From an uncultured delta proteobacterium (GTDB lineage: Bacteria > Myxococcota_A > UBA9160 > SZUA-336), in NCBI GenBank assembly GCA_963704165.1, contig CAVPHD010000010.1:32001-96000 (forward strand): a stretch of 64,000 nucleotides of DNA, given 5' to 3'. The position numbers were made by a program, and so were the translations under genes. Within the stretch, counting starts at the first letter, position 1, and every line of letters starts with the position of its first letter. The notes under the pieces are model-generated. The model saw nothing but the letters and a program-made list of their open reading frames with translations, was not told where the DNA came from and did not search any database. Shown here piece by piece: positions 1-64,000 of the stretch.

Positions 1-969
1 CAGACGCCGGGCGGCCTCCACGTGGCCGGAGCGGTTCCAGTGCCCATCGATGCGGTAGTAGAGATCCGGACGCGCGGACTTGTCGGGCATTGCGACGAAC
101 GCGGCCCCGCTCTCGCGCGCGACCTGGCCGACGCTCGACGCGACCTCCGGCAAAGCGTCGGCGCAGAGGACGACGACCGGCCAACCTCGATCGCGAGCCG
201 TCGCGATCAGCTCCGCGAGCAGCCGCAGCGTCAGGCGCTCTCGCTCCGCATCGGACGCCGGCATCGAGGCCGCCGTCGCGGGATCCGGCGATCGCCGTGA
301 GCGCGCGATCTGCATCACGGCCGCAAAGACGTGCGAGTGCGAGAGCCCCGGAATCCGGTCGACCACGGGCTGGATCCGGCGCAAGAGCGAACGCGGCACG
401 GGCACGGGCGCCTCGACGAGCTCACCGTCGGCCCCGAGGCGGAAGAAGCCGTCGCGGAGATCGTCGCCGAAGTCGTTCGCGCTCGACTGGTAGACGAGAA
501 CGGTCGGGAGTCCGGCCTCGTCCGCGTACCCGCGAACGAGGCGAAGCGCCCGACCCGTTCCGGTGTTGCCCACGCCCTCGTTCAGGACCCGCACGTCTCG
601 GCCCCCGGCGCGGAGCTGCGCCGCGATCAGCCGCGCGAACTCCTCGCCGTCGTCGACGCCGTAGCCCTCGGTGAACGAGTCGCCGACGAAGACGACGCGC
701 GACTTCGCCGCGAGCTCGCTCGGCGTCGGCTCCGGACCGCGCTGGCCGCGCGAGTTCGTCGACAGATGCATCGTGAATTCGGGCGTCCAGCGCGTCGCCC
801 TGAGGTCGACCTTGTGGCGCGAGCCGAGGATCGGATCGTAGAGGCTGAACGACGGGCCGATCTCGCGCACCGGAACCAGCCACCGCGCCCCGATCTCGAA
901 GAGCGCGAGCGCCACGAGCGTCGCCAGCGCGAGCGAAACCAGCCGCACGCGTCGGCCCGCCTCGCTCAT
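1..969 (-). CDS. SGNH/GDSL-family protein with N-terminal membrane anchor (3' end runs off the window)
   Basis: Not in the ORF track. Hand translation from ATG at 969: MSEAGRRVRLVSLALATLVALALFEIGARW...VVFVGDSFTEGYGV...VLNEGVGNTG...SANDFGDD...YYRIDGHWNRSGH; blocks GDS, G, N and DxH present; no stop before base 1. Confidence 0.85.
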   Translation of the reverse strand, partial: MSEAGRRVRLVSLALATLVALALFEIGARWLVPVREIGPSFSLYDPILGSRHKVDLRATRWTPEFTMHLSTNSRGQRGPEPTPSELAAKSRVVFVGDSFTEGYGVDDGEEFARLIAAQLRAGGRDVRVLNEGVGNTGTGRALRLVRGYADEAGLPTVLVYQSSANDFGDDLRDGFFRLGADGELVEAPVPVPRSLLRRIQPVVDRIPGLSHSHVFAAVMQIARSRRSPDPATAASMPASDAERERLTLRLLAELIATARDRGWPVVVLCADALPEVASSVGQVARESGAAFVAMPDKSARPDLYYRIDGHWNRSGHVEAARRL

Positions 970-987
970 GTCAACCCTCGGTCCGCA

Positions 988-2238
988 TCAGCGGGGCAGC
1001 GTGCGGAGCCCTTGCGCGGGTGCGTTGATCAGCACCGCCATGTTTCCCGGCGGGTGTCGGTTCTCGTACATGACCTGGTGGATCTGCGCGATGTCGCGGA
1101 ACTCCGCGCAGAGCGACAGGCACGGGTCGATCCGGCCGGAATCGACCATGCGGTTCAGCTCGGCGCACTCGCCCGTGCTCGCGAAGTGCGAGCCCTGCAG
1201 GCGCTTCGAGCGCATCCACAGAAAGCGCAGGTCGATGTCGCCGTTGTACCCCGACGTGCCGCCGCAGATCACCACCATGCCGCCGTTGTCGCACATGAAC
1301 ATGGAGGTCGGCAGTGTCGCCTTGCCGGAGTGCTCGAAGACGATCCGCGGGCTGCGCCGCTCGCCGAGAACCTCCCAGAACTTCTTCCCGAACGCGCGCA
1401 CGCCCTTGTTCCACTTCGCGTAGGCCTCGGAATCATCGAAGTCGGGAAGCCGTCCCCAGTGATCGAATTCCGTCCGGTCGATCACGCCCTTCGCTCCGAG
1501 CTGCAGACAGAAGTCGAACTTCGACGGGTCCGAGACCACCGCGATCGGAATCCCACCGCGCTCTCGCGTGACCTGGATCGCGAGCGAGCCGAGTCCCCCG
1601 GCTCCGCCCCAGATCAGCACGGGATCGCCCGGCCGCACGACGTTCGGATGCCAGTGCGTGAGCTGACGGTAGGCCGTCGCACCCGAGACCATGTAGCAGG
1701 ATGCCTGCTCCCAGGTCAGGCGTTCCGGCTTCGGGAAGCACATGTACTCGTCGACGGCCGAGAACTGCGCGAACCCGCCCCAGTTGTCCTCGTAGCCCCA
1801 GACGGACGTCGTCGACGACATGATCGGATCCGCGCCGCCGCGGATGTCGGGCGCGCTCTCGTCCCAACGGCACGACGAGATGACGACCGGATCGCCGACC
1901 TCGAGCCCCTTCACGCGGCTGCCGACGGCCCAGACGATTCCAGATCCCTCGGAGCCACCGATGTGGAAATTCTCCGGCTCGCCTCGCTTCTGTCGGATCG
2001 CGATCATGTCGACCGGTCGCGCCATCGCCGCCCAGATGTTGTTGTAGTTCACACCGCAGGCCATCATGTGCACGAGGACCTGATGGTCCTTCGGCTTCGG
2101 GACGGGGACTTCCTCGATCACGAACGCCTTGTTCGGCGGGCCGTAGCGCTCCGGGCGGATCAGGGCCGCGTACATCCGCTCCGGAACCACGCCGAGCGGG
2201 GGCACCTCGCCGATCTCGTAGATGGACTTCTTCGTCAC
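988..2238 (-). CDS. ccr: crotonyl-CoA carboxylase/reductase
   Basis: Motifs GVNYNNIWA, FHIGGSEGSGIVWAVG, WGYEDNWGGFAQF, WGGAGGLGS, LWMRSKRLQGSHF; GTG start at 2238 behind a GGAGAGG RBS. Confidence 0.9.
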   Translation of the reverse strand: MTKKSIYEIGEVPPLGVVPERMYAALIRPERYGPPNKAFVIEEVPVPKPKDHQVLVHMMACGVNYNNIWAAMARPVDMIAIRQKRGEPENFHIGGSEGSGIVWAVGSRVKGLEVGDPVVISSCRWDESAPDIRGGADPIMSSTTSVWGYEDNWGGFAQFSAVDEYMCFPKPERLTWEQASCYMVSGATAYRQLTHWHPNVVRPGDPVLIWGGAGGLGSLAIQVTRERGGIPIAVVSDPSKFDFCLQLGAKGVIDRTEFDHWGRLPDFDDSEAYAKWNKGVRAFGKKFWEVLGERRSPRIVFEHSGKATLPTSMFMCDNGGMVVICGGTSGYNGDIDLRFLWMRSKRLQGSHFASTGECAELNRMVDSGRIDPCLSLCAEFRDIAQIHQVMYENRHPPGNMAVLINAPAQGLRTLPR

Positions 2239-2371
2239 GCGGCTTTCCTCTCCCTCTGACCGCGCGAGGCGATCCACCCGAGTCTAGGCGGCAAATCCGG
2301 CATCTGCCTGCGCACCTCCGCTCTCATCGGCGGATCGGCGCGCGACGCTTGATCGCCACACCCGAACGAGC

Positions 2372-3184
2372 TCAAACACGGCGGAGCAGATCGACCAGGT
2401 CGCGCCCGCGCAGGATCCGGTCGCGGCGGGGCACGATTCCGAAGCGCAGCTTCCGAACGATCCGGTACTCGAACGGCGGATTCGGGCAGAACGTCGGAAC
2501 GAGTTCCGCGGCCGTGAGGTCGAGCGCCAGAGCCTCGGTCGCCCGCGACGTGATCAGCGCGCAGGCGTCGGTACGGCTCATCGACTCCGCTTGCGTGACT
2601 CCGATCGAGCGCTTCACACACGCACGAACGATTCCGGGCACGAGCGCCCGAGCCTCGTCGCAGGCGAGGTCGTCTCCCGAGATGAACAGTGTCGGTAGAC
2701 CCAGCGCCCACGCGTGAAGCGCGCGCGTGCCGAACTCGCCGATCTCGATTCCGTTCAGCAGGTGACGACGGACGCGCCGGCTCGAGTAGGTGTGCGCGAG
2801 GTTCCCGCCCGACCCTTCCATCGCGTGCTGCCCGACGAAGGCGAGCGCGTCGGCGGGAGGTGTGGCCGCTCGCGCGTGGTCGAGAAGGCCGGCGAATCCG
2901 CGCGGGTCGTCGTGGCGGAACTTCGAGACGCGCGCGTCGATGCCGTCGAGGTCGGCCCCTCCGTACCCGTGTCCGTCCCAGACGCTGATCGCGGGCGCAT
3001 CGATCCGCGCGCGTTGCGCTGCGTCGAGCACCCCTCGGATGAACGCGTTGACGTCCTCGGTCAGGTACGCCCGAGCGCGCTCGAGCTCGGGACCCGGGAT
3101 TCGCGTCTGCGACCAGTCACGGACGCCCGCCACTCCCTCGATGTCGGTGACGACGAAGAGATGCCGTGTCCGTCGTGCGTTCAT
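2372..3184 (-). CDS. M55 family (DppA-like) D-aminopeptidase / metallopeptidase
   Basis: VVTDIEGVAG, WDGHG, FVGQHA, LAHTYS, IGEFG and ISGDD motifs; ATG at 3184 overlaps the upstream TGA (ATGA). Confidence 0.8.
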   Translation of the reverse strand: MNARRTRHLFVVTDIEGVAGVRDWSQTRIPGPELERARAYLTEDVNAFIRGVLDAAQRARIDAPAISVWDGHGYGGADLDGIDARVSKFRHDDPRGFAGLLDHARAATPPADALAFVGQHAMEGSGGNLAHTYSSRRVRRHLLNGIEIGEFGTRALHAWALGLPTLFISGDDLACDEARALVPGIVRACVKRSIGVTQAESMSRTDACALITSRATEALALDLTAAELVPTFCPNPPFEYRIVRKLRFGIVPRRDRILRGRDLVDLLRRV

Positions 3185-4563
3185 CCCGACGGCGACGGCG
3201 CGCGGGGATCGATCTCGGACACGATCCACGGCGTCTTTCCGTTCGCCGAAACCGGCAGCGCCGCGACCTGCTCGACGTCGACTTGCACCTCGGCGCCCAT
3301 CGCGTCGCGAACCGCCCGCTCGATCCGGCTCCGCGCGGCCGCATCGATCGTCTGGCTCGAGCGGAGCTCGATGCGCAGCCGGTCGATGCGGGTCTGGACC
3401 ACGCGGAACTGATGGACCTCCGGGAGCTCGTCGAAGAGGTGCGTGAAGAACAGCGCATGAATCACGCGACCGCTCGGCGTCCGGATCGTGTCGTGCGCGC
3501 GACCGCTCACCGACGCGAGCAACGGCATCGGGCGGCCGCAGTCGCAGGGTTCCTCCGACGGAACGACCAGGTCTCCGACCGAATAGCGCACGAGCGGGGA
3601 GACGTACGAGTTCAGATTGGTGACGACGAGGTTCGCCTGCTCCCCGGGACGAGCCGCGCGGCCTTCGCACAGGAACTCGAAGACCATGGTCTCGTGCGAG
3701 AGGTGCAGTCCCCCGCTCGGACATTCGAATGCGATCACGCCGAGCTCTCCGCAGCCGTACTCGCAGATCGTCGGGCAACCGAGGACCCGCTCGATCAGAC
3801 GCCGCTGTGCCGCGGTCATGCCCTCGCCGGTGTAGATCGCACCGCGCACGCCGAGTCGCGTGCCGTCGAGGCCCTGCTTCTCGAGCCCCTCGCAGAAACG
3901 GAACAGGCCCGACGAGATCGCGCGGAGCACGCGCGGCCGAAAGCGGCGCAGGCGCCGATAGGCGCGCGCAATCGCGGCATCGTCGAGGGTGTAGACGTCG
4001 ATCAGCACGATGTTCTTGAGCCGGTAGGACCAGCGGCGCCGAAGCGCCGCGAGCGCGCCCTGGAGAGCGCCGGTCACGTCGCGCACGCCGCTCCAGATCA
4101 TCGCCTCACGGACACCGAACTCGAACCCCCACCAGCGTCGGCCGCGCGCGAGCGTCGCAAAGGTGTTCGACGCGATCGACTCCCGGTCGAGCCGGAATGC
4201 GAACGGCTCGCCGGTCGCTCCGCTCGTGACCCAGTCGTCCCAGGATCCGGCGCCACGCTCGTCGAGGAAATCCGAGTACGAGCTTCGCAGCGTGCTCTTG
4301 TCCACCACCGGCAATCCCGCGAGATCCTCCACCCCGTTCACGCGCTCCGGATCGAGTCCGATCCGCGCGAACTCGCGGCGATAGAACGGCACGTTCCGTC
4401 CGCAGTGACCGAGCAGCTCGCGGAGGCGCGTGCGCCGGTACGCCTCGACTTCGTCGGGCGTCGCCGCCTCGAGCCGCTCGAGCGTCTCGAGTGCCGGCCG
4501 ATAGTCCCAGCCGCGCGCGCGCTGGATCAGGTCGGCGTAGAACTTGGCGAAACGTTCGTACAT
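3181..4563 (-). CDS. phenylacetate-CoA ligase family (PaaK/CapK-like) AMP-forming enzyme
   Basis: NVPFYR, LPVVDK, TSGATGEP, YTGE, EYGCGE, PLVRYSVGDL, GRAHD and FRVVQ motifs; start MYERFAK at 4563. Confidence 0.85.
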   Translation of the reverse strand: MYERFAKFYADLIQRARGWDYRPALETLERLEAATPDEVEAYRRTRLRELLGHCGRNVPFYRREFARIGLDPERVNGVEDLAGLPVVDKSTLRSSYSDFLDERGAGSWDDWVTSGATGEPFAFRLDRESIASNTFATLARGRRWWGFEFGVREAMIWSGVRDVTGALQGALAALRRRWSYRLKNIVLIDVYTLDDAAIARAYRRLRRFRPRVLRAISSGLFRFCEGLEKQGLDGTRLGVRGAIYTGEGMTAAQRRLIERVLGCPTICEYGCGELGVIAFECPSGGLHLSHETMVFEFLCEGRAARPGEQANLVVTNLNSYVSPLVRYSVGDLVVPSEEPCDCGRPMPLLASVSGRAHDTIRTPSGRVIHALFFTHLFDELPEVHQFRVVQTRIDRLRIELRSSQTIDAAARSRIERAVRDAMGAEVQVDVEQVAALPVSANGKTPWIVSEIDPRAPSPSG

Positions 4564-4579
4564 GTCTCGAGTCCAGGGA

Positions 4580-5801
4580 TCACGCGCCGTGCGCGCGGCC
4601 CACCACCGAGGCGAAGAGCTTGGCGAGCTTCTCCGCCTCGCGGCGCGCGTCGTGGGCGAGCTGGACCCGCGCACGACCCGCCTGGCCCAGCTCGAGAAGC
4701 CGTTCGGGCGGTGCATCGAGCGCCTCCCGCATCGCACCCACCAGCGCGTCGACGCTTCCCGACGTCACCAGCCAGCCGGTCTCGCCGCTCTCGACGAGCT
4801 CGGGAATTCCCGCGATCTGCGTCGCGATCGCCGGGCGCGCGAGCGCGAACGCCTCCATGATCACGACGGGCAGTCCCTCGCCGAAGCTCGGCAGAACCAG
4901 TCCGCGCGAATCGAGCAGCTCGTCACGGACGTCCTCGCCGGATTTCCAGCCGAGGAAGCGGACGGTCTCGCCGAGCTGGCGCTCGCGAACCATGTCTTCG
5001 AACAAGCCGCGGAGCTCGCCATCGCCGATCAGGCGCACCTCGAAGCAGTGTCCCTCGGCCACGAGCCGCGCGCACGCCTCGACCAGGATCGCGTGCCCCT
5101 TCGAACGGCCGAGCCGGCCGACGCAGACCAGGCGCTTCGCCTCGGGGGGTGTCGCGACCGGGGCGTCGAGGAATTGCTCGTCGACACCGCAGCGGATCAC
5201 GTGGATCTTCTGCCAGTGCTCGGGATGGGACCAGCGGTAGGTCTGGCTGCGCGCGAAGTCGGTGATCGCGGCGACGAAGCTCGCCCGCGCGACCTTTTCG
5301 CCGAGGCTGATCTCCTGCGGACTGTCGAACTCGCCCGGCCCGTGGACGGTGAAGCTGAACGTGAGATCTCCGAGGGCGGCCGCGATCATCGCGACCATCG
5401 TCGCGTTCGTCCCGAAGTGCGCATGCACGTGCGAGACGCCCTGCGCGCTCCATGCTGCGCCAGAGCGCGCAGGCCTCGGCGAAGTACCCGAAGTGGCGCA
5501 CGAGACCTCGATGGGAACCCACCCCCCAACGAGTCGCCTGCCAGAGCGCAGACAGGAATCGCCGCGGCCGGGCCAGCAGCATCGCCACGACGTGCACGAG
5601 CAGGCCCGCGACGCCGCGCTCGAGGAGCGCCTCCGTGAGCTCGAGCTCGCGCCGGTCGGCGGGATCGGGAAGCGGCTCGCGCGCGGGCCGGATCGCCAGT
5701 CGGTGCACGCGGACGCCCGCGCGTTCGAGCCCAGCGATCTCGCGCCGGATGAACGTGTGCGTCGTCAGCGGATATTGGTTCGAGAGGTATGCGACTTTCA
5801 T
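4580..5801 (-). CDS. GT4 glycosyltransferase (WcaL-like), one apparent frameshift near 5440
   Basis: N-terminal MKVAYLSNQYP...TFIRREI in one frame; HAHFGTN...VGRLGRSKG...LPSFGEGLPVVIMEA in the next. Removing one G from GCAGGGCGT restores ERAGVSHVHAHFG. Confidence 0.85.
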
Positions 5802-5898
5802 GTCATTTCCGGCCCACGGCCAACGTCGTCCGCGCCTGCCGCGCTTCTCATCGGCAGACGAGACCCCCAGACGAGAGCCTAGCGGAGCACCGGGAAGG

Positions 5899-6912
5899 TC
5901 AGGCCTTGTACTCGATCAGATCCGTACGGCGACCGTACACGTAACGGTTGAGCCCGAAGCGGATCACGCCCAGAAACTCGGCGAATTTTCCGATCACGCA
6001 CGCGGACGCGTAGAGCGACGCCGTCGATCCATCGTAGCCGCGCCGCAACGTCACCGCGCGTGCGCGCAGCCAGGGCCCGAGATACGCGAAGGCGGGCAAG
6101 ATCGCCCATCCCGGAGCGAGCGATCCCAGCGCGAGCGAGAGAGCTGCGGGGCCGATCGACCACGCGACGATCGACGCCAGCGGCCGGACCGCGAGCCCTT
6201 GACCACCGCCGCCATGCATCGAGGCGAGCTCCGCGTACGCGTGTCCGGAGCGCTCGCTTCGGCGCCAGAACTGCGCGAACCGCAACATCGCGGCGTCGTG
6301 CAGCGTCATCTCGCGGTCGATCCTCGCGATCCGATGGCCGCTTTTTCGGATCCGGTGGCAGAGTTCGGGCTCTTCGCCGGCGATCAGCCTCGGATCGAAT
6401 CCGCCCACGCTGCGCAGGACGTCGGCGCGCATCATCGCGTCGCCGCCGCAGCTGCGTGCTTCGCCGATCGGCGTGTCCCATTCGAGGTCGATGATCCGGT
6501 TGTAGCGGCTCGCGTTCGGAAACCGCTCACGGCGCCGGCCGCAGACGACCGAGACTTCGGGACTTCGGTCGAGGAACTCCGTCGCCGTCTCGAGCCAGCC
6601 GGGCTGGACTTCGCAGTCCCCGTCCACGAACTGCACGTAGCGAAGCTCGGGAACGAGGTCGAAGAGCCGATCGAAGCCGGCGTTGCGCGCGCGCGCCGCG
6701 GTGAACGGAATCGAGGTGTCGAGCCCGACGACCTCGGCGCCCGCCTCGCGCGCGGCTTCGACGCTCGCGTCCGTCGAGCCGCTGTCGACATAGACGATTC
6801 GGACGCGAGCGAGTCGCAGGGATGCGAGACAGCGAACCAGGCGCTGTCCTTCGTTGCGTCCGATCACCACCGCGCCGAGCGTGCCCGACGGCGATCGCCC
6901 CGGAGCTTCCAT
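5899..6912 (-). CDS. GT2 glycosyltransferase
   Basis: VVIGRNEG, YVDSGSTD, FTAARARNAG, FVDGDC and AGEEPELC motifs; start uncertain (6912, 6951 or 6960). Confidence 0.85.
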   Translation of the reverse strand: MEAPGRSPSGTLGAVVIGRNEGQRLVRCLASLRLARVRIVYVDSGSTDASVEAAREAGAEVVGLDTSIPFTAARARNAGFDRLFDLVPELRYVQFVDGDCEVQPGWLETATEFLDRSPEVSVVCGRRRERFPNASRYNRIIDLEWDTPIGEARSCGGDAMMRADVLRSVGGFDPRLIAGEEPELCHRIRKSGHRIARIDREMTLHDAAMLRFAQFWRRSERSGHAYAELASMHGGGGQGLAVRPLASIVAWSIGPAALSLALGSLAPGWAILPAFAYLGPWLRARAVTLRRGYDGSTASLYASACVIGKFAEFLGVIRFGLNRYVYGRRTDLIEYKA

Positions 6913-7093
6913 GCAGCGTTGCGTCACGAGCCCACCCGATCCCGAATCCATGGACGACACCGCGCCGACCCTCGCGGAGAGTATCGGTCACGCCCCGCGA
7001 TTGCCGCAGGGCCGCGCCGTCCCGACCGGGCTCTCGTCGCGTCGGACTCTACGTGGCACACTCCGCCCGGCATTCCGGGAAGTCGGGGGGTAC

Positions 7094-8215
7094 GTGGCGA
7101 TCGAGGTCGTTCCTTACACTGAAGAGTGGATACCCGCGGTCGCCGCTTTCAACCGGCGGATGGCCGCGGCGGGGATGCACTGGACCTGGTACGCGACGCC
7201 CGTCGATCGCTGGCTGCCCACGCGCGGCGACGCGCGAACCTGGCGTGAGCACTACCTGGCGGTCGAGGACGGCACGGACGTCCGCGGTGGGTACGCGCTG
7301 AAGCCGCACGAGTGGTGGATTCGCGGCTCGACGCAGCTCGTGACCGACTGGCAGGGGCCGATCACCGAGGGCGTGTACAGCCGCAGGTACAACACGCTCG
7401 GGCTGCGGCTTCTGCGCGAGATGCTGCGGCAGTATCCGTTGCTCTACAGCTGGGGGCACGGCGGGCTCGAGCAGCCGATGCTGGTGATGCTCGAGAAGCT
7501 CGGCTGGCTGATCCACCGGACACCGTTCTGCCTGCGCGTGCTTCGGCCGTTCCGATTCCTGCGGCGAAACGCGTTCCTCAGGGACTCGCCCGCGCGCCGG
7601 CTCGCGCTCGATCTCGCGGCGTTCTCGGGCGCGGGGAGCATCGGCCTGCGCGCGCTTCACTTCGCGCAGCTCGCGCGGAACCGGCGAAGCGAGGTGGCCC
7701 GAGCCGCGGAGTTCGAGCGGTTCGGAAGCTGGGCGGACGAGCTCTGGATGCGCGTCCGAGACCGGTACACGGCCGTCGCGCTTCGCGACTCCGCGACGAT
7801 GAACCACCTCCTGCCCCACGGCGGTTGGCCCGATGCGCGAAAGCTGCGCATCACGCGCGGCGCGGAGACGCTCGGCTGGGCGGTCGTCATGGACACCGCG
7901 ATGGAGGACGACCGGCGCTTCGGCCGCTTGCGCGTGGGCTCGATCGTCGATGCGCTCGCGCTGCCCTCGGACGCCGAAGCCGTCGTCGGTGCCGCATACC
8001 GCGATCTGCGCGCTCGCGGCGTGGACATCGTGATCTCGAACCAGGCGCACCCCGCCTGGGTTTCGGGATTCGCCGCACACGGATTCGCGATTCTCGAGAA
8101 TCGCCGCGCCTTCGCCGCATCTCCCGAGCTCCAGCGCGTGCTGTCTCCATTCGAGGAGACGCGCCTCGGGCTGCACCTCACGAACATGGACGGCCACGGG
8201 CCGATGCGCCTCTGA
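7094..8215 (+). CDS. hypothetical protein, possibly GNAT-fold acyltransferase
   Basis: Protein-like composition from GTG 7094 after a G-rich RBS; alternating strand/helix pattern (HYLAVEDG..VRGGYAL; LGWAVV..VGSIVDAL) suggests tandem GNAT-like folds, with no diagnostic motif. Confidence 0.5.
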   Translation: MAIEVVPYTEEWIPAVAAFNRRMAAAGMHWTWYATPVDRWLPTRGDARTWREHYLAVEDGTDVRGGYALKPHEWWIRGSTQLVTDWQGPITEGVYSRRYNTLGLRLLREMLRQYPLLYSWGHGGLEQPMLVMLEKLGWLIHRTPFCLRVLRPFRFLRRNAFLRDSPARRLALDLAAFSGAGSIGLRALHFAQLARNRRSEVARAAEFERFGSWADELWMRVRDRYTAVALRDSATMNHLLPHGGWPDARKLRITRGAETLGWAVVMDTAMEDDRRFGRLRVGSIVDALALPSDAEAVVGAAYRDLRARGVDIVISNQAHPAWVSGFAAHGFAILENRRAFAASPELQRVLSPFEETRLGLHLTNMDGHGPMRL

Positions 8216-8361
8216 TGCGCGTTCCCTGCCGGTCACTGGCCGGCGGCCCTGCCGGGACTCAAGTGGCGTCCGAACCCCCTCGATGAGGAAGCCGGGTTCA
8301 GCACCGGCCCCGGATGGGCTATTGTGGAGCCCGTTCGGGCGTTCTCGTCCCCCACGAATCC

Positions 8362-8377
8362 CGGAACACGCATTGCA
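8362..8377 (+). promoter_or_regulatory. candidate sigma-54 (-24/-12) promoter upstream of the diiron oxygenase-ACP-SGNH unit
   Basis: CGGAACACGCATTGCA: GG (8363-64), N10, GC (8375-76) with TTGCA, about 45 bp before ATG 8422. Confidence 0.35.
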
Positions 8378-8421
8378 TGCTCCCCCGCACGCGAGGGAAG
8401 CACCCACCGATGAGGGACACC

Positions 8422-9282
8422 ATGGAAACCGCGACTGAACTCGCCGTTCGCCTCTCCAAGGCGAGCCGAAAGAAGTTCTACAACGTCTATACCGCCTTCG
8501 ACTGGCCCGAGTCCCTGGACGACTCGCGCTGGTGCATGCCGCCGGAGCTGATCTCCCTGTATGGGACGCCCGCCTGGGAGAAGCTCGACGACGCGCAGCG
8601 GCACCGGCTCTCGCTCCACGAGATGGCGAACCTCTTCAGCCTGACCGGCCAGGGCGAGGGCCCGCTGGTGCAGGGTCTGATCAGCCAGATGTACCCCCAC
8701 AACGACGCCGACATCACCGGCTACCTGCACCACTTCCTCGACGAAGAGAACAAGCACATGGTGATGTTCGCGGAGTTCTGCCAGCGCTACATCGGCAAGG
8801 TCTACCTGTACAAGAAGCTCGCCCTGCCCCGGGAGTACGAGAAGGGTGAAGAGGACGTGGGCTTCTTCATCAAGGCGCTGACCGTCGAGGAGATCGGCGA
8901 CTACTACAACGTTCTGGCCGGCAAGGACGAGCGTGTGCACCCGATCGTGCGCGACGTGAACAACCTGCACCACAGCGACGAGGCGCGGCACATCGTCTTC
9001 GGCCGCGAGGTGCTGCGAAGCACGTTCGCGGAGCACTCGCCGAAGTGGTCGAAGGAGACGCTCGAAGGCGTGCGCGAGTGGATCGCGAACTACCTGCGCT
9101 CCTCCTGGGCGGACTTCTACAATCCGTCGGTCTACCGCGACGCCGGCGTTCCCGACGGATACGCCGCGCGCGAGTTCGCGCTCGGCTCCGAAGTCTGCCG
9201 TGAGCACCGAAAGCGCGCGTCGGAGAAGCTGGTCTCGTTCCTCCTCGAGGCCGGCATTCTCGAGGTCGAGCCCGTCCTCTGA
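8422..9282 (+). CDS. AurF-family diiron oxygenase (N-oxygenase-like)
   Basis: Ferritin-like ligand motifs GQGE, DEENKH, TVEE and HHSDEARH, plus PELISLYGTPAW; ATG 8422 after GAGGGA. Confidence 0.8.
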   Translation: METATELAVRLSKASRKKFYNVYTAFDWPESLDDSRWCMPPELISLYGTPAWEKLDDAQRHRLSLHEMANLFSLTGQGEGPLVQGLISQMYPHNDADITGYLHHFLDEENKHMVMFAEFCQRYIGKVYLYKKLALPREYEKGEEDVGFFIKALTVEEIGDYYNVLAGKDERVHPIVRDVNNLHHSDEARHIVFGREVLRSTFAEHSPKWSKETLEGVREWIANYLRSSWADFYNPSVYRDAGVPDGYAAREFALGSEVCREHRKRASEKLVSFLLEAGILEVEPVL

Positions 9283-9536
9283 TGCTCGAGTCCGAAGTTC
9301 GCGAGCAGCTCCGCGCCTGGATCCTCCGGCGTTCGCAGTCCAAGGCGACGACCGAGCTCAAGGACGACACGCCGATCCTCGAATCCGGCCTGTTGTCCTC
9401 GCTCGACGTCGTCGAGCTGATCCTCTTCATCGAGAACCTGAAGGGCGCCGAGGTCGACGTCGACGACATCGAGCCGGAAGTCCTGACGAACGTGAACACG
9501 ATCTACGAGGGATTCTTCCGCGGGGAAGCCGCGTAG
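9282..9536 (+). CDS. acyl/aminoacyl carrier protein
   Basis: 84 aa, acidic, DDTPILESGLLSSLDVVELILFIE with the phosphopantetheine Ser in an SSL variant of DSL; TGATG overlap with the oxygenase stop. Confidence 0.8.
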   Translation: MLESEVREQLRAWILRRSQSKATTELKDDTPILESGLLSSLDVVELILFIENLKGAEVDVDDIEPEVLTNVNTIYEGFFRGEAA

Positions 9537-9564
9537 CGTCTCGAGCGCGGCGGGGAGCGATGTC

Positions 9565-10626
9565 GTGAGCTTGCGATCGACCCTCCGATCCGCGCTGGTT
9601 CGGTCCGCCGCCGTCGGTCTCGGACTCGGCATCGGCCTGGTCGCGGCGGAGCTCGCGCTGCGCATCGTCGCGCCGCAGGAGAAATCCTGGCTCGACATCT
9701 ATCGCGTCGATCCGGTGCTGCCCCTCGTCTCGCTCGCCCCGAACGTCTCGACGACGGTCGAGACCGGCGAGAGCCGCTGGCACGTCCAGACGGACGCGGG
9801 CGGCCATCGCGTCGGCCGCGCGGGGCCCGCGGATCCCTCGGGCCGGTCGCTGCTCGTGCTCGGTGACTCGTTCGCGTTCGGGCACGGCGTCGACTTCGAG
9901 GAATCGTTTCCGGCGCTGGTCACCCAAGAGCTCGACGGTGGATTCCGACTCGTCAACACGGGCGTGCCGGGATTCGGTCCGGTCCAGTACCGCCAGATCC
10001 TCGAGTCGATGCTCGAATCGGGCGAGCGCCCGTCGGCGATCCTGCTGAGTCTCTATCTCGGCAACGACTTCCTCGACTGCATCTGGAACAAGCGCGTGCA
10101 GGTCGTCGACGGAACCATGGTCGAGGAGTCGGGTCGGCTTCGGACCTGGCTGAAATTCAACCTCCACGCGTACCGCCTGGCGAGCAAGGTCTATCAGCGC
10201 GCGCTCGCATGGAGCCGACCGGGCCGGAACCCCGAAGAAGCGCTCTTCGATCCCGAGGCCTGGCGAAGCGGCGATCCCGCGCGGGCGTTCGAGATCTTCA
10301 GGACGGAGCTCGCCCGGATCGGCGAGCTCGCGCGCGCAGCCGGAGTTCCGATTCTCGCGGTGGTGATTCCGAAGGAGACGTCGCTCTTGCACGCCTCGGC
10401 ACCCGCGAACGCGGAGCTCGACTACGGTCTGCCGCTCGCGAAGGCCACGCAGGCGCTCGACGCCTCGGACATTCCGTACGTCGATCTGACCGAGGCGCTG
10501 CGAATGCTCGGCGCCCGCGAGGCGTACTTCGCGCGCGACGGCCATCTGACGCGGCCCGGCAACCGCGAAGCCGCCGCCGAGATCGTCCGCGCCCTGAGCG
10601 CGCTGCTCGCCGCGCCGGCGAGCTAG
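9565..10626 (+). CDS. SGNH/GDSL-family protein (AlgJ/AlgX-like O-acyltransferase candidate)
   Basis: N-terminal TM helix; LGDSF, NTGVPG, YLGNDF and RDGHL motifs. Confidence 0.8.
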   Translation: MSLRSTLRSALVRSAAVGLGLGIGLVAAELALRIVAPQEKSWLDIYRVDPVLPLVSLAPNVSTTVETGESRWHVQTDAGGHRVGRAGPADPSGRSLLVLGDSFAFGHGVDFEESFPALVTQELDGGFRLVNTGVPGFGPVQYRQILESMLESGERPSAILLSLYLGNDFLDCIWNKRVQVVDGTMVEESGRLRTWLKFNLHAYRLASKVYQRALAWSRPGRNPEEALFDPEAWRSGDPARAFEIFRTELARIGELARAAGVPILAVVIPKETSLLHASAPANAELDYGLPLAKATQALDASDIPYVDLTEALRMLGAREAYFARDGHLTRPGNREAAAEIVRALSALLAAPAS

Positions 10627-11804
10627 AAGAGCTGCCGCTCGAGCTCGCTCGCGATCGTCCGCGCGATGACTCGCGCTCCGTTCTCGTTGAAGTGGATCCC
10701 GTCGTAGTAGAGATCCTCGCGCTCTCCGAGCAGCGCGGGGAGGTCGATGAACGCGACCTTCTCGCGGCTCGCGACCTCGCGCATCCGGTCGTTGAACTTC
10801 GCGAGCAGCGAGAGCATGTCGTCGGGGCTGAGATAGGACGTGCCGCCGTCCATCGCGCCCATCCAGAGCTTGTCGAGATCCGCGTCCTTCGAGAAACGGC
10901 TCTGGATCAGCTGGGCCACGAAGACGGGCTCGGTATTCGCGCGCCGCGCGGCCGCGATGAAACGCTCGAGATTCGCACCGTACGCGTCGAGCGCGAGCGG
11001 CAGGGTCTCGAGCTTCGCGTTCGGAACCTGCTTCTTCTCGATCGCCGCGCGCTTGGCGCGTTGGTCCTCCATCCAGCGGAGTTCCGCGTCCTGCTCGATC
11101 CGCCCTTCCTCGCGTTGCCTCGCGATCAGCAGCGACTTCACCCTGCTCTTCAGCGCGCTCGCGCGCTTCCACGTTTCGAGGCGCTTGTACCAGGGCCAGT
11201 GATCCGGTGTGTACCGACTCACTCGAAATGCCTCACCGAGCCGCCCTTCCCAATGACTCGGGTCGTCCAGGTACTTCGGATCGAAGCTCTCCGCGTAGAG
11301 CCAGGCTCCCATGTCGTTCAGGCCGGAATAGAGCAGCACGTAGTCGAGGTCCGGGATCTCCGGAAGCAGGTAGAGCGCGTGCATCAGATGGTGCTGGCTG
11401 TTGTGCCCGTCGATCGCGGCATTGCCGACCCAGTACGCCTTGGGATCGTTCGCGTCCTCGTCGAGGTAGCGCATCAGCAGCGCGGGCCAGGTCTCGGCGT
11501 CGTCGAGCACCGTGCAGGCGGTCGTGCTCCCACCCACCGTCAGGATTCGCACCCGCTCGCCGTCCGGCTCCGGCCCGCGCGTGCCGAAGCTGTTCGTCGA
11601 GAAGTAGGAGACACCGGAGACCCCCGGAGTGATCGCCTCCGATGGGTGGAAGACCTCGAGCGCGTTGCGGTGGTAGGGATAGAAGCTCTGGGGGTCCCGC
11701 AGCCACCGGAGGGCGCCCTCGAGAGCCACGAAGCAGAGCAGGCTCGAGACGACGAGCAGGGCCAGCGACAGAAGACCGGAAGCGAGTCGCGACCGCCCGG
11801 TCAC
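10623..11804 (-). CDS. SGNH/GDSL-family protein
   Basis: TM anchor; VGGSTT, GNAAIDG, SGLNDM and YDGIHF motifs; GTG at 11804 overlaps the stop of the adenylation gene. Confidence 0.8.
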   Translation of the reverse strand: MTGRSRLASGLLSLALLVVSSLLCFVALEGALRWLRDPQSFYPYHRNALEVFHPSEAITPGVSGVSYFSTNSFGTRGPEPDGERVRILTVGGSTTACTVLDDAETWPALLMRYLDEDANDPKAYWVGNAAIDGHNSQHHLMHALYLLPEIPDLDYVLLYSGLNDMGAWLYAESFDPKYLDDPSHWEGRLGEAFRVSRYTPDHWPWYKRLETWKRASALKSRVKSLLIARQREEGRIEQDAELRWMEDQRAKRAAIEKKQVPNAKLETLPLALDAYGANLERFIAAARRANTEPVFVAQLIQSRFSKDADLDKLWMGAMDGGTSYLSPDDMLSLLAKFNDRMREVASREKVAFIDLPALLGEREDLYYDGIHFNENGARVIARTIASELERQLF

Positions 11805-13426
11805 GAAGAGGACTCCGACGCGAGCGTCGCGAGCAGCGCGCCGCGATCGATCTTTCCGTTCGCGTTCAGCGGGAACACCGAGACGAGGCGTAGCTCGCGG
11901 GGCACCATGTAGCTCGGCAGCCGGGCCTTCAGCCGTTCGAGGATCGGATCGAGGTCGAGTTCGTCGGCGCCGAGAAATGCGACCACGCCGTCGGCGCCGC
12001 CGGCGTTTCGCGGCCAACCGACCGCGATCGCCGCATCGATTCCCGCCTCTTCGCGCAAGGCGGCCTCGATCTCGCCGAGCTCGACGCGATAGCCCTGGAT
12101 CTTGATCTGGTTGTCGATGCGCCCGAGGTAGACGAGCGGCTCGTCGCGATTCGGACGTCGCACGCGATCGCCGGTGCGGTAGAAGACCCGGTCACGGCCC
12201 GGAGGAACGACGAAGGCGGCCCGCGTGCGCTCGGCATCGTGCCAGTAGCCGAGCGAGAGCTGGGGGCCGGTCATGAGCAGCTCGCCGATCTCGCCCGGCG
12301 CGACCTCGACCTGCGACTCGTCGGCGACGAGCACCTCCATCTCCGGAAACGGCGCTCCGATCGGTACCACGCCCTGCTCGCACTCTCCGGGCGAGCGATC
12401 GGCGTCCCAGCGGTAGAGCGTGCACGCGATCGTCAGCTCGGTCGGTCCGTACAGGTTCTCGACGATCGAATTCGGCGCGGCACCGGCCCAGGCACGCGCG
12501 ACCTCGATCGGCAGCGCCTCGCCGCAGAAGAGGCTCACGCGCAGGTTCGGGAACGCGTCGGGCTTCAGCTTGCGGAGCTTGGCGAGCAGCATCCCCGTGG
12601 ACGGCACCGAGAACCAGATCGTGAGCCGCGATTCGTTGATGAACGATGCCGGCACGAGCTTCGTCTTCTGCGACGGAACGCAGACGCACGCGCCGCGTTG
12701 CCACGCGACGAAAATGTCGAAGGCCGAGAGGTCGAAGGTCAGGTCGAACATCTGCGAGAACCGATCGCTCTCGCGAACTCCGTACCGCTCCACCATCGCG
12801 TCCACCACGTGACCGACGTTGGCTTGCGACACCATCACGCCCTTGGGGTCGCCCGTGCTACCCGACGTGAAGAGCAGGTAGGCGAGCGCATCCGCGGACA
12901 CGGCCCGCGGCACGAAGGCCGGGAGCGCGTCGTCCGAACGGACGATCTCGAAGCGGTGCATCGGCCAGCGCGCGCGGAGCTCGGCCGCGGGCGACGCCGC
13001 AGGCAGGACGAGCACGAGCGGCCGTGACACGTTCGCGAGCACCGCCTCGAGCTCGCTCATGGCGTTCCCATCGACGATCACGTCGCGGCAGCCGGAGCGC
13101 TCGAGCATCCGCGCGCTGCGTTCGGCGGGAAAGGCGGGATTGAGCGGCACGTAGCCGTGCCCGCGAAGCAGCGCGGCCAGGATGCCGGCGAAGGCCAGCT
13201 CCGATCGGTGCCCGAAGACGGCGGTCAGCGGCGGATCGGAGCTCGCGGAGATCTCCTCGAGCATCCCGGCCAGGTTCGACGCCGTGCGGTACAGGCCCGC
13301 GTAGCTGAGCTCTCGCCCGTCGATCTCGAGCGCGGGCCGCTCACCGTGGCGCTCGAACGCGTCCACGAACCTCGATGCCAGGCCGCGCATCACGACACCG
13401 GCGCCGACGACGGCCTTTCGCGCCAC
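11801..13426 (-). CDS. stand-alone amino acid adenylation enzyme (DltA-like)
   Basis: A-domain cores AYLLFTSGSTGDPKGV, FDLS, LFCGE, NLYGPTE, YRTGD, GRIDNQIKIQGYRVELGEIE, LPSYMVP and NGKIDR. Confidence 0.9.
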   Translation of the reverse strand: MARKAVVGAGVVMRGLASRFVDAFERHGERPALEIDGRELSYAGLYRTASNLAGMLEEISASSDPPLTAVFGHRSELAFAGILAALLRGHGYVPLNPAFPAERSARMLERSGCRDVIVDGNAMSELEAVLANVSRPLVLVLPAASPAAELRARWPMHRFEIVRSDDALPAFVPRAVSADALAYLLFTSGSTGDPKGVMVSQANVGHVVDAMVERYGVRESDRFSQMFDLTFDLSAFDIFVAWQRGACVCVPSQKTKLVPASFINESRLTIWFSVPSTGMLLAKLRKLKPDAFPNLRVSLFCGEALPIEVARAWAGAAPNSIVENLYGPTELTIACTLYRWDADRSPGECEQGVVPIGAPFPEMEVLVADESQVEVAPGEIGELLMTGPQLSLGYWHDAERTRAAFVVPPGRDRVFYRTGDRVRRPNRDEPLVYLGRIDNQIKIQGYRVELGEIEAALREEAGIDAAIAVGWPRNAGGADGVVAFLGADELDLDPILERLKARLPSYMVPRELRLVSVFPLNANGKIDRGALLATLASESSS

Positions 13427-13601
13427 GATCGATCCCGAATCCCGTCACGCTCGATCATTTTCTCTCCCGAACCCTCGTGCGCGGGCGCACGTTCATGTAC
13501 CCGATCTGCGGTACATCGACCACAGCGGGTGCGCGCGAAAGACGATGGTAGGATCGTCAGCCATTCCGGAGTGAAGGCCGAGCGAGAGGCGGGCGATCGC
13601 G

Positions 13602-15207
13602 GTGAACTTCGACTCACTCCAGTACCTGCTCTTCCTGCCGGCGGTCTACACGCTGTATCGGCTGCTGCCGCACCTCGGGCAGAACCGCATGTTGCTCGTC
13701 GCCAGCTACTTCTTCTACGGCTGCTGGGACGTCCGATTCCTGTCGCTGATCATGCTCTCGACGGCGTTCGACTACGCGAGCGCCCTGATGATCGATCGCG
13801 GCGCGCTCGAGCGCCGGCAGGGATTCGCGGCCGCGGCCTGGGCCGTGCTGGGGATGGTCGTCTTCGTGGCGATCGACTGGCCGCAGGTCTTCGCTCCCGA
13901 TTCCACCGGCAGCGTTCTGACGCGCACCGGCGTTCTCGCGTCGCTGGCCGTCGCTTCGGTCTGCGTCGTCGCCGCCGCGGGCTACGGGCGTTTCACGGCG
14001 CTTCCCGAGCGAACCCGGCGCCGCGCTGCGCTCGTGGCGAGCCTCGTCGTGGACCTCGGCGTGCTCGGGTTCTTCAAGTACTTCAACTTCTTCGTCGGAA
14101 GCCTCGAGGAGCTTTTCCGGGACTTCGGCGTTTCGGCCGCGCACTGGCATCTCGACGTGGTGCTCCCGGTCGGGATCTCGTTCTACACGTTCCAGACGAT
14201 GAGCTACACGATCGACGTCTATCGCGGTCGCCTCCGCGCCACCGACAGCCTCCTCGACTTCGCGCTCTTCGTGTCCTTCTTTCCGCAGCTCGTGGCGGGC
14301 CCGATCGAGCGCGCCACGCATCTCCTGCCCGCGCTCGTCGGCACGCGACGCGTGCGCCTCGATTCCGTCGACGCGCGGCCTCTACCTGATCCTGCTCGGG
14401 CTCTTCAAGAAGGTCGCGATCGCGAACGGCGTGGCCCAGTCGGTCGACTCGATCTACAACTCGACGCATGCCGCCAGCGCCGGCGACGTCGCGCTCGCCA
14501 CGGCGCTCTTCGCGATCCAGATCTACTGCGACTTCTCCGGCTACACCGACATCGCGCGCGGCAGCGCGAAGCTCCTCGGCATCGATCTGATCGAGAACTT
14601 CCGGCAGCCGTACTTCTCGACCAACCCGAGCGAGTTCTGGCGGCGCTGGCACATCAGCCTCTCGACCTGGCTGCGCGACTACCTCTACATCCCGCTCGGC
14701 GGAAACCGCGGCGGCGGCGTCGCGACCTACCGCAACCTGATGCTGACGATGCTGCTCGGCGGGCTCTGGCACGGCGCCGCCTGGAACTTCGTCCTCTGGG
14801 GCGCGTTTCACGGCGGAATTCTCTGCGTCCATCGGCTCGCGAGCGGCGGGCGCGTGGCGGCGCGCGGCAGCTGGCACTACCCGAAGATGCTCCTCTTCTT
14901 TGCCCTCACCTGCTACGGCTGGCTGCTCTTCCGCGCGAACTCGTTCGAGCAGATCGCGTCGTTCACGCAGACGCTCGTGACCGGCGCGAATGCGTTATCG
15001 CTCTCGATCCACCCTCCGACGTTCGCGGCGTTGATCGGCCTGCCCGTCCTGTTCCTGCTCGAAGCCTTCGAGTACGCACGCGGCGACCATCTCCACTACC
15101 GCGGCCTTCCGCCGTGGGCGAGAGGCGCGCTCTACGCGGCGTTGATCTTCGTGATCCTCCTCGGCACCAGCAATGAACCCACCCAATTCATCTACTTCCA
15201 GTTCTGA
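13602..15207 (+). CDS. MBOAT family O-acyltransferase (AlgI/DltB-like), one apparent frameshift near 14370
   Basis: LPVGISFYTFQ and FFPQLVAGPIER, then in the +1 frame GLFKKV, QIYCDFSGYTDIARG, FWRRWHISLS, GGLWHGAAWNF and C-terminal FIYFQF. Confidence 0.9.
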
Positions 15208-16327
15208 GCCCGCGTTCCGCGCGCAGCTTCGCGACCTGGTCTCGGTCGTCGCGTGGAGCCTCGCGTGGCTTCTGGCGATCGACGTCGGTCTCGGCCTCTG
15301 GCTCGGGGATCCACCGCGTGGACCCGCACGAGTCGAAGGCCAGCTGCAGCGCTACTTCGAGTACGGACGCTCCACCGAGGGCAAGATCCGCGCGATGATC
15401 GGCGCTTCGGACGATCTCACGCATCCGCTCGCCCTCTCGGGCTGGATCGAGCCGCCGAAGGATCAGCCCCGCACCCCGCCGGAGGGCAGCGAGCGACTCG
15501 TCGCGGTGTACGGCATGTCGTTCAGCGCCAATGCCGCGCTGGCGATGCACGAGCAGGATCCGACGCTCGCGGTGCGGAACGCCGGCGGACCCGGCGCCAC
15601 CCTCGCCCACTCCTACGCGATGTACCTGCGCGACCGAAGCGAGCACGACGCGAGCGTGATCGTGCTCGCCGTGCTCGCGTCGAGCTTTCCGAGCCTCTCG
15701 ACGCTCACGCACGCGACCTGGAACTTCGAAGCGCCGTCGCCGCACTTCTACCCGAGGTTCACGCTCGACGACGGCGCGCTGGCCTCGATCTCGGCGCCGA
15801 TCGACTCACTCGACGATCTCCGTGGCGCGCTCGCGGACTCCGAACGTTTCGACGAGCTCGTGCACGTGCTCGAGCGAGACGACGTGTTCTACGACCCGCT
15901 CGTCTTCCGGGAATCACGGCTCGACGGCTCCGTGATCGCGCGAACGATCCGCCGCGCATGGGGGCAACGCGCGAAGCGTGCGACGATCGGCCGCTTCCAC
16001 GACGCGCACGGCTTCACCAACGACCTCGACGCGGTCGAGATCGCGCGTGCGATCGTGCGCGAGTTCGTCACTCGGGTCCGCGCCGACGCGAAGCTCCCCG
16101 TCCTGCTCCTGATCCACGACCAGGGCTACGCCGACCATCTCTTCCTGGCCCTTCGCCCGGTGATCGGGGAAACCGGCGTGGACTTCGTCAGCACCCACGA
16201 GATCGCGCCTGCGATGGACGGTTCGAACTTCGTCCGCGACGGGCATTTCACGCACGCGAACGATCTCCGAATCGGGAAGGCGCTCGGCGACGTGATCCAC
16301 CGGGCGTCGCCACTTCCGCCTCGCTAG
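15173..16327 (+). CDS. SGNH-like membrane-anchored protein partnering the MBOAT (AlgJ/DltD-like)
   Basis: Starts inside the MBOAT 3' end; TM helix; YGMSF and RDGHF motifs. Confidence 0.65.
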   Translation: MNPPNSSTSSSEPAFRAQLRDLVSVVAWSLAWLLAIDVGLGLWLGDPPRGPARVEGQLQRYFEYGRSTEGKIRAMIGASDDLTHPLALSGWIEPPKDQPRTPPEGSERLVAVYGMSFSANAALAMHEQDPTLAVRNAGGPGATLAHSYAMYLRDRSEHDASVIVLAVLASSFPSLSTLTHATWNFEAPSPHFYPRFTLDDGALASISAPIDSLDDLRGALADSERFDELVHVLERDDVFYDPLVFRESRLDGSVIARTIRRAWGQRAKRATIGRFHDAHGFTNDLDAVEIARAIVREFVTRVRADAKLPVLLLIHDQGYADHLFLALRPVIGETGVDFVSTHEIAPAMDGSNFVRDGHFTHANDLRIGKALGDVIHRASPLPPR

Positions 16328-16427
16328 CCGCCGTCACGTCCTGCGGCGATATCAGTGACCGCGACCCGAATTCGAGTGCAGTGCACTTCGTGCGCAGAAT
16401 CCTCGAGCGAACGTCGATACCGACGCC

Positions 16428-18392
16428 ATGAAGCAGAGGCTTCGAGTACTCCTCGGTGCCGCGCGAGGGCTCTGGCCGAGCCGCGCCGACTTCGGCTCCG
16501 CCGCATCGTCCGGCGTCGAGTCGCTGCTTCTCGACGGTGCGAAACGCATGGGCATCGTCCTCTTCGTCGCGATCACGATCGTCGACACGCTGGCCGTGGC
16601 CTCGGGCCTGGCGGACCTCCACGCGACGCTGCTCTACGACGGACTGACGCTTCTCGGTGTCGCCGTCGCCGGCGCGTCCACCCGGATCGCGAAACACTTT
16701 CCCGAGCTCCCGCTCTTCGCGATGGCGACCGTGCTCAACATCTCGTTGATCTTCGGAGTTGCGACTCTGAACGCCGGCCACCACGAGGTCGGCCTGCTCT
16801 GCGTGGCGGTGCCCATCGGCGTCGCCGCGTTCGCGCCGCTCCATCCGCTGCTGATGATCGCGCTCGGGATCGAAGTGGTCGCGTTGCTGCCGTTCGCCGA
16901 ACGAATCGCGCCGCCCGGCTGGTCGCTCGATTCGCCGATCGTCGCCGCGCTCGCGATCGCGATCGCCGGGATGGGCGCATCGGCGTCACGCAGTCAACGC
17001 GCGGTCTGGGCGCGCTTTGGCGACGCACACGAACGCGCGCTCCAATCGACGCGGACGAAGTCCGAGTTCCTGGCCAACATGAGCCACGAGATCCGGTCGC
17101 CGATGACCGCGATCCTGGGATTCGCCGACGAGCTCGAGCGGAAGATCGCGGTCCTGCACGCCGACGCCGAGACGCTCGAGGCGCTGCACACGATCCAGCG
17201 CAACGGCGCTCACCTTCTCGATCTGATCAACCGGATCCTCGACCTGTCGAAGGTCGAGGCGGGCAAGCTCCCCGTGCTCTCCGCGCCGTGTTCGCCGGCT
17301 TCGATCGTGCGCGAAGTCGTGCAGCTTCTCGGGCCGCAGGCGCGCACCAAGGGAGTTCGTCTCGAGACACGCTGCGACGGGCCGATCCCGGGTGCGATCG
17401 CGAGCGACGCGAGCCGTCTGCGCCAGATCCTGACCAATCTGATCCAGAATGCGATCAAGTTCACCGACAGCGGCGAGATCCGCGTGGTGTCGCGACTCGT
17501 CGCAAATGGTTCCGCATCCGAGCCGTGGCTCGAGATCTCGGTCGAGGACACCGGTATCGGCATCGCGACCGAGGATCGGCACGCGATCTTCGAGCCGTTC
17601 ACGCAGCTCCACGATGCATCGGTGCACGCGCAGCCCGGCACCGGGCTCGGTCTCTCGCTCTCGCGTCGTCTCGCGCGGCTGCTCGGCGGCGATCTCGTGC
17701 TGGCGAGCGAGATCGGTCGCGGCAGTCGGTTCACGGTTCGTGTACCCGCAACTCCGATCGCCGAGTTCGAGTCCGCGGGACCGGACTGCAGCGCTCTGGA
17801 ACCGAAACCCGACGTGCGCGTGAGCGGTCGCATCCTGATCGCCGAGGACGGCGTGGACAATCGGCGTCTGCTTCGGGCGATGCTGGCCAGCGCCGGGCTC
17901 GAGGTCGAGCTGGTCGAGAATGGCGAGCAGGCGTGTCAGCGAGCCAGCGAGGCTCAGCGACTCGATCGACCCTTCGATGTGTTGTTGATGGATATTCAAA
18001 TGCCGATCCTCGACGGCTATGCCGCAACGCGTCGCCTGCGAGCCGAGGGTTATCCCGGTGCGATCATCGCGCTCACGGCCCGTGCGATGGTCGGTGATCG
18101 CGAACGCTGCCTCGAAGCGGGCTTCGATGACTACGCGAGCAAGCCGATCGTCCGCTCCGACCTGATCGCGCGGATCTCCGGATCGATCGCGAAGTCGCGG
18201 GGCGTAATCCCCAGCCGACTGAGCCGGACCGATTTCCAGACTGAGAAGCTCGGAAATCCCAGGATCGATGCGCGTATCCACGTCGTCGGCCTGATAGGAT
18301 TGTGTCCGTGCGAGGTGACGGGGAACTTCGCGGCAGCTCGAAGAAGTCCCAGAAGAAGAAGGGACCCTCACGCGGCCAACGGTTCACGCTGA
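16428..18392 (+). CDS. hybrid sensor histidine kinase/response regulator with polytopic N-terminus
   Basis: H-box EFLANMSHEIRSPM, NLIQNAIKFT, DTGIGI, GTGLGL; receiver IAEDG..LMDIQMP..DG..SKP. True stop is probably TAA 18205-18207 if one G of the GGGG run is spurious. Confidence 0.9.
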   Translation: MKQRLRVLLGAARGLWPSRADFGSAASSGVESLLLDGAKRMGIVLFVAITIVDTLAVASGLADLHATLLYDGLTLLGVAVAGASTRIAKHFPELPLFAMATVLNISLIFGVATLNAGHHEVGLLCVAVPIGVAAFAPLHPLLMIALGIEVVALLPFAERIAPPGWSLDSPIVAALAIAIAGMGASASRSQRAVWARFGDAHERALQSTRTKSEFLANMSHEIRSPMTAILGFADELERKIAVLHADAETLEALHTIQRNGAHLLDLINRILDLSKVEAGKLPVLSAPCSPASIVREVVQLLGPQARTKGVRLETRCDGPIPGAIASDASRLRQILTNLIQNAIKFTDSGEIRVVSRLVANGSASEPWLEISVEDTGIGIATEDRHAIFEPFTQLHDASVHAQPGTGLGLSLSRRLARLLGGDLVLASEIGRGSRFTVRVPATPIAEFESAGPDCSALEPKPDVRVSGRILIAEDGVDNRRLLRAMLASAGLEVELVENGEQACQRASEAQRLDRPFDVLLMDIQMPILDGYAATRRLRAEGYPGAIIALTARAMVGDRERCLEAGFDDYASKPIVRSDLIARISGSIAKSRGVIPSRLSRTDFQTEKLGNPRIDARIHVVGLIGLCPCEVTGNFAAARRSPRRRRDPHAANGSR

Positions 18393-21300
18393 ACCGGCCG
18401 ATTCGCTTCGGCGACTTCGTGCTCGATGCAGCGGCCGGTGAGCTTCGCCGCGAGGGAAGACCCGTGGCGATCGCGCAGAAGCCTTTCGCGATGCTCTGCC
18501 ATCTGGTCGCGAATTCGAATCGTCCCGTCCCCAAGGCGGAGCTCTTCAAGAAGATCTGGCCGAAGGTCGTCGTCAGCGATGCCGCGCTCGATAGCGCGCT
18601 CAAAGATCTTCGCCGTGCGCTCGGAGACGAGGCGGCACACCCCCGGTTCGTGCGCACGGTGCGCGGCCGCGGCATCCGCTTCATCGCAGAGGTCCGCTAC
18701 GGCCCCGGCCCGCGAAAGCGATCGGCGGACGACACGTCGACGGCTGCCGCGCCCGCAACCGCGACCGTCGAGTCGTCGCGCTTCGTCGACCGCGTGCGGG
18801 AGCTTCGCGCGCTGATTCGCTCCGCCGAGGCCGCCGCGCGCGGCCAACCCAGCGTGATCGTGATCGAGGGTGCAGCCGGCGTGGGCAAGACCCGACTCGT
18901 CGAAGAGCTACTTCGCGATCCGGCCAGCGCCGACTTCTCGATCGGACGGGGAAGCTGCCATCCGGATGAGCGCGAACCCTACCACCCGTTCGGCGAGGCC
19001 TTCCGCGATCGACTCCGGCCGGGCGAGACCGAGAGCGGACGACCCGGCGCGGCCGAGGTCGAGTTCCACCGGCTTCTCGATCCGAGCCGCGGCGAACCGC
19101 ACATCGACCCGAGCGAGTGCGCGGACAGCCGCCGCGAACAGTCGGAACTCTACGGTGCGATCTGGCACGTCGTCGCGCGGCTCTCGCGTTCGCACCCGAC
19201 GCTGATCGTGACTCGAGGATCTGCACTACGCGAGCGCGTCGACACTCGACCTGCTCCTCAGCCTGGCGATCGACGTCGCCGACGTGCACGGACCCGATGG
19301 CGTACCGCTCCTGATCCTCGCGACCACGCAACCCGCGAAGCCCGGTACGCGCCTCGACGTGACGCTGCGCAGACTCGAGAAGCAGCGCAGCTACAGCTCG
19401 ATCCGGATCCGAGGTCTGGGCCTGCGCTCGACGCGGGAGTTCGTCGCGGGGATCGCGGGCGCTCGCCCGACCGAGCCGGTCGCGAGGGCGTTTCGCGACG
19501 CCACCGCGGGAAACCCATACCTGTTGACCATGGTGATGCGCCAGTACGGCGAGTCGATCGCCGTGACCGCCGGAATCGATCGCGGCGCTGCGCACCCCGA
19601 TCGTCCATCGGCTCGAGGCTCTCGACGCCGAGTGCCGCCGCATCCTCACGGTGGCGGCGTTCTGCGGCCAGGACTTCGGCCTGATCACGATCAGCGCCGT
19701 CAGCGGGGCGATCTCCGCGAAGACCGCGGCCGCCATCGAAGCCGGCCGTGGCGCTCGGGCTCGTGGTCGGCGGACCGCGGAGATTCCACTTCGAACACGA
19801 TCTCGTGAGGGAGGCGCTGCGCGACGCGACACCCGAAGGCGAGCGCGGCGAAGATCCACCTCGAGCTCGCGAGAGTGCTCGAGGAGCTTCACGGCGGTAC
19901 GTCGAGCGAGCACGCGATCGAGATCGCGCGGCATCTGCTGCTCGCGGGTCCGCACGTCGATCCGTCGCGGCTCGTGCACTTCAGCCCGTCGCGCCGGCGA
20001 CCAGTCCTTCGCGGTCTGCGCCTGGCGGGAGGCGGCGGAATTCTATGAGGCGGCTCTCGGTGCGGAGTCGAAGCTCTCGGGGTCGGAGCGCGCGGATCTT
20101 CACCTGCGGGCGGGGCTCGCGAGGAGCCATGACCTCCAGACCCGGCAGGCGGTCGATCACTTCACGAGTGCCGCGCGCGGTTGTTCAAGTCCGCGGGAGA
20201 TGACTCGGGATTCACCTGGGCGCTGCTCAACGAGACCCATGCGCGCAATTCGCTGACGCCGATCAGGTCTCGCGCGGCCGGCGACCTGCAGCGAACTCGT
20301 GGATCTCTACGCAAAGCTCGGTGAAGGCGAGCCGGGGTTGCGCGGCCGTCTGCTCGCGAGCCTGGCGGCGGCCGCGCGGGCCCTGAGCAGCGACGAACGC
20401 TCCGAGGACTTCGCCGAGCAGGCGCTTGCACTCGGACGCGCGACCGACGACGACGTCGTCTGCTTCCTGGCCTGCGAGCAGCTCGCGCTCACCCGGCACG
20501 CGCGGCTGCGGCTGCGCGACTCGCTCGCCGGCTGGCTCGACGCCGCCGCGTACGCGCGCAGGTCCCGCGACCCGTGGCTGCAGTCGGTCCCCGGTCCGAT
20601 GATCACGCTCGCGCTGCTGCAGCTCGGTCGCTTCAGCGAGGCGCGGACCGCCGCGCGCGAGGCGGAAAAGCTGGCTCGAAACGCGCGAAACCGCGCCTCC
20701 CTCGCGCTGGTCCTGGCTCTACAAGGAGCGCTCGAGCTGGCGAGCGGAGACCTCGACGGCGCAGACGAGCGAATCCGCGAGTCGCACTACACCTCCGAGT
20801 TCTCGCGCGATACCTGGGGCCGGATCGTCACCGACGTCGTCCGATCCTGCAGCGCCTGCCACCGCGGCCGCTGGAACGATGCCGAGGCCGCGGTGTCGGA
20901 GCTCGCGAGCGGAGGTCACGCCTATGGCGAGGGCGGAAAGCTCGGGCCGCTTCCGGTCGCGTCGATGCGCCAGCTCTTGCTCGCGTATCGCGCCCCCGAC
21001 GAGGTCGACCGCGACGAGTTCGCCGCTCTGGTGAGCCGTGCGCTGGCGGAGGGGGTGCGAGGCCAGCAACTGACCGCCCTCTCGAGGCTCTCGGAAGTCG
21101 CGGTCCTTCTCGGATCTCCCGAGCAGAGCCGGGCGCTCGAGAGCCAGCTCGAGGTCGCGCACGCGCAGGGATTCGTCTTCATTGGCGCGAGCGCCGTGCT
21201 TCTGCCGCGGCTGCTCGCGGGCACGGCATCACTCGATGGCCGGCTGGACCAGGCCGAGACCTACTTCGTCGAGGCGCTCCAGAAGGCGCGACTGGCGGGC

Positions 21301-21498
21301 GCCCGGATCGAGCTCGCCTTCACGCTGATCGATCGCGCGGGAATGCGCCTGCGCCACCGGGGGGCCGCCGCACGAGATCTCGAGCAGGCGCGCACGGACG
21401 TCGCCGAAGCCGCTTCGATCGCGCGCGACCTCGGGCTCGACCAGATCGAGCGCACGGCGAAGGAACTCGCTCGCGGGCTCGCCGTCCGCGTCCGTTAG
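18302..21498 (+). CDS. winged-helix (OmpR/CadC-type) + AAA/STAND ATPase + helical-repeat transcriptional regulator, multiply frameshifted
   Basis: FGDFVLD..LFKKIWP..LRRALGD..FVRTVRGRGIRF; Walker A GAAGVGKT; Walker B LIVLEDLH across a shift at 19211; TAGNPY; FEHDLVRE; Ala-rich helical C-terminus. About seven frame changes between 19211 and 20295; start uncertain. Confidence 0.75.
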
Positions 21499-21598
21499 CT
21501 TCGGCGCAATCCCCGGAAAATCCCCAACTCGAAGCTCTCAGTGATCGTACTGTGGTGAGTGGAATCGAGACCCATCGGTTTCAGGGAGGGGAAGGGAA

Positions 21599-21919
21599 AT
21601 GAAGGATCCGATCTCGCAGTACTGTCTGCGGATGCCGCGGCCGGCGTACGACGACGCGCTCGATGTCGCGCTGGTTTTCGGCCTCAGCATGAACCAGTTC
21701 CTCGTCGGCGCGGTTCGACACTACGTACAGACCCAGCTCGAGCAGGAGTCCATCCACACGGCGGTGTCGAAGGTGCGCGAAGCCCGCAAGGCCGGTCTCG
21801 CGCACGGCTTGGTTGCGCAGCTCGCGGGCGGAACGGACACCCGCATCGGCTCGGGCACGCGCCGGAAGCGCGGCGTCTCCGCTTCACCCGAGCCCGACGA
21901 GGCGTCGAAACGCGCGTAG
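21599..21919 (+). CDS. small Arc/HicB-like ribbon-helix-helix protein, paralogue 1
   Basis: QYCLRMPRPAYDDALDVALVFGLSMNQFLVGAV aligns with the Arc pattern (QFNLRWPREVLD..A...GRSVN); strong purine-rich RBS. Confidence 0.7.
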   Translation: MKDPISQYCLRMPRPAYDDALDVALVFGLSMNQFLVGAVRHYVQTQLEQESIHTAVSKVREARKAGLAHGLVAQLAGGTDTRIGSGTRRKRGVSASPEPDEASKRA

Positions 21920-22073
21920 ACGGCGATCTGATATCAACCGATCATTTCGTTCATCGACTCATTCGTGAGTTTCTGAGACGTGATTGACTGATATCATGTA
22001 ACTCACTGCCGTACATCACTTTTTCGTCTCGACCGCTCATGCTTTCTGCGCGCCGGCCGATCCAGAAGCAGAG
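21920..22073. promoter_or_regulatory. AT-rich spacer with repeated palindromic operator-like sites
   Basis: CTGATATCA at 21928-21936 and 21988-21996; ACTCA-N4-TGAGT at 21957-21970; markedly lower GC than the flanking genes. Confidence 0.55.
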
Positions 22074-22337
22074 ATGAGAAAGCACTCGGCAGACTTCACA
22101 GGCCGGCTACCCGCGGACCTCTACCGCGATGCGGTCGATCTCGCGCTCGTGTTCAACCAGAGCCTGAGCGAGTACCTCGCGAGCGCGATCAACGCCTACG
22201 TCGATGCGCAGCTCACGCGGAACGTCGTGCAAACCGCGGTGACGAAGGTCCGCGAAGCCCGCGGAGACGCCGGACCCGCGGACCGCAAGCCGCGCGCCAC
22301 GTCTGCGCGCGTGGCCGGACGGAGCGACAAGGGATGA
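22074..22337 (+). CDS. small ribbon-helix-helix protein, paralogue 2
   Basis: DFTGRLPADLYRDAVDLALVFNQSLSEYLASAINAYVDAQL..TAVTKVREAR aligns without gaps to paralogues 1 and 3. Confidence 0.7.
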   Translation: MRKHSADFTGRLPADLYRDAVDLALVFNQSLSEYLASAINAYVDAQLTRNVVQTAVTKVREARGDAGPADRKPRATSARVAGRSDKG

Positions 22338-22621
22338 AAGCTTCCAAGGGGAGGGGAAAGAAGGTGAAACAGGACAACGTTCAGTACTGCCTGCGCATGA
22401 CGCGGGCCGCCTATGACGATGCACTCGACGTCGCGCTGGTCTTCGACTTGAGCTTGAACCAGTTCTTCCTCGGAGCGATCCGGAGCTATGTCGACTTCCA
22501 GCTCCGCCAGGATGCGACGAAGACGGCCGTCGCGAAGATCCGCGAGGCGAGAAGCGAGGGACTCGCGAGTGGCGGGGCGGATGTCTTCCTCGATGAGCCG
22601 AGGGACCCCGTCTCGAGCTAG
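22334..22621 (+). CDS. small ribbon-helix-helix protein, paralogue 3
   Basis: QYCLRMTRAAYDDALDVALVFDLSLNQFFLGAIRSYVDFQL..TAVAKIREAR; ATGA overlap with paralogue 2 (alternative GTG start near 22364). Confidence 0.7.
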   Translation: MKASKGRGKKVKQDNVQYCLRMTRAAYDDALDVALVFDLSLNQFFLGAIRSYVDFQLRQDATKTAVAKIREARSEGLASGGADVFLDEPRDPVSS

Positions 22622-22648
22622 GCGGGCGCGGCGCCCGCCGAGATCCGG

Positions 22649-23029
22649 TCAGAAGCGAACGCCCGACGTCGCCGCGCGCGGCTCGGCGCTTCGCTCGCTC
22701 TGAATCAGACCGAGCTTCACGAAGACCCGCAGAAACGGATCGGGATCGGCAAATCGGAGCGCGCAGCCATCGGGTGTGGTGCGCACGTACTTCGCGAGCA
22801 TCGAGGCCGGCTGGTTGCCCGGAAACCAGGGCAGCTCGATCCGCACCAGCGTCCCCGGAGTGACCGAGGACCCAGCGACCTCGAGTCGAACGCCGCTGTT
22901 CGAGATGTCCACGATCCAGGCATCGAGCGCGCTATCTCCGATCCGCGCGACGACCTGGATCCGCGCCACGTATCGAGTCGCGACCCGCGGATTCGAGAAT
23001 CCGCCCAGGGTGAAGTCGTCGTTATCCAT
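22649..23029 (-). CDS. single-domain PilZ protein
   Basis: RxxxR (RVATR) and DxSxxG (DISNSG) motifs followed by a beta-rich domain. Confidence 0.75.
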   Translation of the reverse strand: MDNDDFTLGGFSNPRVATRYVARIQVVARIGDSALDAWIVDISNSGVRLEVAGSSVTPGTLVRIELPWFPGNQPASMLAKYVRTTPDGCALRFADPDPFLRVFVKLGLIQSERSAEPRAATSGVRF

Positions 23030-23176
23030 CGCCACCCGCTTCGGCTTCGCGATGGAGTTCTTGAGATTCGAGGCGCATCGCTCACCCTGATCCACCTCAG
23101 TGATCTCACTCCGTCATTCGACAGCGCCTCGCTCACTGTCATCAAGCCGTCGCTCCGCTGCACCGAACCACACGGC

Positions 23177-23515
23177 ATGAACTCGACAGAGGCGGCAGAG
23201 CAGATCGCGAGAGCTCTGAAAACTCGGACCGGAATCACCTACAGCGTGACGGCCGGCCGCGGCACGATGCGCTCGTGGCTGATCATCGACATCGCGGTGG
23301 AGCGGAGATCCCTACCGACGGCAATGGCGGAGCGTGAAGCTCTCGCGCGCTACCTCGGCTTCCCGCGCTGGGACGGAACGATTCTCGTGAAGGGAACCGA
23401 AGATGCACGGCGCGAACACCTTGCGCGAGCTCTCGGCGTCGAGCGATCGGCACCGGACGACTCACTCGCGTCGCTTCTGATGCCGCTCGCCGACGACCCA
23501 GGTCGCGCCACCTGA
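23177..23515 (+). CDS. hypothetical protein
   Basis: 112 aa ATG-initiated ORF with protein-like composition filling the gap between PilZ and the ATPase gene. Confidence 0.55.
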   Translation: MNSTEAAEQIARALKTRTGITYSVTAGRGTMRSWLIIDIAVERRSLPTAMAEREALARYLGFPRWDGTILVKGTEDARREHLARALGVERSAPDDSLASLLMPLADDPGRAT

Positions 23516-23635
23516 TCGGCTTCGCACTCCGTCACTTCATGCAGTGATATCTCTGAGAGTGACTCATCTCAAGTACGCGGGTGCAGGGCCGATCTAGTTC
23601 GCGGAACGCCTGGTTCGGCGTTGGCGAGGGGCGCT

Positions 23636-25279
23636 GTGTCCACGAAGCTCGGACAACTCCTGATCAACGAAGGGGCGATCACCCCGGATCAGCTCGAGCT
23701 CGCACTGGCGGAGCAGAAGCGGGTCGGCGCCAAGCTCGGCACGATCCTCGTCGACCTCGGGCTCGTGAGCGACGACACGATCTCGCGCTCGCTTGCGACG
23801 CAGAACGGTGTCGAGCACGTCGATCTGCTTCGCGAGCGGCCGACGCCCGACGTGCTCGAGCTGGTCTCCCAGCAGCTCGCGAGCGAATGCGAGGTGCTGC
23901 CGCTCCGGGTCGAGCAGTCCGCCCTCGTGCTCGCGATGGCGAACCCGACCGACATCATCGCGATCGACCGCGTCCAGCGCGCCTCGGGCCTCTTCGTTCG
24001 CGCGGTCTCGGCCCCGCGAGGCCGGATTCGCCGCGCGATCGCCTCGTTCTACCGCGGCGGAATGGACGAGGAGCTCGAGGCCGCGATCGAGAACGCCGCC
24101 CGCTCGGTCGGAGGTGAGACCACGAGCGAAGCCGGGGTGATCGCGCTGGTCGAGCGCATTCTGACCTCGGCCATCGCCGAAGAGGCGACCGACGTCCACC
24201 TCGAGCCCGACGAGAAGGTGCTCCGCGTGCGCCTGCGCGTGAACGGCGAGCTGCGGCGCGGGGCGACCCTGCCCGCGATCCTGATGTCGGCCGTCGTCGC
24301 GCGCATCAAGGTGATGGCCGAGCTCGACATCACCGAGACGCGGCTTCCCCAGGACGGCAAGATCCGCTTCGAGGCGGACGGCAAGAAGATCGAGCTTCGC
24401 GTTTCGACCTTTCCGTCGGTTCTCGGCGAGTCCGTGGTGCTGCGCATCCTGGATCCGTCGCGCGCCAATCGCACACTCGAGTCGCTCGGCCTCTCGAAGC
24501 GCGAGGTCGACGTTCTCGAACGCGCGGCCGCGCGGCCCAACGGCCTGGTGCTCGTCACCGGTCCGACGGGATCGGGCAAGACCACGACGCTGTACGGCCT
24601 TCTCCGCGCGGTGAGCACGAGCGAACGCAAGACGATCACGCTCGAGGATCCGGTCGAGTACCAGATGCCGCTCGTCACGCAGTGCCAGATCAACGAACGG
24701 GCGGGGCTCACGTTCGTGACCGGACTGCGCTCGATCCTGCGCCACGACCCCGACGTGATCCTCGTCGGCGAGATGCGCGACGCGGAGACGGCCTCGATCG
24801 CCGTCCGAGCCGCGCTGACCGGTCACCTCGTGCTCTCGACGCTGCACACCAACGACGCCATCCGGTCGCTCGCGCGGCTCCGCGATCTGGGGCTGCCGTC
24901 GTACCTGACGGCGAGCTGCCTCCTGGTCGTCGTCGCGCAACGGCTGGTTCGGCTGCTCTGTCCGGACTGCCGCTTCGCCTGCGAACCGACCGAGTCCGAG
25001 TGCGCCGCGCTCGGACTCTCGCCCACCGACACGCTCTACCGTTCGAAGGGCTGCGATCAGTGCCGGGGTGCGGGCTCGCGTGGACGCGGCGCGCTCTTCG
25101 AGGTGCTCGAAGTCACGTCACCCATCGCACGACTGATCAGCGCGGATGCGAGCAGCGACGAGATCGTCGCGGCCGCGCGTGCGTCCGGATTCGAATCGCT
25201 TCGGGAAGCCGCGCTTCGGCGCGCCCGAGGCGGAGAGATCTCCCCCGAGGAAGTCGGGCGAGTCACGTCGGGGGACTGA
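23636..25279 (+). CDS. gspE: GspE/PilB/MshE family assembly ATPase with N-terminal MshEN-like domain
   Basis: KLGQLLINEGAITPDQLELALAEQ/KLGTILVDLGLV, RLPQDG, GPTGSGKT, TLEDPVE, DPDVILVGEMRD, TGHLVLSTLH and CPDC..CDQC motifs. Confidence 0.92.
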   Translation: MSTKLGQLLINEGAITPDQLELALAEQKRVGAKLGTILVDLGLVSDDTISRSLATQNGVEHVDLLRERPTPDVLELVSQQLASECEVLPLRVEQSALVLAMANPTDIIAIDRVQRASGLFVRAVSAPRGRIRRAIASFYRGGMDEELEAAIENAARSVGGETTSEAGVIALVERILTSAIAEEATDVHLEPDEKVLRVRLRVNGELRRGATLPAILMSAVVARIKVMAELDITETRLPQDGKIRFEADGKKIELRVSTFPSVLGESVVLRILDPSRANRTLESLGLSKREVDVLERAAARPNGLVLVTGPTGSGKTTTLYGLLRAVSTSERKTITLEDPVEYQMPLVTQCQINERAGLTFVTGLRSILRHDPDVILVGEMRDAETASIAVRAALTGHLVLSTLHTNDAIRSLARLRDLGLPSYLTASCLLVVVAQRLVRLLCPDCRFACEPTESECAALGLSPTDTLYRSKGCDQCRGAGSRGRGALFEVLEVTSPIARLISADASSDEIVAAARASGFESLREAALRRARGGEISPEEVGRVTSGD

Positions 25280-25283
25280 GGGG

Positions 25284-26468
25284 GTGCAGCGCTTCAGCTT
25301 CTCCGCGGTGGATGCGGCCGGCGCGCGCCGCACGGGTGTGCTGGTCGCGAGCGACGATCACGAGATCGACCGGACGCTCTCGAACCGCGGCCTGGTGCTC
25401 ATCCGCGCGAGGGCGCTGCGCGGAACGCGCCGCGTGTCGGGCCGCGTGATCAGCGATTTCTTCTACCACCTCGGCGTGCTCGTCGGGGCCGGCGTCCCGA
25501 TCGCGAGGGGCCTGCACGACCTGCACGAGGACGAGGCGAATCCGATGTCCGTCGAGATCGCCGAGATCGCACGGCGCGTCGAGACTGGGGCGACGCTCTC
25601 CGACGCCCTCGCTCAGCAGCCGAAGCTCTTCTCCCCGCTGATGCTCGCGGTCGTCCGCGCCGGGGAACAGACGGGAAAGCTCGACGTGGTGCTTCGCAAC
25701 CTGGTCGCGTACCTCGAGTGGCGAGAGGAGCTCGGCCGGCAGGTGCGATCCGCGATGGTGTACCCGGCGATCGTCGGCGTCGGCGTGATCGGGCTCTGCG
25801 CGCTGCTCGCGCTCTTCGTCCTGCCGCGATTCGTCGGCATCTTCCTGGAGCTTCGCGTCGAGATCCCCCTGCCCTTGCGCGTGATCGTCTGGACCCAGGA
25901 AGCGGTCTTCGCGTACTGGTTCTGGATCCTGCTCGTGATCCTGTCGCTCGGGTCGGCGCTCATCGTCTGGCAGCGCACCGAGCACGGTCGCCGCGTCCGC
26001 GACCGAACGGCGCTCCGGATTCCGCTCGTCCGCACGCTCGTGGTCGGGCTCGACATGTCGCGGCTCTGCCACAACCTGGGCCTGCTCTACGCGGCCGGCC
26101 TGCCGATCCTCGACGCGCTCTCGATCACCGCCGACATCGTGCAGAACCGCGTGATCCGCGACGTGATTTCGAACGCGCGCGAGAAGGTGACCCGCGGCTC
26201 CGGGCTGGTCGACGCGCTGCGCGCCCCGGGCGTGATGCCGCCAATGGTGCTGCGCATGCTCGGCGTCGGCGAATCGACGGGCGACATCGACGCCTCTCTC
26301 GGGCGCGCCGCGGTCTTCTACGAGCGCGAAGTCCCGGCCGTGATCGATCGCACGATCGCGCTCTTCAACGCCGCCGTGATCTTCGCGCTCGGCGCGGTGC
26401 TGCTGACGATCATCCTCTCCTTCTTCGCGCCGCTCTACGAGGCGATGGGGAACCTCAATGCCGGCTGA
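25284..26468 (+). CDS. gspF: GspF/PilC family inner-membrane platform protein
   Basis: AGVPI, AGEQTGKLD, AMVYP, AAGLPILDAL, VGESTGDID and FAPLY motifs; GTG start just after the ATPase stop. Confidence 0.9.
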   Translation: MQRFSFSAVDAAGARRTGVLVASDDHEIDRTLSNRGLVLIRARALRGTRRVSGRVISDFFYHLGVLVGAGVPIARGLHDLHEDEANPMSVEIAEIARRVETGATLSDALAQQPKLFSPLMLAVVRAGEQTGKLDVVLRNLVAYLEWREELGRQVRSAMVYPAIVGVGVIGLCALLALFVLPRFVGIFLELRVEIPLPLRVIVWTQEAVFAYWFWILLVILSLGSALIVWQRTEHGRRVRDRTALRIPLVRTLVVGLDMSRLCHNLGLLYAAGLPILDALSITADIVQNRVIRDVISNAREKVTRGSGLVDALRAPGVMPPMVLRMLGVGESTGDIDASLGRAAVFYEREVPAVIDRTIALFNAAVIFALGAVLLTIILSFFAPLYEAMGNLNAG

Positions 26469-27219
26469 TCGCTCGCAGGCGGGCTTCTCGCTGATCGAGA
26501 TCATCGTCGCCGTGGCGATCCTCGCGATTCTCGCGGGAGCGACCGCGCCGCTCGTGGTGCGGAACATGACGGCCGCGCGGCGAGACGAGACGACCGTCCG
26601 GCTGCGCCGGCTCGTGGACGGAATGGTCGGCGATCCCGGCGCGGGACGCTTCGGCTACCTCGGCGACATGGGCAATCTGCCGCCGACGCTCACCGACCTC
26701 TGGGTCCGGGGCACGCAGCCGGCATTCGCGATCTCGGCCTGGGGATACGGCGCCGGCTGGGCCGGTCCGTACGTGCAGCAGACGCAGCCGCTCGCCGACC
26801 TGACGCAGGACGCGTGGGGCGTCGCGCTGCAGTACGTCGCGGGAACCGCGCGCGTCACGAGCGCGGGCGAGGATCACCTCTTCGGCACCGCCGACGACCT
26901 GATCTATCCCGCGGCGGCGCCGCCGACCACGGGTGGGCTGACGCTCACGGTGCTCGGCATTCCGAACACGAATCCGGCGGCGACGGTCGTGCTCGGCTCG
27001 GCCGAGGCGAGCCCGCTGATCGCGCTCACCGCGAACGGCACGCTCTCGACTTCGGCCCTCGCCGGCGTCGGACCGTTCTTCAGCGCGACACCCGTCCCGA
27101 TCGGCGTGCACGCTCTGACCGTGACGGGGATCGGAACCTATGCCGGCGCCTCGGCGACCTCGGTTCTCACGATCCACGCCGGAAACAACGCATCAACCGT
27201 CACCCTGGTGCAGCCGTGA
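26458..27219 (+). CDS. type IV prepilin/pseudopilin (GspG-like) with C-terminal beta extension
   Basis: Cleavage motif AG|FSLIEIIVAVAIL; GWAGPY, DAWG and SAGED..FGTADD motifs. Confidence 0.85.
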   Translation: MPADRSQAGFSLIEIIVAVAILAILAGATAPLVVRNMTAARRDETTVRLRRLVDGMVGDPGAGRFGYLGDMGNLPPTLTDLWVRGTQPAFAISAWGYGAGWAGPYVQQTQPLADLTQDAWGVALQYVAGTARVTSAGEDHLFGTADDLIYPAAAPPTTGGLTLTVLGIPNTNPAATVVLGSAEASPLIALTANGTLSTSALAGVGPFFSATPVPIGVHALTVTGIGTYAGASATSVLTIHAGNNASTVTLVQP

Positions 27220-28703
27220 AGCTACCTCGGGTCCTCTCGAGCGTTCTCTCGCGGCTCCCCGTTCGAACCGCGATGCATGCGATCGACACCCGGTTCGCGT
27301 GGGCGCGCGAATCCGACCTGCCGGGTGTCTCGTCGCTGCTCGGATTCGGCGTCGACGGCAGCGTCGAGCAGGCGTCCGGGCGCGTCGACGGCGTCCTACA
27401 CGTCCCCGAGATCCGGATTGCGCGGCTCGACCTTCCCGGCGTGCGATCCCGCGAGGCGCGGCAGATCGCCGCGCGCCGTCGAGCGGATCTGCTCGACGAC
27501 GAATCGGAGTCACTGCACGTCTCGAGCTTGATCCGAGCGACGCCCACGGGAAGCGTGCTCTGGCTCGTCTCGGGTCCGAAAGATGTCTGCCGCGAGCTGG
27601 ACGCGGAGATGGCGGCGCGCGGGATCCGAGCGGACCGACTTCTTCCGCTGAGTCTCGCTCTCGGCGGACTCGCACGACTGCTTCCGCCGGCCATGGACGA
27701 CGGACTCACGGCGATCCTCTGGATCGAGTCGGAGTGGAGTCACTGCGTCGTCGCCGATGCCCAGGGTTGGCGCTTCGATCGCCAGATCCCCCTCAAGCTC
27801 GGATTCGAGCTGCCACCCGAGGAGGCCCCGGCGAACGCCGTCGCCTGGCAGGAAGAGGATCACCAGTTCGTCGAGCACGTCACCGTCGAGCTCGATCGCA
27901 CCTTCACCTACGTCGAGCGACACCTGGCACTGGGCAAGGTCTCGCGCATCTGCGTCTGCGGCCCGCTCGCGGGTCTCGAATCGCTCGAGCACGCGCTGAT
28001 CGCGAATCAGAGCCTGGAAGTCATGCGCGTCGGCGGTCGCTCGCTCGACGCGCTGGGTACCGCGCCGCATCCCGCGGCGGCCGGAGCGCTCGGAGCCGTG
28101 GCCCTCGGAGGCTCGGCCTCGGACGCCTCGCTTCTGCCGAGGGAACTCGCCGCACCGCGGCACGCCGCGCGCGCGCGCCGCCGTCTCCTCGGTCTTGCGA
28201 TCGCGTCGTCCCTGCTCGCGCTGCTCGCGCTCGCGTACGCGGTCTGGGGTGCGGCCGTGATCTCGGCCGCGGCCGAGCGGGTGCATGCGGAGGCGAGGCG
28301 CTGGGACAGCGAGCGCGAAGGCCTCGCCCGACTCGCGGCGGAGCGCGAACGCGCGCAGCGGGTGTTCGACGCCGCTTCGACGCTCGCGCGCCCGGAACCT
28401 CCCTGGTCGGCGCTGCTCGTCGTGCTCGGCGGTTTGATGCCGGAGCATCTCTTCGTCGAGCGACTCGCCATCGTGCCCGAGAACGGCGGCTGGGGGATGG
28501 AGATCTGGCTCGACTCCGAGGGCTTGCGCGAATCGGAAGCGGCGGAGGCCGCGGAGAAGCTGCGGGGTCGGCTCTCCACGCTGTCGCTCTTCCGCGTCGT
28601 CGGACTCGAGATCGAGCAGCCGGCGGGGGCTGCTTCAGAAATGCGCTTTCGGATCGACGCGTGGGTCGCGCCGGTCGGCGAGGGAGCGCCCGATGACGAG
28701 TAG
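27216..28703 (+). CDS. PilM/PilN (GspL-like) assembly protein
   Basis: Cytoplasmic actin-like region (VELDRTFTY, ICVCG), SLLP motif, TM helix, coiled coil and PilN-like WSALL..L..LMP; operon position. Confidence 0.6.
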   Translation: MKLPRVLSSVLSRLPVRTAMHAIDTRFAWARESDLPGVSSLLGFGVDGSVEQASGRVDGVLHVPEIRIARLDLPGVRSREARQIAARRRADLLDDESESLHVSSLIRATPTGSVLWLVSGPKDVCRELDAEMAARGIRADRLLPLSLALGGLARLLPPAMDDGLTAILWIESEWSHCVVADAQGWRFDRQIPLKLGFELPPEEAPANAVAWQEEDHQFVEHVTVELDRTFTYVERHLALGKVSRICVCGPLAGLESLEHALIANQSLEVMRVGGRSLDALGTAPHPAAAGALGAVALGGSASDASLLPRELAAPRHAARARRRLLGLAIASSLLALLALAYAVWGAAVISAAAERVHAEARRWDSEREGLARLAAERERAQRVFDAASTLARPEPPWSALLVVLGGLMPEHLFVERLAIVPENGGWGMEIWLDSEGLRESEAAEAAEKLRGRLSTLSLFRVVGLEIEQPAGAASEMRFRIDAWVAPVGEGAPDDE

Positions 28704-29298
28704 GCGTCCGGTGTTTCTCGACGGAACCAACGCGGGGCTCCTGGCCGTGATCGTGGCGGTGCCGCTTCTCGCGATGGTCCTCACGGCGGGTCCGATCCGA
28801 AGATTCGCGCAGCGCGCGATCGAGTCGCAGGAGCGCCAGAGCGTCGAGATCTCACGCCTCGTCGAGAAGAAGCGCGCACTCACCCCGGTCGAGCCGAGCG
28901 AGCGCGAGCGCGTGGACGCGACGCTCGCGAGCTTCGAGGCCAACGTCGCTTCCCTCGGCGAGGAGCCAGACACGCAACTCGTGCACGAGCTGTCGGCCCT
29001 GATCGAGTCGTCGGGTGCCCGCGACGTCCGCGTGCAGCTCTCGCCCCCCGTTCCTGATCAAGAACCGCGGTCGCCGATCGTCGTCGCCTCACTCGCGGGC
29101 GACCGTTCGGTCTCGCTCGTCCCGAACCCGGCTCGCATCGCGATGCGCAGCGATTTCGATGGACTCCGCGCCGTGCTCGACCGGATGGCGGCACCCGGTC
29201 ATTCGATCCAGATCGACTCCGCGGTCTTCGTGCGCGAAGGCGAGAGCATCCGCGCCGAGTTCGACGTCACGTACTGGAGCCGGGAGAGCGTGCCATGA
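28693..29298 (+). CDS. PilO/GspM-like protein
   Basis: N-terminal TM helix, coiled coil and ferredoxin-like C-terminus (SDFDGLRAVLDRM); operon position. Confidence 0.55.
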   Translation: MTSRRPVFLDGTNAGLLAVIVAVPLLAMVLTAGPIRRFAQRAIESQERQSVEISRLVEKKRALTPVEPSERERVDATLASFEANVASLGEEPDTQLVHELSALIESSGARDVRVQLSPPVPDQEPRSPIVVASLAGDRSVSLVPNPARIAMRSDFDGLRAVLDRMAAPGHSIQIDSAVFVREGESIRAEFDVTYWSRESVP

Positions 29299-29834
29299 GA
29301 CGCCGCATCGTCGCCCCGCTGCTCGTCGCCGCTGCGCTCGCGATCGGCGTCCAGAACTGGCTCTTCTTCTACGGAGGAAGCGCGAGCACCCCGATCGCGG
29401 CGACGGACGAGGAGATCGCGGCCGCCGAGAGCGGCGACGACGCCCTCGCTTCCGAACAGGCGTCCGCGGCGATCGTGCGGCCGCCTCCGATTCTCGGCGC
29501 GCCCGCATTGGCCACGCTGCTCGTGACCTTCGACGGGCTTCGCTCGCCGTTCCTGCCCAAGGGCATCGGAAGCTCGGAGGGCCACGGAATTCCGAGCCTG
29601 ACGGGGCTCTTGATCGGCGCGGAGCGTCGGATCGCCTGGCTCGGAAGTCACGCCCGGAGCGAGGGCGAGCTCTACCAGGGATTCAAGGTCGCGCGCGTCG
29701 AGCCCGCGCGCGTCGTACTCGAGCGAGACGGTCGCCGCTTCTCGCTCTGGCTCGACGCCCCCGACGCGTCCGACGCGTCCGACGCCACCGATCTCGATCG
29801 AATGCCCGGCCTCGAGGAGGAAAAGACACCATGA
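29295..29834 (+). CDS. PilP/GspC/MshK-like protein
   Basis: TM helix, RSPF, then LTGLLIG..IAWL..EGE..GFKVARVEPARVVL, an HR/PilP-like beta domain. Confidence 0.55.
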   Translation: MRRRIVAPLLVAAALAIGVQNWLFFYGGSASTPIAATDEEIAAAESGDDALASEQASAAIVRPPPILGAPALATLLVTFDGLRSPFLPKGIGSSEGHGIPSLTGLLIGAERRIAWLGSHARSEGELYQGFKVARVEPARVVLERDGRRFSLWLDAPDASDASDATDLDRMPGLEEEKTP

Positions 29835-31573
29835 GAGTCCTGCCACTCTGTCTCGCCGGGCTGGTCACGCTCAGCATCGGCTGCGCGACCCTGCCGGGCG
29901 CGCCCCCGACACCGGAAAGCGACGGAGACGCCGGGTCCCCACCGGCTTCCGAGCCCGCGCCGGATCTGGCCCCCCGGATGCTCTCGGTACCCGACGAGCG
30001 GCCGCGCGACCCGATCGTGCGGCTGATGTCCGAGGGGCGTTACACCCTGAACGTTCAGAACGCCGATCTGGTTGGCGTCCTTCTCGGCCTCACCCACGAT
30101 CTTCCGATCAACGTCGTCGTCGATCCCGGGATCACCGGCACGGTCGATGCCGACCTGAAGAACGTCTCGCTGCTCGACCTGCTCGACCAGCTCGTCGTCG
30201 CGCGCGGCTATCAGTACCGGATCGAGGGTCGGACGGTCCGCGTCCTTCGGACCGATCGAACCACCCGGACCTGGCAGATCGACTACCCGAGCACGCGGCA
30301 GATCGGCGCGTCGCAGTTCAGCATCAGCGGCGCGGTCGCGCAGTCCATCTCCGACTCGAGCTCCTCTTCGTCGGAGGGCTCGAGCAGCGGTGGCGGCAGC
30401 TCCCAGGACACCAGCACCTCCGCGATCTCGACCGAGCTCGCGCTCGACTTCTGGAGCGAGATCGAACGCGGCGTGCGCCAGCTCGTCGACGGCAGCGACG
30501 GCTCGGCGGCGCCCGCCGACACGGATGCGAGCGCCACGCCGTCCGGCTCCATCGCGGGCTCGGGAGGCCGGAGCGTGCTCGTCTCGCGCCAGGCGGGAAT
30601 CCTGATCGTGACGGCGCCCGAGGCGATTCTCGAGCAGGTCGATCGCTATCTCTCGCTGGCCTCGCGAAGCATCGGCCGGCAGGTCTTGATCGACGCGCGC
30701 ATCATCGAGGTGACGCTCGGGGACGAGCTCGACCTCGGTGTCGACATCGAGTACTCGCCGAGCCTCGATTCGACCGATGGTCTGCACCCGATCGGCACGA
30801 TCGTGCGGGCGATCACCGGCGGACTCACCCGCGACAACGCCATCGGGGCTTCCGATCTCGCGCCGGTTCTGACCAGCGGTGGCTTCAGCTTCGGGATCGC
30901 CACCGACACCGTCGGCGTGATGATCAGTGCCCTCGCCCGGCAGAGCGACGTGCGCGTCGTCTCCACGCCGCGGATCGCGACCCTGAACAACCACAAGGCG
31001 ATCGTGAAAGTCGTGCGGAACGAGGTGTACTTCATCGCCGAGACGGAAGTCTCGGTGATCGCGAACGTCGGGCAGTCCGCCGTGACCACGTTCACGCCGA
31101 GCATCACTCCCGTCGGCGTGACGCTCGACGTGACTCCTCAGATCTCCGACGACCGCGACGTCACCCTGCACGTCCACCCGAGCGTCTCCGAGATCGTCGA
31201 GGTCCGCGAACAGCCGCAAGTCGAGGGGCAGACGGCCACCGGAAGTCTTCCCGTCGTCAATCTGCGCGAAACCGATTCGGTCGTTCGCGTCCGTGACGGA
31301 GAGACGCTCGTGATCGGCGGGCTGATCCAGACGCGCGACCTCGACATCGAGAAGAAGATCCCCCTGCTAGGCGACATCCCGTGGCTGGGGCAGCTCTTCC
31401 GTCAGTCGGACGTCACCGAAACCCGCTCCGAGCTCGTCATCTTCCTCACCCCGACCGTTCTCGACGCGCCGACGGTCCGCCGCGTCGATCGGGACAGCGA
31501 GGCGCGTCTCCAGGCGCTCGACGACACCCGAATCGAACGACGCGTGATCGAGTCGCGTTGGTGGAGAAAATGA
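29831..31573 (+). CDS. secretin, MshL-like lipoprotein
   Basis: Lipobox LSIGC; Ser/Gly-rich loop; QVLIDARIIEV, STPRIATLNNHKA, GVTLDVTPQI, GETLVIGGLI and KIPLLGDIPWLGQLF motifs. Confidence 0.9.
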   Translation: MRVLPLCLAGLVTLSIGCATLPGAPPTPESDGDAGSPPASEPAPDLAPRMLSVPDERPRDPIVRLMSEGRYTLNVQNADLVGVLLGLTHDLPINVVVDPGITGTVDADLKNVSLLDLLDQLVVARGYQYRIEGRTVRVLRTDRTTRTWQIDYPSTRQIGASQFSISGAVAQSISDSSSSSSEGSSSGGGSSQDTSTSAISTELALDFWSEIERGVRQLVDGSDGSAAPADTDASATPSGSIAGSGGRSVLVSRQAGILIVTAPEAILEQVDRYLSLASRSIGRQVLIDARIIEVTLGDELDLGVDIEYSPSLDSTDGLHPIGTIVRAITGGLTRDNAIGASDLAPVLTSGGFSFGIATDTVGVMISALARQSDVRVVSTPRIATLNNHKAIVKVVRNEVYFIAETEVSVIANVGQSAVTTFTPSITPVGVTLDVTPQISDDRDVTLHVHPSVSEIVEVREQPQVEGQTATGSLPVVNLRETDSVVRVRDGETLVIGGLIQTRDLDIEKKIPLLGDIPWLGQLFRQSDVTETRSELVIFLTPTVLDAPTVRRVDRDSEARLQALDDTRIERRVIESRWWRK

Positions 31574-32307
31574 TGCTGCGGACTGCGAATCTCACGGTCT
31601 GTCTCGGGGCGCTCTCGCTGGCGCTCCTCGTTCCCGGGGCCGCCTTCCCAGGCTCCGGATCGCTCGATGACTACGAGCGCAGCGCCGGCGCCTTCGCCGA
31701 CGGCCTGGCCCTGGCCGAGCGCGGGCTCGACGACGACGCTTCGAGCGCGTACGAGGAGGCGATCCGGCTCGACGCGGGATTCGTCGAGGCGATGGTCAAC
31801 CTCGCGCGAGTCCGGCTGCAGCAGGGCGAGACGAGGCAGGCCCGTGAGCTGCTCGACCGAGCGCTGCGGCTCGCCCCCGCCTATCCATCGGTTCACACGG
31901 TTCGCGGGCTCGAGGCTCGCGCGCGCGGAGATCTCAACGAGTCCATGCGCGCGTTCTCCCGCGCCCGCTCGCTCGATCCCGAGAACTCGGAGATCCTCTC
32001 GAATCTCGGCGCGGTCCTGCTCGAGCTCGGCTTCGACGACGACGCGCGCCGCGTCCTCGAGGAGGCCCGGCGGATCGCGCCCGATCGTCCGGAGCCCGCG
32101 TTGGCGCTCGCGCTCGTCTTCGAGCGGAAGGGAGATCGCGCCCGCGCCGCGTTCTTCTACGGCCAGTTCCTCCGGCTCGTCGGCACGCGCGATCCGGATC
32201 GAGCGGCCGTCGAAACACGCCTCGGGCAGCTCGACCCGCGATCGGTAAAGACCGGGCCACAGGTCTCCGAGATACCCGGAGAGAGCATTCCAACTGAGTC
32301 ACATTGA
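31570..32307 (+). CDS. TPR-repeat protein with signal peptide (MshN/pilotin-like position)
   Basis: Repeated TPR helices (YEEAIRLDAG..AMVNLA; FSRARSLDPEN..LSNLG); ATG overlaps the secretin stop. Confidence 0.8.
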   Translation: MMLRTANLTVCLGALSLALLVPGAAFPGSGSLDDYERSAGAFADGLALAERGLDDDASSAYEEAIRLDAGFVEAMVNLARVRLQQGETRQARELLDRALRLAPAYPSVHTVRGLEARARGDLNESMRAFSRARSLDPENSEILSNLGAVLLELGFDDDARRVLEEARRIAPDRPEPALALALVFERKGDRARAAFFYGQFLRLVGTRDPDRAAVETRLGQLDPRSVKTGPQVSEIPGESIPTESH

Positions 32308-32345
32308 ACGATATCAATGACTGAGTCACATCACTTCATGAGTCA
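32293..32345. repeat. 12-bp direct repeat with nested inverted repeat upstream of the pilin gene
   Basis: ACTGAGTCACAT at 32293-32304 and 32320-32331; ATTGA..TCAAT between them; third TGAGTCA at 32339-32345. Confidence 0.75.
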
Positions 32346-32355
32346 GGAGTCGGAC

Positions 32356-33039
32356 ATGGTTCGTCGCAGAGCAGAAGCCGGTTTCACACTGATCGAAATC
32401 CTCGTGGCGGTCGCGATCCTCGCGATCGCGTCCGCGGCCCTCACCCCGATGGTGGTGAAGTACGTCAACGACGGCCGGAGAGCTCGCGCCGTCTCGGACG
32501 CCAACACGCTCGGACAGGCGATCCTCGCCTTCCAGCTCGACACCGGCCGCTGGCCGGTCTCGAACGACGGCATCGTCACGGATGCGGGCGAGGTGTCGCG
32601 GCTCGTCGGGTTGCCCGCGGCGTCGATCGTCGCGGCGAACATCCCCACCGGCGTCGCCACGGTGCCCGGTGCGGTGAACTGGCGCGGCGGCGGCAACGGC
32701 GGCACCGCGGCTGCGATCGAGGACCTGCTGATCAACAACTACAGCACGACCGTCAATCCGCTGTATCCGGCCAGCCTGAATCCGGCGGCGACGCCGGGTT
32801 GGAACGGCCCCTACATCAAGGAGGTGCCGATCGATCCGTGGGGGAACCCGTACGTCGTGAACGTGCGCTACCTGGACGGAGCGACGGTCACCACGACCGC
32901 GATCGAGCTGACGCACGCCGTGGTCGTGATCTCGGCCGGGCCGAACAATCTCTTCGAAACCTCGTTCCAGGACGCGACGGCGCTCGCCACCGTCGGTGGC
33001 GACGACATCGCCTGGGTCGTCGAGGGACAGCGCCCGTAG
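32356..33039 (+). CDS. gspG: GspG-like major pseudopilin/pilin
   Basis: AG|FTLIEILVAVAIL, FQLDTGRWP, GWNGPYIKEVPIDPWGNPY and ISAGPN motifs; AGGAG RBS before ATG 32356. Confidence 0.85.
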   Translation: MVRRRAEAGFTLIEILVAVAILAIASAALTPMVVKYVNDGRRARAVSDANTLGQAILAFQLDTGRWPVSNDGIVTDAGEVSRLVGLPAASIVAANIPTGVATVPGAVNWRGGGNGGTAAAIEDLLINNYSTTVNPLYPASLNPAATPGWNGPYIKEVPIDPWGNPYVVNVRYLDGATVTTTAIELTHAVVVISAGPNNLFETSFQDATALATVGGDDIAWVVEGQRP

Positions 33040-33080
33040 TCGGCGGGTCGCTTCTGTCCGAGGAACCTGTCCGCGGGCGC

Positions 33081-33112
33081 TCGACCCCTCGGCCTCGAGG
33101 CCGAGGGGTCGA
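33081..33112. terminator. perfect 32-bp palindrome between convergent genes (probable bidirectional terminator)
   Basis: TCGACCCCTCGGCCTC followed directly by its reverse complement GAGGCCGAGGGGTCGA; no U-tract. Confidence 0.6.
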
Positions 33113-33123
33113 CCCCACCGGGT

Positions 33124-35190
33124 TCAGCGAGGCGTGAGCAGCGTCGGCGGCTGCAGGGACGTCGACGAGGAGCCGCCCGAGCTCGCTTCGCAGAGAGCCG
33201 CCCCGAACTCGCTCGCGCCGACGTCCCAAGCCCCCGTGCTCGAGGTACCGCGGCAGCCTCCGAACGCGTCGTCGTACACCCAGACGTCGCGATTCGACGA
33301 GGCGCTGAAGCTGTATCCGGTGTCGACCGCACCCGCGCTTCCACTGCCGAGGCGGAAGTTGCTGATTCGCGTCGAACCGCGCGCCGGCACCGTCGTGGCG
33401 AACGGATTCGGCGTGCGAATCAGCAGGTTGTTCGAAGCCGTGAACGCGCTGCTGTTGCCGACGGCGCCGGTGAAGCTCGGAGCGACCAGCAGGTTGTTCC
33501 GGGAGAAACAGTTCTGCGTACAGCCGGTACCGGTGCCCCGCAGGCTGGTGAAGCTGAAGGGACTCGAGATGGACTGGTTGAAGTAGAGCGTGTTGTTGTA
33601 GACGTGGACATTGCCGGTCGGCGTGCTGCCCGATCGAGCCGCCGTCGGGCTTCCCGTCACCTGGACGAACGAAAGGCCGCCAGTGAAGCCGCCCTGCAGG
33701 TCGTAGACGTTGTTTCGAATCGTCATCCCGCCGCCCTGGATCTCGTAGATCGCGGCCTTCGAGGCGGCCGTGTCGTCCGGCCAGTAGTGGTAGTTGCGTT
33801 CGAAGATGAAGTCGTGCGTCGGGGTGATGTTCCCGGAGAGTGCGGCCGCACATCCGGACGGCTCGCCGCAGTTGCAGCCGTTGTCGACGCAGGTCCGCAC
33901 GGTGTAGAAGTAGTTCGCCGCGCTCTCTTCGAAGGAATTGTCGCTCAGGATCACGAAACGCCCCGCCATCTGGGCGGCCGAGCCGGACGACACCGCGGGC
34001 CAGCGCGTGTTGTCGCCGTCGTCCTGGCGCAGCTGGAGGTGCTCGTGGCCGTTCGCCGCGTTCAAGAACGAGATGTGCGAGAAGAGGTAGTGCTGCGTGT
34101 GACGGGACCGGATCGACGCGGCGGTTCCGACACCTCGCGGGTCGTAACTGAACGTTCCGCCCATCCAGAGCGCGTAGTTCGAACTCACCCAGGACCCATA
34201 GCTCACGGCGGTGGTACCCGTGCAGTCCATGTCGATGAAGGCGTGCAGCACCGGGTACTGGTCCCACGCCTCCGGCGGCCAGAAGTTCGACTCGTCGAAG
34301 CAGGCATTCGGGTAGTCGGTCGCGTCGACCCGGAGGAACGTGGTGTAGTCGTTGTTCACGGTCAGGAAGAGGCAGCTGTTCCCGCAGTCGCGGTAGGAGA
34401 GATCCAGGTAGGTCCAGCGGTCCCCCGATTCCATTAGGGCCCCGTTCAAGTCGAGAATCGGGCGCGCCCCGCTGCCGAACGCCTCGACGAAGCCGGGGGT
34501 CGCACCCTCGAACATGCGGACCCCGTTGGACGCCTGGAACCGGTCGCCGCGGCGCAGCAGCACCCGCCGCTGTCGTGTCGTCGCCGCGGCGCAGTCGCTG
34601 GCACCCGAGCAATTGTCTCCGGCCGTGAGCGCGGACTGCAGGCTCGACGTCACCGTGCAATTGTCGTCGATGGCGCAGTTCAGCGGGCAGCCGCTCCAGT
34701 TCGAGCCGTCGTTGGCGAAGCAGAACGTGTCCGCGGCGCTGAAGTAGGTCGTCCGATCGCCGACGACCACGGGGCGGGTCGTCGTGCTCACCTGCCCGTT
34801 CGGATTGGTGACGGTGAGCGTGACGGTGTAGGTGCCGGGCTGCTCGTAGACGTGGCCGGCGATGGCACCGACATCGCTGTTCTTCGAGACGGGCGTGGTG
34901 GTCGCAGCGGCGGCACCACTCGTCCACACCCCGCTCCCCGGGTCGCCGAAGTCCCAGGCGAAGCGGAGCGAATGGAACGGCCGGCTGAACTCCGGGTCGG
35001 TCGTCTCCGGCGTCTGGTAGGGCGTCGCCGAAAGCGCGCCCTGACCGATCGCATCGAAGTGCACCGCACACGGAGCGAGGCATGTGGTGCCTTGGATCTT
35101 CCGTGCCGTGAAGCTCGCATTCGGCGCCGCGACGGCGGTGCCGGTCGCGAAGCCCATCAGGAAGATCGTCATCAGGATTCTCGAGTTCAT
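33124..35190 (-). CDS. secreted PKD-domain / beta-helix-like protein, Cys-, Thr- and Ser-rich
   Basis: Signal peptide; PKD signature WDFGD..HVYEQPGTYTVTLTV; LLRRGD; Asn-rich repeats (IRNNV, VYNNT, SRNNL); L..GS.GAVDTG..D..G..R..WDVGASE tail. Confidence 0.75.
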   Translation of the reverse strand: MNSRILMTIFLMGFATGTAVAAPNASFTARKIQGTTCLAPCAVHFDAIGQGALSATPYQTPETTDPEFSRPFHSLRFAWDFGDPGSGVWTSGAAAATTTPVSKNSDVGAIAGHVYEQPGTYTVTLTVTNPNGQVSTTTRPVVVGDRTTYFSAADTFCFANDGSNWSGCPLNCAIDDNCTVTSSLQSALTAGDNCSGASDCAAATTRQRRVLLRRGDRFQASNGVRMFEGATPGFVEAFGSGARPILDLNGALMESGDRWTYLDLSYRDCGNSCLFLTVNNDYTTFLRVDATDYPNACFDESNFWPPEAWDQYPVLHAFIDMDCTGTTAVSYGSWVSSNYALWMGGTFSYDPRGVGTAASIRSRHTQHYLFSHISFLNAANGHEHLQLRQDDGDNTRWPAVSSGSAAQMAGRFVILSDNSFEESAANYFYTVRTCVDNGCNCGEPSGCAAALSGNITPTHDFIFERNYHYWPDDTAASKAAIYEIQGGGMTIRNNVYDLQGGFTGGLSFVQVTGSPTAARSGSTPTGNVHVYNNTLYFNQSISSPFSFTSLRGTGTGCTQNCFSRNNLLVAPSFTGAVGNSSAFTASNNLLIRTPNPFATTVPARGSTRISNFRLGSGSAGAVDTGYSFSASSNRDVWVYDDAFGGCRGTSSTGAWDVGASEFGAALCEASSGGSSSTSLQPPTLLTPR

Positions 35191-35553
35191 GTCTTTGCGC
35201 TCCTATCGCGACCTGCCGGAACATCGGCCTCGTCGGCGCGGCGGACCGTGATGGTCCCCACATCGGAGCCACTCCCCCACTGCCGGATCGGCCTCCGCGC
35301 CTGTAACGGGTAGCAGATTCGACCTGCACGAGAAACGAAAACCGGATGCATCCACGGGTAGTTGCACACGAACGGGTGCACGCGATCGGGGGCGGCGCGA
35401 GCGCTCGCGGAATTCCCCCGTGGGCGCGCGGTTTATTCGCCGCGACTGCCGATCTCCTGCCGCTGCGAGCGGCCCGCGAGCAGAGTCCGGGGATCCCGCC
35501 TTTGCGCGGCCGGATTTCGCAGGGCAGGATCTCCTCGGGGGGCCCGGCTGCCG

Positions 35554-36444
35554 ATGCAACGACGTTACGTCGTGATCACGCCCACACGCGACGAAGAGAG
35601 GACGGTCGAGGCGACCCTGCGCTCGATGATCGCCCAGACCGTGCGCCCCGAGCGCTGGGTGATCGTGAACGACGGCTCGACCGATGGCACGCGGGAGATC
35701 ATCACGCGTCATCTCGCAGGGAATCCGTGGATCGAGCTCGTCGATCGGGAAGATCGCGGCTTCCGGGCGCTCGGCGGCGGAGTGGTCCAGGCCTTCGAAG
35801 ACGGCCTTGCGCGCGCGGGCGGCGACTGGGACTTCGTCGTGAAGCTCGACGCCGATCTCGAGTTCGGTCCCGACTACTTCGAGCGCATGCTGCGCCACTT
35901 CGAAGAGCGTCCGAAGCTCGGCATGGCGAGTGGAAAGACATTCCTGTTGCGCGACGGCGTGAAATCGATCGAGTGGTGCCCCGACGAGCACGTGCGCGGA
36001 CCGGCGAAGATGTACGCACGTGCCTGCTTCGAGGCGATCGGCGGGCTCGAGCCCGTGCGCGGATGGGACATGATCGACGAGACGAAGGCGCAGATGGCCG
36101 GCTTCGAGACCCGAAGCTTCATCGAGGACGAGCTGATCCACCTGCGGCCGATCGACGGACGTCAGGAGAACGTCCTCCGCAGCCGCTATGAGATGGGTCG
36201 GCTGTACTGGTACCTCGGCTATCACTGGCTCTATCACGCGATCCGCTCGGCGCGAAGCGTCGTCCAGGACTACCCACGCCCCTTCGGAGGCCTGATGCTG
36301 TTTGCGGGCTACGTCGCCGCTGCACTCTCGCGAGCACCGCGTTACGACGCGCGCTACGTCGCGTTCGTCCAGCGAAGCCAGAAGAGCCGGCTCCGTCTCT
36401 CGCACCTGCGCCGTTTTCTCAAGGCGACCGCGAGGTCGAGCTAG
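35554..36444 (+). CDS. GT2 glycosyltransferase
   Basis: [24 protein letters not shown] and GWD motifs. Confidence 0.88.
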
Positions 36445-37139
36445 TGTCGATGTCGCTGTCGATCGTGATTCCGGTCTACAACGAGCGGCAGACGCTCGAT
36501 CTGGTCCTGGAGCGCGTCCGCGCGCTGCCGCTCACGAAGGAGATCATCCTCGTCGACGACGGCTCGACCGACGGCTCGCGCGAGAGACTCCGTGAGCTCG
36601 AGGGACTTCCCGAAGTTCGCGTTCTCTTTCACGAGCGGAATCAGGGCAAGGGGGCCGCGATCCGCACCGGCATCGCGGCGGCGACGATGGACCTCGTGGT
36701 GATTCAGGACGCCGACCTCGAGTACGACCCGGACGAGCTTCCGAAGCTGATGGCTCCGATCCTCGCGGGAAAAGCCGACGTGGTCTTCGGCTCGCGTTTC
36801 ATCGGCAGTGAGCCGCACCGCGTCCTGTACTTCTGGCACATGGTGGTGAACCGGCTCCTGACGCTCGCATCCAACGTGCTGACGAACCTGAACCTGACCG
36901 ACATCGAGAGCTGCTACAAGATGTTCCGCCGCGACGTGATCCAGTCGATCACGATCGAGGAGTCGCGCTTCGGCGTCGAGCCCGAGCTGACGGCCAAGGT
37001 CGCGAGGATGCACTGCCGGATCTACGAGGTCGGCATCTCGTACTCCGGACGCACGTACGAAGAGGGAAAGAAGATCGGCTGGCGCGACGGCGTCCGCGCG
37101 ATCTGGTGCATCCTCAAGTACAACCTGCGGCGCAGCTGA
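36444..37139 (+). CDS. GT2 glycosyltransferase (DPM1-like, polyprenol-phosphate)
   Basis: [37 protein letters not shown] and [10 protein letters not shown] motifs. Confidence 0.9.
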
Positions 37140-37143
37140 ACGG

Positions 37144-38646
37144 ATGACCGCGATCGACGAGGGACCGGGACGCGGCGCAGGCGGCGTCGTTCGAAGCCTG
37201 CGCGAGCGCGCGACGCGCGGAACCATCATCTCGCTCGGCGGTCAGTTCCTGGCGCAGCTCTTGCGGATGATCTCGAATCTCGTGCTCTCGCGGCTGCTCT
37301 TTCCCGAGGCGTTCGGACTCATGGCCCTCGTGTCGCTGGTGCTGATCGCGATCGAGCAGATCATCAACATCGGCACGCACAGCACCGTGATCCGGCACGA
37401 GCGCGGCGACGACCCGAGCTTCCTCGATACCGCGTGGACGATCCAGGTCGGCCGCGGCCTGATCGTCTGGGTCGGAGTCAGCGCGCTGGCGCCGCTGCTC
37501 GCGAGCTTCTACCAGGAGCCGCAGCTCGCATCCCTGCTCCCCGTCGCGCTGCTGTCTCTCGTGATCGGAAGCTTCGGCTCGATGAAGATCGCGTTGCTCT
37601 ACCGCCGGCTCGAGCTCGGACGCCGCGTGGCGATCGAGCTGGTCGCTCAGGTGGCGACGATCGGGGTCGCGATCACGCTCGCCTGGATCTTCCACTCGGT
37701 CTGGGCGCTCGTGATCGGCGGTCTGGTGAACCAGGCGACGCGCACCGTGCTGAGCCACACCTGGATTCCCGGCCGACGCGATCGCCTCGGCTGGGATCGC
37801 AGCGCCGCGCGGGAGCTGATCTCGTTCGGGAAGTGGGTGTTCGCGTCGAGCGGCTTCTCGTTCCTGGCGGCACAGCTCGACGTCGCGATCCTCGGTCGGC
37901 TGGCCTCGCTCGGCGATCTCGGTGTCTACATGATCGGGATGACCGTCCCCAACCTGCTGCGCGAGCTGCTCGGCCAGGTCTCGGGTTCGGTCCTGATGCC
38001 GGCCTTGTCCGAGGCGAATCGCTCGGGCACTTCGTCGATCCAACGCGCCTACGAGGCCACGCGCCGGGTCACGTTGCCCACCGCCGTTGTCGTCACGCTC
38101 ACCTCGGTCGTGATCGCGCCGGTGTTCTTCGGAAATCTCTACGACTCCCGGTATGCCGACGCTGGCTGGATCGCACAGCTCGGCGCCTTCCGGCTCTGGT
38201 TCGGCTACCTGCAGGTGACGGCCTGCTCCACCCTGTTCGCCTACGGCGACGCGCGCATCTGGGCGGTTTCGAGCGGCCTCGCCGCGGCGGTCACGCTCGT
38301 CGGCTGCATCGTGGGATTTCAGATCTCCGGCATCGTCGGGCTGATCCTCGGTCTCAGCGTCGGCACGTTCGCCGGCTACGTGGTCGCGGTGATCCAGCTC
38401 GAAAGGCACGCGCTCGCGAGCGTGCGCCCCGAGATCGGCTACGCGCTCGTCGCCGCCGGTCTCGCGATCGCGGTTCTCGGCGCCGAGCGCATCACGGCGG
38501 ATCTGCTTCCGGAGCTGATCCCGGGCTTCCGCACGCTCGTCTGCGGCACCGTCATCGTCGGGCCGTTCGCGCTCTGGGCGGGCGCGCGCGCGCTCGGCGT
38601 CGTCCGCGGGGCTCGAGTGCGGGGGTCAGCGCCCGAGCAGGCGTGA
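37144..38646 (+). CDS. wzx: oligosaccharide flippase (Wzx/PST family)
   Basis: Polytopic; LSRLLFPEAFGL, TAWTIQ, ELISFGKW and LGVY motifs. Confidence 0.85.
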   Translation: MTAIDEGPGRGAGGVVRSLRERATRGTIISLGGQFLAQLLRMISNLVLSRLLFPEAFGLMALVSLVLIAIEQIINIGTHSTVIRHERGDDPSFLDTAWTIQVGRGLIVWVGVSALAPLLASFYQEPQLASLLPVALLSLVIGSFGSMKIALLYRRLELGRRVAIELVAQVATIGVAITLAWIFHSVWALVIGGLVNQATRTVLSHTWIPGRRDRLGWDRSAARELISFGKWVFASSGFSFLAAQLDVAILGRLASLGDLGVYMIGMTVPNLLRELLGQVSGSVLMPALSEANRSGTSSIQRAYEATRRVTLPTAVVVTLTSVVIAPVFFGNLYDSRYADAGWIAQLGAFRLWFGYLQVTACSTLFAYGDARIWAVSSGLAAAVTLVGCIVGFQISGIVGLILGLSVGTFAGYVVAVIQLERHALASVRPEIGYALVAAGLAIAVLGAERITADLLPELIPGFRTLVCGTVIVGPFALWAGARALGVVRGARVRGSAPEQA

Positions 38647-39372
38647 TGCCAGCCGGCGCAGCTTCGCGCGCACGCCGGCGTACTCGACGAAGATCTCGCT
38701 GCGCACGAAGGTCTGGCCCGTCGGTCCGCCCGACGGAAGGCTCGCGACCACGCGCGCGTGCGGGTACGCCTCCATCGGATCCTCGCCGCTCTCGCTCATG
38801 CGCGTCCGGAACACGCCGGGCAGGAGCTCGTTCACGAGCACGTCGGGATATCGCGCACGGTCGATCTCGGCCGCCAACGACTTGGTGAGCACGGGCACCG
38901 CCGCCTTCGAGGTGGAATAGGCGGAGGCTCCCTCGATCGGCCCGCGCCAGGCGAAGCTGCCGATGTTGAGGATGCGCCCGTGACCGCGCTCGAGCATTCC
39001 GGGCAGGATCGCGCGGCAGCAACGCGCCATGCCGATCACGTTCGTCTCGATCACTTCCGCCCACTCGCGGCTCGACGACTCCAGGAATCGCAGCTTCGGG
39101 TACAGCGCCGCGTTGTTCACCAGGATGTCGACGCGCCCGTGACGCTGCATCGTCTCGGCGAAGAGCCGATCGACGTCGGCGTCCGACGCGACGCTTCCGA
39201 CGACGGCGTGCATCCGCCCCGGACCGCAGAGCTCCGCGGTGCGAGCGAGATCCGCCGCGGTGCGGCTGATGCCGACGACGTGCGCGCCGTCGCGTGCGAA
39301 GCCGACGGCGAATCCACGGCCGACGCCGGAGCCCGCCCCGGTGACCACGACTACCTTCCCGTTGAAGATCAC
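38626..39372 (-). CDS. short-chain dehydrogenase/reductase
   Basis: TGAGSGVG, LVNNAA and YSTSK motifs; GTG at 39372 overlaps the GMC stop. Confidence 0.88.
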   Translation of the reverse strand: MIFNGKVVVVTGAGSGVGRGFAVGFARDGAHVVGISRTAADLARTAELCGPGRMHAVVGSVASDADVDRLFAETMQRHGRVDILVNNAALYPKLRFLESSSREWAEVIETNVIGMARCCRAILPGMLERGHGRILNIGSFAWRGPIEGASAYSTSKAAVPVLTKSLAAEIDRARYPDVLVNELLPGVFRTRMSESGEDPMEAYPHARVVASLPSGGPTGQTFVRSEIFVEYAGVRAKLRRLASRLLGR

Positions 39373-41006
39373 GTCTCTCCCTCTCCGCGCCCGCGGTCGA
39401 ACTCGATGTGGATGGCGTCCGCCACGCGCAGGGCATTCGCCGCGATCGTCAGACTCGGGTTCGTGCCCCCGCTCGACGGAAAGAACGACGAGTCCACGAC
39501 GTAGACGTTGTCGAGGTCGTGCGTGCGGTTGTTCCGATCGAGCACGCTCCGCTCCGGATCGGTCCCGAAGCGGCAGGTTCCACAGGCGTGGCCGAAGTTG
39601 AGGTTGTTCTCGCCCGAGAGCACGGCCAGACGCGTTCGCCCGAGCCGCTCGGTCAACCGACGCCGCAGCCACTGATTCCGGCGGCGCAGCTCTTCGGGAT
39701 AGTCGTACTCGAAGCGCATTCCGCTCGGGCTCCGCGGATCCGGAACGACGCGGTTCTCGGGATAGGGAAGATCCTCGACGATCGGACAGATCACGGCGGC
39801 GTGTTTGAAGAAGCGCGCCGCCACCAGGGCGACGAACGGAAGCAACGGACGCGAGAGCCGCATCCACCAGCGCCGCTCGCGATCGAACATCTGGCGGAGG
39901 TACCCGAGCACCACGCCCCACCCGACCTCGATGCCGACGGACTGGATCGTTCCGAGCTTCTGCCCTTCGCAGAAGTAGAAGTCGTTCAGCGCGAGGGACT
40001 TCTTCGGACCCTCCGGCGAGAGCCGGCCGCTCGACCGCACCGCGATGAAATCGCCGGTGTGGAGCATCAGGTTGCGTCCGACGAGACCCGACGAGTTCGC
40101 GAGCCCGTCCGGCCGCGCGTCGTCGCGGGAGTTCAGGAGCAGGATCGGAGTCATGAATGCGCCCGCGGCGAGCACCACGATGCGAGCCCGGATGCGGCGC
40201 TCCACGCCGCGATGGGTACAGATCACCTGCCGAACGCCGGACCCGTCCGCGGCGAGCCGGGTGACCTCGCACTCGGGCAGGATCTTCGCGTCGTGCTTCT
40301 TTAGCGCGGGCATCAGGCAGATCGTGCCCGCGTCGCTCTTGCATGCCCGCGGGCAGAGCGCGCCCCCGCACTCGAAGCAACCGTCGACGAACTCGCACCC
40401 GACGTGGACACGATACGGGTGCAGCCCGACGCCGCGAAGGAACTCGGAGAGCTCCTGATCGCGCGCGCTGAGCGGTGGCGGCGACAGGAGTCCGACGCCG
40501 TAGCCCGGGCGCAGCGGATCCTCACCCCCGCGAACGCGGTACAGCCTCTCGGCGAGATCGTAATAGGGCGCGAGCTCGTCGTAGCTGATCGGCCAGGTCT
40601 CGGGCAGATCCGCGCCGGCCACGTCGGGGAAGTTCCGCTTCGGAGTGAAATCCTCGGGCGCCAGGCGTTCGAGCGCCGCGCCATACAGCGACGTCGAGCC
40701 GCCCGAGCCGCAGCCGAGCGGCGCGAAGAACTCGAGATGGCCGAAGCTCGTATCGCCTTCGAGCGGTGTCGGCCAACGTCCACGGCGCAGCCGCGCGTCG
40801 GGCTCGTCGGAGGCGTCGGGATCCATGCGCCCGTCACCGCGATCCGCCTCCTGGTGCAGGAACCGGCCCTTCTCGAGGAACAGAACCCGGTGCCCCGCCT
40901 TGGCGAGCGCGTAGCCGGCCGTGGCCCCGCCCATTCCCGTACCGACGACCACGACGTCCCAGAGCGTCGCCTCGGGATCGTCGGGGATCTGCTTGGGATC
41001 GCTCAC
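39369..41006 (-). CDS. GMC family FAD oxidoreductase
   Basis: VVGTGMGG, GSGGST, CxxCxxxxCxxxCK, LVGRNLMLH, HACGTCRFG and NPSLTIAANALR motifs. Confidence 0.88.
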   Translation of the reverse strand: MSDPKQIPDDPEATLWDVVVVGTGMGGATAGYALAKAGHRVLFLEKGRFLHQEADRGDGRMDPDASDEPDARLRRGRWPTPLEGDTSFGHLEFFAPLGCGSGGSTSLYGAALERLAPEDFTPKRNFPDVAGADLPETWPISYDELAPYYDLAERLYRVRGGEDPLRPGYGVGLLSPPPLSARDQELSEFLRGVGLHPYRVHVGCEFVDGCFECGGALCPRACKSDAGTICLMPALKKHDAKILPECEVTRLAADGSGVRQVICTHRGVERRIRARIVVLAAGAFMTPILLLNSRDDARPDGLANSSGLVGRNLMLHTGDFIAVRSSGRLSPEGPKKSLALNDFYFCEGQKLGTIQSVGIEVGWGVVLGYLRQMFDRERRWWMRLSRPLLPFVALVAARFFKHAAVICPIVEDLPYPENRVVPDPRSPSGMRFEYDYPEELRRRNQWLRRRLTERLGRTRLAVLSGENNLNFGHACGTCRFGTDPERSVLDRNNRTHDLDNVYVVDSSFFPSSGGTNPSLTIAANALRVADAIHIEFDRGRGEGET

Positions 41007-42382
41007 GGGCGCACCTCCGCTCTCGTGCGGATCAGATCCTGCGCGATCGCGACCTCGCTCGCGAGCCGCGCGGCGAGGTCCTGGCCCGCTTCGTTCCAGT
41101 GATCGTCCACGCCCTTCAAGTACAGCTCGTCGGCTCCGTGCTCCGAGAAGGGCCCGAAGAGGTTCAGGAACGGAACCCGCTGTCGGATGCAGATCTGCTG
41201 GAGAACGTCGGTGAGCGTCGATCGTCGATACGCCGGGTGCGCTCGCGGGTCGACCTCTCCGCTCTCGTGCCCGTCCACCACGTCGACGGGAGACGGAATC
41301 AACACGAGAAGAAGCGGCAGCTGCAGGTCGGCCGTCGTTTCGCGCATCCGTGCGATGATCTGCTCCATCAGCGCCACCCGGTAACGCGCGGAGTCACTCT
41401 CTGGAGCGAGACTCACGTCGGCGTTGTACGGATCGCTCAAGAGCTCGTGAACGACGTCGTCACCGAGGACCACGTATTCGCGGTACTCGCGGACGAGCTG
41501 TTCGAGCGACCTCTCGACGCGCTCGATCCGCGCCTCGCGTCCGGTCGGGATCGCCGCATCTCCCGCGCCGGAGATCCGGCGAAGGGCGTCGCGGAGCGCC
41601 TTCTTGAGAATCAGCTCGCTTCGCGACACGGCCACGCGTCTCTCGACCTTCGGATCGAAGCTGAACGCGTTCTCGCGCAGGTCTCCATCGCTCGTCAATC
41701 GGTAGAGCTTGTTGCGGAGGATGTCACCGAAGTCGTTTCCGGCGTAGATCGCGACGATCACCAGATCGGGACGAAGAGCCTCGAGCTCGGCCGTCATGCG
41801 CCGAAGCTCCTGATCGGGACCGTAGCCGGCAACGCCCGCGTTCACGACCTCGACGCGCGACCCGAGGGCTCGCGCGAGATGGAGCTCGAGGCGCTCCGCG
41901 AACGTGTCCTCGGTTCGAGAGAACTCCGCCATGATGAACGAGTCCCCGTAGACGACGACGCGGCTCGACTCGCCCGACGTGGCCAGCTCCTCGCCGCGGA
42001 ATCCGCGGCTGTTCATCGCGTAGCGGACGCGAAGGCCGTCGTTGATCGCGGCTCGCGTGTACTCGCGCTGGCTGCCCGGGCTCGGCCGATACAGGACGCG
42101 GTCGTCGAGCTCGATCGACGTGACGTAGCGCGGGCCGAGCGTGGTCCGCAGCACGGCTTCCGCCGCGGCCCCGGTGAGAGCGACCGACACCAGCAACGTG
42201 AGCGCGCGCGCATTCCACCCGGGCGGCGCAAAGCAGAACGCGCCGATCGCGATGCCGATCGCGAGCAGTCCCGCCTGGGAGAGACCGAAGCCCGGTCCGC
42301 CCCCCACGAATCGGTCGTCGTAGAAAGCGAGCAGGACCAGACCGAGCGAGATCGATGCGGTGACGAGCCGCAGCGCGGTCAC
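41003..42382 (-). CDS. SGNH/GDSL-family protein with several N-terminal TM helices
   Basis: YGDSF, NAGVAGYG, YAGNDF and VDDHWN motifs; GTG at 42382 overlaps the deacetylase stop. Confidence 0.8.
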   Translation of the reverse strand: MTALRLVTASISLGLVLLAFYDDRFVGGGPGFGLSQAGLLAIGIAIGAFCFAPPGWNARALTLLVSVALTGAAAEAVLRTTLGPRYVTSIELDDRVLYRPSPGSQREYTRAAINDGLRVRYAMNSRGFRGEELATSGESSRVVVYGDSFIMAEFSRTEDTFAERLELHLARALGSRVEVVNAGVAGYGPDQELRRMTAELEALRPDLVIVAIYAGNDFGDILRNKLYRLTSDGDLRENAFSFDPKVERRVAVSRSELILKKALRDALRRISGAGDAAIPTGREARIERVERSLEQLVREYREYVVLGDDVVHELLSDPYNADVSLAPESDSARYRVALMEQIIARMRETTADLQLPLLLVLIPSPVDVVDGHESGEVDPRAHPAYRRSTLTDVLQQICIRQRVPFLNLFGPFSEHGADELYLKGVDDHWNEAGQDLAARLASEVAIAQDLIRTRAEVRP

Positions 42383-43260
42383 GGCGCGCTCCGTTCGGGC
42401 CCGGGAGCGATCGGCCGTTGCAGTCGCGACAGTCCGGCATCGACGAGCCACCAGGCGTCCATCGCGCCGTCGCAGAGCCGTGCGAACTGCCGCAGGTCGT
42501 CGCCGTTCTCGACCTTGACGCGCGGGAGCTCGCGGGGGTCCGTGCCCGCGCGGATCGAGCCGTGCTGCGAGGTGAACACGAGCTCGTAGCCCGCCTCCGC
42601 GAGACCGCGGCCGGTGGCGTCGCTGAAATCCGAGCGGGTGCCGTACGGGTAGGCGAAGGCCCGAACCGAAACGCCCAGCTGCGACTCGAGCAATTCGCGC
42701 GCGCGAACGCCCTGCTCTCGCGCCAGCGCGCAGCTCGACGTCCCCATGGACTCGTGCTCGTACCCGTGCGCGCCGGTCGTGATGCCCGCCTCCGCGAGTC
42801 GTCCGACCTCGTCCCAGGTCATGTAGCGCTCGGGCTCGACGCCGGGCGCCGAACGACTGCCGACGCGGCTCGCGGTGACGAACGCCACCGCGGGCACTCG
42901 GTGATCCCGCAAGATGGGAAGCGCGTCGCGAAACGTGCTCAGGTAGCCGTCGTCGATCGTGATCAGCGTCGCACCGTCCGCGAGCGGCCTCTCTCCGGCG
43001 ATGAACTCGCGCAGATCGGTCAGCCCGATCGCGCGTTGATGCTCGGCGAGGAAGCGGACCTGTGCTTCGAAATCGCCACGCGACACGCAGAACGGATCGC
43101 GCGCGATCTCGCCGAAGCGGTGGTACGTGAGCACGCGAACCCGCGCGGCTCCCCGGAGCGAGCGCCTCAGCGCGAGGGCTCCGGATGCGCTCATCGCCAA
43201 CGTCAGGGCTCGCCGGGCGGACTTCTTCGCCATCCATCGCGACCGGGAGACGCCGGTCAC
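42379..43260 (-). CDS. polysaccharide deacetylase (NodB/CE4)
   Basis: LTYHR, ITIDDGY, GAHGYEH and FAYPYG motifs. Confidence 0.88.
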   Translation of the reverse strand: MTGVSRSRWMAKKSARRALTLAMSASGALALRRSLRGAARVRVLTYHRFGEIARDPFCVSRGDFEAQVRFLAEHQRAIGLTDLREFIAGERPLADGATLITIDDGYLSTFRDALPILRDHRVPAVAFVTASRVGSRSAPGVEPERYMTWDEVGRLAEAGITTGAHGYEHESMGTSSCALAREQGVRARELLESQLGVSVRAFAYPYGTRSDFSDATGRGLAEAGYELVFTSQHGSIRAGTDPRELPRVKVENGDDLRQFARLCDGAMDAWWLVDAGLSRLQRPIAPGPERSAP

Positions 43261-44015
43261 ATCCGCCGCCCGAGCCACTTCACGCGTGCCAGCCGCACGA
43301 GAAAGAGCGGGTTCCCGAACACGTAGCGCCGGAACTTCCGCGGCTGCGCGAGCAGCAGGTGCAGCCACTCGAAGCCGAGCCGTCGCAGCCACGCGGGCGC
43401 GCGCACCAGATCCCCCGCCCAGTAATCGAGAAGTCCACCGATGCCCATGCACAGCGGCACCGCGAGCCGTTCGCGCTGCGCGTGGATCCAGAGCTCTTGC
43501 TTCGGATTTCCCATTCCCACGAGCAGAAGGTGCGGGCGGCTCGCGTTGATCTTCTCGACGACGGCGTCGCTGTCGTCGATCTCGACGTAGCCGTGATGAT
43601 GACCGACGAGCTGCCAGCCCGGAAACGCGCGGCGGGCGTGCGCAGCCGCGCGTTCGATCGCGTCGGCCGAGGCGCCGAGCAGGTAGTACCGCAGACCGAG
43701 CTCGCGCCCGAGCAGCGCGGGAGCGAGATCCGTGCCGTTCACGTTGTCGCGCAGGCGCGCACCGTGCAGGAAGCGAACCGCCCAGCGCACGCCGGTGCCG
43801 TCGCCGAAGATCCGGTCCGCCGACGCGAGGACCGCGCGGTACGCGGGATCGGCCCAGGCGAGATTCAGCGTGTGCGCGTTGACGAAGAAGATGCTTCGCG
43901 CGCGCTCGAACTCGCCGCGCATCGCCGACTCGCAGATCTCGAGTGCTTCGTGCATCTCGAGATCCGCGATCGGCACGGCGAAGACCGGTCGCTCGATGAC
44001 GCGTCCTTCCCTCAT
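43257..44015 (-). CDS. WecB/TagA/CpsF family glycosyltransferase (GT26)
   Basis: FVNAH, DGTGV, NGTDL, VGMGNPKQE and RAP..GFEWL..QP motifs. Confidence 0.9.
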   Translation of the reverse strand: MREGRVIERPVFAVPIADLEMHEALEICESAMRGEFERARSIFFVNAHTLNLAWADPAYRAVLASADRIFGDGTGVRWAVRFLHGARLRDNVNGTDLAPALLGRELGLRYYLLGASADAIERAAAHARRAFPGWQLVGHHHGYVEIDDSDAVVEKINASRPHLLLVGMGNPKQELWIHAQRERLAVPLCMGIGGLLDYWAGDLVRAPAWLRRLGFEWLHLLLAQPRKFRRYVFGNPLFLVRLARVKWLGRRM

Positions 44016-44040
44016 CGGTCGGCGGCCACCGGAGCGGAGA

Positions 44041-44256
44041 CTAGAACAGCGTGTAGATGAAGGGCGCGGCGGCCGTGCCTCCGAGCAGGACGAGCAGTCC
44101 GAGCCCGAGGATCGAGATGATGATCGGCGCGAGCCACCACTTCTTGTTGTCCTTCAGAAAGCCCCAGAACTCCGAGACGATTCCGTCGCTGCCGGCGCGG
44201 TTCCCGGACTGCGTGATGAAGTCGCTCTTCCCGTCGGTCTTCTGCTTCTCGGACAC
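44041..44256 (-). CDS. DUF5989 (SxtK-like) small membrane protein
   Basis: EFWGFLKDNKKWWLAPII...GGTAAAPFIYTLF; GTG start behind GGAGG. Confidence 0.85.
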   Translation of the reverse strand: MSEKQKTDGKSDFITQSGNRAGSDGIVSEFWGFLKDNKKWWLAPIIISILGLGLLVLLGGTAAAPFIYTLF

Positions 44257-44267
44257 ACTGGCCTCCG

Positions 44268-44714
44268 TCAGAACTGCTTGAAGTAGGAGTCTCTCGGTCT
44301 CTCGGGCCGCGCGTCCACCCAATAGGTCTTTGCGGACGGCAGGATTCGGCGCTCCATCGGGTCGAATCCGAACAGGCGCATCACGACCCCGATCGGCGCG
44401 ATCACGACGTAGAAGAGCGTCGCCATGATCACGTAGGAGAGCACGAAGCCGATCGGAAAGGCGGCGATCGTGAGCCCGAGGTAGATCGGCAGGTTCGCCT
44501 TCGGAAAGACCAGAGAGAAGAAGGCCGAGACGGCGGCGACGGCCGCGAGGCCGAGTGACACCGACGCCCGCGTGCCCTCGGCGAGGTACGCGAACGCGAG
44601 CCAGCCGTTCCACGCGAGCAGCGCGAGCAAGCCGAAGCCGGCGAGCGCGATCCAGCCGAACTGGCGCAGCGTGCGGACATCGGGGCGGAGATTGAGATCG
44701 ATCATCTGTGACAT
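44268..44714 (-). CDS. SxtJ family membrane protein
   Basis: LRQFG, several TM helices, FY..IAPIG..RLFG.DP and TYW...YFKQF; lies between the carbamoyltransferase and DUF5989. Confidence 0.8.
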   Translation of the reverse strand: MSQMIDLNLRPDVRTLRQFGWIALAGFGLLALLAWNGWLAFAYLAEGTRASVSLGLAAVAAVSAFFSLVFPKANLPIYLGLTIAAFPIGFVLSYVIMATLFYVVIAPIGVVMRLFGFDPMERRILPSAKTYWVDARPERPRDSYFKQF

Positions 44715-44726
44715 CGACTTCTCCGC

Positions 44727-46556
44727 CTAGTCGTTTCCGAACTCGGCCAGATACGCCGCCACGTCGATCTCCTTGGCCTCGGGCTGCTCGGTCTTGAGCA
44801 GCACGTAGTTCTCGAGCACGAGCGCATCCATGTTCGTGTGCATGAAGCAGCGGTACGAATCGGACGGGGTGTTCACGATCGGTTCGCCGCGCACGTTGAA
44901 GCTCGTGTTGATCAGAACCGGGCTTCCGGTCAGCCGCTTGAACGCCTGCGCGATGCCGTAGAAGCGCGGATTGCGCTCGGGATCGATCGTCTGAACGCGC
45001 GCCGAGTTGTCCACGTGCGTGATGGCGGGCACGACGGAGCGGACCTGCTTCAGCTTGTCGAGCCCCTTCTCGCCGCGGCTCTCGATCGGCAGGAGCTTTT
45101 CGGTCCGGACCGGCGCGACGAGAAGCATGTACGGACTGTCCTCGTTCTCGCGCATCTCGAAGTAGGTCGAGACGTCCTCGCGCAGAACGGCCGGGGCGAA
45201 GGGGCGGAACGACTCGCGGAACTTGATCTTCACGTTCATCACGGACTGCATCTTGCGCGAGCGCGCATCGCCGAGAATCGAACGCGCGCCGAGCGCGCGG
45301 GGACCGAACTCCATCCGGCCGGCGCAGTGCCCGACCACGTTCTCGGCGGCGATCAGCTCGGCGACCGCCGCGCAGAGCGAAGCCTCGTCGGGGTAGTGCC
45401 GGTACACGGCGCCCTGTTGGTCGAGAAACGCGCGGATCTCGGAGTTGGAGTACGCGGGTCCGAGCAGCGATCCGCTCTGCAGATCCTTTCCCGCCGGCTC
45501 GCGCTTGTTCTCGAGCAGCTGGTACCAGACGAAGGTGGCCGCCCCGAGCGCCCCGCCGGCGTCACCTGCCGCGGGCTGGATCCAGACGTTCTCGAACGGG
45601 CCGTCGCGCAGGATCTTGCCGTTGCCGACGCAGTTCAACGCCACGCCTCCGGCGAGACAGAGGTTGGGAAGACCCGTGAGCTCGTGGGCGTGGCGCGCAA
45701 TGCGCACCATGATCTCCTCGGTGACGAGCTGGATCGAGGCGGCGAGATCCATCTCGCGCTGCGTGATCGGGGATTCGGCGGCACGCGGCGGACCGCCGAA
45801 GAGCGTGTCGAACTTCTTCGACGTCATCACGTCCTTGTGCGTGTACGCGAAGTACGACATGTCCATGCGGAAGGACCCGTCGTCCTTGACGTCGAGCATC
45901 TTCTCGCGGATCAGGTCCGCGTAGATCGGCTCGCCGTACGGCGCGAGGCCCATCAGCTTGTACTCGCCGCTGTTCACCCGGAAGCCCGTGAAGTAGGTGA
46001 AGGCCGAGTACAGAAGCCCGAGCGAGTGCGGGAACCGCAGCTCCTTTCGCATCTCGATCTTGTTCCCGCGGCCGACGGCGATGCTGCCGGTTGCCCACTC
46101 GCCGACACCGTCGAGCGTCAGGATCGCGGCCTCGTCGAATGGCGACGGGAAGAACGCGCTGGCGGCGTGCGACTCGTGGTGCTCGAGGAAGACGTAGCGG
46201 CCCTTGTACTTCCCCTCGAGCCCGGCATCGAGCTCACGCGGCGTGTAGAGCTTCTGCTTCAGCCAGAGCGGAAGCCCCATCAGGAACAGACGGAAACCCA
46301 CGGGCGCATAGGCCACGTACGTTTCGAGCAGCCGGTCGAACTTGAGAAGCGGCTTGTCGTAGAACGCGACCAGATCGAGATCCTCGGTCCGGATTCCGCC
46401 CTCGCGCAGGCAGTACTCGATCGCCCTGGCCGGGAAGCGGTAATCGTGCTTCTTGCGGGTGAAGCGCTCTTCCTGGGCTGCGGCCACGATCCGGCCGTCC
46501 TGGAGCAAGCACGCGGCGCTGTCGTGGTAGTAGGCAGATATCCCGAGAATGTTCAT
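44727..46556 (-). CDS. O-carbamoyltransferase (NodU/CmcH/SxtI family)
   Basis: ILGISAYYHDSAA, EERFTRKKH, EHHESHA, GEYKLMGLAPYG, AGGVALN, EFGPRALG, KFRESFRPFAP and NTSFNVRGEP motifs. Confidence 0.95.
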   Translation of the reverse strand: MNILGISAYYHDSAACLLQDGRIVAAAQEERFTRKKHDYRFPARAIEYCLREGGIRTEDLDLVAFYDKPLLKFDRLLETYVAYAPVGFRLFLMGLPLWLKQKLYTPRELDAGLEGKYKGRYVFLEHHESHAASAFFPSPFDEAAILTLDGVGEWATGSIAVGRGNKIEMRKELRFPHSLGLLYSAFTYFTGFRVNSGEYKLMGLAPYGEPIYADLIREKMLDVKDDGSFRMDMSYFAYTHKDVMTSKKFDTLFGGPPRAAESPITQREMDLAASIQLVTEEIMVRIARHAHELTGLPNLCLAGGVALNCVGNGKILRDGPFENVWIQPAAGDAGGALGAATFVWYQLLENKREPAGKDLQSGSLLGPAYSNSEIRAFLDQQGAVYRHYPDEASLCAAVAELIAAENVVGHCAGRMEFGPRALGARSILGDARSRKMQSVMNVKIKFRESFRPFAPAVLREDVSTYFEMRENEDSPYMLLVAPVRTEKLLPIESRGEKGLDKLKQVRSVVPAITHVDNSARVQTIDPERNPRFYGIAQAFKRLTGSPVLINTSFNVRGEPIVNTPSDSYRCFMHTNMDALVLENYVLLKTEQPEAKEIDVAAYLAEFGND

Positions 46557-46693
46557 TCGCTTCTCCGGCCGGATCGCGCAGACGACAGGCGCACGCTCCC
46601 GCGTGAGCGGATCGGCCCACGGGCCGCACACTTGAGCGCGGCCACCGCGCTTGCCCCTGATCCGCGCAACGCATGATACCGGGCGACTCGCAC

Positions 46694-48955
46694 CTACGCA
46701 CCGCCTGCGCGGGCGGGGCTCTCCCGGGGAATGACCTTCGCGACGCCGCTGAGCGGAAGCGAGCGGATGCGGCGCCCGCTGGCGGCAAAGATCGCATTCG
46801 CGACCGCGGGAGCGATCGGCGGTGTCGCGGGCTCACCCACGCCGGTCGGAGGGGCGTCGCTTTCGATGATCGTCACCTCGATCTCGGGGATCTCGCCGAA
46901 ACCCAGGATCGGATAGTCGTGAAAGCCGCTCTGCTCGACTCGCCCGTCCCTGACCGTGATGCGGCCTCGAAGGGCGGCGCTGAGACCGAAGAGGATGCTT
47001 CCCTCGACCTGCGCGCGGATCGTGTCGGGGTTCAGCGCACGTCCGCAGTCGATCGCACAGAACACGCGGTGGACCTTCGGAACGCCGGCGCCATCGACGC
47101 TGACTTCGGCAACCTGGCAGACCGTCGTTCCGACCATCGCGAACTGCGCGATCCCGAGCGCGCGGCCGGCTCGGGGTGGACGCCCCCAGCCCGAGAGCTC
47201 GGCCGCGCGATCGAGCACGTCGCGGTCGCGGCCCGTGAGCAACGCGCGGCGGAATTCGAACGGATCGCTCGAGGCGGCGTGGGCCAGCTCGTCGATGAAG
47301 CTCTCGAGAAAGAACGCGTTCTGCGAGGCCGGGACCGCGCGCCACCAACCGATGGGCAGCGGGTTCTCGACGAGCGAGTACTCGAGTCTCTGGTTCGGCA
47401 CCCGGTAGTTCAGCGGTGGCGAGCTGCCCGCGACGATCCAATCGATGCCGGATCGCGCGACGTGCGGAAGCCGCCACCAGACGAAGTCCGGCAGATAGCC
47501 CTCGGGGGCGAGTGGCGAGCCGATCCGCTTCTCGGCGCGTCCGATCGCCGCGCGCAGCCAGCTCGGCAGCGCGCGATCCGAGTACGGTCCGGCGACGTGA
47601 TGCACGAACGCTTCGGGTCGTCCCGATGCGTCGAGGGACGCCCGTAGGTGCGCCGCGCAGGCCGGGCGGTAGAAGTCGTGGCGAAGGTCGTCCTCGCGCG
47701 ACCAGATCAACTTGACCGGCCGGGCGACGGCTCGAGACGCGAGCGCCGCCTGCACCGCGTAGTCGGTTTCCGCACGGCGTCCGAACCCTCCACCCATCAG
47801 CGTCGCGTGGACGGTGACATTCTCGGGTTCGATCTCGAGGGCGCGTCCGACATCCTCGCGAATCTGCGAGGGCGCTTGCGTCGGAGCCCAGATCTCGCAG
47901 CGATCGTCGCGGACGCTCGCCGTGCAGTTCATCGGCTCCATGGTCGCGTGCGCGAGATAGGGAACCTCGTAGCGGGCCTCGATCACCGGATTTCCGCGCG
48001 CGAAGACCGATTCCGCGTCTCCGATCTCTCCCGCGACGAGCCCCGGCGTGTCGAGCGCCTCGCGCAGCTCGAGCGAGTACGCGGGCGTGTCGATCGCCGC
48101 TTCGCCGCCGGTGAAGACCGGAGCGAGAACCTCGAGCGCCTTGCGCGCCTGCCAGTAGTGATCGGCGACGACGGCGACACCGCTCGGAATCTCGACGACC
48201 GCGCGAACACCGTCCATTCGGCGCGCCGCCTCGTGCTCGGCGCGCTCGAGCCTGCCCCCGCGCGCCTTCGAGAACGCGGGCGCGGCGTGGAGCATTCCCT
48301 CGATCTTCACGTCGATCCCGAAGATCGCCTCGCCGCGCACCTTGTCGGGAACGTCGAGCCGAGGCAGGTCCGTCCCGAGCAACCGGAACTTCTCCGGCGG
48401 CTTCAGCTCGACCTGGCTCGGCACCGGCCTCGACGCGGCGCGCGCAGCCACCTCGCCGTAGTCGAGCCCGCGCCGAGTCGGCGCGTGCGAGATTCGTCCT
48501 CGGCTCACCGCGCACTCCGAGACCGGCACCGACCAGATGTCGGCAGCGGCTGCGACGAGCATCGCTCGAGCGGCCGCGCCCGCGATGCGAAGCGGTTCAT
48601 AGGCGTCGCGGATGCTCGTACTCGCGCCCGTGATCACGTTTCGAAGCGGTCCGTCGAAGGTCCGGGACTCGACGGCGACCTGGTCCCACTCGACGTCCAG
48701 CTCCTCGGCGACGAGCGCCGCGAGCGTGCTGTGCACGCCCTGCCCCATCTCGGCCTTCTCGACCCAGATCGTGACGCGCCCGTCCTCCGCGACGCGAATC
48801 CAAGACCCGACCGGCGTCGCAAATCCCGCGATCGCCGCGTCCGCGGCTCGCGATGCGCGGGGAACCCCGAGCACCAGACCACCGACGAACGCGGCGCCGG
48901 TGCGCAGGAAGCCCCGTCGGCTGAGATTGACCAGGGACTCAGTCGCGCGACGCAT
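46694..48955 (-). CDS. iorB: isoquinoline 1-oxidoreductase beta-like molybdopterin subunit, Tat-exported
   Basis: SRRGFL twin-arginine motif; [30 protein letters not shown] and GVGEP motifs. Confidence 0.88.
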
Positions 48956-49427
48956 CGAGCGGCTCTTCCCCCGCGCCGGGGCGCGAACGCGCGGCGCGAT
49001 GGATCGCGCGCCGGATGCGCGGATACGTCCCACAGCGACACAGATTGGTGATCGCCACATCGATCTGCGCGTCGCTCGGCGTCGGAATCGCGGACAGAAG
49101 CGCCGCGACCGCCATGATCATTCCGGGCTGACAATATCCGCACTGGGGCACCTGCTCGGCGATCCACGCTTCGAAGATCCGCTGGTCGCTTCCCGATGCG
49201 AGACCTTCGATCGTCACGACCTCGGACGACCCGACCGCCGAGATCGGAATCACGCACGAGCGCACGGCCTGGCCGTCGAGGTGCACGGTGCAGGTTCCGC
49301 ACTGGCCGACCCCGCAACCGAACTTGGTTCCGGAGAGACCGAGGTGGTCTCGGATCACCCAGAGCAGCGGCGTGTCGCCGGGGACATCGACGTCGCGCTT
49401 CTCGCCATTGATCACGAGCACGGCCAT
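48939..49427 (-). CDS. iorA: 2Fe-2S subunit (isoquinoline 1-oxidoreductase alpha-like)
   Basis: [24 protein letters not shown] and NLCRCGTY motifs. Confidence 0.92.
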
Positions 49428-49696
49428 CTGCGCGCGAGGGTAGCCATCCGACCCACGCTGCGCACCGTGACCGGCTCGTGCTCGGTTGTCCGGGAGTTCG
49501 CGGGAAGTGCTTCGGTGCTCGATCGAGAGTGGCGAGTAAGTCCCGCGCTCCTTCGCCACCACCCAGAGTACCGACGGAGACGGTGCTTGACTTGACCACG
49601 CGACCTGCCGATCGTGTCGAGAGGTGCCAACCCCCTGAATGCGCTCGGAGACGGCCGCCCACGGGCGCGTCCTTGCGATCGAACGGAGCGACTCGG

Positions 49697-50788
49697 ATGA
49701 GATCTCCCACGCCCGCCCGCGTGCTGGTCCTCTCCGACCGGGAGATCGATCCCTCCGTCTCCAGAACCGGGACCTTCGAGTTCGAAGATCTGATCTGCGC
49801 GGTCGATGCCGTCGACGTCGTCCCCTTGGGCCTTCCCGCGGGACGGATTCGGCGCCGACTCGAGCGAATCCTCCCAGGCGCGTTTCGGACCCCGGCGAGG
49901 TTCGCCCGCGCCAGGCCCTACGACCTGCTCTTCGCCTCGTTTCACTCGCTCTCCGAGCTCGCGCGCCTGCATCCGCTCGGCCGCATCCTCGGTCTGGCGC
50001 GACACAGCGCGATCAACATCGACGAGCTCTGGTGCACGTCGCTGCTGCGCCGCACCGGCGATCTCGAGCTGATTCGCCGTTTCGACAGGATCTACTCGCC
50101 CTGTGCCGGCGCACTCGAGCTGCTCCGAAACGCGACCGGTCGCCCCTGCGATCACCTCGCGCCGTCCATCGATGCGATTCGCTTCGCTCCGAGCGCCCGA
50201 CCGCTTCGCCGCGTCATCGACATCCACCTGATGGGTCGCCGACGGCCGGATCTGCATCAAGCGCTCTCCGAGGCCGCCGAGAAGTCGGACCGCTTCTACT
50301 ATTTCGACTCGCTGCGCACGAACCCTCCGATGCCGAACTACGTCGAGCACCGGATGCGCCTCTCCGAACTCGTCCGCAGGACGCGTTACTTCGTCGTCGA
50401 CATCGCGAACTCGGATTTCCCCGAGAAGCGCGGCGACCAGGAAGAGTACGGTCCGCGCTTCGTCGAGGGCGCGGCCGGTGGCGCGATCCTGATCGGCCGC
50501 GCGCCCCGAACGCCGGTCTTCGATGCACAGTTCTGGCCCCACGCGGTGCACGCGATCGAGCCGGATGCCGCGGGGATCGCTCGCGTTCTCGACGAACTCG
50601 ACGCGCAGCCCGAGAAGACCGAGCGCATGCGGCGCGCAAACGTCGTCGGGGTGATGCGACGCCACGACGGTGTGTATCGCTGGGAACAGATCCTGCGCGG
50701 CGCAGGCCTCGAGCCACTGCCGGCCCTGATCGAACGCAAGCGGAGGCTCGATCAGCTCGCCTCCGTCATCGAGAGCGCAGACGAGTGA
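49697..50788 (+). CDS. glycosyltransferase, GT-B (CgeB-like)
   Basis: [18 protein letters not shown] and RHD..YRW features; heads a sugar-modification operon. Confidence 0.6.
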
Positions 50789-50828
50789 GTTCGCGCGGCA
50801 TCGCGGCACGACGAAGCGGGAGACACGC

Positions 50829-51482
50829 GTGCGCAGGCTGAACCTCGGCTCCGGCGAAGGCGCCGCGCTGCGGATCCTCTGCCTCGGCGCGCACAGCGAC
50901 GACATCGAGCTCGGCTGCGGCGGAGCGATCCTGACCCTGCTCGCTTCGCACCCGGGAAGCGTGGTCCGCTGGGTGGTGTTCAGCGGCGACGACACGCGGG
51001 CCGCCGAGGCCCGGGCGAGCGCTTCGGACTTCCTCGCATCCGCCGGCGAGCGCGACGTCCGAACGCTCGACTTTCGCGAGTCCTTCTTCCCGTACGACGG
51101 CGCGCCGATCAAGTCGGCCGTCGAGTCTTTGAAGGACTTCGCGCCCGACCTGATCTTCACGCACCGGGGCGAGGACCGTCACCAGGATCACCGCCTGATC
51201 GCGGAGCTGACCTGGAACAGCTTTCGCGACCACCTGATCCTCGAGTACGAGATTCCCAAGTACGATGCGGACCTGCGCAGTCCACAAGTCTTCGTTCCGC
51301 TCGAAGCTTCCGTGTGTCGGGAGAAGTGCCGGTTGATCCGCAAGCACTTCGCGTCTCAATCGACCCGGACCTGGTTCGACGAAGAGATCTTCCTCGGGCT
51401 GATGCGGATCCGCGGCATGGAGTGCCGATCGAGCTCCGGATATGCCGAGGCCTTCGACGCGCGTAAGCTGGTGCTCGGTTAG
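50829..51482 (+). CDS. PIG-L family deacetylase
   Basis: GAHSDDIELGCGG, DRHQDH and HFASQ motifs. Confidence 0.88.
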   Translation: MRRLNLGSGEGAALRILCLGAHSDDIELGCGGAILTLLASHPGSVVRWVVFSGDDTRAAEARASASDFLASAGERDVRTLDFRESFFPYDGAPIKSAVESLKDFAPDLIFTHRGEDRHQDHRLIAELTWNSFRDHLILEYEIPKYDADLRSPQVFVPLEASVCREKCRLIRKHFASQSTRTWFDEEIFLGLMRIRGMECRSSSGYAEAFDARKLVLG

Positions 51483-51486
51483 GGAG

Positions 51487-52774
51487 ATGGACGTGGCGCC
51501 CTCCGGGTCTCCGACGACGACCGATGCGCAGCCTCCGTGCCGCCTCTGCGGCGCGAAGCTCGCACACGTCGCCTTGGATCTGGGCATGTCGCCGCTCTGC
51601 CAGACCCAGATCCAGCCGGACCAGCTCGACCGGAGCGAGGAATTCTTCCCGCTTCGCGTACGCGTCTGCGATCGCTGCTTCCTCGTCCAGCTCGCGGAGT
51701 CGGTCAGTCCACAGCGGCTGTTCCACGACTACCCGTATTTCTCCTCGTACGTCGATGCGCTGGTCGAGTCGGGGCGACGCTATTGCGAGGCGATGACCGA
51801 TCGCTTCCGTCTCGGGAAGCACAGCCGCGTGGTCGAGGTCGCGAGCAACGACGGCTACCTGCTCCAGCACTTCGTCGCGCGCGGGATTCCCGTCGCTCGG
51901 CATCGAGCCGGCGGCCAACGTCGCGGCCGCCGCGATCGCGCGCGGCGTGCCGACGCATGTCGGCGTTCTTCGGCCGCCAGACGGCGCAGCGACATCGCCG
52001 CGCGCGGACGGACGCGCCGACCTGCTGCTCGGGAACAACGTCTTCGCCCACGTGCCCGACCTGAACGACTTCGTGGCCGGACTGAAGATCCTGCTCGCCG
52101 AACGCGGCGTGATCACGCTCGAGTTCCCGCACCTGCTGACGCTGCTCGAAGGCAACCAGTTCGACACGATCTACCACGAGCACTTCTCGTACTTCTCGTT
52201 CACGACCGCCGAGCGCGCCCTGGCCGCTCACGGGCTGACCGTCTTCGACGTCGAGGAGATCCCGAATCACGGCGGCTCGCTGCGCATCTACGCGCGACAC
52301 GCCGAGGACGAGTCCCGGCCGTCGAGCGCCGCCGTCGGCGCGCTCCGTTCTCGCGAGCGCGCGGCCGGGCTCCAGAGCGTCGAGCGCTACCGCGCCTTCG
52401 GACAGCAGGTTCACGCGACCAAGTTCGCGCTGCTCGACACGCTGATCGGGCTCAAGCGCGCGGGCAAGTCGATCGTCGGCTACGGGGCCGCCGGCAAGAG
52501 CGTGACGCTCCTGAACTACTGCGGAATCCGGACCGACTTCCTCGACTACTGCGTCGATCGCAACCCGGCCAAGCAGGGCACGTTTCTCGCGGGCGTTCGG
52601 ATTCCGATCTACGCGCCCGAGCGGATCGCAGAGACGCGACCCGACTACGTGCTGATCCTGCCCTGGAACCTGCGCGACGAGGTGATCCGCTACACCGCTG
52701 GCATTCGCGAGTGGGGAGGACGCTGGATCGTGCCGATCCCGAAGCTCGAGATCGTGGATTCGGGCACGCGATGA
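51487..52774 (+). CDS. SAM-dependent sugar C-methyltransferase family protein, frameshifts at about 51895-52015
   Basis: CRLC..CDRC zinc site, YPYFSS, EVASNDGYLL, NNVFAHVPD, FDTIYHEHFSYF, HGGSLR and ILPWN motifs; the middle needs about four single-base removals. Confidence 0.85.
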
Positions 52775-53884
52775 AGAACGCGAACGACGTGGTGGAAGCC
52801 GATCTCGCGGAGCTGCGGCAGGCGCTCTCGCGCGAGCTGCCAGAGCTCGCGGGCAAGCACGTGCTGATCGTCGGGGGCGCGGGCTTTCTCGGCTACTACC
52901 TGGTCCAGACGCTGACCTCGGCGAATCGCGTCGGCGCCGTCGCGCCGAAGATCCGCGTGACGGTCTGGGACAGCTACGCGCGCGGACTGCCCGACTGGCT
53001 GGCCGCGCTCGAGGGCGATCCGATGCTCACGCTCGAAAAGCGCGACATCACCGATCCGATCGGCCCGAACGTCGGTGACTTCGACTACGTCGTGCACGCG
53101 GCATCGATCGCCTCGCCGACCTACTACAAGCGCTGTCCGATCGAGACCATGGACGCGAACGTGAACGGGCTGCGCAACCTGCTCGAGTACGCGCGCCGGC
53201 AGGCCGACGCGTCGCGACCGCTCGCGGGATTTCTGTTCTTCTCCTCGAGCGAGATCTACGGAGACCCGCCCGCGGACGCGATCCCGACGCCCGAGACCTA
53301 CCGCGGCAACGTCTCGTGCACGGGGCCACGCGCCTGCTACGACGAGTCGAAGCGCTTCGGCGAGACGCTCTGCGTGAACTTCGCGCAGCAGCACGGCGTA
53401 CGGGTGGCGATGGCCCGGCCGTTCAACAACATCGGGCCGGGGCTGAAGATCAGCGATCGCCGCGTCCTGCCCGACTTCGCGCGGGACGTGCTCGCGGGTC
53501 GCCCGATCGAGATGCTCTCCGACGGCGGACCGCGCCGCACCTACTGCTACGTCGGCGACGCGATCGCCGGCTACTACAAGATCCTCGTCCGCGGCCGCCC
53601 CGGGGAGCCCTACAACATCGGCGTCGAGTCCCCCGAGATCTCGGTGACCGAGCTCGCGGAGCGCGTCTCGCGCATCGCAGCCGAGCTCTTCGGCTACGCG
53701 GGGGGCGTGATCCGGTCGCACTCGTCCGACTCGACCTACCTCGAAGACAATCCCGCCCGACGCTGTCCGACGATCGCCAAGGCGCGAACCGAGCTCGGCT
53801 ACGCGCCGAGCGTGACGCTCGACGACGCCCTGCGCCGCTCGCTGCTCTGGTACCGCGATCACCCGAGCGCGGGAGACCGAGTGA
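52771..53884 (+). CDS. NAD-dependent epimerase/dehydratase (UDP-glucuronate decarboxylase-like)
   Basis: GGAGFLG, HAASIASP, SSSEIYGDP, GPRACYDESKR and RPFN motifs. As given it reads through into ugd; the likely true stop is TGA 53882-53884. Confidence 0.8.
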
Positions 53885-55218
53885 TGCGCGTCTCGATCGT
53901 CGGCGCCGGCTACGTCGGCCTCGTGACCGCTGCGTGCCTCGCCGAGAAGGGGCACGACCTCGTCTGCGTCGACCTCGACCGCGAGCGCGTCGCGCAGATC
54001 AACCGCGGCGAGTCGCCCATCTTCGAGCGCGGTCTAGCCGAGCTGCTCGCGAAGCACGCGGGGAAGAGGCTCGTCGCCAGCACCGATCTGCGCGAAGCCG
54101 TCGAGCGAACCGAGCTCTCGCTGATCGCCGTCGGAACGCCGTTCGACGGCCGCGCGATCGATCTGCGCGGAGTCGAGCGCGCCGCGCGCGAGCTCGGCGA
54201 AGCGATCCGCGAGAAGACCGAGCCCCACATCGTCGTCGTCAAGAGCACGGTCGTACCGGGCACGACCGACTCGGTGATTCGCAGCGCTCTCGAGTCGGGC
54301 TCGGGCAAGCGCGCCGGAGCCGATTTCGGTCTCGGCGTGAACCCGGAGTTCCTGACCGAAGGCGAAGCCGTCTCCGATTTCATGGAGCCGGACCGCATCG
54401 TGATCGGGGCCTCCGACGAGCGGACGCGCGACGCGCTCACCCGGCTCTACGCGGGCTTCGCGGGCGTCGATGTCGTGCACACGAACAACTCGACGGCCGA
54501 GATGATCAAGTACGCCTCGAACGCGCTGCTCGCGACGCTGATCTCGTTCTCCAACGAGCTCGCGAACCTCGGCGCGGAGATCGGGGGCATCGACACCGTC
54601 GACGTGAGCCGCGGCCTGCGCACGAGCCGCTACCTCGCCTGCGCACAGCCCGATGGCGAGACGAGCGTCGCCCCGATCTTCTCGTTCCTGCTCGCGGGCT
54701 GCGGCTTCGGCGGCAGCTGTCTGCCGAAGGACGTCGCCGCGCTGCACGCGGAGGGACGCAGGCGCGGTCTGCCGATGGCGGTCCTCGATGCGGTTCTGCG
54801 CGTCAACGCCGCGCAGCCGAGCGAGGTGATCCGCAGGATCGAGAAGCACTTCCCCGATCTCACGGGGAAGCGCGTGTCCGTCCTCGGGCTCGCGTTCCGC
54901 CCGGATACGGACGACCTGCGCGAATCACCCGCCATCCCGATCGTGCGCGAGCTCGTCGCCCGCGGCGCGCGCGTCCGCGGGTACGACCCACGAGCGTCGG
55001 AGAACGCGGCCAGGATCTTCGGGAGCCAGCTCGAGCTCTGTTCTTCGCTCGAAGAGGCGCTCGTCGGCTGCGAGGCCGCAGTGCTCGTGACCCGCTGGCG
55101 CGAGTTCGATGCGATCCCGGACCTGATCGCCTCCCTGAACCCGGACGTGGTCTTCGTCGATGGTCGCCGCATGCTCCCGAAGGATCGGATCGCGAATTAC
55201 GAGGGGATCGGCACGTGA
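53884..55218 (+). CDS. ugd: UDP-glucose/GDP-mannose 6-dehydrogenase
   Basis: GAGYVG, IAVGTP, KSTV, NPEFL, AEMIKY, GFGGSCLPKD and DDLRESP motifs. Confidence 0.9.
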   Translation: MRVSIVGAGYVGLVTAACLAEKGHDLVCVDLDRERVAQINRGESPIFERGLAELLAKHAGKRLVASTDLREAVERTELSLIAVGTPFDGRAIDLRGVERAARELGEAIREKTEPHIVVVKSTVVPGTTDSVIRSALESGSGKRAGADFGLGVNPEFLTEGEAVSDFMEPDRIVIGASDERTRDALTRLYAGFAGVDVVHTNNSTAEMIKYASNALLATLISFSNELANLGAEIGGIDTVDVSRGLRTSRYLACAQPDGETSVAPIFSFLLAGCGFGGSCLPKDVAALHAEGRRRGLPMAVLDAVLRVNAAQPSEVIRRIEKHFPDLTGKRVSVLGLAFRPDTDDLRESPAIPIVRELVARGARVRGYDPRASENAARIFGSQLELCSSLEEALVGCEAAVLVTRWREFDAIPDLIASLNPDVVFVDGRRMLPKDRIANYEGIGT

Positions 55219-56528
55219 GGCCCTTCGCCCTCGATCACCTCGGATCACGCGTGTGCACCGACGACGCGGGAAAGACGATGCACGAGCTGATCCGGGAGCT
55301 CTATCCGCTGTGCCGGAGCGTGACCGGCGACGGCGTGCGCGAGACGCTGCGCATCGTCGGCCGGGGCCTGCCGCTCGAGATCCACGAAGTTCCGAGCGGA
55401 ACGCAGGTGCTCGACTGGGTGGTTCCGCAGGAGTGGAACGTCCGCGAGGCGTGGCTTCGGGACCCGGACGGAAAGACGATCGCCGATCTCCGCGATTCCA
55501 ATCTCCACGTCGTCGGGTACAGCACGCCGATCCGCGCGCGGCTCTCGCTCGAAGAGCTGCGCCCGCACCTGCACTCGCTTCCCGACCATCCCGACTGGAT
55601 CCCGTACCGGAGCTCCGTCTATCGGCCGGACTGGGGGTTCTGTCTGCCGCATCGGAGCCTCGAGAGACTCACTCCGGGGGAATACGAGCTGCGGATCGAC
55701 TCGACGCTCGAAGACGGCAGCCTGAGCTACGGCGAGGTGGTTCTGCCGGGTGAGTCCAGTGAAGAGGTGCTGCTCTCGAGTCACGTCTGCCATCCGTCGC
55801 TGTGCAACGACAACCTCTCGGGTATCGCCCTGCTCACGCTTCTCGGTCGCTACCTGGCCGACATCAGGCATCGCTACACGTATCGATTGCTCTTCGCGCC
55901 GGTGACGATCGGCGCGATCAGTTGGCTCGCGAGAAACGAGAGCGCGCTGCGGCGCATCCGCCACGGGCTCGTGGTGACGCTCGTCGGCGACTCCGGTCCG
56001 ATCACCTACAAACGGAGCCGGCGCGGCGACGCGCCGATCGACCGCGCCTTCGCCCACGTGCTCGCGCGCCACGGCCCGCACGAGATTCGCGACTTCGATC
56101 CGCTCGGGTACGACGAGCGCCAGTTCTGCTCGCCGGGATTCGATCTGCCGGTGGGCTGCCTGATGCGCACGCCGCACGGTGAGTTCCCGGAGTACCACAG
56201 CTCGGCCGACGACCTCGACTTCGTGAAGCCGAGCGCGCTCCAGGACTCGCTCGTGGCGCTGCTCGGCGTGCTCGACGTGCTCGAACACGAACGCCGCTAT
56301 CGGAACCTGGCGCCCCGCGGCGAGCCGCAGCTCGGTCGCCGGGGCGTGCTCGGTCCGGGTGCGTTCGGCGGCCCGCTCCAGCGCGCCATGGCGTGGGTGC
56401 TCAATCTCTCCGATGGTCACAACAGCCTGCTCGACATCGCGGAACGCTCGCGGCTCCCGTTCGCGACGCTTCACGAGGCCGCGAGCGCGCTGTCCTCACA
56501 CGGTCTGCTCGAGCCGATCGATGGGTGA
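55215..56528 (+). CDS. DUF4910 aminopeptidase-like polysaccharide biosynthesis protein with C-terminal winged helix
   Basis: LYPLCRSVTGDGVRETL, HLHSLP..PDWIPY, HVCHPSLCNDNLSG, DERQFCSPG, EYHSSAD and WVLNLSDG motifs. Confidence 0.8.
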   Translation: MRPFALDHLGSRVCTDDAGKTMHELIRELYPLCRSVTGDGVRETLRIVGRGLPLEIHEVPSGTQVLDWVVPQEWNVREAWLRDPDGKTIADLRDSNLHVVGYSTPIRARLSLEELRPHLHSLPDHPDWIPYRSSVYRPDWGFCLPHRSLERLTPGEYELRIDSTLEDGSLSYGEVVLPGESSEEVLLSSHVCHPSLCNDNLSGIALLTLLGRYLADIRHRYTYRLLFAPVTIGAISWLARNESALRRIRHGLVVTLVGDSGPITYKRSRRGDAPIDRAFAHVLARHGPHEIRDFDPLGYDERQFCSPGFDLPVGCLMRTPHGEFPEYHSSADDLDFVKPSALQDSLVALLGVLDVLEHERRYRNLAPRGEPQLGRRGVLGPGAFGGPLQRAMAWVLNLSDGHNSLLDIAERSRLPFATLHEAASALSSHGLLEPIDG

Positions 56529-56534
56529 ACTCGA

Positions 56535-57344
56535 ATGAAAGTCGTCCTCTTCTGCGGTGGATTCGGTTTGCGACTCCGGGGCCTCGCCGAGAACGTGCCG
56601 AAGCCGATGGTCTCGATCGGGTATCGCCCGGTCCTCTGGCACGTGATGAAGTACTACGCCCACTACGGACACACCGACTTCATCCTCTGCCTCGGCTACA
56701 AGGCCGATGCGATCAAAGAGTTCTTCCTGAACTACGACGAGTGCATCTCGAACGACTTCGTGCTCTCGGGCGGTGAGAACCGGATCGAGCTCCTGCACCG
56801 CGACATCGACAATTGGCGCATCACGTTCTGCGACACGGGGCTCACCGCCACGATCGGCGAGCGCCTTCGCGCCGTGCGCAAGCATCTCGAGGGCGAGGAG
56901 TTTTTCTTCGCCAACTACTCCGACGGTCTGTCCGATCTGCCGCTGGACGATTTCAGCCGGCGCTTCGTCGCGAGCGGAAAGACCGGATCGTTCGTCCTGG
57001 TCCGACCCACCCACAGCTTCCACGTCGTCTCGACGCGCGAGAACGATCTGGTCTCGAGCATCACCGACCTCGGTGTCTCCGACATCCGGATCAACGGCGG
57101 ATACTTCATGTTCCGCCGCGACATCTTCGACTACATCCGTCCGGGTGAAGAGCTCGTTCACGAGCCCTTCCAGCGCCTGATCGCGGCGGAGCAGCTGGTC
57201 GCCTACGAGCACTCGGGGTTCTGGACCTGCATGGACACGTTCAAGGATCAGCAGCGCCTCGAGGATCTCTTCGCCTCCGGAGGAGCGCCCTGGGCGCTCT
57301 GGCGGGAGAAAGGCTCCGATCGAGGTGGCGGCGAGACCCCGTGA
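56535..57344 (+). CDS. rfbF: glucose-1-phosphate cytidylyltransferase-like nucleotidyltransferase
   Basis: FCGGFGLRL, PKPMV, CLGYK, INGGY and GFWTCMDTFKD motifs. Confidence 0.85.
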   Translation: MKVVLFCGGFGLRLRGLAENVPKPMVSIGYRPVLWHVMKYYAHYGHTDFILCLGYKADAIKEFFLNYDECISNDFVLSGGENRIELLHRDIDNWRITFCDTGLTATIGERLRAVRKHLEGEEFFFANYSDGLSDLPLDDFSRRFVASGKTGSFVLVRPTHSFHVVSTRENDLVSSITDLGVSDIRINGGYFMFRRDIFDYIRPGEELVHEPFQRLIAAEQLVAYEHSGFWTCMDTFKDQQRLEDLFASGGAPWALWREKGSDRGGGETP

Positions 57345-58234
57345 CGGTGTCGGTCGTCATCCCCTGCTACAACGGGGCACGCTACCTGCGCGAGGGGATC
57401 GAGAGCGTCTTCGAGCAGACGCGGCCACCCGAGCAGGTGATCGTCGTCGATGACGGATCGACCGACGACTCGGCCGAGATCGCCGCGAGCATCGCGTGCG
57501 TACAGGTGATCCGACAGCCGAATCGCGGAGCGTGCCTGGCGCGCAACGCCGGCCTGGCGAGAGCGACGGGCGAGTTCGTGGTCTTTCACGATGCCGACGA
57601 CCGCCTGCTTCCGCACGCGCTCGAGATCGGACTCGACGCGCACGCATCCCACCCCGGCTGCGCGTTCGTGTTCGGCTTCAATCGCACGATCCTCGCCGAT
57701 GGAAGCGCAAAGGCCGAGCCAGCGCGCGCTCCCGTGAACGACGCCAGCTACCTGCGCACCCTCGAGGGCGAGACGCTCGTCCCGCCGGGTGCCGCGATGT
57801 TCAGACGGCTCGCGGTCGAGGCGGTCGGCGGCTTTCGCGACGGGACGTTTCCGACCGAGGACTACGATCTCTATCTGCGGATCAGCCGCGAAGCGCCGAT
57901 CCGCTGTCACAATCAGGTCGTGGCCGAGTACCGCGCGCATGGCGGGAACGCGACCAGCGGTGGCTCCGTGCGAACCCTGCGTTCGGTGCTCCGCGTGCTC
58001 GAGGATCAGCGGGACTTCGTCCGCGGCCGATCCGAGCTCGAGCAGGCGCTCGAGCGCGGACGGCGTCACTGGGGTCGGGTCTTCGGTCCGCGCATCGCGT
58101 TCGAGGCCGTCGAGCAGCTCCGGCGCGGGCGGCTGACGCGATCACTCGATGCGCTCGCGCTCTCGCTGCGTTGGCACCCGCGGGGTCTGCTCGACGTGGT
58201 TCGCCACCTCGCCCGGCGCCGGGCGAACGGATGA
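57341..58234 (+). CDS. GT2 glycosyltransferase
   Basis: SVVIPCYN, VDDGSTD, ARNAG, DADD and EDYDL motifs. Confidence 0.9.
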   Translation: MTVSVVIPCYNGARYLREGIESVFEQTRPPEQVIVVDDGSTDDSAEIAASIACVQVIRQPNRGACLARNAGLARATGEFVVFHDADDRLLPHALEIGLDAHASHPGCAFVFGFNRTILADGSAKAEPARAPVNDASYLRTLEGETLVPPGAAMFRRLAVEAVGGFRDGTFPTEDYDLYLRISREAPIRCHNQVVAEYRAHGGNATSGGSVRTLRSVLRVLEDQRDFVRGRSELEQALERGRRHWGRVFGPRIAFEAVEQLRRGRLTRSLDALALSLRWHPRGLLDVVRHLARRRANG

Positions 58235-59347
58235 CGCCTCGGGCTCAGCACAGGACGGCTCGGGAATCCAGCCGAGCTTCGCGAGCCGCGCGGCGATCGC
58301 GGCGGCGATGAAGCGGTTGCCGTGCGCGGAGTAGTGCGCGCCCGCTCCGTTCTCGAGCGTGCGCGCCTGGAAGAGCTCGCGCCGCTCGGGATCGGGAACG
58401 CGTTCGAGCTCGTCGCGAAGGTCCGCGAAGACGAGGCCCTCCGAGCGAACGCGCTCGATCGCCGCCGCCCCGAAGGCGGGGATCGCTTCGATCTCCGATG
58501 GACGCCCGTGCGCCGGGTGCGGCAGGTGCACGAGCAGGAAGCGAGCGTCGCGCTCCGCGGCCAGGCGCGCGAGCTCCCGGAAGATCGCCTCGTCCAGACG
58601 CTCGGCCTCGGCTTCGCTCATCACCTCGGGGATCGCTTCGCGTGGAGCGAGCCGGGTGATCACGGCGCGCGGAAGCTGGACGAGCCGGAGCTGCTCGAAG
58701 ATCGCCAGGTTCTGCGTCAGCACCGGCAGCAGATACGGCGCGCGCGGCACGGGCACGTTCTCCGCGACCAGCTTTCCGTCCGTCAGCCGAAGCACGGGCT
58801 TGCCGTAGCCGAGCATGTCGTCGTGGCGGACGCGCGCGAGATCGTCGCCGATGAACGCCAGGACCAGCACGTCCTGGTCGATCGCGAGACCGTCGCGCCG
58901 GTACCAGAGGTAGCTCTGATCGATTCCGTACCCCGACTGCCCCATGTTGGGCACCTCGAGCCGCGGACAGAGTCGCTCGAGCCAGGCCGGCCACGAGTCG
59001 GAATCGCCGACGTCGTAGCCGAGCGTGAACGAGTCGCCGAGCGCGACCACGCGCGACTTCCCGGGCGGGATCTCGGGCGAGAACTCGGACGCATTTCGGA
59101 ATCCCAGGGCGTTCGTGCTGACATCGAGTCCGGGACCGAAGACGTCCCTCGCGACGCGGCCCTTCTCGCTCGCCCAGCCGAGCTCGGGGTCGTAGACGGT
59201 ATGGACGCGCTCGGGCAGCGGCCGCCAGTAGTTCATCCGCCCCCACCAGACGAAATAGGCCAGGCTCGCGACGCCTTCGAGCAGCGCCAGCACGAGCCCG
59301 GTCGCGAGCAGGCCCTTCCAGATGCGGATTGGCGATCGACGGGTCAT
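58142..59347 (-). CDS. SGNH/GDSL-family protein
   Basis: TM anchor; LGDSF, NMGQSGYG, FIGDD and GAHYS motifs; 3' end overlaps the convergent GT2. Confidence 0.78.
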   Translation of the reverse strand: MTRRSPIRIWKGLLATGLVLALLEGVASLAYFVWWGRMNYWRPLPERVHTVYDPELGWASEKGRVARDVFGPGLDVSTNALGFRNASEFSPEIPPGKSRVVALGDSFTLGYDVGDSDSWPAWLERLCPRLEVPNMGQSGYGIDQSYLWYRRDGLAIDQDVLVLAFIGDDLARVRHDDMLGYGKPVLRLTDGKLVAENVPVPRAPYLLPVLTQNLAIFEQLRLVQLPRAVITRLAPREAIPEVMSEAEAERLDEAIFRELARLAAERDARFLLVHLPHPAHGRPSEIEAIPAFGAAAIERVRSEGLVFADLRDELERVPDPERRELFQARTLENGAGAHYSAHGNRFIAAAIAARLAKLGWIPEPSCAEPEASSVRPAPGEVANHVEQTPRVPTQRERERIE

Positions 59348-59478
59348 GTGATACCGACCACGGGCGAGCCGGGGCTCGGTGCGGAGGTGGAAATATCGCC
59401 GGGACTCATCGCGTCGAAGGTAGCCGAACGGATGCGTGAACCGAGCCGGGAATCCTCCGACCGCTGCTGCGATCACGG

Positions 59479-60225
59479 GTGGGTCCCGTGAACGCGGTGA
59501 TCCTCGGAGGCACGCGCGGCATCGGTCGGGCGCTCGGTCGGGCGCTCGCGGAGCGCGGCGCGCGACTCGGCCTGCTCGGGCGGAACGAACGGGAGCTCGC
59601 GCACTCTGCCTCGGACCTGGCTCTGCGGGGCGCCTCGGGAGCCGTCGCGACGTTGCACTGCGACCTCGACTCCCCCGCGGACTTCGGCGCCGCCCTCGAG
59701 ACCGCGGAGCGGCAGATCGGCAGGCTCGACCTCGTCGTGGTCACGGCCGGCGAGTTCGGCACCCAGGAGGATCTCGAGACCGACCCGGATCTGTGTCGGC
59801 GGGTGCTCGATCTCGACTTCACCAAGACCGTGCTCTTCTGCGAGCAGGCCCGAATCCGCCTGCTCGCGGGTGGCGGCGGCACGCTCTGCGTCTTTTCATC
59901 GGTGGCGGGCGATCGCGCGCGAAAACCGGTCGTTCTCTACGGCGCGGCCAAGGCCGGCCTCAGTCACTACCTCGATGGCCTCGATCTGCGCCATCGCGCG
60001 GGCGGCCTGCGCGTGGTCACGGTCAAGCCCGGCTTCGTGCACACCGCGATGACGGAGGGTCTGCGGCCGCCGCCCTTCGCCGCGTCGCCGGAACGAGTTG
60101 CCGCCACCGTGCTGCGCGGAATCGATCGCGGCCGGCGCATCGTGTATGCGCCGCCGATCTGGCGCGCGGTCATGACGGCGATCCGCGCGCTTCCTCGCCC
60201 GGTGCTAAGGCGCGTGGCATTCTGA
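59479..60225 (+). CDS. dprE2: SDR, DprE2-like (decaprenylphospho-keto-pentose reductase)
   Basis: GGTRGIG, SSVAGDR, YGAAK and VKPGFV motifs; adjacent to DprE1- and UbiA-like genes. Confidence 0.7.
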   Translation: MGPVNAVILGGTRGIGRALGRALAERGARLGLLGRNERELAHSASDLALRGASGAVATLHCDLDSPADFGAALETAERQIGRLDLVVVTAGEFGTQEDLETDPDLCRRVLDLDFTKTVLFCEQARIRLLAGGGGTLCVFSSVAGDRARKPVVLYGAAKAGLSHYLDGLDLRHRAGGLRVVTVKPGFVHTAMTEGLRPPPFAASPERVAATVLRGIDRGRRIVYAPPIWRAVMTAIRALPRPVLRRVAF

Positions 60226-60271
60226 CGATCCGGACGAGAAGACCGATGTCGCGCGGGACGAAAGGAAGTTC

Positions 60272-61592
60272 GTGACCGAGATCTCGGGATGGGGCCGCTA
60301 CCCACGCATCGACGCGCGCGAGACGCGCGACGAGGATCTCGAGCGCGCGAGCCGCGAAGGCGTGCTGTTTCGAGGGCTCGGCCGTTCGTATGGCGATGCG
60401 TCGCTCCCGGCGCAGAGTGGCGCGCACGTCGTCTCGACGACGCGCGCGGATCGTCTGCTCGCATTCGACACGACGAGCGGCGTGCTGCGCGCCGAGGCCG
60501 GTCTCGCGCTCGCCGAGCTGAACCGGGTCTTCCTGCCGCGCGGATTCGCGCCGCCGGTGGTTCCGGGTACGCAGTTCGTGACGCTCGGCGGGCTCGTCGC
60601 GTGCGATGTTCACGGCAAGAACCACCACGGAGCGGGCACGTTCGGACGCCACGTCCGCGCGCTTCGCATGCGCGCGCCGGACGGCCGCGCGCTCGAGGTG
60701 TCGGAGACCCACGAGCCCGAGCTCTTCCTCGCGACCCAGGGCGGCATGGGCCTGACCGGCCAGATCCTCGAGGTCGAGCTGGAATTGCGACGCGTTCCGT
60801 CGCCCTGGATACGAGCGGAGACGCGCGCGTTCCCCGACATCGACGCGCTCGTGGCCGGTCTGCGCGAAGCGAGCCAGCATTCGCCCTACACGCTCGCGTG
60901 GAGCGACACGACCGCGCGTGGCCGCTCGCTCGGGCGCGGAATCCTGATCACGGGCGATTGGGCCGAGCCCGGCTCGGCGCCGGCTCGCGCGCCGTCGTTT
61001 CGTGCGCCGATCGAGATGCCGGTCGATCTGCCCTCGGGCCTGATCGCGCCCTGGAGCATTCGGCTGTTCAACTCGGCGTACTTCCACCTGCACCGGCGTG
61101 CGCGGACCGGCATCGCTCATCCGCGCGCGTTCTTTCACCCGCTCGACTTCATCGGTCACTGGAATCGAGCGTACGGACGACGCGGATTCGTGCAGTACCA
61201 GTGCGTCGTGCCCGTAGATCGCAGATCCAGGAATCGTGCGGCGCTTGTTCGAGATCCTCCGTCGGATGGACGGGGCGTCGCCGGTCTCGGTGGTGAAGGA
61301 CTTCGGCGCGCAGGCGCGCGGGCTGCTCTCGTTCCCGCATCCCGGCGTGACGATCGCGCTCGACCTGCCGATGCGCGGCGCGGCCACGCAGGCGCTCGTC
61401 GATCGGTTGAACGACGAGGTCGCCGCCGCGGGCGGCCGCATCTATCTCGCCAAGGACGCCCTCACCCGCCCGGATCACTTCCTCGCGATGGAGCACCGCT
61501 TTCCCGCCTGGAACGAGATCCGCCGGAAATGGGACCCCGAGGTCCGCTTGCGCAGCGCGCTGTCGGTACGCCTGCTCGGGGACGAGCCGTGA
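60272..61592 (+). CDS. dprE1: FAD-binding oxidoreductase, DprE1-like, one apparent frameshift near 61220
   Basis: GWGR, RGLGRSYGD, PGTQFVTLGG, DVHGKNHH, GGMGLTG and GFVQYQ, then in the +1 frame VKDFG, LSFP..G..IALD and GGRIYLAKD. Confidence 0.82.
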
Positions 61593-62500
61593 GCAGCGAC
61601 GCGTTGCGCAGCGGGCGGGAATCGAGCCTCGTGCTCGAGCTGATTCGCCTGGCGCGGCCGAAGGACTGGCTGAAGAACGTCTTCGTCCTGATGCCCTTGC
61701 CCTTCGCGCTCGCCGCTGGTGCTTCGCTCTCGGTCCGTTCGCTCGCGCTCGGGATCGCTGGCATGTGCCTGGTGAGCTCCGCGGTCTACGCGCTGAACGA
61801 CGTGCTCGACGCGGAGGTCGATCGCGCGAGCGCGCGGAAGCGCACGCGCCCGGTCGCTTCGGGTCGAGTCGCCCCGACGTGGGCAATCGGCATGGCGACC
61901 GCCTGGCTCGCAGCCGGGATGTCGCTCGGCTGGATCGCGGATCAGCCGGGCGCACTCGCGATCTTCGGACTCTACATCGCGCAGAACCTCGTCTACTCGT
62001 TCGGCGCGAAGCACGTGCCGCTCGTCGATGTCTTCCTGCTCTCGACCGGATTCGTGCTCCGCGTGGTGCTCGGCTGCGTGCTCGTCGGTGTCTGGCCCTC
62101 GAACTGGCTCCTGCTCTGCTCCTCGGCACTCGCCCTGCTGCTCGCGCTCGGAAAGCGCCGCGGTGAGCTGCTTCAATCGCCGAGCGAAGCCCACCGCCGT
62201 GCGCTCGCGGGCTACAGCCGTACCTACCTCGATCAGGCGATGGCCATCGTCGCGGGAATCACGCTCTTCAGCTACGCGCTCTATTCGATCGAGGCGCCGC
62301 TGCTCGTCCGGGGACGGGAGTTCGCATCGCTCCCGTTCGTCGTCTTCGGCGTGCTCGAATACCTGCGGCTCGCGCAGGTTCGGGACGAGGGCGAATCCCC
62401 CGTCGAGCTGCTGCTTCGCTCGCCCCGGCTGATCGTCACCGGCGCGGGCTGGGTGGCCGCGTCGCTCTGGAGCGTCGGATTGCCCGAGCTTCTCGGCTAG
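61589..62500 (+). CDS. ubiA: UbiA family polyprenyl-phosphate phosphoribosyltransferase
   Basis: RPKDWLKN, YALNDVLD..DR..KRTRPVASG, YS..KH, GFVLR and LGKRR motifs; GTG 61589 overlaps the DprE1 stop. Confidence 0.85.
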   Translation: MSSDALRSGRESSLVLELIRLARPKDWLKNVFVLMPLPFALAAGASLSVRSLALGIAGMCLVSSAVYALNDVLDAEVDRASARKRTRPVASGRVAPTWAIGMATAWLAAGMSLGWIADQPGALAIFGLYIAQNLVYSFGAKHVPLVDVFLLSTGFVLRVVLGCVLVGVWPSNWLLLCSSALALLLALGKRRGELLQSPSEAHRRALAGYSRTYLDQAMAIVAGITLFSYALYSIEAPLLVRGREFASLPFVVFGVLEYLRLAQVRDEGESPVELLLRSPRLIVTGAGWVAASLWSVGLPELLG

Positions 62501-63958
62501 CTCGACTCACCGTCGGCGTCGGCCGAAGCTCGCTTCGCGGGCTCGAAGAGCGCCAGCTGCCGATCGGCCACGCCGATCTCGTCGACCGGAATCACGTACT
62601 CGCCCGAGAAGCACGCGTCGCAGAAGCCGTGCTTCATCGACGCCTCGATCCGCCGCAATGACTCGAGCGACAGATACGCGAGGCTGTCGGCCCCGATCAT
62701 GCTGCGGATCTCCTCGACGCTGTGATTCGCCGCGATCAGCTCCGTTCGAGTGGGCGTGTCGATCCCGTAGTAGCACGGACCGGTCGTCGGTGGTGACGAC
62801 ACGCGTACGTGGACCTCGCGCGCTCCGGCACCGCGGAAGAGCGTGACGAGTTTCGAGAGCGTCGTGCCGCGCACGATCGAATCCTCGACGACGACCAGGC
62901 GCTTGCCCGCGACCATTTCTCGGATCGGATTGTGCTTCACACGAACGCCGAAGAGCCGGATCGATTGCTCCGGCTCGATGAAGGTGCGGCGCACGTAGTG
63001 GTTGCGGATCAGCGCATTCTCGTACGGGATGCCCGAAGCCTCGGCGAAGCCGAGCGCGGCCGACGTGCCCGAGTCGAGGACCGGCACGATCATGTCGGCA
63101 TCCACCGGGCTCTCGCGCGCGAGCTCGCGTCCGAGCTGCTTGCGGGTCTGGTAGACGTTCGTGCCGAAGACGAGCGAGTCGGGGCGCGCGAAGTAGATGT
63201 GCTCGAATACGCAGAGCTTCTCGGGCACGCGTGGAAGCGGTTGAACCGAGCGCAACCGCCCGCGCCGGATGATCACGATCTCGCCCGGCTCGACGTCGCG
63301 CTCGTACACGGCGCCGATCAGGTCGAAGGCGCAGGTCTCGCTCGCGACCACCCACGCCTGCCCCAGCCGGCCGAGCGAGAGGGGGCGGAACCCGTGCGGG
63401 TCGCGCGCCGCGATGAGCACGTCGTCGATCAAGAAGACCGCGGACCACGCGCCGCGCACCCGCGAGCACATGTCGCCGAGCCGTTCCTCGAGCGTTCCGC
63501 GCGCTCGCGCGAACAGGTGCACGAAGACCTCCGAATCCATCGTGCTCTGGAAGATCGAGCCGTGGCCTTCGAGCTCGGCGCGGATCGCGATGGCGTTGGT
63601 GAGATTTCCGTTGTGCGCCACCGCGACCACCGAGCGGCCCATGTTCGCGAGGAAGGGCTGGGCATCGCGCAGGTTGCTCGATCCGGCGGTCGAGTAGCGA
63701 ACGTGACCGATCGCGATCCGTCCCGGCAGATGCGACAGCTCGTCCTGCGAGAAGATCTCCGCGACCAGGCCCATGCCCTTGTGAATGTGGCTCTCGCCGC
63801 CGTCGCGCGTGACGATGCCCGCCGACTCCTGACCGCGGTGCTGCAGCGCGTAGAGCCCCAGGTACGCCAGGTTCGCCGCCTCGGGATGGCCGGCGATGCC
63901 CATCACGCCGCACTCCTCCCGGAAGCGATCGAGGCGATTGCGGCGGAATCTCGCTCAT
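62497..63958 (-). CDS. purF: amidophosphoribosyltransferase (apparent frameshift in the propeptide)
   Basis: EECGVMG (catalytic Cys at 63910-63912), LQHRGQES, GHVRYST, HNGNL, YFARPDS, VEDSIVRGTT and CYYGID motifs; ATG 63958 is one base out of frame. Confidence 0.93.
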
Positions 63959-64000
63959 CCAAGGGCCTCCGGAAGCGTGCGCGCCCAGACATCGTGCGCC
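63955..64000 (-). CDS. 3' end of the upstream gene, probably purL
   Basis: Reads AHDVWARTLPEALG* with ATGA overlap to the purF start; identity inferred only from the usual purL-purF order and the W..LP tail. Confidence 0.35.
   Translation of the reverse strand, partial: AHDVWARTLPEALG

Follow-up and report, generated by a model that had tools for sequence, protein, structure and literature searches.

We find that a tandem GNAT-fold protein, an AurF-type diiron enzyme, a free carrier protein and an AlmE-like adenylation enzyme form a conserved unit (the module), which in an uncultured delta proteobacterium (Myxococcota_A; UBA9160; SZUA-336) lies in an exopolysaccharide locus. The whole stretch of DNA analysed, here called the window, is 64,000 nt long (GCA_963704165.1, contig CAVPHD010000010.1, positions 32,001-96,000), and the locus under study occupies positions 7094-16327 of it. 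We see an even chance that glycine on the carrier is N-oxidised to a nitronate or oxime and is then joined in the cytoplasm, by an amide link, to a Wzy-type exopolysaccharide at a sugar that has lost its N-acetyl group. This pathway builds on the identified genes, their protein folds, conserved residues and patterns of co-occurrence; from these we infer what is loaded, how far it is oxidised, which way the transfer runs and what accepts it. Counts out of 48 refer to loci with at least 5 kb of flank on each side (n=59), 48 of which have both carrier and adenylation (A) domain, and the counts of genomes holding the GNAT or the SGNH partner of the MBOAT refer to 225 genomes of the same class; all counts come from related genomes, which are non-independent samples. 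The phylogeny is a quick tree, of which exclusively the strongly supported clades were used.

Proposed loading and oxidation on the carrier

The stand-alone adenylation enzyme (11801..13390, minus strand) matches TIGR01733 above the cut-off. The first-pass annotation had called it DltA-like; that it is a stand-alone adenylation enzyme holds, but it does not fall in the DltA family, as it scores 260 and 250 bits against DltA profiles with cut-offs of 476 and 560. Its substrate-binding region is nearest to IdnL7, PDB 8k4r and AlmE, and AlmE and IdnL7 outscore DltA there. Of 95 A domains that were aligned, 67 share the pocket code DLFFLCLIAK, which equals that of AlmE at 7 of 10 positions. It describes a tight pocket with L233 (the leucine after the conserved aspartate), C301 and F272, and the part of a review seen here names leucine and cysteine as the glycine determinants of AlmE (PMC11253843). 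Judged by these residues, glycine is the likely substrate. The Leu/Cys pair is also found in DltA, which keeps D-Ala as a possible substrate.

The free carrier protein (9282..9536, plus strand) is as first annotated: its phosphopantetheine serine, Ser40, is kept in all 121 relatives, and it has weak profile matches to DltC/ACP, with DltC below the cut-off. Its translational coupling to the diiron enzyme was also borne out, since the TGA of the oxygenase overlaps the ATG of the carrier (TGATG at 9280-9284). The oxygenase itself (8422..9282, plus strand) belongs to the AurF/CmlI-type ferritin-like diiron enzymes, as had been proposed, matching PF11583 at E 1.6e-47. In fold comparison it is closest to CmlI (Z 21.4) and AurF (Z 20.2), with the next fold at 16.8; sequence identity to these two enzymes is 14-18%, and a sequence search of solved structures gave a marginal R2 match and nothing else. 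The candidate ligands E84, E114, H117, E161/E162, H188, E192 and H195 (numbered from 8407) are invariant in 42 sequences. These comprise six metal ligands and a seventh histidine, mapped by motif spacing, not by superposition, onto the Dob3 numbering (PMC12154687), and the seventh histidine is described in the consulted part of that paper as characteristic of such diiron N-oxygenases. Amine oxidation is read from fold, ligands and context, and on this basis the enzyme is likely an N-oxygenase acting on the loaded carrier.

Three regions with more distant relatives of the oxygenase (35-37% identity) were inspected; a nitronate monooxygenase adjoins in two, and a carrier plus an aminoacyl-tRNA-ligase-like gene also in two, a gene setting also found in known glycyl-carrier nitronate chemistry, as far as the section consulted describes it (PMC9967187). 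In one clade (Sphaerotilaceae and related Burkholderiales), 13 oxygenase copies have no carrier adjoining. The pairing with nitronate monooxygenases would suit a pathway with the same loading and transfer in which the N-oxidised group is an intermediate, its nitrogen being lost or converted to leave a glyoxylyl- or glycolyl-type group on the glycan, or in which the diiron enzyme performs some other oxidation. So would the 2OG-Fe(II) oxygenase added in 9 of 48 loci, the FAD monooxygenase that occurs with a different A domain in some loci, and the low identity to characterised N-oxygenases. However, the conserved core has no second oxidase, a Pfam scan of 42 commoner neighbour representatives found no nitronate monooxygenase, and the seventh histidine of the N-oxygenase type is retained; we regard this outcome as quite unlikely.

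The tandem GNAT-fold protein

The remaining member of the module (7094..8215, plus strand) is soluble, lies outside named families and is likely the acyltransferase of the core. Its predicted structure (AF2, pLDDT 94) has a tandem GNAT fold, with NMT (Z 17.9) and Eis (Z 15.6) as best fold matches and Fem proteins at Z about 10. A C-terminal motif, N-x-DGHGP, is invariant. No match better than E 0.05 was found when 49 members were searched against NCBIfam, and two members gave no match in Pfam; neighbours in the Atlas are unnamed or generic GNAT clusters, and a plasmid collection held no match. For the GNAT, the oxygenase, the A domain and the CE4 deacetylase discussed below, no TM segment is predicted. 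The gene had been described as a GNAT-like orphan. The fold is confirmed, but an orphan it is not, as it accompanies carrier and A domain in 39 of 48 loci. The oxygenase is found in 30 of the 32 GNAT-holding genomes of the class, and five genomes whose oxygenase locus is without an intact GNAT (four with none, one with a remnant) each have a GNAT elsewhere.

In the pathway that we favour, the adenylation enzyme would load glycine onto the free carrier, the diiron enzyme would convert the amine of the bound glycine into a nitronate or oxime, a deacetylase would free a sugar amine on the repeat unit of the Wzy-type exopolysaccharide, and the tandem GNAT would link the oxidised unit to that amine in the cytoplasm. 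The first part of this scheme was already in the first-pass annotation, which had an amino acid on the carrier oxidised by the diiron enzyme within a glycan locus, and it is supported by sequence and by gene context, with oxygenase, carrier and adenylation genes found together in 48 of 59 loci. The ending proposed there, export and ester formation through an MBOAT and SGNH proteins, is not supported, as shown by the counts below.

The MBOAT and its SGNH partner

The AlgI/PatA-type MBOAT (13602..15207, plus strand) does end in FIYFQF as reported, but a single surplus base near 14363-14365 disrupts its reading frame; it is intact in genomes G007 and G003 of the same genus, and G007 also has intact orthologues of the four module genes. 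In this assembly the GT4 glycosyltransferase, Wzc and the upstream NRPS are frameshifted as well, which may reflect either assembly error or decay. All eight aligned MBOATs have the F-x-YFQF motif, and an SGNH gene lies next to the MBOAT; both are PatA/AlgI-type features. The three SGNH proteins that had been listed are all confirmed, each having an N-terminal hydrophobic segment together with G-x-S and D-x(x)-H motifs. The third (15173..16327, plus strand; GMSF ... DGHF, without a Pfam match) adjoins this type of MBOAT in every context inspected. The other two are membrane-anchored and accessory: one (9565..10626, plus strand) has AlgX/GDSL_2 matches below or near the cut-off and is inserted in this lineage, its family occurring in 6 loci, and the other (10623..11804, minus strand) matches GDSL_2 at E 2.6e-14, with a family in 4 loci.

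It had been suggested that the oxidised aminoacyl-carrier docks on the MBOAT and passes its acyl group by way of the FIYFQF tyrosine and the SGNH serine to form an ester on a polymer outside the membrane. The pair does adjoin the module in unrelated lineages (the window, L028, L045, L091 and L104). Around two such hosts the SGNH is rare, as among 401 and 201 genomes sampled the host alone was positive. Carrier-fed MBOATs also occur in such loci (L039, with ACP, FkbH and MBOAT), and the module-adjacent MBOATs have a common N-terminal insertion of about 70 residues. A subtype specific to the module was nevertheless rejected, since by length and full-length matches the insertion recurs in stand-alone pairs of G003 and G514. 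A neighbourhood comparison showed that the oxygenase homologues do travel with the A domain, but that most loci lack the MBOAT (present in 6 of 48) and the SGNH partner of the MBOAT (present in 4). The oxygenase is present in 5 of the 12 genomes of the class that hold this SGNH partner; in G003, G513 and G514 the pair stands amid unrelated genes without the module, and in G435 it is intact while the oxygenase and GNAT at that locus are remnants. The MBOAT was also considered as a substitute for the GNAT and rejected, with none of nine GNAT-less loci having an MBOAT and the GNAT standing alongside in all six MBOAT-bearing loci. A Dlt-like export as the main route was rejected on the counts and the stand-alone pairs, and we consider such a transfer very improbable. 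The pair is likely a separate O-acylation unit, which would work apart from the module and draw on acyl-CoA.

The glycan locus and the neighbouring NRPS-PKS pair

The glycosyltransferases reported next to the locus are indeed there, a GT2 (5899..6870, minus strand; PF00535) that is a frequent companion of the module (23 of 51 loci) and the frameshifted GT4 (4580..5801, minus strand). Wza, Wzc, WcaJ, Wzx, Wzy-like and exosortase genes are found around the module. The same glycan locus contains a Wzx-type flippase (37144..38646, plus strand; PF13440), a WecG/TagA-family glycosyltransferase (43257..44015, minus strand; PF03808, E 9.8e-53; 16 of 48 loci) and a soluble CE4 polysaccharide deacetylase (42379..43233, minus strand; PF01522) with weak HfsH/PgaB matches, which likely frees the acceptor amine. 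CE4 enzymes flank 24 of 48 loci and DUF2334 proteins, taken as deacetylases because their profile weakly resembles that of CE4 (probability 37%), flank 12; the two never occur together, giving 36 of 48 in all. The other 12 loci have no deacetylase within 10 kb, and in the window the deacetylase is 33 kb away from the module. For Vim and for the holdfast, the parts consulted of two papers propose a synthesis that pairs a deacetylase with a GNAT (PMC7468200, PMC5362036).

Left of the window lies an NRPS (formyltransferase-A/monooxygenase-PCP) followed by a one-module type I PKS with the order KS-AT-KR-DH-ACP-TE (G000:C10:23889-30317), which ends 1.7 kb before the window start (C10:32001). The remark that there is no condensation or ketosynthase domain is thus correct inside the window but not outside it. 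A crotonyl-CoA carboxylase/reductase (988..2238, minus strand; TIGR01751, 563 bits against a cut-off of 379) is the likely supplier of extender units for this PKS. An orthologue of the PKS is present in 26 of 29 oxygenase-positive genomes compared with 3 of 32 oxygenase-negative ones, a co-occurrence nearly as tight as that within the module, so the glycine unit may enter a hybrid NRPS-PKS product. In 9 of 10 genomes checked the PKS lies 6-39 kb from the module on the same contig. One stretch in Sphaerotilaceae resembles an operon, with PKS, CCR, GT2, GNAT, oxygenase, carrier and A domain in a row, and duplicate oxygenases stand head to head with a gene from the family of the NRPS-internal monooxygenase. 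NMT, the best fold match of the GNAT, acylates the amine of glycine. As both NMT and Eis use acyl-CoA, the loaded carrier could be the acceptor of the GNAT instead of its donor. Both modules might serve one pathway, in which the GNAT would transfer the polyketide chain to the nitrogen of an (N-hydroxy)glycyl-carrier, or the PKS would take up the oxidised glycyl unit, and the resulting lipid with a hydroxamate or nitro group would be glycosylated or hung on the glycan. We rate this as rather unlikely: with a formyltransferase and an A domain of its own, the NRPS needs no outside starter, the PKS is found in glycan loci of G029 and G031 without GNAT or oxygenase, and the deacetylase pattern suggests a sugar amine as acceptor. 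It is likely that the NRPS and PKS make another substituent.

Relation to known systems

Each single step of the proposed glycine pathway has a precedent. The AlmE/AlmF/AlmG system of Vibrio cholerae, which puts glycine on LPS, also uses a free adenylation enzyme and carrier, with the pocket likeness and Leu/Cys pair given above, but it has no oxidase, whereas here an oxidase and a tandem GNAT occur in an exopolysaccharide locus. AlmG is a homologue of the lipid A late acyltransferases. For the oxidation, the diiron N-oxygenases of enteromycin carboxamide, akazaoxime and althiomycin, likened here by described chemistry, form a nitronate or oxime on glycyl-carriers, as known from antibiotics in the sections consulted (PMC9967187, PMC3445576). 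According to the same sections, they supply the synthesis of NRPS-PKS antibiotics, in some cases together with an O-methyltransferase; in the present loci the oxygenase is instead accompanied by a GNAT, deacetylases and genes of Wzy-type export. For the transfer, VimE/VimA of Porphyromonas and Tannerella and HfsH/HfsK of the Caulobacter holdfast combine a deacetylase with a GNAT-type transferase proposed to place an aminoacyl group onto a sugar amine, and have WecG, AsnB-like and exosortase neighbours; the parts consulted mention no carrier, adenylation enzyme or oxygenase for them (PMC7468200, PMC5362036). In fold, the GNAT here is nearer to NMT/Eis (Z 15-18) than to Fem. DltABCD/DltX, PatAB and AlgI/J/X resemble the MBOAT-SGNH pair in combining an MBOAT, an SGNH protein and an FxYxxF motif, which is fused to the MBOAT here and in PatA/AlgI but carried by DltX in Dlt. 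In contrast to Dlt, the pair shows no conserved association with the carrier module, and a FIYFQF-bearing MBOAT beside a carrier protein does not count as evidence for a Dlt-like route.

A literature search with limited coverage of subscription journals found no description of this combination, nor of a bacterial surface polysaccharide with a nitro or oxime substituent. Tentatively, and with more doubt than confidence, we suggest that several phyla make an exopolysaccharide with an N-oxidised glycyl (nitroacetyl or oximinoacetyl) amide, formed on a carrier as in antibiotic synthesis and attached by a tandem GNAT of an unnamed family, plus a formylglycine-polyketide unit from the NRPS-PKS pair, with all the genes lying in one conserved cluster of about 40-60 kb. 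If this is true, a cell-surface glycan would be decorated by natural-product assembly lines, and the nitro or oxime substituent would add chemistry that is new to cell-envelope glycans, being acidic, metal-binding and reactive.

The oxygenase, its carrier and their relatives

All eight genes named in the first-pass annotation are present in the window. The oxygenase (8422-9282) matches the Pfam AurF family (E 1.6e-47) and runs into the carrier gene (9282-9536), with overlapping stop and start codons. The adenylation enzyme (11801-13390) is a stand-alone amino-acid adenylation domain that scores well below the DltA cut-offs in profile searches. The MBOAT (13602-15207) does end in FIYFQF, but compared with two same-genus orthologues it is frameshifted by one extra base near 14363-14365. 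Among 35 stretches of the contig matched to relatives, of which one PKS accounts for three, four genes show frame changes: Wzc, NRPS, GT4 and MBOAT. These changes may be assembly error or decay.

The predicted oxygenase model (pLDDT 90) matches the folds of CmlI (Z 21.4) and AurF (Z 20.2), both at 14-16% identity, and then ribonucleotide reductase R2 (16.8). Seven candidate metal ligands are invariant among 42 aligned sequences, and the invariant residues include a His four residues ahead of the last E-x-x-H; a preprint calls this seventh His characteristic of such N-oxygenases (PMC12154687). Plasmid-borne relatives share 35-37% identity, and three of 24 records were examined for neighbours. 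In the Tistrella plasmid cassette (locus L218, 8929-13239) the diiron oxygenase adjoins a small carrier-sized gene (84-aa protein), an amino acid-[ACP] ligase, a nitronate monooxygenase and a methyltransferase, the Streptomyces relative adjoins an ACP and an aminoacyl-tRNA-ligase-like gene, and the Agrobacterium relative a nitronate monooxygenase. Glycyl-carrier oxidation to nitronate or oxime takes place in such a setting, as PMC9967187 summarises and as PMC3445576 proposes for althiomycin. Thus we infer on good grounds that the oxygenase N-oxidises a carrier-bound amino acid.

Of 269 genome loci and 388 metagenome loci around the oxygenase, the 80 best of each were sampled, giving 142 after duplicate removal and 59 after dropping 83 with <5 kb on a side. 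Carrier and adenylation domain are both present in 48 of these 59. A second oxygenase copy in Sphaerotilaceae and related Burkholderiales forms one clade (tree support 100; L029, L032-L035, L041, L052, L053, L055, L058, L067); it has no carrier in its vicinity and faces a free TIGR04020 monooxygenase head to head.

Substrate of the adenylation enzyme

With pocket positions taken from the PheA scheme, 67 of 95 aligned domains (duplicates counted) carry the code DLFFLCLIAK and ten more DLHFLCLIAK; six are truncated or nearly identical, and the other 12 fall into two further types at ∼31% identity. AlmE aligns as DLHLFCLIAK. One review gives L248 and C316 as the AlmE glycine determinants and has DltA accommodating a methyl group via smaller neighbouring residues (PMC11253843); our own mapping puts what seems to be a Phe at one of these neighbouring positions in the window's enzyme. 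The substrate is likely glycine, and D-Ala may be an alternative. In five loci (L095, L102, L103, L170, L216) oxygenase and carrier face a different adenylation domain (code DNFFIAMVDK, ∼31% identity) and an FAD monooxygenase, a variant that may act on another substrate.

GNAT, deacetylases and the MBOAT-SGNH pair

The GNAT (7094-8215) is modelled as a tandem GNAT (pLDDT 94) with NMT and Eis as closest folds; it is soluble by prediction, its C-terminal motif is invariant, and family-profile and protein-cluster searches gave no match to a named family. It is present in 39 of the 48 loci with carrier and adenylation domain. Among 225 genomes of the class 32 hold it, 30 of them with the oxygenase (14 genomes plus 16 of 18 in a further search), and the two others are 79% and 88% complete. 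A CE4 deacetylase occurs in 24 of the 48 and DUF2334, whose assignment as a deacetylase is weak, in 12, never together; PKS (19), WecG (16) and AsnB-like (15) genes also recur. In the window, CE4 and WecG lie at 42379-44015. Deacetylase plus GNAT is the proposed aminoacylation route for sugar amines in the Vim pathway (PMC7468200) and likewise for holdfast synthesis (PMC5362036). The either-or pattern fits a required free amine, though shared ancestry among the loci inflates any P value.

The first interpretation exported the unit through the MBOAT and its SGNH partner (15173-16327), and this is not supported here. An MBOAT is found in only six of the 48 loci, all six also with the GNAT and one with the MBOAT in its own ACP and FkbH unit, and the SGNH partner in four. 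The partner occurs in 12 of the 225 class genomes, five of which hold the oxygenase, the oxygenase search having covered part of the 225. The pair is surrounded by unrelated genes in G003, G513 and G514, belongs to another glycan locus in G258, G286 and G383, and is intact in G435, where oxygenase and GNAT at the same locus are reduced to remnants. PMC12148441 describes as acyl-CoA users those MBOATs whose own C-terminus carries the motif. On the other side, the pair recurs beside the module in distant lineages that otherwise seldom have it (1/401 and 1/201 genomes, the hosts themselves). Residence of both in one mobile glycan cluster accounts for this recurrence, and a functional link to the module may exist in a minority of loci. 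The pair is likely a separate O-acylation unit. Inserted in the same cluster at L039:3733-8720 are a separate ACP, an FkbH-domain protein with an N-terminal methylmalonyl-CoA-epimerase-like domain, and a short MBOAT ending FFYRF; L056 has relatives of these ACP and FkbH-like genes.

The surrounding cluster and the proposed product

The stretch just left of the window carries Wza, WcaJ, Wzc, an exosortase with EpsI and, inside this exosortase-linked polysaccharide locus, an NRPS, a one-module PKS with TE and a PPTase (contig positions 19153-30994; L197). The PKS reads KS-AT-KR-DH-ACP-TE, so the reported absence of a ketosynthase was a window-edge effect. In intact orthologues the NRPS has a formyltransferase, an A domain into which a TIGR04020 monooxygenase is set, and a PCP; here it is broken by about ten frame changes. 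Its pocket motifs resemble the glycine code. In G248 it seems, from sequence, to open with a condensation domain replacing the formyltransferase. Inside the window the series continues with a crotonyl-CoA carboxylase/reductase. The NRPS, PKS and PPTase set is conserved across the class, and the same parts recur in differing order in four clusters examined in full.

The main rival is a joint NRPS-PKS-glycine product. The PKS turns up in all 10 oxygenase-positive genomes of one set and in 16 of 19 of another (the three misses are assemblies of 500-830 contigs), versus three of 32 oxygenase-negative genomes (two at 64-66% identity, the third at 48%). In G029 and G031 a glycan locus has this PKS but lacks the glycine module.

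Other genes of the window include an M55 D-aminopeptidase-family gene and a PaaK/F390-like ligase between the reductase and GT4 (2372-4563), rare in related loci. An interruption of the glycan cluster (16428-33039) holds a hybrid histidine kinase, an AAA/regulator gene that looks broken, a type II secretion-like operon and three short repeated-looking small ORFs (21599-22621); glycan genes resume near 35572. A carbamoyltransferase, an SxtJ-like membrane protein and a small protein (44041-46556; 92% identity to a same-genus orthologue) are likely another glycan-decorating unit, the carbamoyltransferase occurring in 10 of 51 loci.

The literature searched, with most subscription journals outside its reach, contained no description of this combination. 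The system falls outside the Dlt family; it resembles AlmE/F in loading, enteromycin in N-oxidation and Vim/HfsK in transfer. The first observation stands in part, and the first interpretation is borne out in part: carrier loading and N-oxidation are kept as inferred steps. In the reading that we prefer, and judge evenly poised between right and wrong, the adenylation enzyme would load glycine onto the carrier, the diiron oxygenase would N-oxidise it there, and the GNAT would join the oxidised unit by an amide bond to an amino sugar in an exopolysaccharide of the Wzy type.
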